Positions 1 to 38,029 of a stretch of 38,029 nt of DNA are shown here, one piece after another. Under the pieces are notes generated by a model. That model was not told the origin of the DNA, did no database searches, and saw nothing but the letters and a program-made list of their open reading frames with translations. The stretch's first letter is position 1. The number at the start of each line of letters is the position of its first letter. A program made the position numbers and the translations under genes. This DNA is from a virus (taxonomy: Duplodnaviria > Caudoviricetes). The stretch is from positions 1-38,029 of the IMG/VR virus record IMGVR_UViG_3300042318_000047, one strand, 5' to 3'.

Positions 1-260
1 CTCGAATTCTTGAGCAAGCCCGTGAAGACCTGATTGTGAGTTTCAGCACAGCATATGTTGGCATTCAAGTTGATGCTGGCGATGTGGTGACTGTAACCAA
101 CTCATCTTATGGCTGGACAAACAAGCCGTTCAGGGTAATGCGGGTGTCTGAAGTGTCTTTGCCTGATGGTAATCTTGGCGCATCGTTTGAGTTAAACGAA
201 TACAACGCGCAAGTGTATGACGATCAAGACATTACAAAGTACATTCCAGCCCCTAATTCA
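1..260 (+). repeat. Terminal direct repeat, copy 1 (circular-assembly overlap)
   Basis: 1-260 aligns without gaps to 37770-38029; first 127 nt identical, then 13 third-codon-position differences by hand alignment. Confidence 0.95.
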
Positions 261-2099
261 GACCTACCTGACCCATCCTACTTTGGCCCTATTCCAGCGC
301 CTACAGTGGCTTCTAGCTTCCCTTCTGCTGTTGTTCCTAGCTTTAACGTGCAGCCTTCTATGGGTACTGCCAGTTTTGCAACCTATGCCGAGATTTGGTA
401 TTCAGCGTTTTCAACACCTACGGCAACGCAAATACTGCTAGGTGGCACAACATCTCTGCCAAGCAACGGTGTGCCTTTTGCTGTTGGTCAAACATTGCCA
501 ACAGTTAACCTTGCAATTCCAGCAGGTAATTGGTATCTGTTTTCTCGCTTGGTCAATCCAATTGCCAACAGCGAGTATTCGCCAGCAAGCACTGTCTTTG
601 CTTGGAGGCCAACGACATTCCAATATGTAGACAGATACATTGCTGTTGCCTATGCGGATAATGCAACAGGCACATCTGGTTTTAGCTTTAGCCCTCGAAA
701 CAAAGCATATTACGGTTTGTATAACAACGTAACTGCAAACGGCGGCACAGACCCAACACTTTACAAATGGTACTTGTCACCCGTAAATTTTGGAACATCT
801 GCTGATAATTATTTGTTGTATGCCAACCGTAGCAACAGGAAATTTAGCTTTGCTGTAGGCAATGCTGGATACGTTAACCTTGGTGGTTCATTTGTTCCAA
901 GCGAAACATCTGTTTATGATTCAACAGTTTGGTCAGGACTTATTGACCCGTCTGGTGGAGTTCAAAGTTTTATTGACTTAGACCAATCAACTGGTCAAGT
1001 TATTATTAATGGATTTTCTAGCCCAAATCAGAACGATGGGTTTTTGTCTATTACCAATAATACAAGTGGACAAATGCGAGTTAACTTGCAACAGTTCTTG
1101 AATTTTGGCTCTGGTATTTATACAAAATCGTTTACTGCTGCTACATTGACTGTAGACGTTTATGGGCGTGTCGTTGGATTCTTAGAACAGGATGAATTCT
1201 TTTATACAGAAACTGTATATACAGCCACTGCTGCACAAACTACATTTAGCAATACGCATACTGTTGGTTGGATTCTAGTGTTCCGAAATGGTGTTTTGTT
1301 GGACACAAGCGAATACTCTGAAACATCAACTACTGTTGTTATGGCAACAGCTTGCGCTGCTGGTGAAGTTATCGTTGTATTTTATATGCGTGGGGTTAGC
1401 ACTGCTGCATCGTATGTTCAAACCAACATGACAATTGCGTCTAGCACAAGCAACACAATTACATATAACAATGCTCCTTGGCAAATCATAAATGTTGGAG
1501 ACAATCTAACTTTTACAGATACAGGAACACCAACGCAATATGCTGTCCAAAGCATAAACACCACAACAAAGGTGATTACGTTTACCACCACCATTGCTGG
1601 CGCAACTGCTGGCAATCAAGTGTTTATTGCACGGGCGGCTGGTTCTAGCTATGCTCCGTTTAGTCGCTATAGCGTGAGCCTAAGTTCTGCCACAACATAC
1701 ACTCCAACACTATGGGCAATTCAAAATGGTGCTGAATCAATTTATGTAAATGGTCTTCAAATTAATGAGATTGACTACAACATCACCGGACTTGCAATTG
1801 ATGGATTTCCTGCGCCTTTGACAGGAAACATGACTGTTATTTTGTTTGCGCCAAACAACTTGAACGTGCCAGCGTCAAACGTGGTTAACGTCACTGCATA
1901 CTCAACAGCAGGTCAAACAACATATCCGTTTACAAGCAATCCGTTGTCATTGGAAATCTATGCCAATGGTGCTTTACTTGCACAAGGTGCGTCATATGAC
2001 TACACTGCGAGTTCGGCAAATTACATTTTGACCACAGCATTTAACAACAATTTAACCCTTCTGAATCAACAAACTTTTGCCCGAGATGGCGCAGCATAA
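1..2099 (+). CDS. Tail tip / host-specificity protein (gpJ-like), C-terminal part; continues from 36539 across the contig junction (~1109 aa in total)
   Basis: Frame is open from base 1 (RILEQAREDLIVSFST...) and in frame with the ORF starting at 36539 via the terminal repeat; 'GDVVTVT...KPFRVMRVSE...EYNAQVY' is typical of the gpJ-like tail-hub region, followed by Ser/Thr-rich beta domains. Confidence 0.85.
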   Translation, partial: RILEQAREDLIVSFSTAYVGIQVDAGDVVTVTNSSYGWTNKPFRVMRVSEVSLPDGNLGASFELNEYNAQVYDDQDITKYIPAPNSDLPDPSYFGPIPAPTVASSFPSAVVPSFNVQPSMGTASFATYAEIWYSAFSTPTATQILLGGTTSLPSNGVPFAVGQTLPTVNLAIPAGNWYLFSRLVNPIANSEYSPASTVFAWRPTTFQYVDRYIAVAYADNATGTSGFSFSPRNKAYYGLYNNVTANGGTDPTLYKWYLSPVNFGTSADNYLLYANRSNRKFSFAVGNAGYVNLGGSFVPSETSVYDSTVWSGLIDPSGGVQSFIDLDQSTGQVIINGFSSPNQNDGFLSITNNTSGQMRVNLQQFLNFGSGIYTKSFTAATLTVDVYGRVVGFLEQDEFFYTETVYTATAAQTTFSNTHTVGWILVFRNGVLLDTSEYSETSTTVVMATACAAGEVIVVFYMRGVSTAASYVQTNMTIASSTSNTITYNNAPWQIINVGDNLTFTDTGTPTQYAVQSINTTTKVITFTTTIAGATAGNQVFIARAAGSSYAPFSRYSVSLSSATTYTPTLWAIQNGAESIYVNGLQINEIDYNITGLAIDGFPAPLTGNMTVILFAPNNLNVPASNVVNVTAYSTAGQTTYPFTSNPLSLEIYANGALLAQGASYDYTASSANYILTTAFNNNLTLLNQQTFARDGAA

Positions 2100-2108
2100 G
2101 GACACAAC

Positions 2109-3116
2109 ATGACTCAAGCCTTTAACCTATCGCAACTTGCAAACAACCTCAACACAGCAGGTCAACTAGACGCTACTGATGGCCTTGTAAACGCTGTACC
2201 TATTGCCAATGGCGGTACTGGAGCGTCTACTGAAGCTGCTGCAAGAACAAACCTTAACGTGCCGACAAGAACTGGTAGCGATGCTTCTGGTACATGGGGC
2301 ATCAGCATTTCTGGTAACGCAGCTACGGCAACAAACGCAACCAATGCAACCAATGCAACTACTGCGGCAAACGGCGGTGTTACTAGCGTTAATAGTGCCA
2401 CAGGCGCAGTAAGCCTACCTGTTGGAAATTTCCAGCAATTGTTTTTGGCAAGTGGAACATTTACTGTGCCAGCAGGGGTGACTGCCGTATATGCAACTGT
2501 CATTGGTGGCGGTGGCGGTGGGCAAGGTGGCGCAACAGATGCTGGCGCTCAAGTTGGTGGAAATTCGTTAGTTCAAGAAGTGTTAGTTGTAGGTTTAACT
2601 CCCGGCGCAAGTATTGCAGTAACTGTTGGTTCTGGCGGCAACGGCGGTAATGGTAGTTCTTCTAGTACACCCGTTTCTGGAGCAACCGGAGGCACATCAT
2701 CGTTTGGTGGTTTTGTATCTGCAACTGGTGGTCGTGGCGGTGGCACGGGTGCAACTGCAACTGTTACAACTTCTTTTATACGAGAAACTGCGGGGTTTGG
2801 TGGAAATTTTGGCGCTGCTGGTGCAATTGTTGAAAGTTCTAATGTCTATTATGGCGGTGGCGGTGGTGGCGCTGGTTGGGCTAGTGGCGGCGGGGGTGGT
2901 GCGGCTTATTTTGCTGGTACTGGCGGTGCTGGTGGTGCTGCTTTTAACGGTACAGCAGGTAGCAATGGAGGCAGTAGTTCCAGTCTTTCATCAGGTGCAG
3001 GTGGGGCTGGTGGCAGTAACCCTAGCGGCGCTTCAGGAGGTTCTGGCGGCAGCGGAGGTACTTCTGGTGGCGGTGGTGGTGGCGGTGGTGCTGGTGCTGT
3101 ATTGTTGCGCTGGTAA
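2109..3116 (+). CDS. Glycine-rich tail fibre / virion adhesin
   Basis: 'PIANGGTGASTEAAARTNL' fibre motif, 'ATNATN' repeats, 'GTFTVPAGVT...IGGGGGG' glycine-rich domain ending 'GAVLLRW'. Confidence 0.75.
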   Translation: MTQAFNLSQLANNLNTAGQLDATDGLVNAVPIANGGTGASTEAAARTNLNVPTRTGSDASGTWGISISGNAATATNATNATNATTAANGGVTSVNSATGAVSLPVGNFQQLFLASGTFTVPAGVTAVYATVIGGGGGGQGGATDAGAQVGGNSLVQEVLVVGLTPGASIAVTVGSGGNGGNGSSSSTPVSGATGGTSSFGGFVSATGGRGGGTGATATVTTSFIRETAGFGGNFGAAGAIVESSNVYYGGGGGGAGWASGGGGGAAYFAGTGGAGGAAFNGTAGSNGGSSSSLSSGAGGAGGSNPSGASGGSGGSGGTSGGGGGGGGAGAVLLRW

Positions 3117-3159
3117 TAAATAGTGAGATAATCTCAACAAGACATGACAAGACCCGTAG

Positions 3160-3198
3160 CCCCGTGAGTACATGGGGAGCGTTAAACCTGAGTACAGG
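3160..3198 (+). promoter_or_regulatory. Twin hairpins with identical AGTA loops overlapping the RBS of the 3207 gene
   Basis: CCCCGTG-AGTA-CATGGGG (3160-3177) and CCTG-AGTA-CAGG (3187-3198); the 3' arm of the second includes the AGGGA Shine-Dalgarno-like site. Confidence 0.5.
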
Positions 3199-3206
3199 GA
3201 ACTGTT

Positions 3207-3701
3207 ATGCCAGTGTTTTCTAAGAACGTCATCAGCCAAGTCAGTGGCTTCGATTCCCCGCTTTTGTCTGGTGAACTTGTCTACAACCAACAAACCTATT
3301 GGAACCTTGCGCTCAAAACGACCGCAACGCTTCCAGCTACGCCTATCAACTTAACTGGCGCTACGATCAGCGCACAGATTGTTAGGCGAACCGTTTCCAA
3401 TCTACAGGACACTCGAACGGGATTGTCTTTTGACATTGGAAATTACACGCCGACACCGACTACGATTAATTTGACAATTTCTAATCGTGTGGATGGCACT
3501 GGTAGTTTTACTGTTGTACTTGATGACACTGCATGGTCTGTTATTGCTGGTGATCCGGGATTGCAAATTGATTTGGTTGACCCTGTGTGCTTTAGCGGTC
3601 GAGTCAAAGTCAGTTTCCCGGCAGTCGGAGGAACGCCACAGGATGATTTAATTATCTTCTTGATGTTCCTTGTCCGTTCTGATGGCATCACCAACATTTA
3701 A
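3207..3701 (+). CDS. Virion structural protein, probable fibre adaptor (BppU-like N-terminal fold)
   Basis: 'PINLTGATISAQIVRR' resembles fibre-attachment adaptors; lies between two fibre genes. Confidence 0.5.
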   Translation: MPVFSKNVISQVSGFDSPLLSGELVYNQQTYWNLALKTTATLPATPINLTGATISAQIVRRTVSNLQDTRTGLSFDIGNYTPTPTTINLTISNRVDGTGSFTVVLDDTAWSVIAGDPGLQIDLVDPVCFSGRVKVSFPAVGGTPQDDLIIFLMFLVRSDGITNI

Positions 3702-3710
3702 GGAATCATC

Positions 3711-5822
3711 ATGGGGCCAATACAAGTAGTCGTGCAAGACGGAAACAACCTTGTTCTTGAAGTAACACCAACGCCAAACACAACGGTCATTCTGGATCGC
3801 GGCATACCGGGGCCAGTTGGCCCTATGGGTGATGGTGATGTAGATGGGCCAGCATCGTCTACAGACAATGCTGTAGCTCGTTTTGATGGCACTACGGGCA
3901 AGCTGATTCAGAACAGCTTGGTAACTGTAAGTGACGCTGGCGCGGTAGCTGGTGTGACTACGCTTGCAGCCTCTGGCGCTGTCACCCTGTCAGGCGGCAC
4001 AGCCAACGGAGTCACCTACCTCAACGGCTCCAAAGTCCTGACCACTGGGTCTGCGCTGACGTTTGATGGGACAACGCTTCAAAACTCTCGGAATTCAAAT
4101 TCTGAAACTCCATTGATGCAAGTGACCAATAGCAATTCAGGAACTAGCGCATGGGCTGGTTTCCAAAGTTCAAATGGAACAGCAGTTGCCACTTTTGGAA
4201 CCATTGGAACAGGATATACACCTTATGGTGTTTTGAGCCCAAACAGGCAATTTTTGTATAGTAATGCTGCATTGGCCCTTGCTTCTGAAAGTTTTATTGC
4301 ATTCGGCGCTGGAGGTGGTGTCACAGAAGGTATGCGCCTGACCAGCACAGGTCTGGGTATTGGGACGAGTTCGCCGGGGTATAAGGTTGACGCCCAAGGT
4401 GGACCAACGGTTTTGAGATTGAAAAATTCAAACTCAACCGATAACACGGCAATTCGTTTTGCGGGGAATCAGAGCAACGCGGATTTGTATTTGATTGGAA
4501 CTAACGTCGGTTCTAATGGAACCGGGGCTAATTTCCAGTTTTATGATTTGGTAGCGGCAGCAACCCGCCTTACCCTCGACTCTTCCGGCAACCTCGGTAT
4601 TGGGACGAGTTCGCCCGCCAACAAGCTTCATGTTTTTGGGTCGGCACGAGTTGACACAAATACATACGCTGCCGGATATGCCTTGACATTCCAAGCCTCC
4701 GCAGAAACATCCAGAACCTATCAAATGGGGATGGTTACTGGTGGCAATTTTGCAATTTACGACAGTGCTGCTGCGGCACAGCGGGTTGTGCTAGACACCT
4801 CCGGCAACCTCGGCTTGGGGGTTACTCCGAGTGCTTGGAATACGGCGTCATACAAAGTATTTGAAATGCCACTGGGTTGTTCGTTGTTTTCACAAACCGA
4901 TACACCAGTTTTTACGCTTGCCTCAAACTCCTATGTCGATACCTCTTATGTGAATAGATATAAGACAACGGCGGCGGCGGCAAGTTATCGACAGATCACT
5001 GGTCAACACCAGTGGTTTAACGCCCCCTCCGGCACAGCAGGTGACGCTATTAGCTTCACCCAAGCAATGACACTGGATGCTAGTGGGAATTTGGGGGTGG
5101 GGACTACATCTCCATCTACCAAGCTGCACACTTCTGCATATGCAGCCATTAGTGCCACAATTGACCGCGTTGGTGATTTTGGGGATTCGCTTCAATTCAT
5201 CCGCAATGGCGTTTCTGGCAGCGCCTCACTTGGTCTTGCCAACAATAACACGCTTGGAATTTACACAAACAACACCGAACGCGCCCGTATTGACTCCAGC
5301 GGAAATCTGTTGGTGGGGACTACGAGTGGTGGAGACAAACTTGTAGTTGAACAAGCCGCAGCAGCTTCTGCTGCTCTGTTTAAAAACAGCAGTGGTACAG
5401 CCACTGCTCAGTGTGCAGTTGCATGGCACGCAAACACAACAGGCGATAACGTATTCCATCAGTTTTTCACTGAGACTTCTGCAACTTCACGAGGCTCAAT
5501 CTCATACAACCGCACTGCTGGCCTTGTCGCCTACAACGTAACGTCTGACTACCGAGCCAAAGACATCATCGGCCCTGTAACCGACAGCGGTGCATTGATT
5601 GATTCTGTGCCTGTTTACATGGGCAAGATGAAAGGCGCAACACAAGAGCGCCCAATGTTTATTGCTCACGAAGTCCCTGCTTACGCTCACACGGGTGAGA
5701 AAGACGCTGTGGATGCTGATGGCAACCCCGTGTATCAGCAAATGGACGCAAGCGCCCTTATCCCTGTGATGTGGGCTGAAATTCAATCCCTCCGTGCTCG
5801 CCTTGCAGCAGCAAACATTTAA
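3711..5822 (+). CDS. Long tail fibre with C-terminal intramolecular chaperone (peptidase S74-type) domain
   Basis: Five '(R)xDxSGN(L)G(I/V)GTxxP' repeats; 'TSDYRAK' autocleavage motif followed by a 'WAEIQSLRARLA' coiled coil. Confidence 0.85.
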   Translation: MGPIQVVVQDGNNLVLEVTPTPNTTVILDRGIPGPVGPMGDGDVDGPASSTDNAVARFDGTTGKLIQNSLVTVSDAGAVAGVTTLAASGAVTLSGGTANGVTYLNGSKVLTTGSALTFDGTTLQNSRNSNSETPLMQVTNSNSGTSAWAGFQSSNGTAVATFGTIGTGYTPYGVLSPNRQFLYSNAALALASESFIAFGAGGGVTEGMRLTSTGLGIGTSSPGYKVDAQGGPTVLRLKNSNSTDNTAIRFAGNQSNADLYLIGTNVGSNGTGANFQFYDLVAAATRLTLDSSGNLGIGTSSPANKLHVFGSARVDTNTYAAGYALTFQASAETSRTYQMGMVTGGNFAIYDSAAAAQRVVLDTSGNLGLGVTPSAWNTASYKVFEMPLGCSLFSQTDTPVFTLASNSYVDTSYVNRYKTTAAAASYRQITGQHQWFNAPSGTAGDAISFTQAMTLDASGNLGVGTTSPSTKLHTSAYAAISATIDRVGDFGDSLQFIRNGVSGSASLGLANNNTLGIYTNNTERARIDSSGNLLVGTTSGGDKLVVEQAAAASAALFKNSSGTATAQCAVAWHANTTGDNVFHQFFTETSATSRGSISYNRTAGLVAYNVTSDYRAKDIIGPVTDSGALIDSVPVYMGKMKGATQERPMFIAHEVPAYAHTGEKDAVDADGNPVYQQMDASALIPVMWAEIQSLRARLAAANI

Positions 5823-5840
5823 CCCCTGAAAGGACTCATC

Positions 5841-5909
5841 ATGACCATCGCATTTAACTGGACGATCTCAACCACAAACTACGATGTGGCAACAGGCTTT
5901 ATAAAATGA
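5841..5909 (+). pseudogene. Truncated duplicate of the 5' end of the 6621 gene (MTIAFNWTISTTNYDVATGFIK*)
   Basis: Own RBS (GAAAGGA); matches the MTIAYNWTITETNY start of the 6621 ORF; its TGA overlaps the HNH ATG (ATGA at 5906-5909). Confidence 0.8.
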
Positions 5910-6637
5910 AAAAGCTTTTTGTTGGCATGACGCAAGAAGATTTTGTTGCTAGGGCAACGCAAGCTCATGGCGGCAAATATGACTATTCAAAAACAAAATT
6001 TATTACTACAAAAAAATTAATCACCATTACATGTCCAACACATGGCGAAATTTCAATGACCGCCATGATTCATATACTTGGGCATGTACCAAGGTGTTGT
6101 GCAAGTGAGGCAAAAAAGGGGATACGCACCAGAAAAGATACGCCAGAGTACCTTTTGCGGAAAGCCGCCTTAGCCCAAGGAGCTATGTTTTTTGAGGGTG
6201 TTTCATGCAGGATTTGCGGTAACAAAACCAGATACTCTTGCAACAACTCTTGTGCAACTTGCGCCGTTGAATCTAGACGCAAATCAAACGCCAAAAATAA
6301 CGGCGTGCGACACCGCAGGGTTAACCAAGCAAACATTTACCGTGATGACGCTGTTGTACAGGGTCGGATACGGGCCATATACGCTTGCGTGCGGGATATG
6401 AGCAAGACGTTTGGCGCTCAATTGCACGTTGACCACATCGTTCCGCTAAGGGCTAAAAACGCTTGCGGATTGCATGTTCCTTGGAATTTGATGGTAACAA
6501 CGGCAAAATATAACCGTAGCAAGCAAAACAGAATTGACGATGTTCCCCTTGTCAAAACCAGCACCTCAGTGGTGATTCATCAATCCGCCTTACCTTGGAA
6601 CCTGAAAAAGGAAACTCAAAATGACTATCGCTTATAA
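5906..6637 (+). CDS. Free-standing HNH homing endonuclease
   Basis: N-terminal 'HGGKYDYSK...ITCPTHG' repeat, CxxC pairs, catalytic 'HVDHIVPL...CGLHVPWNL...NRSKQN'. Confidence 0.9.
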   Translation: MKKLFVGMTQEDFVARATQAHGGKYDYSKTKFITTKKLITITCPTHGEISMTAMIHILGHVPRCCASEAKKGIRTRKDTPEYLLRKAALAQGAMFFEGVSCRICGNKTRYSCNNSCATCAVESRRKSNAKNNGVRHRRVNQANIYRDDAVVQGRIRAIYACVRDMSKTFGAQLHVDHIVPLRAKNACGLHVPWNLMVTTAKYNRSKQNRIDDVPLVKTSTSVVIHQSALPWNLKKETQNDYRL

Positions 6638-6926
6638 CTGGACGATCACAGAAACAAACTATCAGACCTCTGACAAGTTTATTTTTCAAGCCCACTGGAC
6701 AGCCTCTGCCGTAGATGGCGACTACACAGCCTCCATCTATTCAACCTGCTCATGGGCCGATGGCAGTCCCACGATCCCGTATTCTGACGTTACAGAAGCA
6801 GAAGTTTTGCAGTGGGTCTGGGACAGCGGTGTGTCAAAAGACGCTACCGAAGCTGCTCTGGCTCAGAACATTGAGTTGCAGAAGAACCCTGTGACAGCCA
6901 CTGGAACTCCGTGGGGTCAAGCATGA
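6621..6926 (+). CDS. Conserved small fibre-associated protein (possible fibre assembly factor)
   Basis: 'IPYSDVTEAEVLQWVW...QKNPVTATGTPW' type protein commonly found after S74 fibres; function not established. Confidence 0.6.
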   Translation: MTIAYNWTITETNYQTSDKFIFQAHWTASAVDGDYTASIYSTCSWADGSPTIPYSDVTEAEVLQWVWDSGVSKDATEAALAQNIELQKNPVTATGTPWGQA

Positions 6927-7066
6927 ACTTGAACCTTGAGCCAAACGAAGTGCAATTCATTTTGCAGGTCTTGGGTGAGATGCCAGCGAAATCTGGCGTG
7001 TGGCCTCTGATTGTCAAGATTCAAGAGCAAGCAAAAGCAGAGGTCAAAGCAGATGACCACGATTGA
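6923..7066 (+). CDS. Small protein, 47 aa (MNLNLEPNEVQFILQVLGEMPAKSGVWPL...); paralogue of 10560-10721
   Basis: Hand-translated, absent from the ORF track; ATGA overlap with the upstream stop. Confidence 0.75.
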   Translation: MNLNLEPNEVQFILQVLGEMPAKSGVWPLIVKIQEQAKAEVKADDHD

Positions 7067-7232
7067 CAAGACTGACGCTCGGCTATCGACTCACGAAGAA
7101 GTTTGTGCCATCAGATACGACCAAATCAATGCGCGGCTCAAGCGCATCGAGGCCATCATGCTGAAGACGGCGGGGCTGATGCTAATCAGCATGGCTGGGA
7201 CAATTTTTTCTGCGGTGTGGATTCTTAAGTGA
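7053..7232 (+). CDS. Small coiled-coil plus C-terminal TM protein (XhlA/holin-like)
   Basis: 'RLSTHEEVCAIRYDQINARLKRIE' followed by a hydrophobic helix; start reassigned to ATG 7053. Confidence 0.6.
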   Translation: MTTIDKTDARLSTHEEVCAIRYDQINARLKRIEAIMLKTAGLMLISMAGTIFSAVWILK

Positions 7233-7321
7233 AAGACTGGGCCGTTAGCTTCATCGCTGCGGCCCTTCTTTGTGGGCTGGTGGTTTGGTGCGCCAAAGTG
7301 TTTGTTGAGGTGCTGCGATGA
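7229..7321 (+). CDS. 30-aa membrane peptide (MKDWAVSFIAAALLCGLVVWCAKVFVEVLR)
   Basis: GTGA and ATGA overlaps with both neighbours, filling the gap exactly. Confidence 0.6.
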   Translation: MKDWAVSFIAAALLCGLVVWCAKVFVEVLR

Positions 7322-7767
7322 TTGCCGAACTTGCCGCAGCGAACGCTGCCTTTGCTGTAATAAAAGGCGCTCTGGCTAACGGCAAAGAACTGTCTGCGCT
7401 CGGCTCACGGGTGTTTGACTACTTTGACAACAAAGCAGCGATTCAAGAGAAGGCCACCAAAAAGGGCGGCGGCAGCGACATAGAAGAATTCATGGCGCTG
7501 GAGCAGCTTAACGCTCAAGAAGTTGAACTGCGTGAACGAATGGTCTACGCTGGCAGACCGGGGATGTGGGGTGATTGGCAGAAGTTCCAAGCAGCCGCTG
7601 CCCGTAGGCGCAGGGAAGCCAAGGAAGCTGAGATCAAGGCCATCAGGATTCGCAAAGCCAAGATGGAGCAAATGATTGAGTACGTGGTGCTTGGGGTGGC
7701 CTCGGTAATTCTCTCTGCGCTGATTGTTTACGGGGTCTACATCTACATGATGTATATCAAAAAATGA
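7318..7767 (+). CDS. Hypothetical membrane-anchored protein in lysis cassette
   Basis: Helical protein with a C-terminal TM segment; translationally coupled to neighbours. Confidence 0.7.
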   Translation: MIAELAAANAAFAVIKGALANGKELSALGSRVFDYFDNKAAIQEKATKKGGGSDIEEFMALEQLNAQEVELRERMVYAGRPGMWGDWQKFQAAAARRRREAKEAEIKAIRIRKAKMEQMIEYVVLGVASVILSALIVYGVYIYMMYIKK

Positions 7768-8381
7768 GTGACGATAAGCTGAACGCCAACTCAACCTTAG
7801 ACAAGGTGCTCGGGTATGTGGACTCGCCGTTTAAACTATTTGCCATCCTTATCATGGGCGTGGTGGCGTTCTCAGGCTACTTCCTGTGGCAGAACCAGAC
7901 CTTTATGCTGGACGCCTACAAAGAGTCGAAGAAGCTGCCAGAGATCAACACGAACCGAGCCGACGACGCCAGTTCGATGCTGCTCAAAAAGACAGGTGCA
8001 ACCGTGGTGGCGGTGTTCAAGGTCAACCCTTTGTTCAACAGCCGGGTGCTGTACCGGGCCTATACCAAGGACGGCAGGGACAAGACGATTGAGGACATTG
8101 ATGTGGGTCTGTTCTCGCAAAACTCAGCCAACAATTCGGATGTGGTCAAGCTGATGACCAATGAAATACCTTGTGGGGACTACCGTTACGCTCAGTCTGA
8201 GGTTGGCCTGTGGTACTTAGAGAAGGGCGTGACGTTTACCTGCCGGGTCAGCGTACCGCCAGACTCGCATCGTTTTGTCGGGCAAGTCACTGTCGGCTGG
8301 ACAGAGCCGCCAAAAGACATTGAGCAAGTAAAATTCATGCTGGAGATCGCCAGCGCAATGCTAACCAAAAGGGGTAATTGA
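7764..8381 (+). CDS. Probable T4 gpT-like (class III) holin: single TM plus periplasmic GAF-like domain
   Basis: One N-terminal TM, then 'LWQNQTFMLDAYKESK', 'GATVVAVFKVNP', 'FVGQVTVGW' and a terminal helix; order and spacing resemble T4 holin T as I recall it. Confidence 0.5.
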   Translation: MSDDKLNANSTLDKVLGYVDSPFKLFAILIMGVVAFSGYFLWQNQTFMLDAYKESKKLPEINTNRADDASSMLLKKTGATVVAVFKVNPLFNSRVLYRAYTKDGRDKTIEDIDVGLFSQNSANNSDVVKLMTNEIPCGDYRYAQSEVGLWYLEKGVTFTCRVSVPPDSHRFVGQVTVGWTEPPKDIEQVKFMLEIASAMLTKRGN

Positions 8382-8382
8382 T

Positions 8383-8880
8383 ATGGATTGGCTTAAACAA
8401 ATCGCACCGACAATCGCTACTGCAATGGGTGGCCCACTAGCGGGTATGGCTGTGTCGGCTATCTCAAAAGCTATTGGCGTTGACCCTGACAAGGTTGGCG
8501 ATATGATTAGCAACAACAAGCTGTCGGCAGAACAAATCGCACAGGTCAAAATTGCTGAAATTGAACTTCAAAAGCAAGCGCAAGAACTTGGCCTTAACTT
8601 TGAAAAGCTAGAAGTGGAAGACCGCAAGTCAGCACGGGAGATGCAAGCCACCACCAGAAGCATGATGCCGCCTATCTTGGCTGGCGCTGTGACTATAGGC
8701 TTCTTTGGCATTATGGTAATGATGTTCTTCAACCAAATTGACAGCAGCAACCCTGCAATCTTGATGATGCTTGGCAGCTTGGGTACGGCGTGGACGGGCA
8801 TCATTGCCTACTATTTTGGATCGTCTGCTGGTTCACAAGCCAAGACCGATTTGCTTTCTAAATCTGGAGCATCTAAGTGA
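8383..8880 (+). CDS. Holin, GTA 3TM-holin-like
   Basis: 'IAPTIATAMGGPLAG', 'DRKSAREM', two C-terminal TMs and 'AYYFGSSAGS'; directly upstream of the endolysin. Confidence 0.75.
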   Translation: MDWLKQIAPTIATAMGGPLAGMAVSAISKAIGVDPDKVGDMISNNKLSAEQIAQVKIAEIELQKQAQELGLNFEKLEVEDRKSAREMQATTRSMMPPILAGAVTIGFFGIMVMMFFNQIDSSNPAILMMLGSLGTAWTGIIAYYFGSSAGSQAKTDLLSKSGASK

Positions 8881-9476
8881 TTACTGCTGAACAACTTAAA
8901 GAATTGCACATTGATGACGATTGGCTAGAGCCTTTAAATGAGGCTATGCAACGCTATGAAATCAACACGCCACTGCGGATGGCTGCTTTCATTGGTCAAT
9001 GCGCTCACGAATCAGGCAACTTTAAGACCCTGCAAGAAAACTTGAACTACTCAGCGGAAGCCTTATGCCGTGTCTGGCCTAGCAGATTTCCTAATCTTGA
9101 GGCAGCACAACCGTATCACCGCAATCCCGACAAGATCGCAAACAAGGTATACGGTGGTCGTATGGGGAATGGAACCGAAGAAACTGAGGAAGGTAGCCTC
9201 TACAAAGGCCGTGGCCTGATCCAGTTGACTGGCAAAGATAACTACACCTTGTGTGGTGATGCTTTGAGTGAAGATTTCATTCATTCGCCTGACCTTCTAT
9301 TGTCGCCAAAATACGCAGCACTAAGCGCGGCATGGTTTTGGAATAAACGTGGCCTAAACAAAGAGGCTGATGCAAAAGATTATGTCGCCATGACTAAGAA
9401 GATCAATGGCGGCACAATCGGCTTAGAGGATCGCTTAAAGCACATCAAACACGTTTTGGACGTTCTTGAAAACTAA
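8877..9476 (+). CDS. Endolysin, glycoside hydrolase family 19
   Basis: 'AAFIGQCAHESG', 'ENLNYS', 'YKGRGLIQLTGKDNY', 'SAAWFW', 'INGGTIGLEDR'. Confidence 0.93.
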   Translation: MITAEQLKELHIDDDWLEPLNEAMQRYEINTPLRMAAFIGQCAHESGNFKTLQENLNYSAEALCRVWPSRFPNLEAAQPYHRNPDKIANKVYGGRMGNGTEETEEGSLYKGRGLIQLTGKDNYTLCGDALSEDFIHSPDLLLSPKYAALSAAWFWNKRGLNKEADAKDYVAMTKKINGGTIGLEDRLKHIKHVLDVLEN

Positions 9477-9642
9477 CCGGGATGTAGGCACAAGCCTCTG
9501 ATGCGCTTGTCTCTACATTCACAACCAAAGTGCGTGGGCTAATTACTTGTTCAGGGTGACTAAGCCAACGCCGACAATTCTTGCAGTAGTTATCAGGGAA
9601 CACTGGTTCACACCGACAAACATCAGGCAGCAGGGGTGTCAT
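9445..9642 (-). CDS. Small Cys-rich hypothetical protein
   Basis: 'DVCRC...YCKNCRRW...C'; last gene of the leftward operon, overlapping the endolysin 3' end convergently. Confidence 0.55.
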   Translation of the reverse strand: MTPLLPDVCRCEPVFPDNYCKNCRRWLSHPEQVISPRTLVVNVETSASEACAYIPVSFQERPKRV

Positions 9643-9865
9643 CTTTGTATTCCAACTCAAGCAACAACTCTAAGTAATGAATGGCCTTGCGTATGTCAGC
9701 AGCGCCGCCTTTGGTTTTGTACCTAGTTACATACTTCACCACGTTCCCGGCACAAAAGCCTAGATTGTTGGCGTGAATGTAAACGATAGGCTGGATGCCT
9801 TTGTCTTTGTAGTGGTTACCTGATACTTGTTTGTCAAGTGCAGATACTGAAACAGTAAATGGCAT
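9623..9865 (-). CDS. DUF3310 / SaV-like protein
   Basis: 'QVSGNHYK...IQPI...GFCAGNVVKYVTRY..KGG..DIRKAIHYLE'. Confidence 0.85.
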   Translation of the reverse strand: MPFTVSVSALDKQVSGNHYKDKGIQPIVYIHANNLGFCAGNVVKYVTRYKTKGGAADIRKAIHYLELLLELEYKDDTPAA

Positions 9866-10182
9866 TACGACTCCTTTACAAACTGACCGTCTTTGTTCAT
9901 GTAGCCCTTGCGATGCTCAATGACCTTGTAAGCGTTATAGAAGCATTGACGAACATCTAGGTCACACAGCACACCTACGTTGACTAGGGTGACCATCACA
10001 TCACCAATAGCATCAGCAATCTCCGCACGGTCATTGGCAGTAACAGCAGCAAACAACTCATTTGCTTCTTCTACTGTTTTCTTGGCTTGACCCAATGCTG
10101 TGCCGTTCTCGTAGATACCACGAGCAGCAGCCCATTGCATGACCTGAAATTCTGTCATGCCAAACGATTGCGTTTCTTTCAT
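9865..10182 (-). CDS. MazG-like nucleotide pyrophosphohydrolase
   Basis: 'QWAAARGI', 'KTVEEANEL', 'IADAIGDVMVTL', 'RKG...GQFVKE'; start taken at the ATGA overlap. Confidence 0.85.
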   Translation of the reverse strand: MKETQSFGMTEFQVMQWAAARGIYENGTALGQAKKTVEEANELFAAVTANDRAEIADAIGDVMVTLVNVGVLCDLDVRQCFYNAYKVIEHRKGYMNKDGQFVKES

Positions 10183-10490
10183 ACTGTCCATTCTCTTTCG
10201 TTACGACCTGAGTTTGATTTGACTGTCTTGCCTGTTAGGAACACCATGCCCATAACTTTCATTTCGTTCATGCGCCGGGCAACTTGATTTCCATCAAGGC
10301 CAGTTAACCCTGCAATACCATCTTTTCCAAGTGGCCCATGTTCTTTTAGGCAATCAGAAATAAGATTCCAATGCTTTGCAGTCATGTTCTCAACTGAGTC
10401 TGCTGCTTTAAACGATTCAACAGGATCAGTTGCCCGAACACGGGGAAACTTGATGTCAAAAAACTCTTTAAACTTGTTTGCGTATTCCAT
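10179..10490 (-). CDS. Winged-helix DNA-binding protein
   Basis: 'RATDPVESFKAA' followed by a wHTH pattern (LKEHGPL...QVARRMNEM...GRNEREW); start at MEYANK with AGGA RBS. Confidence 0.6.
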   Translation of the reverse strand: MEYANKFKEFFDIKFPRVRATDPVESFKAADSVENMTAKHWNLISDCLKEHGPLGKDGIAGLTGLDGNQVARRMNEMKVMGMVFLTGKTVKSNSGRNEREWTV

Positions 10491-10559
10491 GTCTTGTCCT
10501 AAGTTATGGATGTTAGCAACATTATTGAATGACAATAACATTGCTAATTTTCCAATAAG

Positions 10560-10721
10560 TTAATCAGTACCGCCAACTTGCATTACTTCAGCGTCTGTCT
10601 CTTGTTCTTTAAACTGTTGAACAAGTTTCTGGTGTAGCGGGAAAGCACCAGATTCTGTTGGCAGTTGTCCAAGAACACGGACAATAAAAGCGGCTTCATT
10701 TGCGTCAAGATTAAAAGTCAT
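10560..10721 (-). CDS. Small protein, 53 aa (MTFNLDANEAAFIVRVLGQLPTESGAFPL...); paralogue of 6923-7066
   Basis: Hand-translated; GGAGA RBS upstream. Confidence 0.75.
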   Translation of the reverse strand: MTFNLDANEAAFIVRVLGQLPTESGAFPLHQKLVQQFKEQETDAEVMQVGGTD

Positions 10722-10733
10722 AGTTTCTCCAAG

Positions 10734-10997
10734 TTAAAAGGGTGCGTCTGAATCATCAAATTGAACATTAAGGCGTTTAGGGCTTAAAGCCTGTTTAACG
10801 GGCCTATCTTCTTTTGGCTTGACTGACAGGCTCATAAACTTTTTGCCTGTCTTCTCGCTTGTTTTAAGCCATCCTGACACCCACATGTCAACACCATTAA
10901 CATTCAGACTGCCTTTGTAGTCTGGATGATTGTCTTGTTGCTTGTCATCGTTTTTAAAGATGGCTCCGCGATTGCTGTTGTCGTATTGCATTTTCAT
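10734..10997 (-). CDS. Small ssDNA-binding-like protein
   Basis: 'HPDYKGSLNVNG..MWVSGW' beta-rich core, acidic 'DDSDAPF' tail typical of SSBs, adjacent to the annealase. Confidence 0.6.
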   Translation of the reverse strand: MKMQYDNSNRGAIFKNDDKQQDNHPDYKGSLNVNGVDMWVSGWLKTSEKTGKKFMSLSVKPKEDRPVKQALSPKRLNVQFDDSDAPF

Positions 10998-11608
10998 TCC
11001 TTTGCTTTTTTAATAGCCGACCGGGTTTTGCTATCCAGCAATGACCACAGTGCGACCTTTTGATCAGCCTCAAGATTCTCAGAGTCAAGCCTGTCAAGGG
11101 CTTGCTTTGGGTTTCCTTCAGCCACGTTAGCGATTAGATCAATCGCTAATTCCTGAAGGTACTGCATTTCCTCTGGAGGAATAGTGTCTGCAATACCTTG
11201 CGATGGTGTGATGATGACTTTTTTGTCTTCTACAGGCTTAGACGAATCAAGCGCATCGTGTTCTACGATCTCAAGCGCAGCAACCCACAGGTATCTGCGA
11301 ATGTAGGTCTGCACAGCGCCAAGGTTCTGAACGGGATGACAGCCTTTAAGATTGGCTTCCGACATGGGAGACTCAATCACAATCATTTCTTCTGGCTTGT
11401 CAGTGTTAATGATCCGCATATCAGCAGACTCTTTGCCAAAGCTAATAATGCTTGTTAAACCAACTTCATCAAAGATGCTTAGTGCTGGAACAATAAAGTC
11501 TCCAAGTTCAAAATACTTGTAGCCAGCAAACTTGTTGTGGCCTGACTTTTTCAGTTCAGTGCTGTGAAACTTATGACGAGCATCATTAAGTTTTTGATAG
11601 ACGTTCAT
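10994..11608 (-). CDS. ERF-family single-strand annealing recombinase
   Basis: 'KKSGHNKFAGYKYFELGDF' and 'QNLGAVQTYIRRYLW'. Confidence 0.85.
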   Translation of the reverse strand: MNVYQKLNDARHKFHSTELKKSGHNKFAGYKYFELGDFIVPALSIFDEVGLTSIISFGKESADMRIINTDKPEEMIVIESPMSEANLKGCHPVQNLGAVQTYIRRYLWVAALEIVEHDALDSSKPVEDKKVIITPSQGIADTIPPEEMQYLQELAIDLIANVAEGNPKQALDRLDSENLEADQKVALWSLLDSKTRSAIKKAKE

Positions 11609-11763
11609 GCTACTTTCCTTACAGGTTGAGCCAACAGCCAGTTAGGGCCAAGCTGGATAACAGAACGCACCCACTTGCGTTGGTACTGCTGAATGACTTG
11701 TGGTGGCGCATCGTAAGTTTTAAACAACTCACGGGCTTTGCAACGAATTTGGAATGTAGTCAT
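11605..11763 (-). CDS. Small basic hypothetical protein (52 aa)
   Basis: Hand-translated MTTFQIRCKAREL...QRKWVRSVIQLGPNWLLA; GAGG RBS; ATGA overlaps at both ends. Confidence 0.7.
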   Translation of the reverse strand: MTTFQIRCKARELFKTYDAPPQVIQQYQRKWVRSVIQLGPNWLLAQPVRKVA

Positions 11764-11924
11764 TCTTGCACCTCTTTTGGCTCTGATCGAACCAACGTAA
11801 TGCTATCTGGAAGATGACGGTATGAGTCAGCTACAACTTCATTAAAGCCGTAGCCTTCAACCATCTTGTTTGCGTAGTCAAGAACAATTTTCTCGACTTC
11901 AGCGCGGGACAACGTAATTTTCAT
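11760..11924 (-). CDS. Small hypothetical protein (54 aa), first gene of the leftward operon
   Basis: Hand-translated MKITLSRAEVEKIVLDY...; AGGAG RBS. Confidence 0.7.
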   Translation of the reverse strand: MKITLSRAEVEKIVLDYANKMVEGYGFNEVVADSYRHLPDSITLVRSEPKEVQE

Positions 11925-11950
11925 TTGAACTCCTGTCTTGTTGAGCCTTT

Positions 11951-11994
11951 ATCTTATGACGCATCAACAAAAAAAACATTAGGACAAACCCTAA
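11951..11994 (-). promoter_or_regulatory. Putative leftward promoter: -10 TAAGAT with upstream TTAGGG-N4-(T)CCTAA dyad
   Basis: ATCTTA at 11951-11956 (TAAGAT on minus strand); TTAGGACAAACCCTAA at 11979-11994. Confidence 0.45.
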
Positions 11995-12022
11995 TAGACA
12001 ACCGGGTCAACAATGATACTCT
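11995..12022 (+). promoter_or_regulatory. Putative rightward sigma70 promoter, possibly giving a leaderless mRNA
   Basis: TAGACA-16 nt-TACTCT with an extended TG; ATG 12030 is 8 nt downstream and has no RBS. Confidence 0.35.
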
Positions 12023-12029
12023 TGCCAGC

Positions 12030-12221
12030 ATGAACACACCAGACCACCACGAAACTGCCGCAGCACAGGAGCTTTGCGTTACTGCAATCCAAGCTGTCAA
12101 GCAGTACACTCCCGATCCCGGCGACTTTGAAGCAGCTACCGTTGCTGTTTTAGCTCGGGCCATTGAACTCACCACGAAGAAGGAACTAACACTGTGTTAC
12201 CAGCAAAACTCTACTACTTAA
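12030..12221 (+). CDS. Hypothetical protein
   Basis: First rightward gene; start reassigned to MNTPDHH. Confidence 0.55.
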   Translation: MNTPDHHETAAAQELCVTAIQAVKQYTPDPGDFEAATVAVLARAIELTTKKELTLCYQQNSTT

Positions 12222-12580
12222 AACAGCTTGAGAATGGCCCTGTAAGCCATAGAACGATCACCAAGCGCATGACAGGCAAATATTTAGACTCAGCAGCGGG
12301 AATTAAAGACGCACTGGTTGCAGATGGCATCATTGTGTGCGTTGCAAAGGTAATGCAAAGCAACGGCAAGTACGCCTACCATCACAAGCTAACCGGGAAA
12401 ACCTATGTTGCCCAAAAGCAACAAGAAAACTCTGATGCTTGGGATGATGGACAAGCAAAGTCAACAGGCAATGCGTTTAATTGGCGTGGGCCATCAGTAG
12501 TGTTTAAGAAGCAAGAACTGGCGCAGTTGCAACAGAAGTATCAAGGCAACAACCCGATCACTATTTACAGCAGGGCTTAA
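12194..12580 (+). CDS. Hypothetical protein, possible winged-helix
   Basis: AAGGA RBS before GTG; 'LENGPVSHRTI...ALVADGII' pattern. Confidence 0.55.
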   Translation: MLPAKLYYLKQLENGPVSHRTITKRMTGKYLDSAAGIKDALVADGIIVCVAKVMQSNGKYAYHHKLTGKTYVAQKQQENSDAWDDGQAKSTGNAFNWRGPSVVFKKQELAQLQQKYQGNNPITIYSRA

Positions 12581-12690
12581 GTGGTGGTATAGTTTTATGA
12601 AACCCGGCTAGGCAGAGAGTAGCTACTCTGCTAAAAAGTGAACCTCCCACCTGCCGTGCGTTTCTTCTGGAGGGTTGCGAGGATGCAGAA
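12564..12690 (+). promoter_or_regulatory. Promoter and structured 5' leader of the replication initiator
   Basis: TTTACA-18-TATAGT with extended TG; nested inverted repeats including the perfect palindrome AGAGTAGCTACTCT (12616-12629); AACCTCC can pair with GGAGGGTT. Confidence 0.55.
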
Positions 12691-13422
12691 ATGCACTATT
12701 ACAAATTTAACATTGCCGACTATCGGAAAGATACGGGTCATCTTTCAACAATTGAACACGGAATTTTTCGTCAGTTAATTGATTGGTATTACCTTGACGA
12801 ACAACCAATTTCTTTAGAAACCCAAGTGGTTTCCAGACGGTTACGCTTGGGTTCTGACGATTTAATTTTTCTTGAAAATGTCTTGTCAGACTTCTTTCAA
12901 AAAACAGAAAAAGGCTATACCCACAAACGTATTGAATTGGAAATACGTGAATATCACGGTAAAGCAGAGACAAATAAGGTTAATGGTAAGCGTGGTGGTA
13001 GGCCAAAGAAAACCCAGTCGGTTATTTCTGGGTTGCCAGATCAAAGCCAAAATAACCCTAACCAAGAACCAATAACCAATAACCATAAACCAAAGAGAGA
13101 GAACGCAACTAGCGTTGCTTGCCCTTCTGATGTTGCAGAACAGGTTTGGCAAGATTGGTTGTCACTCAGAAAGTCAAAGAAGGCATCAGTTACCGAAACT
13201 GTGGTTAACGGTGCAAGGCAAGAAGCCAACAAACTTGGCTGGCCTTTAGAGCAATTTTTGATTGAGTGGTGTACCAGAGGCTCACAAGGGCTGAAAGCTG
13301 AGTGGGTTAAGCCTGACCAACAGAGCATGAGCAAGACTGGTCAAATGAACAAGAAGGTTATTTCTGGCCTTACCCGTGGCCTTATCGGAGGAGACAACAA
13401 TGTCCGTTTACTTGGAAACTGA
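12691..13422 (+). CDS. Replication initiator, DUF1376/YdaU family (lambda O analogue)
   Basis: 'MHYYKFNIADY..DT.HLS..EHG.FR.L.D.YY', 'HKRI..EI', 'NGKRGGRPK', low-complexity linker, C-terminal helical domain. Confidence 0.85.
   Translation: MHYYKFNIADYRKDTGHLSTIEHGIFRQLIDWYYLDEQPISLETQVVSRRLRLGSDDLIFLENVLSDFFQKTEKGYTHKRIELEIREYHGKAETNKVNGKRGGRPKKTQSVISGLPDQSQNNPNQEPITNNHKPKRENATSVACPSDVAEQVWQDWLSLRKSKKASVTETVVNGARQEANKLGWPLEQFLIEWCTRGSQGLKAEWVKPDQQSMSKTGQMNKKVISGLTRGLIGGDNNVRLLGN
13011..13093. repeat. Iteron-like repeats inside the initiator gene (candidate phage ori)
   Basis: AACC at 13054, 13060, 13067, 13074, 13081, 13088 (7-nt period); AACC-N5-GGTT dyads at 13011-13023 and within 12817-12833. 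Confidence 0.5.
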
Positions 13423-13786
13423 TTTTTGCAAGCCTGATGACGGGCTTGATTACATCTTTGGCCGAATGATGGCTATTTTTGGTTCTTCTTTTGCCAGACA
13501 CTTTGACGAGGTTGATCCGCAGCTTGTTCGGCAAGAGTGGAAGAAGCAACTTGGCAACTTCCTGACATACAGACCAAGCATGGACTTTGCCATTGACAAT
13601 CTTGACGGCAACTTTGTTCCAAGCGCAATTAAGTTTCGCAACCTTTGCAACGCTGGCCCACAAATACCTGCTAAGCCTGTTCCTCAGATCACCAAGCAGC
13701 GCACACAAGCTGAAATTGCTGCCACTGAGATAGCTAAAGCCAAGGCAAGGCAAATGCTTGAAGAAATGAAAAGAGGTTACAAATGA
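13400..13786 (+). CDS. Replication protein P-like (putative helicase loader)
   Basis: Follows the initiator; 'IFGRMMAIFGSSF...W...L...PSAIKFRNLC' pattern; GGAGGAG RBS before ATG 13400. Confidence 0.55.
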   Translation: MSVYLETDFCKPDDGLDYIFGRMMAIFGSSFARHFDEVDPQLVRQEWKKQLGNFLTYRPSMDFAIDNLDGNFVPSAIKFRNLCNAGPQIPAKPVPQITKQRTQAEIAATEIAKAKARQMLEEMKRGYK

Positions 13787-13971
13787 AACGACCTTACGCA
13801 CTTAAACGCCTGTTGGAACACGGGGAACTGTCTAGCAAGGAGATTGAAGAAATCACTTGCTGGACAACAAAGCAAGTGTGGGCCAGCATCCAGCGTCTGC
13901 AAAAGACCAAGGTTGTTTGCAAGTACCCCAAGATGAAGTGGGGTTTAGTTCAGCTTTGGCCTTACACATGA
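13783..13971 (+). CDS. Small winged-helix protein
   Basis: 'LLEHGELSSKEIEEITCW..KQVWASIQRL'. Confidence 0.55.
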   Translation: MKRPYALKRLLEHGELSSKEIEEITCWTTKQVWASIQRLQKTKVVCKYPKMKWGLVQLWPYT

Positions 13972-14174
13972 CACGCAGACAAATACAAGACGCTGGCGAC
14001 AGATACCAGATTGAGTTGGGCGAAGCAAGGGTATTGCTTTGCACTTACCAAGTGACCAAACAAAAAGTTCTGACTCAGGTCAGGATGGAATGGTTAGAAA
14101 AGAAGTACGGCACGGGTTCTGTAGCAAGGATTCGTGATTACATGACAAGACTACAAAACGGAGAATTGGAATGA
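13968..14174 (+). CDS. Hypothetical protein
   Basis: ATGA-coupled; start reassigned to MTRRQIQD. Confidence 0.6.
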   Translation: MTRRQIQDAGDRYQIELGEARVLLCTYQVTKQKVLTQVRMEWLEKKYGTGSVARIRDYMTRLQNGELE

Positions 14175-14281
14175 ATAATTGGCCCTTCCCACCACCATCA
14201 GGCCCAACACCTTGGACACGCAAGCAAATCCAAGAGTACGAAAAGCAAAAGCGTGAGGACGCAGGGGATTCGCCGTTATGA
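14171..14281 (+). CDS. Proline-rich micro-protein (MNNWPFPPPSGPTPW...)
   Basis: Hand-translated 36 aa; GGAG RBS; ATGA overlaps at both ends. Confidence 0.6.
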   Translation: MNNWPFPPPSGPTPWTRKQIQEYEKQKREDAGDSPL

Positions 14282-14541
14282 GATACGCAAGCCGTGTGGA
14301 CGCAAATCAGGCGCAAATCGTATCTGCACTGAGAGGTGCTGGCGCTTACATCTGGATTATTGGCCTACCTGTTGACCTCTTAGTTGGCTACAACGGTCAG
14401 ACATACTTGGTTGAGATCAAGGATGGCCCTAAAAAGGCTTTAACGAGGCTACAGCAAGACTTTTTTGGAAATTGGATAGGTGGTGGCTTGCACCGCATTG
14501 ATGGCCCTGAAGACGCTTTACGCATGATTGGGGTTCTATGA
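14278..14541 (+). CDS. PD-(D/E)xK nuclease, VRR-NUC-like (putative resolvase)
   Basis: 'RVDANQAQIVSALR..GA', 'DLLVG', 'VEIKD', 'LTRLQQDF'. Confidence 0.75.
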   Translation: MRYASRVDANQAQIVSALRGAGAYIWIIGLPVDLLVGYNGQTYLVEIKDGPKKALTRLQQDFFGNWIGGGLHRIDGPEDALRMIGVL

Positions 14542-14849
14542 CACCAGACATGAAAAGCCGTGAACAAGAACGTCTTTATCACGCAATCATCAATCAGATT
14601 GCCAAACAGTCAAAGCTGCATGGCAGTCGGTGGACGCCAGAATCGTGGAAACGATACCTGATTGACCAATGGGCGCATGAGAACGGAGAGTCAGCATCTG
14701 TCAGCAAAGTGATGCCAAGCATTGACGGTTTGCGGATAGTACAGCTAGGACTGCAAAGCAGACGGTTTACCAAAGAGCAAGCCATCAGCTTTACTGAGTG
14801 GTTGTTGTATTGGGCCAACACTAACGGGGTGACGCTTGAAGAACGCTGA
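14538..14849 (+). CDS. ninB: NinB/Orf-family recombination protein
   Basis: 'SREQERLYHAII..IAKQ', 'WTPESWK', 'SRRFTKEQ..FTEWL..WA..NGV'. Confidence 0.75.
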   Translation: MTPDMKSREQERLYHAIINQIAKQSKLHGSRWTPESWKRYLIDQWAHENGESASVSKVMPSIDGLRIVQLGLQSRRFTKEQAISFTEWLLYWANTNGVTLEER

Positions 14850-15120
14850 AATTATTCACAAAGGCAAAGTAGCAAGCCTTGGTTGTGCGCTGTGCCATCA
14901 CTTGCATGGCGACCATGAGCCGGGGCCAGTGGAGTTACACCACCTAAGAGCAGGGGGTTGGGGGCGTGGAAGTTACTTAACTTTGATGGGCCTATGCGTA
15001 GAACATCATCGTGGCAATAAGGGTATACACGGATTGGGGACAAAAGGCTTTGTGGAATATTATGGAATCACTCAGCAAGAACTGCTTGAGTGGACACTAA
15101 ACAAGATAGGACAAAAATGA
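14836..15120 (+). CDS. Ref-like (recombination enhancement) HNH/Zn nuclease
   Basis: 'VASLGCALC', 'ELHHLR', 'LCVEHHRG..GIH'. Confidence 0.75.
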   Translation: MKNAEIIHKGKVASLGCALCHHLHGDHEPGPVELHHLRAGGWGRGSYLTLMGLCVEHHRGNKGIHGLGTKGFVEYYGITQQELLEWTLNKIGQK

Positions 15121-15371
15121 ACTACACAGCCATTGCAGCGGCTATGAGAGCCGAGATTGAAGACAGCAAAAAGCTGTACATGCCTAACAGCCCCGGCGCT
15201 TTTGTGCGGGACAGGCTGTTTAAAGACTGCTTGTGGGAAGAAGCAGCTTATTTTTGGGGTTGCTATTGCAGCCGCACGTTTAACAGCCATGAATTAAACG
15301 ACTTGTACCTTGAGCTTGAGGCTCTTGCAGCCAACGAAAAGATGCCCGATTGGGGAACTAAGGGGACATGA
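15117..15371 (+). CDS. Hypothetical protein
   Basis: ATGA-coupled; start reassigned to MNYTAIA. Confidence 0.6.
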   Translation: MNYTAIAAAMRAEIEDSKKLYMPNSPGAFVRDRLFKDCLWEEAAYFWGCYCSRTFNSHELNDLYLELEALAANEKMPDWGTKGT

Positions 15372-15463
15372 TGGACTGCAAACAACACATGTGGGAGCCT
15401 GTCGAGAACCAACCTATTTACAAGTGCGCCCGATGCGGCGCTTTCCTGAGGATCATCAAATGA
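15368..15463 (+). CDS. Zn-ribbon micro-protein (MMDCKQHMW...YKCARCG)
   Basis: Hand-translated 31 aa; AGGGGA RBS; ATGA overlaps at both ends. Confidence 0.55.
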   Translation: MMDCKQHMWEPVENQPIYKCARCGAFLRIIK

Positions 15464-15828
15464 CTCCCAAACAAGAAGAAGCGTTGCGAGATTACTTGCG
15501 TGAAACTGTCGTGCCGTTGATCGAAGATGTGCTGACCAAGAAACTGGGGCAAGCCCTGACATTTGCAAAAGAAGAACTTGCACAGCCAGCACCTGTGCAG
15601 GAGCCTGTGGCGACAATAGACAGCCTTGAGCAAGAAATTTACGAAAACACACGGGAATTTGTATCCCTTAATGTTATGGAATGGCTATTGAATCGGTTAA
15701 ACACCACCCCACCCGCAGCACAGCCAGCAGTGCCGGATGCAATACACCACACCGATCTGAGTGAGCATCCCCAGTACATCGAAGGATGGAACGATTGCAG
15801 AGCAGAGATGCTGAAAGGAATGAAATGA
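15460..15828 (+). CDS. Hypothetical nin-region protein
   Basis: 'AQPAPVQEPVA', 'TTPPAAQP' and 'GWNDCRAEML' mosaic motifs common in phage accessory genes. Confidence 0.65.
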   Translation: MTPKQEEALRDYLRETVVPLIEDVLTKKLGQALTFAKEELAQPAPVQEPVATIDSLEQEIYENTREFVSLNVMEWLLNRLNTTPPAAQPAVPDAIHHTDLSEHPQYIEGWNDCRAEMLKGMK

Positions 15829-15926
15829 AATACCCCTCATATTGCTGCCAGAAATGCGGAGAACTTATTGGCTGGCTAGGTCGGGCTATGCCATTTCACA
15901 AATGTAAGGAGAATAAAAATGGATGA
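15825..15926 (+). CDS. Zn-binding micro-protein (MKYPSYCCQKCGE...FHKC)
   Basis: Hand-translated 33 aa; AAAGGA RBS. Confidence 0.55.
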   Translation: MKYPSYCCQKCGELIGWLGRAMPFHKCKENKNG

Positions 15927-16137
15927 AGCAGCAAAAGTATGGATGGCTACAAGGCGGTCAGCCTTTGACTCTAAACATTCTGTTTACGGCAGAAGCACGT
16001 CCGTTGAGATCGGGACGTATAAGTGTGAAATCTGCGAAACAACAACGACCATCATGTCGATTGATGGATCAGACGGTGAATACGGTTCGTTTGACTGCTG
16101 CAAGCCTTGCTTTGACAAACTGTGGGAGAAGCCATGA
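15919..16137 (+). CDS. Zn-finger hypothetical protein
   Basis: CEIC...CKPC; AGGAGA RBS. Confidence 0.65.
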   Translation: MDEAAKVWMATRRSAFDSKHSVYGRSTSVEIGTYKCEICETTTTIMSIDGSDGEYGSFDCCKPCFDKLWEKP

Positions 16138-16370
16138 GAGACACGATAGACATGGCCCGTGAGGCTGGTGGACGAGCGCAACAGAACAAGAACTGTGATG
16201 TTGAATACCTGATGTCGGCTGATGCACTCAAAGCCTTTGAAGCCCTTGTTCGTGCTGATGAGCGTGAGGCGTGTGCAAAGGTGTGTGAGAACTGGACTCA
16301 AACGCCTGAAACAACTGGTATGGAGCTTGCCTTGTGCGCCACTGCCATCCGAGCAAAGGTAAACACATGA
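16134..16370 (+). CDS. Hypothetical protein
   Basis: 'MAREAG...EREACAKVCE...AIRA' motif widespread in phage nin regions. Confidence 0.7.
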   Translation: MRDTIDMAREAGGRAQQNKNCDVEYLMSADALKAFEALVRADEREACAKVCENWTQTPETTGMELALCATAIRAKVNT

Positions 16371-16825
16371 GGAAGGTTTGTCGCCGCAAGATATATCAAT
16401 TGGTCAACCCAATAGCACACGCCATTGCTGGCGCAGGTATTACAACAGACGATTGCCTTAAACAACTTAAAGACAAAGAGCTTGCCGCCATCGAATCTAT
16501 GCGTATAGGCAAAGCTACTGTCTACACATGGCAAGAACTGGTAGACATGAACAACATATGTCAGGTCATGGCAAGGAACGGCATTGGGCCAGAAGCACTG
16601 CCTGACTCCATGATGGCTGAGATTGAGCTAAAACACGCCGCCAAGCGATTTGAAGCCACAGGTAAGATGCTGCTCACAGGTACAGGTTTAAGAGCCATAA
16701 ACGAGGTTTTGGAGTGGCATCACCTTCAGCGTTCATCAGTCAGTCGCTCAGAATACGAGCGCATGATCGAAAAAACCCGCAACAAAATTCGCTCTAGGTC
16801 AAAAGACGTTACGGTTATACAATGA
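16367..16825 (+). CDS. Hypothetical protein
   Basis: ATGA-coupled; start reassigned to MRKVCRRK. Confidence 0.7.
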   Translation: MRKVCRRKIYQLVNPIAHAIAGAGITTDDCLKQLKDKELAAIESMRIGKATVYTWQELVDMNNICQVMARNGIGPEALPDSMMAEIELKHAAKRFEATGKMLLTGTGLRAINEVLEWHHLQRSSVSRSEYERMIEKTRNKIRSRSKDVTVIQ

Positions 16826-16842
16826 TGGAAGGAGAATCCACC

Positions 16843-17232
16843 ATGAAATTCAGCATCAAAGAAGCCCCTCAAAACGTCATGGGCGAATTCGCTATGTGCT
16901 TGCTCAATGGCGTGACAGCAGGGCATATCCACCACCTTGGCACTGACAGCTACTCACAGCATATGGCTTTGGGTGATTTCTACGATGGCCTTGACGATCT
17001 GTCAGACAAATTTATTGAGGCATACCAAGGCCGATACTCGAAAATAATTTTCGCGGAAAAGGCACTTTTTCTGGGGGAAAATGGTTTGGCGCTTGTTCAG
17101 TATGTCTGTGACCAAATCGAAAGCTACCGCAAAATGCCCGGTTTTCCGCAAGACAGTGAACTGCAAAACATCGTGGATGAACTGCTTGACTTGGCAGATT
17201 CCACCAAATACAAGTTGAGATTTCTAAAATAA
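16843..17232 (+). CDS. Ferritin/Dps-like four-helix protein (DUF5856-like)
   Basis: 'HIHHL.T.SYSQHMALGDFYD....DKFIEAYQG' and 'LQNIVDE...TKYKL'; AAGGAGA RBS before ATG 16843. Confidence 0.7.
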   Translation: MKFSIKEAPQNVMGEFAMCLLNGVTAGHIHHLGTDSYSQHMALGDFYDGLDDLSDKFIEAYQGRYSKIIFAEKALFLGENGLALVQYVCDQIESYRKMPGFPQDSELQNIVDELLDLADSTKYKLRFLK

Positions 17233-17432
17233 TGCCACTCATTAAGAAACAATCAGGCTGGTATTGGGGTTCGCAAGGGCCATTCGATACAAAAGCTAAA
17301 GCACTGGCAGTTTCTCGGGCTGCTTACGCTTCTGGCTACAAAGCACAGAGCAAAGATGTGATTTCCTACAGGATTGACGAAGGTTCTTGGAAACCATCAG
17401 CAAATCTGGTCAGAAAATTTGAGAAGGCTTAA
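17232..17432 (+). CDS. Small basic hypothetical protein
   Basis: 'GWYWGSQGPF.TKAKA....AAYASGY'; TAATG coupling. Confidence 0.65.
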   Translation: MPLIKKQSGWYWGSQGPFDTKAKALAVSRAAYASGYKAQSKDVISYRIDEGSWKPSANLVRKFEKA

Positions 17433-17478
17433 ACAATTTTTTTGTATTTTCTTCAGATTTCCGGAAAGGGAAATTTTT

Positions 17479-17505
17479 TGCCTAGTCCAGCTAGGCATTT
17501 TTTTT
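17479..17505 (+). terminator. Intrinsic terminator of the rightward operon
   Basis: TGCCTAG-TCCAG-CTAGGCA followed by T8. Confidence 0.8.
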
Positions 17506-17855
17506 CTTCTAAATTTTTTTTCCGAAATGCGTAGTTGGCTTTTAGACTTTTCTGGCCTTTATTAAGCACTTGGTTATATAAGCCATATGCCATGTGTGTA
17601 AGCACTCACTTCGCATCAGAATAAACCCCTACTACGTAGGGGAAAACCCGTAAGGGTAAACCCTTAATTTGTCTGGTTGCAGCAGCACAGGCAGACCAGC
17701 AGCAGACCACAAACCAGACCATGCCACCACAAAGGCCCACATCAGGCCCACAGTAGACCATTTGCCCTGTGCATGTAGGGTAGTGGCTTGACCATCTAAA
17801 AATGGCTTGTAGACCCCTACATCAAGAAGTGAGCACTCACTTACATAACAGGCCC

Positions 17856-17881
17856 AAAAAAACCCGGTCTAAGACCGGATT
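17856..17881 (-). terminator. Intrinsic terminator of the leftward small-gene operon
   Basis: Minus strand reads AATCCGGTC-TTA-GACCGGG followed by T7, 18 nt after the 17899 stop. Confidence 0.8.
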
Positions 17882-17898
17882 CTCTTGGGGCTGTTTAG

Positions 17899-18135
17899 TC
17901 AGGCCAGACACCAAAAATCATCCCTGTGTACTTCTCTTGGCTCTTGATCTTCTGGCCCATTTAAAAGAAAGACATCTAGTAAACCACATCCCCAAATAGT
18001 ATCAACAATATAAAGCTGCACAGGCTGCCCATAATCATCAAGGCAGACCCCGACAGAGTTGATGCAGATTTCTTTTGGCATTTTGTAATCTGCCTTCTCT
18101 TGTAATTCAATATCCAATTCAGAAAAATAACTCAT
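17899..18135 (-). CDS. Small acidic hypothetical protein
   Basis: AAGGAGA RBS; last gene before the terminator. Confidence 0.7.
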   Translation of the reverse strand: MSYFSELDIELQEKADYKMPKEICINSVGVCLDDYGQPVQLYIVDTIWGCGLLDVFLLNGPEDQEPREVHRDDFWCLA

Positions 18136-18149
18136 TTTAATATCTCCTT

Positions 18150-18800
18150 TTAATGTAATTCATAAGACACAGGCACAGCAGACCAGCAGACCCTGCACTC
18201 TTTGCACTCACCACCCTGTGTAGGTGCTTTACAAGCTTCGCCAATAGGTGAGCCAGTATGTACATTAGATACAGTGATATTTTTAATACCCTGTAGGCTG
18301 CTTGGCACTTTTACTGGTTGATCTGGATACATAGCAGATAACCGAATAATAAGATTATCGGGAAGACTGCCATATTTAGAGATATATTCTTTAATCATTG
18401 AATATTCTCTTGTAGGTAGCCAGTGCATGGTGTCTGGTGTCTGTGCTGCTACCTGTGCGATTTTCTCCAAGTGCCACAGGCCTTGAAGGTCTCCACTGTC
18501 GTGCCATCTGAAGTAAGCATCAAGCCCAATTAAAGCCACCATTGATGCAACCCAGTGCTCACTAGTCAGAGAATCTAATCTAGCGTGTTGTGCAGGCTGT
18601 ATGGTGTTTTGATACATCGAATAGAAACCCTTGTCTGCATAACAAGTGCTGCAAATGCTGCCTTTAATCTGTGCCATTTTGTAACCAGTAATACAAGCCA
18701 CAGTAGGCAGAGAATAAGACTTACAAGGCATCTTAGAAGTTTGAGTTAATCCACCATTAATAGTGGAAGCCACTTTTTTAAGCATAAATATTTTGTGCAT
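18150..18800 (-). CDS. GP88-family protein (radical-SAM-like Cys motif)
   Basis: 'TSKMPCKSYSLP', C-x13-C-x2-C-YA, 'YFRWHDSGDL', 'HWLPTRE', 'NLIIRLS', C-terminal C-x8-C-x2-C-x2-C. Confidence 0.8.
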   Translation of the reverse strand: MHKIFMLKKVASTINGGLTQTSKMPCKSYSLPTVACITGYKMAQIKGSICSTCYADKGFYSMYQNTIQPAQHARLDSLTSEHWVASMVALIGLDAYFRWHDSGDLQGLWHLEKIAQVAAQTPDTMHWLPTREYSMIKEYISKYGSLPDNLIIRLSAMYPDQPVKVPSSLQGIKNITVSNVHTGSPIGEACKAPTQGGECKECRVCWSAVPVSYELH

Positions 18801-18825
18801 TTTGTCTTCTCTTGTGTTGTGTTGA

Positions 18826-18921
18826 TTAATAAGTCAGGATATCAAAATAGGCCAGTGCAAAACCACACAGCACAAGGCCCAAAAGAATCGCTGTCAATAT
18901 GTCCAATATAGTTTCTTTCAT
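18826..18921 (-). CDS. 31-aa membrane peptide (MKETILDILTAILLGLVLCGFALAYFDILTY)
   Basis: Hand-translated; AAGGAGA RBS like its neighbours. Confidence 0.7.
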   Translation of the reverse strand: MKETILDILTAILLGLVLCGFALAYFDILTY

Positions 18922-18933
18922 TTCTGTTTCTCC

Positions 18934-19218
18934 TTAGATTGTTGATTCATAAACTTCAGACCATTCATTCATAAATGGCGTACAGGTGTAGTCCACCACT
19001 GTTTCATCATCTTCAAGACCAAAGGCAGACACTAAAGCCCATCCAATAATGGCGTCTTTCTGCCTGAATCTAAGCTGTGCTTCTTCCACTGATTCAATGG
19101 CATCAATGATGGCCTTGTAACCAGTGCTTCTTTTAACTTGCCATTCTTCACCATCCCACACAGAGACAGTGCAACCCATTGACAAGGCATGCTTGATTAA
19201 GTGCTTGTAGGCTTTCAT
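18934..19218 (-). CDS. Hypothetical early protein
   Basis: AAGGAGA RBS; 'TVSVWDGEEW' motif. Confidence 0.75.
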   Translation of the reverse strand: MKAYKHLIKHALSMGCTVSVWDGEEWQVKRSTGYKAIIDAIESVEEAQLRFRQKDAIIGWALVSAFGLEDDETVVDYTCTPFMNEWSEVYESTI

Positions 19219-19230
19219 CTTGGTTTCTCC

Positions 19231-19455
19231 TTAAATTAAGTCTGTCAAGGCGCACGACTGCTGCAGTCTGCTTGGTTGTGTTGCCCATTTATTAAGAGTG
19301 TCATAAGCATCCTTTTTATCGTCTGTGTGATAGTCAGCATCTTTTAAGACTTTCCCGTTTTCGTAAAACTTGACCACATATTCATTCCACTCAGCGTTTC
19401 TATACAGAGTGGCTTTAAAGCCTTGACCGTTATCAATACCAAGAATTTTTCGCAT
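19231..19455 (-). CDS. Hypothetical early protein
   Basis: AAGGAGA RBS; 'EWNEYVVKFY...DYHTDDK.DA' motif. Confidence 0.75.
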   Translation of the reverse strand: MRKILGIDNGQGFKATLYRNAEWNEYVVKFYENGKVLKDADYHTDDKKDAYDTLNKWATQPSRLQQSCALTDLI

Positions 19456-19467
19456 GGCGTCTTCTCC

Positions 19468-19692
19468 TTATTTGCCTGTGGCGTAGTTATGCAGGGTCTT
19501 CACATAGTCACGAAATGATTTATGGGACTTGGCATTCATGTACCAAGCCACCACTACAGTGCCTGACTTCCTGACACCTAAGAAGATGCCCTTGTTAGTC
19601 TTGTCTCCTGCATAGACCCATTGACCGGGTTGAATGTGCTTATAGAAAGCATCGGGCATGGCCCACACATTGAATGCTGGTTGATATTTCAT
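19468..19692 (-). CDS. Hypothetical early protein
   Basis: Start reassigned to MKYQPAF (AGGAGA RBS); 'IQPGQWVYAG...KGIFLG' SH3-like pattern. Confidence 0.7.
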   Translation of the reverse strand: MKYQPAFNVWAMPDAFYKHIQPGQWVYAGDKTNKGIFLGVRKSGTVVVAWYMNAKSHKSFRDYVKTLHNYATGK

Positions 19693-19937
19693 TTTGATTC
19701 TCCTGTAGTGGCTTTCTTGATAACAGACAAGATGTACTGGCATTCGGTATCCATTGCAGGGTCAAGGCCCATTTGCATGGTGCTTCTCTCAATGCTTGTA
19801 TATGCCACTTTGAGGGCCAGCAGCAGCTCAGGAGCAGCATCTAATAAAAACTGGTTTTGCATGGTTCTTTCCTTTTCCAATTTTTTAGAGAGTCGCTCTA
19901 TCCAAGAGGAATCAAAAGGGTTTTTTGTGGTGGTCAT
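19689..19937 (-). CDS. Hypothetical early protein
   Basis: Start reassigned to MTTTKNP (AGGAGA RBS); 'AAPELL.ALK' motif. Confidence 0.7.
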   Translation of the reverse strand: MTTTKNPFDSSWIERLSKKLEKERTMQNQFLLDAAPELLLALKVAYTSIERSTMQMGLDPAMDTECQYILSVIKKATTGESK

Positions 19938-19959
19938 GGTGTTTTCTCCTGTGGGTTGA

Positions 19960-20190
19960 TTACTTGCAGACTTTGACTTTAAGGCCACCTTTAGGGCCAA
20001 TGGTGAATTGGACAATGAAGTGAGTGTCAAACCAGTGCTTTGACTGTGTGTTGCTGCCTTGAATGAATACCTTGTCTCCTATCTCATCCATAGTGAAAGT
20101 CAACTCACCACCGATGTATTTGCAAGTTTTCCACTCAACATACTCACGTTTAGTGACTGTCTGTGCTACTTTGATTTGCTTGCTGTTCAT
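19960..20190 (-). CDS. Hypothetical early protein, first gene of the operon
   Basis: AAAGGA RBS; 'IGPKGG' C-terminal motif. Confidence 0.7.
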   Translation of the reverse strand: MNSKQIKVAQTVTKREYVEWKTCKYIGGELTFTMDEIGDKVFIQGSNTQSKHWFDTHFIVQFTIGPKGGLKVKVCK

Positions 20191-20251
20191 AATTTAATCC
20201 TTTGGTTTGCTAAACTGTGTATGGGCTGCGTCATCCTGTCCCATGCTTTGG

Positions 20252-20296
20252 ATTTTAGTGTTATCCACACAAAACTATTCTTAGGGATAACCCTAT
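20252..20296 (-). promoter_or_regulatory. Putative leftward early promoter: -10 TAAAAT, DnaA box in the spacer, TAGGG-N4-CCCTA dyad upstream
   Basis: ATTTTA 20252-20257; TTATCCACA 20261-20269; TAGGGATAACCCTA 20282-20295. Confidence 0.5.
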
Positions 20297-20576
20297 GTTT
20301 CTATAGAAAGTCTGCACATATAGATATATGCAGCATCTAGATGGGCTGAATGAATCTGCCTGTTTTTTGAGCAAAGCCAATAGAAGGCCTACAAGGCACT
20401 TTTTAGCCCACTTGGGCTTTCCCCATGCTTACCCCTTGGCAAAAGTTATCCACACTGGTAGTGCTATTCATCCACAGATTTTGGTCTTATATAAGACTGA
20501 CAACCTGTGTATAACTCTGGCCCACATCTTGCACATCTGTGGATAAATTGACGTTTTGTGGATAACGTGTGGATAA
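20261..20576. promoter_or_regulatory. Cluster of DnaA boxes
   Basis: TTATCCACA at 20261 and 20446; TCATCCACA at 20468; reverse TGTGTATAA at 20506; reverse TGTGGATAA at 20538, 20557 and 20568. Confidence 0.85.
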
Positions 20577-20583
20577 TGGCTAG

Positions 20584-21009
20584 ATGCCCACATCACCACC
20601 CACACAGTGCAGCAAATACAGGTGCAAGCATCCCTCTGTCAAAGGAAGCAGCTTTTGTGCAGAGCATGCACCACCCAAGACCACCACCCAAGACAGACAA
20701 GCATTCAATGCCCATTACAAGACTGCTGCATGGGCCAAGCAAAGAGCCATTCAGTTATCTAAACAGCCACTCTGTCAGGCCTGTTTATTGAATAACCAGA
20801 TAACCCAAGCAGAGCATATTGACCATTTATTCGCATGGTCTGCACTTGGTGAATATGCCTTTAAATCCAACATATTTCAAAGCCTGTGCGAATCCCATCA
20901 TTCATTCAAAACAGGTCTTGAATCAAAGGGTATATACAGACATTACACAGTTAATGGGGAAAAGGATTATTCCCTTTCTGATTATCATTCTGTAATTACT
21001 TCTGGTTAA
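20584..21009 (+). CDS. Terminase-associated HNH endonuclease (HK97 gp74-like)
   Basis: N-terminal C..C..C..H, 'QPLCQAC', 'HIDH', 'QSLCESHHSFKT'; immediately upstream of terS. Confidence 0.85.
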   Translation: MPTSPPTQCSKYRCKHPSVKGSSFCAEHAPPKTTTQDRQAFNAHYKTAAWAKQRAIQLSKQPLCQACLLNNQITQAEHIDHLFAWSALGEYAFKSNIFQSLCESHHSFKTGLESKGIYRHYTVNGEKDYSLSDYHSVITSG

Positions 21010-21109
21010 TATCCACCATTACCCTGTGCATCCATACAGTACACATCCCATTATGTAATGCTTGTGTTTGCAATATAGCATCAACAAGCCATGCCATCCC
21101 TCAAAAAGT

Positions 21110-21200
21110 AGTACCCATGCCGTACCAAGCGGACAATTTGAAACTAAAAGTTTGCGCTTTGGCGTAGGAGCAGGCGCGGGGACGATTGCGTAGAGATGCA
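21110..21200. other. Predicted cos/genome-end region
   Basis: HNH-cos-terS order is standard in HK97-like cos phages; GC-rich AGCAGGCGCGGGG stretch; abrupt change in CG frequency at ~21120. Exact cut site cannot be assigned. Confidence 0.5.
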
Positions 21201-21273
21201 AAGTCAGGAGTGGGTGTACGAACTGTCGGTTTGTGGTACGCTAAAGCATGACAAGACAACAGGAACTAACCCT

Positions 21274-21645
21274 ATGGCAAAAAAACCTCGTCACATTCTC
21301 GGCTACTTAAACGACCCTTCCACTTGGGACAGGTCTGCGTTTGAGACTGCTATTCGCGCTGAAGTCGAAGCCTCGACAGGAACGCTCACGGCATCAGATG
21401 AGTTGCTTGTTGGTGCGCTAGTCATTACTGTTGACAGTATGCTGACAGCAGAAATCAACATCCGTGAGCAAGGCCACACGTTTACTTACAACTCAGGGGA
21501 TGCCACAAGTCCGTGGTACAAGATTCGTACTGAGATGGCTGACAAGGCTGTCAAGATGCTGGCTGAGTTGGGGCTTGTTGCCCGTGGTCGCCCAAAGTTG
21601 AAGGCAAAAGTGAGTGATGTAGATGAGCTATTCGCCACTGCTTAA
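21274..21645 (+). CDS. terS: Terminase small subunit (P27-like)
   Basis: AGGA RBS; 'IREQG...SPWYKI...LAELGL..RGR'; overlaps terL. Confidence 0.8.
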   Translation: MAKKPRHILGYLNDPSTWDRSAFETAIRAEVEASTGTLTASDELLVGALVITVDSMLTAEINIREQGHTFTYNSGDATSPWYKIRTEMADKAVKMLAELGLVARGRPKLKAKVSDVDELFATA

Positions 21646-23302
21646 CCCTGCGTTTGAGTATGCGGTAGCGGTAACTAGGGGTGACATTCAGGCGTGTGAG
21701 GATGTCAAACTAGCTTGCCAACGGTTCTTGGATATGGTCGAACGTAAGGATGCGCCTTACGAGTTTGTCCCTGCCAAGGCTGAACACATCCTTAAATTCG
21801 TCAAGTTCTGCCGCCATGTCAAAGGTCCAGATGCCGGGAAGCCAATTGAGCTACAGCCGTTTCAGGTTATGTACTTGGCTGGCGTTTACGGGTTTAGGGA
21901 CAGGCGTGACCACTCCTTCCGTTATGTCACTGATGTCATTTTGTTCGTTCCTCGTAAGTCAGGCAAGACAACCATTGCGTCCATCATTGCGCTGTATGAG
22001 TTGCAGTTTGGTGATGCTGGTGCTGAAGTGTTTACTCTGGCTACCAACAGGGATCAAGCGTCTATTTGCTTTGATTCGTCCAAGGCTATCGTAGAAAACA
22101 TGAGGCCAGAGTTGGGAGCTAAGTTTATTGCCTACCGCAGTGAACTGAAGAAGGCTGGCGACTCGACCTCTACTTACCGTGCGCTGTCACGCGAAAACCG
22201 TAAGACAGGTGACGGTAAGAACCCGTCCTGTGCAATGATTGATGAGGCTGCTCAGATTACTGAGAGACAGTCTATTGAGGTCTTGCATTCGGGTATGGGC
22301 GCTCGCAAGAACCCTTTGAGGATGTACCTGACAACTGCCAGCTTTACTAAGGAAACCAAGTTCTTTGAAGACCTTTCGCACTACCGTAGCGTGTTGCGTG
22401 GCGCTGCTCCTGATAGTCATCGCTGGTTTGGCCTACTTTATAGCATTGACCCCGGCGATAATTGGGCTGACCCTGCGGTATGGGGCAAAGCGAACCCGAT
22501 GCTTGGGATATCGGTCACGACTCAGCACATTCAGCAAATGGCTGAAGAAGCGTCTGCCAAGCCAGCAAGCCTGAACGAGTTCCTGTGTAAGCAGTTGAAT
22601 ATCTATGTATCGGCTAATTCTGCTTGGGTTGACAGAAGACATTGGGATGAATCGGTCACTCCAATGCCGAAAGAAAAGCCTGAAGCTACATTTGTTGCTT
22701 TTGACTTGGCTCACACGCGAGATTTGAATGCTGTTTGCACTTTGCACAGATACAGCGAAGAAGATTTTTATGCCAAGTTCCAATTCTTTCTACCGGAAGA
22801 ATCTATTGACTTAATTCCAAACCACTACAAGAGCATATTTTCTCAGGCTCATGCAAGTGGCATTTTAAGGCTCACGCCGGGTAACGTAACCGACCTTAAT
22901 GAAGTTGAGTCGTACATTAAACAAGAATGCGAAAAGCACAGCGTTAAAGAAGTTGGCTACGATCCATATAACGCAGCCGCTTTGGTAGCTAACCTGTACG
23001 CTGATGGATTACCTGTAAAGAAAGTTGGTCAGGGTATGGCTATGTTGTCAAACCCGTCTAAGACCACTGAGCAATTGATTCTGAAGAAGGCAATTCACCA
23101 TGATGGCAACCCGTTTGTTGGTTGGCAACTAGGTAACTGCGAGGTTTACACCGATGTCAACGGCAACGTAAAAGTCAGGAAGAATGAAGCAGACCCGTCA
23201 GCCAAAGTGGACGGTATTATTGCCATGATTATGGCTTTGCACTGCCATTTGGATAACGTGTTTGTCAGTGATTCATTTGGCTTTAGAGCAATAGAGTGGT
23301 AA
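21623..23302 (+). CDS. terL: Terminase large subunit
   Basis: 'LQPFQ', Walker A 'VPRKSGKT', Walker B 'AMIDE', 'TTA' motif C, nuclease 'FDL', 'YDPYN', 'KVDGIIA'. Confidence 0.97.
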   Translation: MSYSPLLNPAFEYAVAVTRGDIQACEDVKLACQRFLDMVERKDAPYEFVPAKAEHILKFVKFCRHVKGPDAGKPIELQPFQVMYLAGVYGFRDRRDHSFRYVTDVILFVPRKSGKTTIASIIALYELQFGDAGAEVFTLATNRDQASICFDSSKAIVENMRPELGAKFIAYRSELKKAGDSTSTYRALSRENRKTGDGKNPSCAMIDEAAQITERQSIEVLHSGMGARKNPLRMYLTTASFTKETKFFEDLSHYRSVLRGAAPDSHRWFGLLYSIDPGDNWADPAVWGKANPMLGISVTTQHIQQMAEEASAKPASLNEFLCKQLNIYVSANSAWVDRRHWDESVTPMPKEKPEATFVAFDLAHTRDLNAVCTLHRYSEEDFYAKFQFFLPEESIDLIPNHYKSIFSQAHASGILRLTPGNVTDLNEVESYIKQECEKHSVKEVGYDPYNAAALVANLYADGLPVKKVGQGMAMLSNPSKTTEQLILKKAIHHDGNPFVGWQLGNCEVYTDVNGNVKVRKNEADPSAKVDGIIAMIMALHCHLDNVFVSDSFGFRAIEW

Positions 23303-23326
23303 AGTGTAGAAAATTGAGGGGAAATC

Positions 23327-24724
23327 ATGGCAATTTTTGACATTTTCAAGCGTAAAAACACTCAGTCTGAGAGCAATACATTGTTTGGTCAGACTGCTTT
23401 GGGCAATAACATTGTCTATCAAGGCAGTGATAAACGTGCTGGTGTTAACACTCAAATCCTCTATGTAACGACTGCCAGCACAACAACTGCTGGTCGCCCG
23501 GTAGATATGTCTGTGCTGACCAGAAACAGCACAATCATGTCTTGTGTGGGGGTAAAGGCTCGGGCTTTGGCGCAGTTGCCAATTAAGATTTGCTGCGAAA
23601 CGGCAGATGGCAAAACGGTTGATGCAATTAGGGGTGAAGGTGTTGGTGCGCGAGATAAGGCCAAAGCCAAGCAAGTTGCCAAGCTATTGGGTAACCCTAA
23701 CAACTTCCAGAGCAAGTATGAGTTCTGGTATCAGTGGCTTATGTGGTACGAATTGTCTGGTGAAGCCTTTACCTTGTGGTGGAGGAAGGACCAGAACAGT
23801 TCTACAGAGACTCCGCTAGAAATGTATGTGTTGGATTCAACGCTGATTGCCGTGAATATCACGCCTACACGTTATCCAACCTTCCGACTGTCTACGCCTA
23901 GCTATGGTTTCAACAAAGACCATGAGTTCAAGTATTTCCAAGTCATGCACGGCAAGGAAATGGCTTGGCAAGGCTCTGCTGGCTTTAACAAAGCAATTTT
24001 GGCGACTGAATTGGTTGGCCTTGACCAAGACATCGACCTTTACGCCAACTTTGTTATGCAGAACGGTGCAAAGCCTTCAGGCATGTTTGTGACCGACCAA
24101 GTTATTCCTGATGGCAAGTACAAAGAGATTGCAGCCCGTCTGAAAGAGGCGTGGAACAACATGACAGGCAGCAAGACCAGTGACCCAAGCAAGCCGGGTC
24201 AGGGTATGTTGCTGGATCAGGGCATGAAGTATCAGAAACTAGAGATGCTGACTTTGCAAGACACTGACGCTGCTGCTTTGAAGCTACAGACGATGCGCCG
24301 CATCTGTGGGTTGTTTGGTGTGCCGCCTTCTATGATCGGCATCCATGATGGCAAGTTCAACAATAGCCAAACGGCTTTGGATGAGTTCTACAAAACCACC
24401 ATGTACCCAACAATTGTGAACATTCAGCAGAAACTGACGCAGCATTTGCTTGAGGGTTATCCAAGCCTTTGCGTTGAGTTTGACACTAAGGATTTCCTGA
24501 AGGGCGCACCACTGGATCAAATGAACTTTGCTACTGCTGGCGTAAAAGGTGGAATAATGACACCTAACGAAGCCCGTAACTACATGAATTTGCCATCTAT
24601 GGACGGTGGTGATGATTTGGTAAAAGAGCCTGAACCTGCCGAGCCAATTGCAGGTAGCAGCCCCAAAGATACTGGTGGCGGTGGTGGCAATCAGACCAAA
24701 AAGATGAATATAGGCGCGACTTGA
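23327..24724 (+). CDS. Portal protein, HK97 family
   Basis: 'LAQLPI', 'NPNNFQS', 'NGAKPSG', 'ICGLFGVPP', 'TPNEAR...LP'. Confidence 0.95.
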   Translation: MAIFDIFKRKNTQSESNTLFGQTALGNNIVYQGSDKRAGVNTQILYVTTASTTTAGRPVDMSVLTRNSTIMSCVGVKARALAQLPIKICCETADGKTVDAIRGEGVGARDKAKAKQVAKLLGNPNNFQSKYEFWYQWLMWYELSGEAFTLWWRKDQNSSTETPLEMYVLDSTLIAVNITPTRYPTFRLSTPSYGFNKDHEFKYFQVMHGKEMAWQGSAGFNKAILATELVGLDQDIDLYANFVMQNGAKPSGMFVTDQVIPDGKYKEIAARLKEAWNNMTGSKTSDPSKPGQGMLLDQGMKYQKLEMLTLQDTDAAALKLQTMRRICGLFGVPPSMIGIHDGKFNNSQTALDEFYKTTMYPTIVNIQQKLTQHLLEGYPSLCVEFDTKDFLKGAPLDQMNFATAGVKGGIMTPNEARNYMNLPSMDGGDDLVKEPEPAEPIAGSSPKDTGGGGGNQTKKMNIGAT

Positions 24725-24860
24725 TATATCATGCACACTGATACACAATATCTGGTAGCATTAGCCAAACAGGTCAAACGGCCTAAACAGTTGCCTGTAC
24801 TTCTAGGGCAGCGCCCTAAAATACAGGACAATAACCAATCCATTGCTTTAGGGGCAATCA

Positions 24861-25661
24861 ATGAAGACATTGAATCTTATCTGCGAAGCCAAGCTGAACT
24901 TGGACGAGAAATCGCACAACGGCGAACCGTCTGGACAGATTGAGGCTCGCATTACGACTTGGGGCGCACGGGAAGGCGCTGATGGTCGCAAGTTCTTTTA
25001 TAAGCCAGAAGGCTTTATGCAATGGGCCAAAGAGTTTGCCGAAATGGGCCGACCACTTCCCATGTATGTTAACCACAATGCTGACGCTATCCCCGTAGGA
25101 GAGTGGACAAGCATTGAGATGGATGACGATGGCATGAATGCTTCTGGTCGCCTGTATCTCAACACCACAACTGGCTCTGATCTTTACCAAGTGATGAAGG
25201 AATCTCCCAATATGTTTGGCGGTGTTTCTGTTGGCGCTTATGCTGAAGAATATCAGTGGGTTAAAAAAGATGGCGAAGCAATGACCATTGGTTCTGATGA
25301 CCCATATGAGTCTGGTTATTTTCAAATCACCAAAGGTGGTCTGCGTGAAACTAGCGTGGTAATGCACCCAAATAACATGGCAGCAGAAATCAAAAAGTTG
25401 GAATATTTCCGACCTGATGGCTCTGCTGATTTGAAAGTATTGGAAGAAGCCTTGCGGGATGCAGGTCTGTCCAAGCAGATGTCGGTTGCCGCCGCATCTG
25501 TATTCAAGACGGTAATTGAACAGCGTGATGCTGTTGAAGTGCCTATTGAAACTGCGCCAAACCAGAGTGATTCTGATGCGGAGGCAACCGAAGCAGAAAT
25601 TCTTGCTGCTCTTGAGCAACGTGAACTTCTGAAACTCCTTGATAAACGACTTAAAGGTTAA
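24861..25661 (+). CDS. Prohead protease, HK97 type
   Basis: 'PMYVNH...PVGEW', 'GVSVG', 'LRETSVV..P.N..A', 'LEEALRDAGLS'. Confidence 0.92.
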   Translation: MKTLNLICEAKLNLDEKSHNGEPSGQIEARITTWGAREGADGRKFFYKPEGFMQWAKEFAEMGRPLPMYVNHNADAIPVGEWTSIEMDDDGMNASGRLYLNTTTGSDLYQVMKESPNMFGGVSVGAYAEEYQWVKKDGEAMTIGSDDPYESGYFQITKGGLRETSVVMHPNNMAAEIKKLEYFRPDGSADLKVLEEALRDAGLSKQMSVAAASVFKTVIEQRDAVEVPIETAPNQSDSDAEATEAEILAALEQRELLKLLDKRLKG

Positions 25662-25664
25662 ATC

Positions 25665-27014
25665 ATGTCCCAAGTTATCCTCGAAAAACTGGATGCTATC
25701 GAAGCTAAACAAGCCGAAAGCATCACTGCTGTAGAAGCCAAAATCCCTGCTGCTGTTGAGGCTGTTAAAGCTGAATTCAGCGAGATGGTTTCTGCTCTAG
25801 AAGCCAAAGTTGCTTCTATCAATATGCCTGAGTTCATTCGCACACCCGCTAAGACTGTTCGCCAAGATGTGAACCGTTCGGTGCGTGAGCAACTGGCTAC
25901 TTTCTACAAAGGCAACAACCGTTTGGAAAAAGAACTGCAAATCTTTGCAGACGAAGCCCAAATGGATGCGTACCTGAAAGAAGCCTCTGCCTTGACCGCT
26001 GGCGGTGATGGCAAGGGTGGTCGTACTGGCTACGATCCAGTGTTTGCTGCTCTGCGTTTGGCTAACCCCATGCGTGGTCTGTCGCGCACTGTGGCTACCG
26101 ATGGTTCTAGCTATCAATTCCGTGTCAAAACTGGCAATGCTGGTGTGGCATGGGGCTATACGATCCAGAACAACGGCTCGACCACAACTGAAGACACAAG
26201 CATCTGGCAATTGGTTCTGCAAGACTTGAACGTGCAGTTCCCAATCCGTACTGCTGCTTTGGATGACGTTGACGGTCTGGAAGCCAACGTGGTTGACGAT
26301 ATGCTGGCTGAGTTTGCTCAAGCCGAAGCCTTGTCGATGATCCAGAACAACGACCAAGCTGCTCAGTCGGGTACTAACCCCTACGGTGGAACTAACGGTT
26401 TGCGCGGCCTTGATAGTTACGGTGGTTCTAACGCCACTTACACTGGTGGCACAACTTCTGTTGCTGCTTTTGGCACTTCTGGCACTGGTTCTTCAAGCGG
26501 TCTGCACTCGCTGGCTACTTATGACCAGTTGACCTCTAACGTCAACACTGTTGGTTTGAACAACATTGTTTACAAAGATGTTATTAACACTGTCTACGCC
26601 TTGCCACAGCAGTATTGGACTCCTAACACCAAGTTCATGGTCAGCCCAATCTTGGCTCAAGCCATCCGTGGTCTGCAAGACACCAATGGTCGTCCGATCT
26701 TCAACTCTATGGAGTCGTTGAACCCTGATGGCATTATTGGTCAAATGCTTGGCTTTGACGTTGTGATGAACAAGTATCTGGACACTCCTAGCCAAACTAC
26801 AGCGGGTTCTGCTGGCACAACTAGCCTGTACCCAATGTACTTTGGTGATTGGAGCCGTAGTCACACAATCATTGATCGTTTGAACATGGTTATGCGCCGC
26901 TACGACCAGACGCTGCCCGGTTTTATCACCTTCTTTGGTGAGAAGCGTTTGGCAACTTCTGTACGCGACCCGAATGCCCTTATTCGGTATCGTTCAACAG
27001 CTACAGCTACCTGA
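25665..27014 (+). CDS. Major capsid protein 1, HK97 fold with N-terminal delta (scaffold) domain
   Basis: ~106-aa helical N-terminus, then capsid core ('LQDTNGRPI', 'LGFDV', 'YFGDW', 'EKRL'). Confidence 0.93.
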   Translation: MSQVILEKLDAIEAKQAESITAVEAKIPAAVEAVKAEFSEMVSALEAKVASINMPEFIRTPAKTVRQDVNRSVREQLATFYKGNNRLEKELQIFADEAQMDAYLKEASALTAGGDGKGGRTGYDPVFAALRLANPMRGLSRTVATDGSSYQFRVKTGNAGVAWGYTIQNNGSTTTEDTSIWQLVLQDLNVQFPIRTAALDDVDGLEANVVDDMLAEFAQAEALSMIQNNDQAAQSGTNPYGGTNGLRGLDSYGGSNATYTGGTTSVAAFGTSGTGSSSGLHSLATYDQLTSNVNTVGLNNIVYKDVINTVYALPQQYWTPNTKFMVSPILAQAIRGLQDTNGRPIFNSMESLNPDGIIGQMLGFDVVMNKYLDTPSQTTAGSAGTTSLYPMYFGDWSRSHTIIDRLNMVMRRYDQTLPGFITFFGEKRLATSVRDPNALIRYRSTATAT

Positions 27015-27020
27015 TAAATC

Positions 27021-27047
27021 GGAGGGGCGTAAATGCCCCTCCTTTTT
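27021..27047 (+). terminator. Intrinsic terminator between the two capsid genes
   Basis: GGAGGGGCG-TAAA-TGCCCCTCC followed by TTTTT. Confidence 0.85.
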
Positions 27048-27070
27048 GTGCCAATAATTTAGGAACTGAT

Positions 27071-28114
27071 ATGACCATTACCGAACGCATCCTGTCTGGA
27101 ATTAAGCAAACATTGGAAACTGGCGATAAAGTCACGATTGACTTGCGCGAGGCATCTGCTATCACTGGTTCAGGCTTGAATATCGGTGGTCGCACTTACT
27201 TTGATGACGCATTTGCTACTTTGCGATATGCAAACCCGTTTCGTCTAGGCGCACGAAACATTAAAGTACCCGGTAATTCCGCTGTTCAGTTTGTTGCCAA
27301 AACTGGTAACGCTGCCAACAGCACAAACCCTTGGGGCTACACAATTAACCCCAACAGCGGTTCACCCAACATTGACACTAGCATTTGGCAATTGCCCACC
27401 CGTGTCATTACCGCACAAATGCCAATTCGTTCTGCTGTGCTGTCTGATGTTAATGGTCTGCAAGCCGAATTGGTTGAAGACCTGATGATGGAATTTGCTC
27501 AATTGGAAGGCGCATCGTGCGGCCTCAACAACGACCAAGCAGGTTCAACAACTACAGCTACAGGTGGCACTGATGGTTTGCGTGGCCTGAACAGCTACCC
27601 CGGCGCTGCTGGCGCTGCTGCTGCTTTTGGAACAAGCGGTACAGCCATCACTAATGGTCGCCACACAATCAGGACTGTTGGCTACAACAACACTGGTGGC
27701 CTTGAAGCAGAAGTTTTGTCAGCAATGGCAAATGCTTTGCCAGCGCAATACTGGTCACTGCCGGGTACTGCTTGGATGATGCACCCAACAGCCATTCAAA
27801 CTTTGCGAGACTATGCTCACGGTGGCTCTGGTTATTCTTTTGTAGAAACAGGTTCTGCTGAAGCAGGTTCGTTGCTGCATGTGTATGGATTTCCTGTGAT
27901 TCCTAACCCATATTTGGACGCAACTGCTACTGTTGGCTGCAAGTCGATGTATCTTGCCAACTGGCCTCGTTTTATGACGATTGCCGATGTGGAAGAAATG
28001 ACCATTCAGGCTTTTGAACAAACTGCGCCCGGTTTTACGACCATGTACGCTGAAAAGCGTATGGTAAGCACAGTGCGTGATGTTTTTGCTGGTGTTCGTT
28101 CTATCGAGACTTAA
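27071..28114 (+). CDS. Capsid protein 2, HK97-fold paralogue lacking most of the delta domain
   Basis: Colinear with MCP1: EASAITG..GGRT, LRYANP, KTGNA, DTSIWQL, NNDQA, GLRGL, ALPAQYW, EKR...VRD. Confidence 0.9.
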   Translation: MTITERILSGIKQTLETGDKVTIDLREASAITGSGLNIGGRTYFDDAFATLRYANPFRLGARNIKVPGNSAVQFVAKTGNAANSTNPWGYTINPNSGSPNIDTSIWQLPTRVITAQMPIRSAVLSDVNGLQAELVEDLMMEFAQLEGASCGLNNDQAGSTTTATGGTDGLRGLNSYPGAAGAAAAFGTSGTAITNGRHTIRTVGYNNTGGLEAEVLSAMANALPAQYWSLPGTAWMMHPTAIQTLRDYAHGGSGYSFVETGSAEAGSLLHVYGFPVIPNPYLDATATVGCKSMYLANWPRFMTIADVEEMTIQAFEQTAPGFTTMYAEKRMVSTVRDVFAGVRSIET

Positions 28115-28116
28115 AA

Positions 28117-28788
28117 ATGAGCGTTGATAACTATCAATACGCTGCGCCTTTTGGCGCTCAGACGCGCAATCCGTTTAACTATGTAAAGGTTGAACAGATT
28201 GGGCGTGATAGTTCGACAGCATGGTTGACGCTTGATGAAATGACCAACCAACTGAACTTGTTTGATGATGTCAGTCAAGATTCATACATTTCAAGCCTTG
28301 GAATCGCCACTAGACAAGCGATTGAAGATTACTTGGGCATGTCTATCCTTCCAGTAACTTATCGCGTCTGGTACGGCTCTGAAAGCCTTGTTGCGTCACC
28401 TATCAGTCTTGATCTTCCTCAAGTCAGCCAAAACGTCACGCCAAATCAACCCGGTTTGACAATAAACTTGGTTGGCTATTGGAACGATGCTTTTCCACCA
28501 GTGTTTCAAACCATTGCCAACACCAACTACTTTTATGATGCTTCTGGCAACAAAGTAGTGGTTAACAATCTGCCGACAAACGTCAATACAGTGATGACTG
28601 CGCCGATCATTGTGGAATACTCAACTGTGGCAAACCCATTGGCGGCTTATCCTGTGATTAAACAAGCTGGTTTGTTGTTGCTAACGCACTTGTACAACAA
28701 CCGTGCAAATGCAACAGAAACAAAGCTAAAAGACATTCCGTTTGGCGTGACAACGCTTTTAAGATTGTACAAACCCCTCATCATGTGA
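28117..28788 (+). CDS. Head-tail connector (gp6/gp15-like adaptor)
   Basis: 'LTLDEM..QL', 'IEDYLG', 'IKQAGLLLLTHLYNNR', 'IPFGV..LL'. Confidence 0.88.
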   Translation: MSVDNYQYAAPFGAQTRNPFNYVKVEQIGRDSSTAWLTLDEMTNQLNLFDDVSQDSYISSLGIATRQAIEDYLGMSILPVTYRVWYGSESLVASPISLDLPQVSQNVTPNQPGLTINLVGYWNDAFPPVFQTIANTNYFYDASGNKVVVNNLPTNVNTVMTAPIIVEYSTVANPLAAYPVIKQAGLLLLTHLYNNRANATETKLKDIPFGVTTLLRLYKPLIM

Positions 28789-28795
28789 GTAAGAA

Positions 28796-29140
28796 ATGGC
28801 AATTGCTCGTTTTGAAAACATCAACGTCAACAACCTGACTTTTACTAAGTCAGATTTTGGTGAGTCTGCTACTGTTCAGGCATTGTGGTTTGCAACTCGG
28901 GCAAGAGTGGCTTCAGTAGCAAACAGCCTCAAGATTGCAGACAAATATCGTTTGTATCAAGACATGGTTAATTTCACGGTCAATTACACAAGAAACACAA
29001 AATTGATGGTGGCTAATCAAAATCTGTATTCGATTACATATCGTGGGCAAGATTGGCGTATTGATAGTGCGCGGGAATCTGATGATCGTATGACAGTTAT
29101 GTTTCTGTGCTATCGCTCTGATCCAGTTACGGCGGTCTAA
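28796..29140 (+). CDS. Head closure / head-tail joining protein
   Basis: Position and 'SDFGE', 'ITYRGQDWRI' pattern. Confidence 0.75.
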   Translation: MAIARFENINVNNLTFTKSDFGESATVQALWFATRARVASVANSLKIADKYRLYQDMVNFTVNYTRNTKLMVANQNLYSITYRGQDWRIDSARESDDRMTVMFLCYRSDPVTAV

Positions 29141-29559
29141 TGGCAACTCAACTAAACCCTGTTGTTTACGGCAAAGCTATCCAGTACCAATTGGCTAACA
29201 TTGTCACGCCTGTGCCTGTGTATGCGTCTTTTAACCGCAACTTTGCCACTCAGCCTAAGTTTATTACTTGGATGCTGAGAAACGTGCATCAGCCTGTATA
29301 TACGGGAACACAGCAAAGCAACAAAGGTATTGACCGTCCTGTATTCCAGATTTCTATTTTCACTCAACAGATTGAAGATGGATTTACAATATCGAATCAG
29401 ATTCTGCAAGCCTTGCACGGGTATAGCGGCATCTTGGGCAGTCCAGCAGAAGGCTTTTACATATCTAAAGCCGATGTTATGTGGCTGTACAACAGTTACA
29501 ACGATGAGGAAAAGATGGCGCAAATCTTTTTAGATTGCACCATTGACATCCCGGCGTAA
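29140..29559 (+). CDS. Tail terminator / completion protein
   Basis: 'PKFITW', 'FQISIF', 'ILQALHGY'; directly before the tail tube genes. Confidence 0.75.
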   Translation: MATQLNPVVYGKAIQYQLANIVTPVPVYASFNRNFATQPKFITWMLRNVHQPVYTGTQQSNKGIDRPVFQISIFTQQIEDGFTISNQILQALHGYSGILGSPAEGFYISKADVMWLYNSYNDEEKMAQIFLDCTIDIPA

Positions 29560-29596
29560 AACAAGACAATTGTTCAACTTTTGAAGGATACTCAAA

Positions 29597-30091
29597 ATGG
29601 CTTTACCAAACAAAGTTCTTCCCGGTTTTAGCGCGGCTCTGTACGCACAGCCCGGAGCCACACCTACTCCTTTGACTACTGCTCAGTTGTCCTTGGTTGC
29701 AAGCGTTGGCCCATTGGCTGTTATTGGCAACTTGATTCCTGTCGAGGCAATCCCTGCTTTCGGTATGGATGATGCTGTTGCCAGTTTCGGCGTGGCTGGT
29801 TCGCGTCAATCTGACAAGATTCCGGTTCAGGCGGCTCCTACATCCATGACCATCACGGCTGCATGGAACCCTGCTGACACCAACTTGTTGCTGATGCGTG
29901 CTGATGCCTATTCTGGCGTCATTGACCGCACTTTCATTGTCTCGGCTACCGAGGGTGCAAACATCGTTTATTACGCCTTTAACGGGCGTGTAGGCCAGTT
30001 CCAAGTAGATTCGGCTCCCGGTGCAGAAGCCAAGGCTACATTTACCATCCATCCCCGTGGCAATCAGTACGGTTGGTCTAACAACGCTTAA
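29597..30091 (+). CDS. Major tail (tube) protein, paralogue 1
   Basis: Position, size and beta-rich pattern 'PTSMTIT..W.P', 'AFNGRV', 'FTI'; GAAGGA RBS. Confidence 0.8.
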   Translation: MALPNKVLPGFSAALYAQPGATPTPLTTAQLSLVASVGPLAVIGNLIPVEAIPAFGMDDAVASFGVAGSRQSDKIPVQAAPTSMTITAAWNPADTNLLLMRADAYSGVIDRTFIVSATEGANIVYYAFNGRVGQFQVDSAPGAEAKATFTIHPRGNQYGWSNNA

Positions 30092-30100
30092 GGAGTCATC

Positions 30101-30619
30101 ATGGCTATCCCTGCAAAAGTTCTTCCCGGTTTTGCCGCATCGTTGTGGATGCAATCGGCTGCTACTCCAACTCCATTGACAACCGCTAACTTGTCTGTGT
30201 GGGTTGCTCAAGTAACCACTATCGTGGGCACTTCAGCCAACGGTACTGGCGGTGCTGGTGTTGCTGTGCCTGTTGAAGCAATCCCTGCCTTTGGCATGGA
30301 TGATGCGGTGGCAAGTTTCGGTGTTGCTGGCTCCCGTCAAAGCGACAAGATTCCTGTGCAAGCGGCTCCTACAAGCATGACCATTACTGCTGCTTGGAAC
30401 CCGTCTGACGCAGCCTTGTTGCAGATTCGTGCTGACGCTTACTCTGGTGTTGTTGACCGTACTTTCGTGGTTGCAGCAGTTGAAAGCACAAACACTGTTG
30501 CTTATGCGTTTAACGGTCGTGTTGGTCAATTCCAAATTGACTCTGCACCCGGCGCTGAAGCCAAATGCACATTTACTATTCATCCACGGGGCAACCAGTA
30601 CGGCTGGTCGAACAACTGA
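30101..30619 (+). CDS. Major tail (tube) protein, paralogue 2
   Basis: Shares a 45-aa identical block with paralogue 1; AAGGAG RBS. Confidence 0.8.
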   Translation: MAIPAKVLPGFAASLWMQSAATPTPLTTANLSVWVAQVTTIVGTSANGTGGAGVAVPVEAIPAFGMDDAVASFGVAGSRQSDKIPVQAAPTSMTITAAWNPSDAALLQIRADAYSGVVDRTFVVAAVESTNTVAYAFNGRVGQFQIDSAPGAEAKCTFTIHPRGNQYGWSNN

Positions 30620-30831
30620 TGAAAGTCTCTGACGCAATCGAAGCAATTGTGACCAGCTACGGCGACATTAATCTTGTTGCCCGTGGCATGGTGGTGGATG
30701 CTGCGGAGCTTGCCAAGGCCACAGCCAAACCTGACACAGCAGAAGCCATTGCTTTGGCTTTGCTAAAGAAGTACAACGTGACTGCTCCCGTAGTGGTCAT
30801 TGAAGAAGTCCCTCCAGACACAACAGAGTAA
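30619..30831 (+). CDS. Small hypothetical protein in the tail module
   Basis: TGATG coupling; start reassigned to MKVSDAI. Confidence 0.65.
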   Translation: MKVSDAIEAIVTSYGDINLVARGMVVDAAELAKATAKPDTAEAIALALLKKYNVTAPVVVIEEVPPDTTE

Positions 30832-30837
30832 AAAGAT

Positions 30838-31059
30838 ATGATAGTAAAAGACAGTAATGACCTTCTAAACTTCCTTGTAGCCCAATCCGATTCTTCAAAG
30901 AATTGGTTTGGGTTTCAACAACAGAGAATCACGGCGATTGCTCTTGCACATGACATTGCAAGGTATCACGCTGATAAGATGACTCCTGACGAGGTGGTGG
31001 ATTACGCCATCAGCGTCAATGAGTCGATTTACCACAAGATCATTAAAGCCACACGATAA
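30838..31059 (+). CDS. Small hypothetical protein in the tail module
   Basis: Fills the gap in the operon. Confidence 0.65.
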   Translation: MIVKDSNDLLNFLVAQSDSSKNWFGFQQQRITAIALAHDIARYHADKMTPDEVVDYAISVNESIYHKIIKATR

Positions 31060-31062
31060 ACC

Positions 31063-31515
31063 ATGACAAAACTTACATCTGCCTTTGGCGAAATCCCCAA
31101 TTTGCGTACCAAGTCTTTTGAGCTTGCTGGATACAACTTCAAGGTTCGTGTTCCGCTGACAAAAGAGCTTGATGCTATGCAAGAGCGCATTGAGAAGTTT
31201 GACCAAGCCGAATTCCAAAAACGCTTTGACAAGATGACTTCATCTTTCCGCACTGGCACTATTGATGGTGTTGTAGTGACGGAGGACGATGTGGTTATTG
31301 AAGGTCGGTCTACCAAAGAACTGGTGCAAACCATCTTGCAGATGGAAAACCGAATGGTCGAGTACATCAGGCTGTTGGTTCCTGTAAATGGGACGCTTGA
31401 TGAAATTACTTATGAAGACATTGAAGCTGAGTGGCCTACTGCTGTTCAGTTGGAAGTCCTTGCCAAAATCTCTGAGGCAATTCAGCCCGGTTACAAGGAC
31501 TCTCGAAAAAACTAA
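31063..31515 (+). CDS. Tail assembly chaperone (gpG-like)
   Basis: Between tube and tape-measure genes; ends in the slippery sequence A AAA AAC just before TAA. Confidence 0.8.
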   Translation: MTKLTSAFGEIPNLRTKSFELAGYNFKVRVPLTKELDAMQERIEKFDQAEFQKRFDKMTSSFRTGTIDGVVVTEDDVVIEGRSTKELVQTILQMENRMVEYIRLLVPVNGTLDEITYEDIEAEWPTAVQLEVLAKISEAIQPGYKDSRKN

Positions 31516-31856
31516 TCTGGGACATTCACCTTCAAGCCAGAGCGTATGTTTACGCTCATGGTGGGTGTCCTGATGATGTTCCTGTAGACGATATGCGGAA
31601 TATCGAGATTATGTTGTCGGATGGTATGTTGGGAAACAAAGCTATTTTGCTGGCTTTGAGTTCCTTGACCACAGGCAACTTAAACTCGAAAATACAAAAG
31701 ACAACAAGACCGTTTACGATGAAAGATGTTCTTCCATCAACGCACGAATACATTGTCCCGCCGCTGACAAAGGAACAACAGCAAGAGCAAGCCAGCAAGC
31801 AATTGATGGCATTCTTGGCTACTAGACCGGGTTCGGAGGCTTACCTGAAAGAGTAG
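31506..31856 (+). CDS. -1 frameshift extension of the chaperone (gpGT-like); slippery site 31506-31512
   Basis: The -1 frame is open from 31512 (LIWDIHLQARAY...) and joins the 31593 ORF in frame. Confidence 0.8.
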   Translation, partial: KKLIWDIHLQARAYVYAHGGCPDDVPVDDMRNIEIMLSDGMLGNKAILLALSSLTTGNLNSKIQKTTRPFTMKDVLPSTHEYIVPPLTKEQQQEQASKQLMAFLATRPGSEAYLKE

Positions 31857-31857
31857 C

Positions 31858-32373
31858 ATGGCTCAACACATTGATACGCAAGGCTTTGAAGGCAAGGACA
31901 TGAAGTTCCAGCTTTCAGGCTTTGCTGAGTTTGAGCAGCAAATCATTGACCTTGCCAATGGATTCAAGATGGATGTGGTGCTCAAGCAAACGCTTGCCAA
32001 GGCCGCTGAGGAGTCCATGCAGAGCGTTTATTACGCCGCCCTAGCCTATGCCCCCTACGACAACGAAAAGCCTCGTAGCGACTACAGCCCGTTTCACATG
32101 AGGGATACCCTCAAACTGAAGTCGCGGCTAACAACTCCTAACGACAGAGATGCGCCTAGCATTGGCGAGAATTCTGTTGTTCTGGCAATTGTCTCTGTTA
32201 AAAAGAGTGCTGTTTCATTGGCTCAAGAATACGGCACATCTAAAATACCTGCACGACCATTTTTGCGTCCAGCATTGCAATATGGGGCCACAACTGTCAT
32301 CAATGATTTGAAAAACAGTCTTGGTAAAATAATTCCAGAATACGCGCAGAAACTCGCTAGAAAGAGGAAGTAA
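31858..32373 (+). CDS. HK97 gp10-like tail/neck component
   Basis: 'QEYGTSKIPARPFLRPAL'. Confidence 0.85.
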   Translation: MAQHIDTQGFEGKDMKFQLSGFAEFEQQIIDLANGFKMDVVLKQTLAKAAEESMQSVYYAALAYAPYDNEKPRSDYSPFHMRDTLKLKSRLTTPNDRDAPSIGENSVVLAIVSVKKSAVSLAQEYGTSKIPARPFLRPALQYGATTVINDLKNSLGKIIPEYAQKLARKRK

Positions 32374-34814
32374 TGGCTAATCATCAAAACGCAGCAACAT
32401 TGGGGATTGCTCTTGATCTCCAGATGGGCAACTTTGCTACGGAAGCGCAAAAGGTCGCTTACGAAACGCAAAAGATGAAGAACGCCATTGCGCGGGAAAT
32501 GAAGGCGGCTGATAAAGAAATTCAGTCGCTAAAGTATGCAACAGAAGATTATGGCAACGCTGTTACCAAGGTCACGCAAATAGAGCGTGAATTGGCAACC
32601 GGACGATTGAAAGACATTAAAGGCACTGCTAAAGCCCAAGAACTTCTTGCACAAGCCGCAGCCTACGACAAGGTTGCTAACGCTGCAAAGAATGCTGCTG
32701 GCGCTACGTTCAAAATGAACGAGCAACAAAAAATTAACCTGACGTATCAGACAACCGATTTCTTTACACAGATTGCTTCAGGTCAAAGTCCATTTATTGC
32801 TGCACTGCAACAGGGCGGTCAATTAAAAGATACGATGGGTGGCGTGGGTAATATGTTCCGTGCTATCGGGTCTTTGTTTACTCCGTTTACTGTTGGCCTT
32901 GGTTCTGTTGCCGCTGCGTTGGGCGTAGTAGCATATGCAACATATGAAGCCTATCAAGAGTTCGATAAATTTCAAGATTCTTTGACATTGACTGGAAATT
33001 ACTCAGGAACAACAGCAAACGCACTTGTTGCTATGTCTAGGTCAATTGCAGATGCTACCAAAACTACGGTTGGCACTGCTACAGAAGCTCTTGATGCGCT
33101 TGTTTCTTCTGGAAAGTTTACTAGCACTGCCCTTGAATCTGTAACAAAAGCCGTTCTTACTTATTCAAAAATTGCTGGCGTTGATGGTAAACAAGCAGCA
33201 GAAGCGTTAATGTCTGGTCTTAATGGAACTGCTGCTGGTGCAAAATCTCTTAACGACAAAATGAACTTTTTGACGTTGGCTCAATACAAGCAAATTGAAG
33301 CATTAGAAAAAGCTGGCAAATTACAAGATGCTGCAAAACTTACTGCGGATATTTTAAATGGCAGATTAGAAGCTCAAAAAAGAATTCTAGGTGATCTTGA
33401 AACAGCTTGGGATCAAGCAAAAAATGCAATGAGTAAGTTTTGGGCTTCTCTTAAAGAGGCTATTGCTGGGCCATCAACTAATGTTGGGATTCTCAAAAAA
33501 TTAAATGAAGAAATTGAAGCAATTGAATTTACTTTAAACAAAAGCACTTCTCCTGAAAAATACAAAGTTGCAGAAAGAGAAAGACTGCAACTTCTTAAAG
33601 AACGCCGAAAAGAAATTGAAGAAATAATTAAAAAACAAGAAGAATCAGAAGTTCCTCCAGAAGAAAAAGGGGGCATTGGAGATTATGCTGCGGCAGGTGG
33701 TTTTTCTAAAAAGACAGAACTTAACGCTGCCATTGCAAAAGCGATTGCCAACAATCAATATCTTATTGATGTAGAAAGCGCAAACGAAAGACAAAAAATT
33801 GAATTAGAAGCCGCAAAAGAAATACGAGAAAAAAATCTTGAGTTTGATAAAAAGTCTGCGGAAGAAAAACGAGTTTTTGGTAAATTGCTTGCTGACCAAC
33901 TTGCTGCTGAAATCTATACGATAGAGTTAAAACGTGACGAAAAACTTAAAGCAATCCGCGATAAAAATAGGATTTCAGAATACGAAGAATTTTTGCGAAC
34001 ACAAAAAGAAAAAACAGATGCTGATGTTGCCGAAGACAATAGGCTTTCCGCTATTAGAACTAGCAATCAATCCAAAACAAGGGAAATGGAATATCAAAAA
34101 GAATCCCTTGAGTTGAAATATCAGATGATTTACGCCACAGAAAAAGAGCAGCGTCTTGCTCAGATTTCTTTGGAGTACGCTAGAAAACGTAAAGAAGTTG
34201 AAGAAGGGCCAGACAAGCAATCTAATCTTAACAATATTAATCGCCAAGAAGAAATTGCAAAAATGTTTGTGACTATGGATGAGTCTGCCAAGCGTACACA
34301 GCAAGTGTTTGACAGTGTGTTTGGTAACTTGTCTTCTGCCATTGACAACTTTGTCAAGACAGGAAAGTTAAGCATGAAGGACTTAGCTCGTAGCATCATC
34401 CAAGATTTAATTGCAATTCAAATGAAAGCTATGGTTTTGCGATTTCTTGGGGCGGCGTTTGCAAACATAAGTGCTGCTGGAACGTATGGCACGATTCCCG
34501 GCTCAGAGCAAACAAATATGTTGGCGGCACAAGATGCTGGATTTGGCAGAAGGGCATCTGGTGGCGCTGTAACAAACAACACTCCATATCTTGTTGGAGA
34601 ACGTGGGCCAGAATTGTTTATGCCATCAGGCTCTGGGACAATTATTCCGAACAACCAGATGGGCATGGGCAGCACCACCAACGTCACAAACAACTATATC
34701 AACGCCATTGACGTTAAGTCGTTTGAAGATCGTTTGCTTGGTAGCTCAAACACTATTTGGGCGGCAAACCAATACGCCAACAAAAACCTGTCTACTAATT
34801 TCGGGAGAACTTGA
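32373..34814 (+). CDS. Tail tape measure protein
   Basis: Lambda-type N-terminal 'QTTDFFTQIASGQSPFIAALQQGGQLKD', long helical body, C-terminal 'ASGGAV...YLVGERGPELFMP'. Confidence 0.93.
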   Translation: MANHQNAATLGIALDLQMGNFATEAQKVAYETQKMKNAIAREMKAADKEIQSLKYATEDYGNAVTKVTQIERELATGRLKDIKGTAKAQELLAQAAAYDKVANAAKNAAGATFKMNEQQKINLTYQTTDFFTQIASGQSPFIAALQQGGQLKDTMGGVGNMFRAIGSLFTPFTVGLGSVAAALGVVAYATYEAYQEFDKFQDSLTLTGNYSGTTANALVAMSRSIADATKTTVGTATEALDALVSSGKFTSTALESVTKAVLTYSKIAGVDGKQAAEALMSGLNGTAAGAKSLNDKMNFLTLAQYKQIEALEKAGKLQDAAKLTADILNGRLEAQKRILGDLETAWDQAKNAMSKFWASLKEAIAGPSTNVGILKKLNEEIEAIEFTLNKSTSPEKYKVAERERLQLLKERRKEIEEIIKKQEESEVPPEEKGGIGDYAAAGGFSKKTELNAAIAKAIANNQYLIDVESANERQKIELEAAKEIREKNLEFDKKSAEEKRVFGKLLADQLAAEIYTIELKRDEKLKAIRDKNRISEYEEFLRTQKEKTDADVAEDNRLSAIRTSNQSKTREMEYQKESLELKYQMIYATEKEQRLAQISLEYARKRKEVEEGPDKQSNLNNINRQEEIAKMFVTMDESAKRTQQVFDSVFGNLSSAIDNFVKTGKLSMKDLARSIIQDLIAIQMKAMVLRFLGAAFANISAAGTYGTIPGSEQTNMLAAQDAGFGRRASGGAVTNNTPYLVGERGPELFMPSGSGTIIPNNQMGMGSTTNVTNNYINAIDVKSFEDRLLGSSNTIWAANQYANKNLSTNFGRT

Positions 34815-35461
34815 TGTCATTTCAAGATGTGTTTGAAATTCAACAGTCAATGACTGTTAACAACCGAAGAACCGTAGGCCAACAGGTCAGTCGTTCTGGT
34901 CAAATGCGTGTGGCTCAGTACTTGACTGCTGTACCTTGGGTGTTCACTGTTATGCCACACAACTATCTGGCTTATGCGACTTCTCGTCAGATCATTCAAA
35001 CAATTGATAACCTTGACAGGCAGTTGCCAGAAACCATTACTTTTAACAGCGCAAACTTAGCTTGGTTTACAGCGTATCAAGGTCAATTGTCAATTGCACA
35101 AGCAAACGCTTTGACATTAGCTGCTATTCCCGCTGCAAACTCTCAAACAATTAGCGTGGGAAATTTGCCAGCAGTGCCATCAAGCAGATTTGTGTTTAAG
35201 GCTGGCGACTTTTTGCAACTTGGCAATTACTCATACAAAGTTACAAGCGATGTTTTGCGTGGTGTAGGTGTAACTGTGTCTGTGAACTTGCATCGCCCTG
35301 TAATTGGCAGTGTGTCTGTAGGAACACTGGCGGGTGTTGGCAATGCTTGTGAATTTACGGTCTTGGCAGAAAAGTGTCCTACCTATACACTAACGCCATA
35401 TCCATCAAGCGCATTAGTTAATTGGGACGATGCGTTTGTGTTTAGAGAGGACATTACATGA
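34814..35461 (+). CDS. Distal tail protein-like
   Basis: Directly after the tape measure; 'SRSGQ', 'FKAGDFLQLG'. Confidence 0.65.
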   Translation: MSFQDVFEIQQSMTVNNRRTVGQQVSRSGQMRVAQYLTAVPWVFTVMPHNYLAYATSRQIIQTIDNLDRQLPETITFNSANLAWFTAYQGQLSIAQANALTLAAIPAANSQTISVGNLPAVPSSRFVFKAGDFLQLGNYSYKVTSDVLRGVGVTVSVNLHRPVIGSVSVGTLAGVGNACEFTVLAEKCPTYTLTPYPSSALVNWDDAFVFREDIT

Positions 35462-36093
35462 GTACGACAATGACAGCATTGGATAGTTCGTCTATCCGAC
35501 ATGCTGAGTTTATTCGGCTGACGATGCCGTCTAACACCTACACTTTTTGCAATGCTGCTGCGCCTATTACGGTAAGTGGCATTACCTTCACAAACCTTGG
35601 CAGTCTGTTGCAGCTTTCCGATATTAAGCGTGATATCAAAGCCAATAGTTCTGACTTGAGCATTTCGTTAACTGGTGTTGATGGAACAAACGTAGCAATT
35701 GTTTTGGGGTCTGACATTAAAGGATCGCGCATTGAAGTTTGGCGTGGCTTTATGGACTCAAACAACCAGATCATTACAACACCTACATTGCAGTTCTTTA
35801 AACGCTATCAAGGCATTGTTTCCAATTACTCAATCACTGAGGATTGGAACGAGCAGATGCGTATTCGCGTGGCAACAGTTGGTTTGTCGTGTGCTTCTTT
35901 CCGAACAATCTTGGAGAACAGGGTTGGCGGTGTTCGCACTACTCCTAAGATTTGGCAAGCCTTTTACCCGAACGACAACAGCATGAGCCGTGTGCCATCC
36001 ATTGCAGGGTCATACTTTGACTTTGGTGGTGAGCCAACATCAGGCAGTCAAGCAGTTACACAAGCACCATCACAAAGACGATTCGGCATATGA
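35458..36093 (+). CDS. Tail tip / hub protein (gpL or DUF2163-like)
   Basis: 'FTNLGSLL', 'LSISLTGVD', 'IEVWRGF', 'YQGIV'. Confidence 0.65.
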   Translation: MSTTMTALDSSSIRHAEFIRLTMPSNTYTFCNAAAPITVSGITFTNLGSLLQLSDIKRDIKANSSDLSISLTGVDGTNVAIVLGSDIKGSRIEVWRGFMDSNNQIITTPTLQFFKRYQGIVSNYSITEDWNEQMRIRVATVGLSCASFRTILENRVGGVRTTPKIWQAFYPNDNSMSRVPSIAGSYFDFGGEPTSGSQAVTQAPSQRRFGI

Positions 36094-36536
36094 TTCGACT
36101 TGCAACAAGATACGACATTCCAAGATTGCTAGAGTTTGTGGAGGCTTACTCAAAAGAGTACCCCGTTAGCATTCTTGGCGACACGACAAGACATTCAGTT
36201 AAGCACGTTGAGCAATTGTTGTTCTCAATCATTAATGGTCGTGGGTTTATCTTAATTGATAACCACATGACCGGGACTTTAATTGCTATTAAGCAAAACA
36301 ACATCTGGTGTCCTGACGTTGTAGAACTGCATGAGTTGTTGTGGTGGGTAGACCATGAACACAGAAACAATCTGATTGGTGGCAAGTTGTGGATTGAATA
36401 CGACAAGATAGCCAGTAAACTGCTTAATGACGGTGCTATACATTGCGCCTACACATCAGTTTCAGCAAATGGCCCATTGATAAATTACACCAAGCGCGGA
36501 TACAAAGCTGTCGGCGCAAGTTTTGTGAAGGAATAG
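36090..36536 (+). CDS. GNAT-fold acetyltransferase-like protein in the tail-tip module
   Basis: 'MIRLAT..DIPRL', 'ELLWWVD.EHR....GGKL', 'YTKRGY'. Confidence 0.65.
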   Translation: MIRLATRYDIPRLLEFVEAYSKEYPVSILGDTTRHSVKHVEQLLFSIINGRGFILIDNHMTGTLIAIKQNNIWCPDVVELHELLWWVDHEHRNNLIGGKLWIEYDKIASKLLNDGAIHCAYTSVSANGPLINYTKRGYKAVGASFVKE

Positions 36537-36538
36537 AC

Positions 36539-38029
36539 ATGGTTGGGACAATGATTGTTGCGGCGTACTACAGCATTGGCGTAGGTGTTGCTTTATCTGC
36601 CGCACAAATGGCAGTTGCTTTCGCAATTAACTTTGCTGTGTCTTCATTGATGGCCCGAGCTTTTGCGCCTGATTCCAGCAGCAATCAGGCAGTAGACAAC
36701 GGGGTGCGTCAACAAGTTCCTCCATCGTCAACAAACAGTATTCCTGTTGTGTACGGAGATGCTTACATGGGTGGTTCGTTTGTAGATGCTGCATTAAGCA
36801 CCGATGCAAAGACCATGTACTATGTTTTGGCGATTTCACACATCAGCCCTAACGGTCAATTTTCTTTTGACCTAGCAGATATGTATTGGGGTGATCGCAA
36901 AATTACTTTTGATGGCACAGACCAGACCAAGGTTGTTAGCCTGACTGACAGCGCAGGGAACATAGACACTAAGGTTAGTGGCAACCTGTTTATAGCTTTG
37001 TACAAGTCAACAGAAGCGGGTGTTATTACTTCTGCCAACGGAGCCTCTTTGCCATCAACCTACATGGGCGGCTCAGACTTGCCTTTTGAGTTGCGGTGGG
37101 CAGCAACTAACCGTCAAATGAACGGTCTTGGTTTTGCAATTGTAAAAATGAATTACAACCGTGAAGCAGAGACTACAAATATGCAGACTCTGACTTTTTC
37201 TGTTAGCCATTACCTTAACGGTACTGGCGCAGCAAAGCCGGGGGACGTTTGGTACGATTACATTACAAACGAAAAGTATGGCGGCGCTATGCCAGCAGAC
37301 TTGGTAGATTCTGCCTCGGCTACTGCTTTGAATGCCTACTCTGATGGCTTAATACCTTACACAGATACAACAGGCGCACAAACACAACCTCGTTACCGGA
37401 TTAACGGTGTTATGGATACAGGGCAATCATGCCTAAACAACATTAACTCCATCATGATCGTATGCGATTCGTGGAATCAGTACAACGCAGCGCAAGGCAA
37501 GTGGAGCATCGTTATCAACAAAGAAGCGTCAACAGCATATGCGTTTGATGATGACTCAATTGTTGGAGAGATTCGCGTCAGTGCTTACGACATTACAAGC
37601 AGCGTCAACCAGATTGAAGCCGAGTTTCCTAGCGGTCAAAACCGTGACCAATCTGATTTTGTGTATTACGAGACTCCAGCAGGTTTGCTGTATCCCAACG
37701 AACCAATCAACAAGCAATCAGTTCAGTTTGCGATGACCAACGATTCAGTTCAAGCGCAGTACCTTGCAACTCGAATTCTTGAGCAAGCCCGTGAAGACCT
37801 GATTGTGAGTTTCAGCACAGCATATGTTGGCATTCAAGTTGATGCTGGCGATGTGGTGACTGTAACCAACTCATCTTATGGCTGGACAAACAAGCCATTT
37901 AGGGTGATGCGTGTGTCTGAAGTGTCTTTGCCTGATGGCAACCTTGGCGCATCGTTTGAGTTGAACGAATACAACGCACAGGTGTATGACGATCAGGACA
38001 TCACAAAGTACATTCCAGCCCCCAACTCA
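36539..38029 (+). CDS. Tail tip / host-specificity protein (gpJ-like), N-terminal part; runs off the window and continues at base 1
   Basis: Hand translation MVGTMIVAAYY...NSIPVVYGDAY... ('IPVVYG' signature); missing from the ORF track because it has no stop in the window. Confidence 0.85.
   Translation, partial: MVGTMIVAAYYSIGVGVALSAAQMAVAFAINFAVSSLMARAFAPDSSSNQAVDNGVRQQVPPSSTNSIPVVYGDAYMGGSFVDAALSTDAKTMYYVLAISHISPNGQFSFDLADMYWGDRKITFDGTDQTKVVSLTDSAGNIDTKVSGNLFIALYKSTEAGVITSANGASLPSTYMGGSDLPFELRWAATNRQMNGLGFAIVKMNYNREAETTNMQTLTFSVSHYLNGTGAAKPGDVWYDYITNEKYGGAMPADLVDSASATALNAYSDGLIPYTDTTGAQTQPRYRINGVMDTGQSCLNNINSIMIVCDSWNQYNAAQGKWSIVINKEASTAYAFDDDSIVGEIRVSAYDITSSVNQIEAEFPSGQNRDQSDFVYYETPAGLLYPNEPINKQSVQFAMTNDSVQAQYLATRILEQAREDLIVSFSTAYVGIQVDAGDVVTVTNSSYGWTNKPFRVMRVSEVSLPDGNLGASFELNEYNAQVYDDQDITKYIPAPNS
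37770..38029 (+). repeat. Terminal direct repeat, copy 2
   Basis: Matches 1-260. Confidence 0.95.

Follow-up and report, generated by a model that had tools for sequence, protein, structure and literature searches.

In T5-like and T7-like phages, the DNA that enters the host first is known to avoid single defence sites (PMC10644984, PMC12455610). In T5-like phages, restriction sites were reported to matter only in the first-injected DNA (PMC10644984), and the same is described for T7-like phages, where Type I sites are not tolerated in the early region of Murciavirus and T7 but are tolerated elsewhere (PMC12455610). Leading regions of conjugative plasmids, also first-entering DNA although entering single-stranded unlike a phage end, are described as enriched in anti-defence genes and codon-adapted, but not consistently depleted of restriction targets (PMC13478746). 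The window analysed here, 38,029 nucleotides of DNA from a lake virus of the Caudoviricetes, offers a new setting, HK97-like cos phages in which purges with fixed borders occur in alternative versions on the same backbone. No earlier description of such purges was found in open-licence PMC and bioRxiv text.

The gene order HNH-cos-terS-terL-portal-protease-capsid is that of an HK97-like 3′-cos siphophage packaging end (Table 1). The nearest cultured relative is Methylophilaceae phage P19250A (terL 60.6% identical, same overall layout). HK97-like packaging ends and P19250A share with this phage the gene order and, as far as the polarity proposed below holds, the 3′ cohesive end, yet the right ends of HK97 and P19250A carry no leftward operon and are unpurged. 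An earlier note on this DNA had expected cos between the HNH gene and terS, and it was mapped there by contig ends of this phage and its relatives. Contigs of this phage from the independent run X3 end at 21170, the right double-stranded end, and resume at 21181, the left one, and a contig from run X4 ends at 21170 as well. Among relatives, 19 of the 73 terL loci begin at the base right after the overhang and the right-end contigs L141, L144, L322, L332, L335 and L337 stop at GGAG, so that the 10-base gap of fixed ends with a short overhang recurs; loss of the overhang at both contig ends suggests 3′ polarity. The cos is identical across all cassette types, and its position makes the depleted region the last-packaged end. 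The same note proposed a miniature T5-like two-step entry; the genome itself is not of the T5 type, as a 10-base cos is present and there is no long terminal repeat.

Table 1. Features at the right end of the genome and in its flanks
Feature	Position	Strand	Evidence
Dps-like DUF5856 gene, just outside cassette, unpurged internal control	16843..17232	+	PF19174
Terminator-like hairpin then T run, first half of left boundary element	17479..17497	+	
Conserved T-tract element, purge begins here in every class	17511..17534	+	
Purged right-end cassette, 3.6 kb, 9.6% of 37.8-kb genome	17535..21170	.	
Second terminator-like hairpin	17626-17642		consensus scan
Terminator-like hairpin closing leftward operon	17853..17889	-	consensus scan
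Acidic ORF, 78 aa, 20% D+E, no family	17899..18135	-	
GP88-family protein, 216 aa	18150..18800	-	PF17338
94-aa ORF, widespread uncharacterised phage family	18934..19218	-	69 related loci
74-aa ORF, cassette's least CG-purged gene	19231..19455	-	phrog_7884
74-aa ORF	19468..19692	-	phrog_21585
82-aa ORF	19689..19937	-	phrog_1273
76-aa ORF, first gene of inward-pointing operon	19960..20190	-	
Divergent control region	20261..20576	.	six TTWTNCACA nonamers + TAGGG-N4-CCCTA palindrome
Zinc-ribbon HNH endonuclease beside cos, in cassette, purged	20584..21009	+	phrog_144
cos, 10-base overhang, probably 3′, CAGGCGCGGG	21171..21180	+	contig ends
Terminase small subunit, unpurged	21274..21645	+	PF05119
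Terminase large subunit, unpurged	21623..23302	+	phrog_9, PF03354, PF20441

The right-end 3.6 kb is a cassette with fixed borders, the T-tract element and cos, and is exchanged as one block between near-identical cores. Homology with differently purged relatives stops at 17556-17583, and the hairpin preceding the T-tract element was aligned across 18 relatives. In all purge classes the profile steps at the boundary element (CG 0.69 to 0.33, AG 1.00 to 0.58, CCAG 1.64 to 0.35, GAAC 0.82 to 0.04) and is flat inside the cassette, and the Dps-like gene has no deficit of CG, AG or GA in 18/18 relatives. The element was not found in 28 distant HNH loci, G010, G011, G015 and P19250A, and its strict pattern was also missed in G002, G003, G005, G008, G009 and G013. 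The T-tract element is a candidate recombination border or entry-stop signal, and it may be just a terminator or a recombination border.

Between 17650 and 21120, 35 CG dinucleotides were counted versus 120.7 expected from the rest-of-genome CG rate and the local base composition (Poisson P 4e-20). The observed/expected ratio of 0.22 compares with a minimum of 0.65 across 296 equal-length windows elsewhere, and by maximum likelihood the CG-poor segment spans 17330-21120. Hand counts in the earlier note were reproduced, inside (35 CG in 17701-21120, ratio 0.23; 7 in 20041-21120) as well as outside (54 in 21121-22140, 29 in 16621-17220); GC dinucleotides, said to stay common, have normal counts in the depleted region, and the abrupt switch that was described lies at 21121, 50 bases inside the right end. 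The depletion persists after correcting for base composition and protein sequence. The HNH gene (CG 2 vs 16.7 expected) has CGN in 0/4 Arg codons and NCG in 0/42 NCN codons; in the terminase small subunit 6/7 Arg codons are CGN. CG partly recovers at 19001-19750 (0.49-0.60). The depletion is real. The phage family has three or more alternative purges, and that of CG is only one of them. In addition to what had been noted, GAAC/GTTC is purged in 17650-21120 (2 vs 29.4 expected), as are CCGC (0 vs 12.6), ACGG (2 vs 17.0) and AAC (79 vs 159) in the depleted region. Could this end have been eroded by mutation acting locally, for instance through deamination of cytosines that are methylated or exposed? 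CA/TG is slightly up (1.45 vs 1.33) and transitions make up 13 of the 20 single changes at CG between L010 and L021, but the background in that alignment is 69/124, CC/GG and AG/CT also rise, the AG/CT and CCAG purges of relatives have no such chemistry, and the border is a step. We consider this origin extremely unlikely.

In relatives, the depletion tracks position and not gene identity, as had been proposed. At the same position they are purged of CG, of AG/CT or of CCAG/GA-type words; the loss affects both strands and shows in spacers as well as in homologous genes. Compared with 140 interior windows, 26/27 cos-anchored right ends are shifted (above the 95th percentile), 21/27 exceed the interior maximum and 0/20 left ends are shifted, and out of sample all 9 usable loci are shifted (12 new, 3 too short), although many cassettes within one class are related and these counts overstate independence. 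In an unbiased scan of 16 near-complete genomes, 12 of which carry a cassette, the top dinucleotide-depleted segment ended at the right end in 10 carriers; in G008 the right-end segment came second, in G009 third. The HNH gene has 2-9 CG versus 15-21 expected in 7/8 CG-type cassettes, and 12-21 AG/CT versus 37-47 expected in 5/5 AG-type ones. Similarly, the GP88 gene of this phage has 7 CG versus 22.8 expected, and that of L102 has 34 AG/CT versus 75.7, yet 33 CG versus 24.6. AG and CT are equally low on one strand (0.33/0.31 in L045), and spacers are purged of both (39/119, 35/129). The purge goes deep enough to reverse codon choice from one relative to another, with AGA/AGG in 114/169 Arg codons of CG-type cassettes versus 17/156 of AG-type. 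No purge is seen in the negative controls (G010, G011, G015, P19250A and HK97) or in relatives without the cassette, even with an HNH gene beside cos. Exceptions are the undepleted CG-type HNH of L089 (CG 20 vs 25.2), the right end of L022, within the null range, and the distant loci L159, L160 and L165, with leftward coding and no shift.

Purge types are scattered across the HNH tree. They go with the cassette and not with the core or tail region, a pattern that would not be expected if host species explained the purge; the CG-type G001 is equally close to the CA-type G003 (0.60) and to this phage (0.61). An unameliorated signature of foreign DNA, from donors CG-poor or AG-poor throughout, would agree with block exchange between fixed borders and with the G+C content (42% in the cassette vs 47% in the core), and in one group of distant HNH relatives AG and GA are near 0.65-0.7 genome-wide, resembling the mild GA/CA type. 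Nevertheless, this view is already weakened and very unlikely. CG in distant flanks of GP88 relatives is never below 0.62 (those of 51 loci whose far flank exceeds 2 kb), the minima among 44 relatives of the 94-aa gene are 0.53 for CG and 0.83 for AG, homologues are re-purged among the scattered types, and this phage family has the cos-linked HNH as a native gene. The earlier note had argued against a single foreign insert. No genome-wide CG-poor donor was seen among GP88 and 94-aa-gene relatives, but the region does behave as an exchangeable block, and since this block includes the HNH gene, the presence of a core gene does not exclude a cassette.

First-step DNA of T5 carries a like signature (delta* 0.21-0.235 vs a maximum of 0.127 in 22 other windows; GAAC 0.39), with a composition edge near 10 kb; this compositional distinctness was measured in T5 here and is not a textbook criterion of two-step transfer. 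Its 4-mer profile correlates at 0.32-0.44 with seven AG/CA/GA-type ends (in 64 interior windows the correlation averages -0.01 with sd 0.15 and reaches at most 0.35), whereas the CG-type profile of this phage anti-correlates with it (-0.40) and only the GAAC loss is shared. The T5 segment and the cassette both occupy the terminal ~8-10% of the genome and combine small host-interaction genes, putative in the cassette, with a sharply bounded short-word shift. On the other hand, T5 has a 10.2-kb terminal repeat (10,219 bp) and an A1/A2-dependent second step, while this phage has a 10-base cos with probable 3′ overhang, 37.8 kb of DNA, interchangeable purge types and, apart from HNH (found in 30/32 cassettes examined), no gene common to all cassettes. 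The purge is also deeper (CG 0.22, AG/CT in relatives' cassettes down to 0.23) than in T5 (AG 0.72-0.85). T7 and Murciavirus share the hypervariable first-entering region and the inward-reading operon, but they are podoviruses that encode an RNA polymerase of their own, with one bipartite site implicated and no dinucleotide-wide purge. The first 3 kb of T7 show almost no dinucleotide shift (delta* 0.062).

We consider it fairly probable that the swappable terminal cassette enters first and was purged by selection against host-defence motifs. In the standard model of phage DNA ejection, the last DNA in is the first out. Packaging from the terS end would accordingly be followed by ejection right end first, although for lambda this order is disputed, either end being reported to leave about equally in vitro (PMC10287942). 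Expression of the small inward-pointing genes would thus precede exposure of the unpurged 90%, and their products may protect the later-entering DNA. The selecting agent may be a set of systems of the restriction type (restriction-modification, BREX, phosphorothioate-linked); as their 4-7-base sites have shared short cores, loss of many sites would look like dinucleotide loss. Entry could be slow or transcription-assisted, with host polymerase reading inward to the border terminators; an inward-reading operon near the right end, closed by terminator-like hairpins, has the geometry of T7-type entry. Because only HNH is common to all cassettes, this seems likelier than a T5-type gene-triggered second step. 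Perhaps, though this is doubtful, entry is staged, the genome halting at the T-tract element after 3-4 kb and interchangeable restricted-alphabet cassettes matching different host-defence classes. The alphabets proposed are CG-free, AG-free and CCAG/GA-poor.

The HNH gene itself might be responsible. Cos-adjacent zinc-ribbon HNHs are described as nickases of 3-7-bp specificity, e.g. CGGT or SRT (PMC3592412), and such a nickase might act together with the terminase on an almost filled head, cutting the final 10% of the genome at short words. Those words would be purged and the word set would travel with the HNH allele. HNH is present in nearly all cassettes, and its activity would account for the last-packaged position, the effect on both strands and the type following the cassette. 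However, it is unlikely: relatives with HNH beside cos and no cassette remain unpurged, the L010 cassette is CG-purged (54/126) although its HNH shares 77-80% identity with CA-type HNHs, cos is the same in all types, its words are purged no more than other class-dinucleotide words (P 0.10, 0.06, 0.78), no gradient runs toward cos, and T5 has the shift without a cos. Self-immunity, in which a cassette enzyme attacks host DNA at a short motif that the cassette lacks while the remainder waits in the capsid, appears quite unlikely. First-step genes of T5 destroy host DNA, the escape of phage DNA being stated as unclear (PMC10644984), purge type follows the cassette, and GP88-family or DUF7227 enzymes recur in cassettes; but GP88 is present in CG- and AG-type cassettes alike, no gene is common to all members of one type, no nuclease family apart from HNH was matched in the cassette, and a true entry pause would be required.

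Finally, virion DNA may be modified at the purged words, by the phage or the previous host, so that the first-transcribed region must stay unmodified, the reason offered being host RNA polymerase access or avoidance of modification-dependent nucleases. The purge does co-occur with the leftward operon, and some relatives have methyltransferase genes (N6_N4_Mtase in G010; presumably also those recognised by motifs in further relatives). Yet no modification gene was found in the window and no type-wide one in 16 genomes (67/117 candidate proteins scanned), and the purge extends to the late HNH gene and to the spacer between HNH and cos, which leaves this very improbable.

If selection on first-entering DNA is the true cause, first-entering DNA could be located and host defence motifs guessed from sequence only, dozens of small unknown genes would become anti-defence candidates, a candidate cis signal for staged entry would be at hand, and the finding would bear on the dispute over the end that cos phages eject first. 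If entry is indeed staged, short-word purges may serve in phages generally, including T5, as a sequence-only marker of the DNA that enters first, and may read out the defence motifs of uncultured hosts.

As for the cassette genes, no protein matched a characterised anti-defence family (PHROGs, Pfam and NCBIfam among the profile sets), A1/A2-like genes gave no match in PHROGs, Pfam or NCBIfam, no phage RNA polymerase was among the 64 ORFs scanned, and no consensus leftward sigma-70 promoter was found upstream of 20190. The nonamers of the control region match the DnaA-box consensus; its palindrome (20282-20295) is kept in 21/32 relatives, with a box-like nonamer adjoining in 14/32. Structural matches of the 94-aa ORF are uncharacterised phage proteins only. 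The GP88 structure model (pLDDT 89) gave no Foldseek match at E<=0.001. Its best matches are QueE (Z 6.3, rmsd 4.0 over 143 residues), spore photoproduct lyase (Z 6.1) and PFL activase (Z 5.4), all top matches being at Z <8, near glycosidases, so that the predicted fold is at most weakly suggestive of radical SAM. The canonical radical SAM motif CX3CX2C is absent; the invariant Cys in the alignment are C36, C50, C53 and C190/199/202/205, the first three being spaced C36-X13-C50-X2-C53. A widened motif is known in one QueE. Gene 88 of mycobacteriophage L5 likewise reads leftward and is located close to the right end, but L5 is a temperate actinophage with the whole right arm leftward, and no sharp cassette or strong purge was measured, only a mild GA/TC shift in its last 3 kb (ratio 0.78). 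The two GP88 proteins are weakly similar (26% over 125 aa, E 3e-4).

The right end of this phage carries a real, strong and reproducible depletion of short words. Between 17650 and 21120, CG occurs 35 times against 120.7 expected from the rest-of-genome rate at local composition (P 4e-20), giving a ratio of 0.22 where every other window of equal length reaches at least 0.65, and the level of GC dinucleotides is normal; the CG hand counts of the earlier note were exact on recount. Other words are also depleted (observed vs expected: GAAC/GTTC 2 vs 29.4, CCGC 0 vs 12.6, ACGG 2 vs 17.0, AAC 79 vs 159), and the CG loss affects Arg and NCG codons as well as the junctions between codons. Low G+C or protein content as the cause was ruled out by local-composition and protein-preserving nulls, small leftward genes per se by the normal CG ratio (0.71) of the other leftward operon, and an assembly artefact by the recovery of pieces of the region in four runs with 0 differences. 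CG partly returns in the 74-aa genes, which are possibly recent arrivals in which the purge is still incomplete. Just past the boundary element lie low-complexity short repeats, found at the same position in L021, L082, L095 and L105 and made of words permitted by the respective cassette type.

Features of the right end and of the wider genome (window coordinates)
Feature	Position	Sequence	Remark
Terminal overlap	1-260 / 37770-38029		in the central tail-fibre gene
Other leftward operon	9600-12200
Palindrome, TAGGG-N4-CCCTA-like	11980-11993; 20282-20295		in both divergent control regions
Boundary element	17479-17497; 17511-17534		hairpin, then T-tract
Cassette	17535-21170		3.6 kb
Low-complexity repeats	17660-17780
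GP88	18150-18800		leftward
94-aa gene	18934-19218		minus strand
74-aa genes	19231-19455; 19468-19692		partial CG return at 19001-19750
Control region	20261-20576		six DnaA-box-like nonamers in 316 bases (two one way, four the other); one elsewhere
cos	21171-21180	CAGGCGCGGG	read as 3' overhang, from contig ends in metagenome runs and relatives
Tandem pair, major-capsid-like	25665-28114
Tandem pair, tail-tube-like	29597-30619		77% identical DNA across 348 bases

The genome is that of a 37.8-kb siphophage with an HK97-like order (HNH, terS, terL, portal, protease, capsid), and neither an integrase nor a methyltransferase was found among its 64 ORFs. It was assembled circularly with ends overlapping by 260 bases, and the identity of just 95% in this overlap suggests a mixture of strains at the assembly join. 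Its best-matching runs are lake metagenomes, and the nearest cultured relative is the Methylophilaceae phage P19250A (terL 60.6%). The sole match in genome collections was a 4.8-kb contig (L243) with a 95%-identical terL, assigned to a Chitinophagaceae MAG and probably a binned phage fragment.

In metagenome run X3, which comes from a different study than the possible source run, one contig stops at 21170 and the next starts at 21181 with 0 differences; a contig of run X4 likewise stops at 21170 and one of run X1 spans the cos site. Among relatives, right-end contigs stop immediately 5′ of the same ten letters, and the first base after them is the contig start in 19 of 73 terL loci. These contig ends place cos at the ten letters and thus make the depleted region the end opposite terS. 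In the standard model this end is packaged last, and packaged DNA is ejected in a last-in-first-out manner; entry of the right end first predicts a one-sided purge, as seen. For lambda, by contrast, one in vitro study found about equal ejection from either end (PMC10287942).

The alignments show the right-end region to be a single block, native and exchangeable. L001, a relative with a 100% identical terL, aligns with the window up to 17556, breaks and picks up again at 21132; in L335 the match is lost at 17557 and regained at 21091, in L322 at 17583 and 21103. The left break comes after the boundary element, which is aligned in 18 relatives and may serve to stop entry, to terminate transcription or as the border for recombination. 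Inside these borders are a hypervariable leftward operon, the control region and HNH, the endonuclease gene present in 30 of 32 cassettes. The argument of the earlier note against a single foreign insert thus holds only in part: the region behaves as one block with fixed borders, though a native and exchangeable one.

The position of the purge is constant among relatives while the purged word varies. Besides right ends of the CG type (the window, L004, L064, L082, L090, L100, L010, L089 and L140-L144) there are an AG/CT type (L045, L099, L101, L102, L005, L093), with rho as low as 0.23-0.5, and a milder CCAG/GA/CA type (L001, L021, L084, L091, L105 and others). In an unbiased scan covering 16 near-complete genomes, with G001 analysed to 40,000 of 40,942 and with G012, which breaks off at the boundary element, being uninformative, the strongest dinucleotide depletion fell at the right end in 10 of 12 cassette carriers; the right-end segment was second in G008 and third in G009, whose HNH is found beyond the cos-like match. 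Against 140 interior windows, 26 of 27 cos-anchored right ends exceeded the 95th percentile (21 the maximum) and none of 20 left ends did so. For the scan, end-percentile, T5 and distant-HNH analyses, the rotated window lacked 36901-37769 (CG o/e 0.90). In all types the shift starts at the boundary element and is flat within the cassette. Moreover, a search with the element found 21 loci, 12 of them new, and all 9 new loci of adequate length were shifted (six AG-type, 0.23-0.35 past the element vs 0.89-0.99 before; three of the mild type). The positional idea of the earlier note holds and generalises, yet its CG specificity does not.

Homologous genes (HNH, GP88 and two smaller families) carry the purge of their own cassette, and a Dps-like gene outside it is never purged. 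Purge types are scattered across the HNH tree; within one type many cassettes share more than 900 identical bases of 3,000, which reduces the number of independent lineages, to about four for the CG type on that tree. Similarity in core or tail does not predict the type, which argues against a simple host-species account. One main rival is that the composition was inherited from a donor; neither GP88 nor the 94-aa gene had a relative in a genome CG- or AG-poor throughout. At five loci with unrelated terminases (L200, L201, L204, L208, L223), GP88 lies in a divergent operon directly upstream of genes resembling terS, and composition shifts locally over 3 kb (L200, CA 0.88 vs 1.37; L201 and L204, AG about 0.5).

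Another main rival holds that the HNH of the cassette itself nicks the avoided words during packaging (PMC3592412). It is weakened by cassette-less relatives with HNH beside the end (G010, G011, G015, P19250A), which show no shift (delta* 0.023-0.051), by L010, whose HNH is close to CA-type HNHs in a CG-purged cassette, and by T5. HK97 is also without shift (0.054), and 21 distant HNH loci, compared over short control flanks, showed no strong purge (delta* 0.04-0.12, lowest dinucleotide ratio at least 0.73). In this set of comparisons L139 was mis-anchored (same contig as L100). The T5 first-step DNA, known to enter first, carries a shift as large as those of the cassettes, which ends near 10 kb (AY543070, L247, 1-10,000: AG 0.72-0.85 vs 1.13, GA 0.74-0.79 vs 0.99, GAAC 0.39). 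This deficit has sharp borders and is accompanied by CG excess relative to the remaining T5; our literature search found no published description of it. The 4-mer profile resembles AG/CA/GA-type ends (r 0.32-0.44) and is opposite to CG-type ends (-0.24 to -0.46). The first 3 kb of T7 show little shift and the last 3 kb of L5 a mild GA shift. Membership of the window phage with T5, as the earlier note had it, was not upheld.

The purge is strand-symmetric and includes spacers. It depends on context, both in the CG type (relative to background, CCGC 0.13, CGCG 0.15 and GAAC 0.21 vs CCGG 0.76 and TCGA 0.69) and in the AG type (GAG, CAG and AAG depleted, TAG spared), and residual copies remain for nearly every 4-mer. 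Together these properties would fit selection against many longer double-stranded recognition sites with common short cores. GAAC/GTTC is the Dnd phosphorothioate motif. Restriction of T5-like and T7-like phages works mainly via sites in first-injected DNA, according to two reports (PMC10644984, PMC12455610). The best mechanism, which we consider fairly probable, is that first-entering DNA has been purged of host-defence motifs; entry in stages, with a stop signal acting in cis and with cassettes matched to host defences, is a more speculative extension that we think rather unlikely. Local mutation and modification-free transcription are further main rivals, as is self-immunity, where the cassette encodes an enzyme whose motif it avoids; no modification gene specific to a type was found among the 16 genomes (67 of 117 candidate proteins scanned). 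Translation- or RNA-level selection is ruled out for the AG type, with AG and CT falling alike, both in spacers and across codon junctions (0.38, 0.32), and is opposed in the window cassette by top-strand counts of GAAC (0) and GTTC (2). UV-dimer avoidance is excluded by AA/TT elevated to 1.4-1.7 in the AG type, and a single palindromic site set by lowest words that are mostly non-palindromic and seldom zero.

Cassette proteins (61 representatives scanned) match GP88, DUF7227, DUF7249 and, weakly, DUF6927 and DUF6926; none matched characterised anti-defence families, PADLOC or NCBIfam. GP88, with seven invariant cysteines (C36, C50, C53 and C190/199/202/205) and a weak likeness to radical SAM enzymes, is a candidate for a divergent member of that group or for another Fe-S enzyme; mycobacteriophage records carry relatives of it close to their right ends. 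The 94-aa gene gave a confident structure model with no informative match, the Atlas returning only GP88 and hypothetical clusters. Clusters of 3-7 DnaA-box-like nonamers recur in L004, L064, L090, L100, L089, L102, L140, L143 and L144, mostly cassettes of the CG type. The palindrome, a candidate operator, was present close to the right end in 21 of the 32 relatives compared and at 2 of 42 distant HNH loci. Extra genes between cos and terS in L013, L017, L018, L025, L030, L031, L032, L045 and L051 resemble DNA methyltransferases by their motifs; only that of G010 was confirmed as such by Pfam. In G007 (L120:12192-15032), a Vut_1 transporter gene adjoins two unnamed genes, a kind of neighbourhood that accompanies 7-deazaguanine modification.
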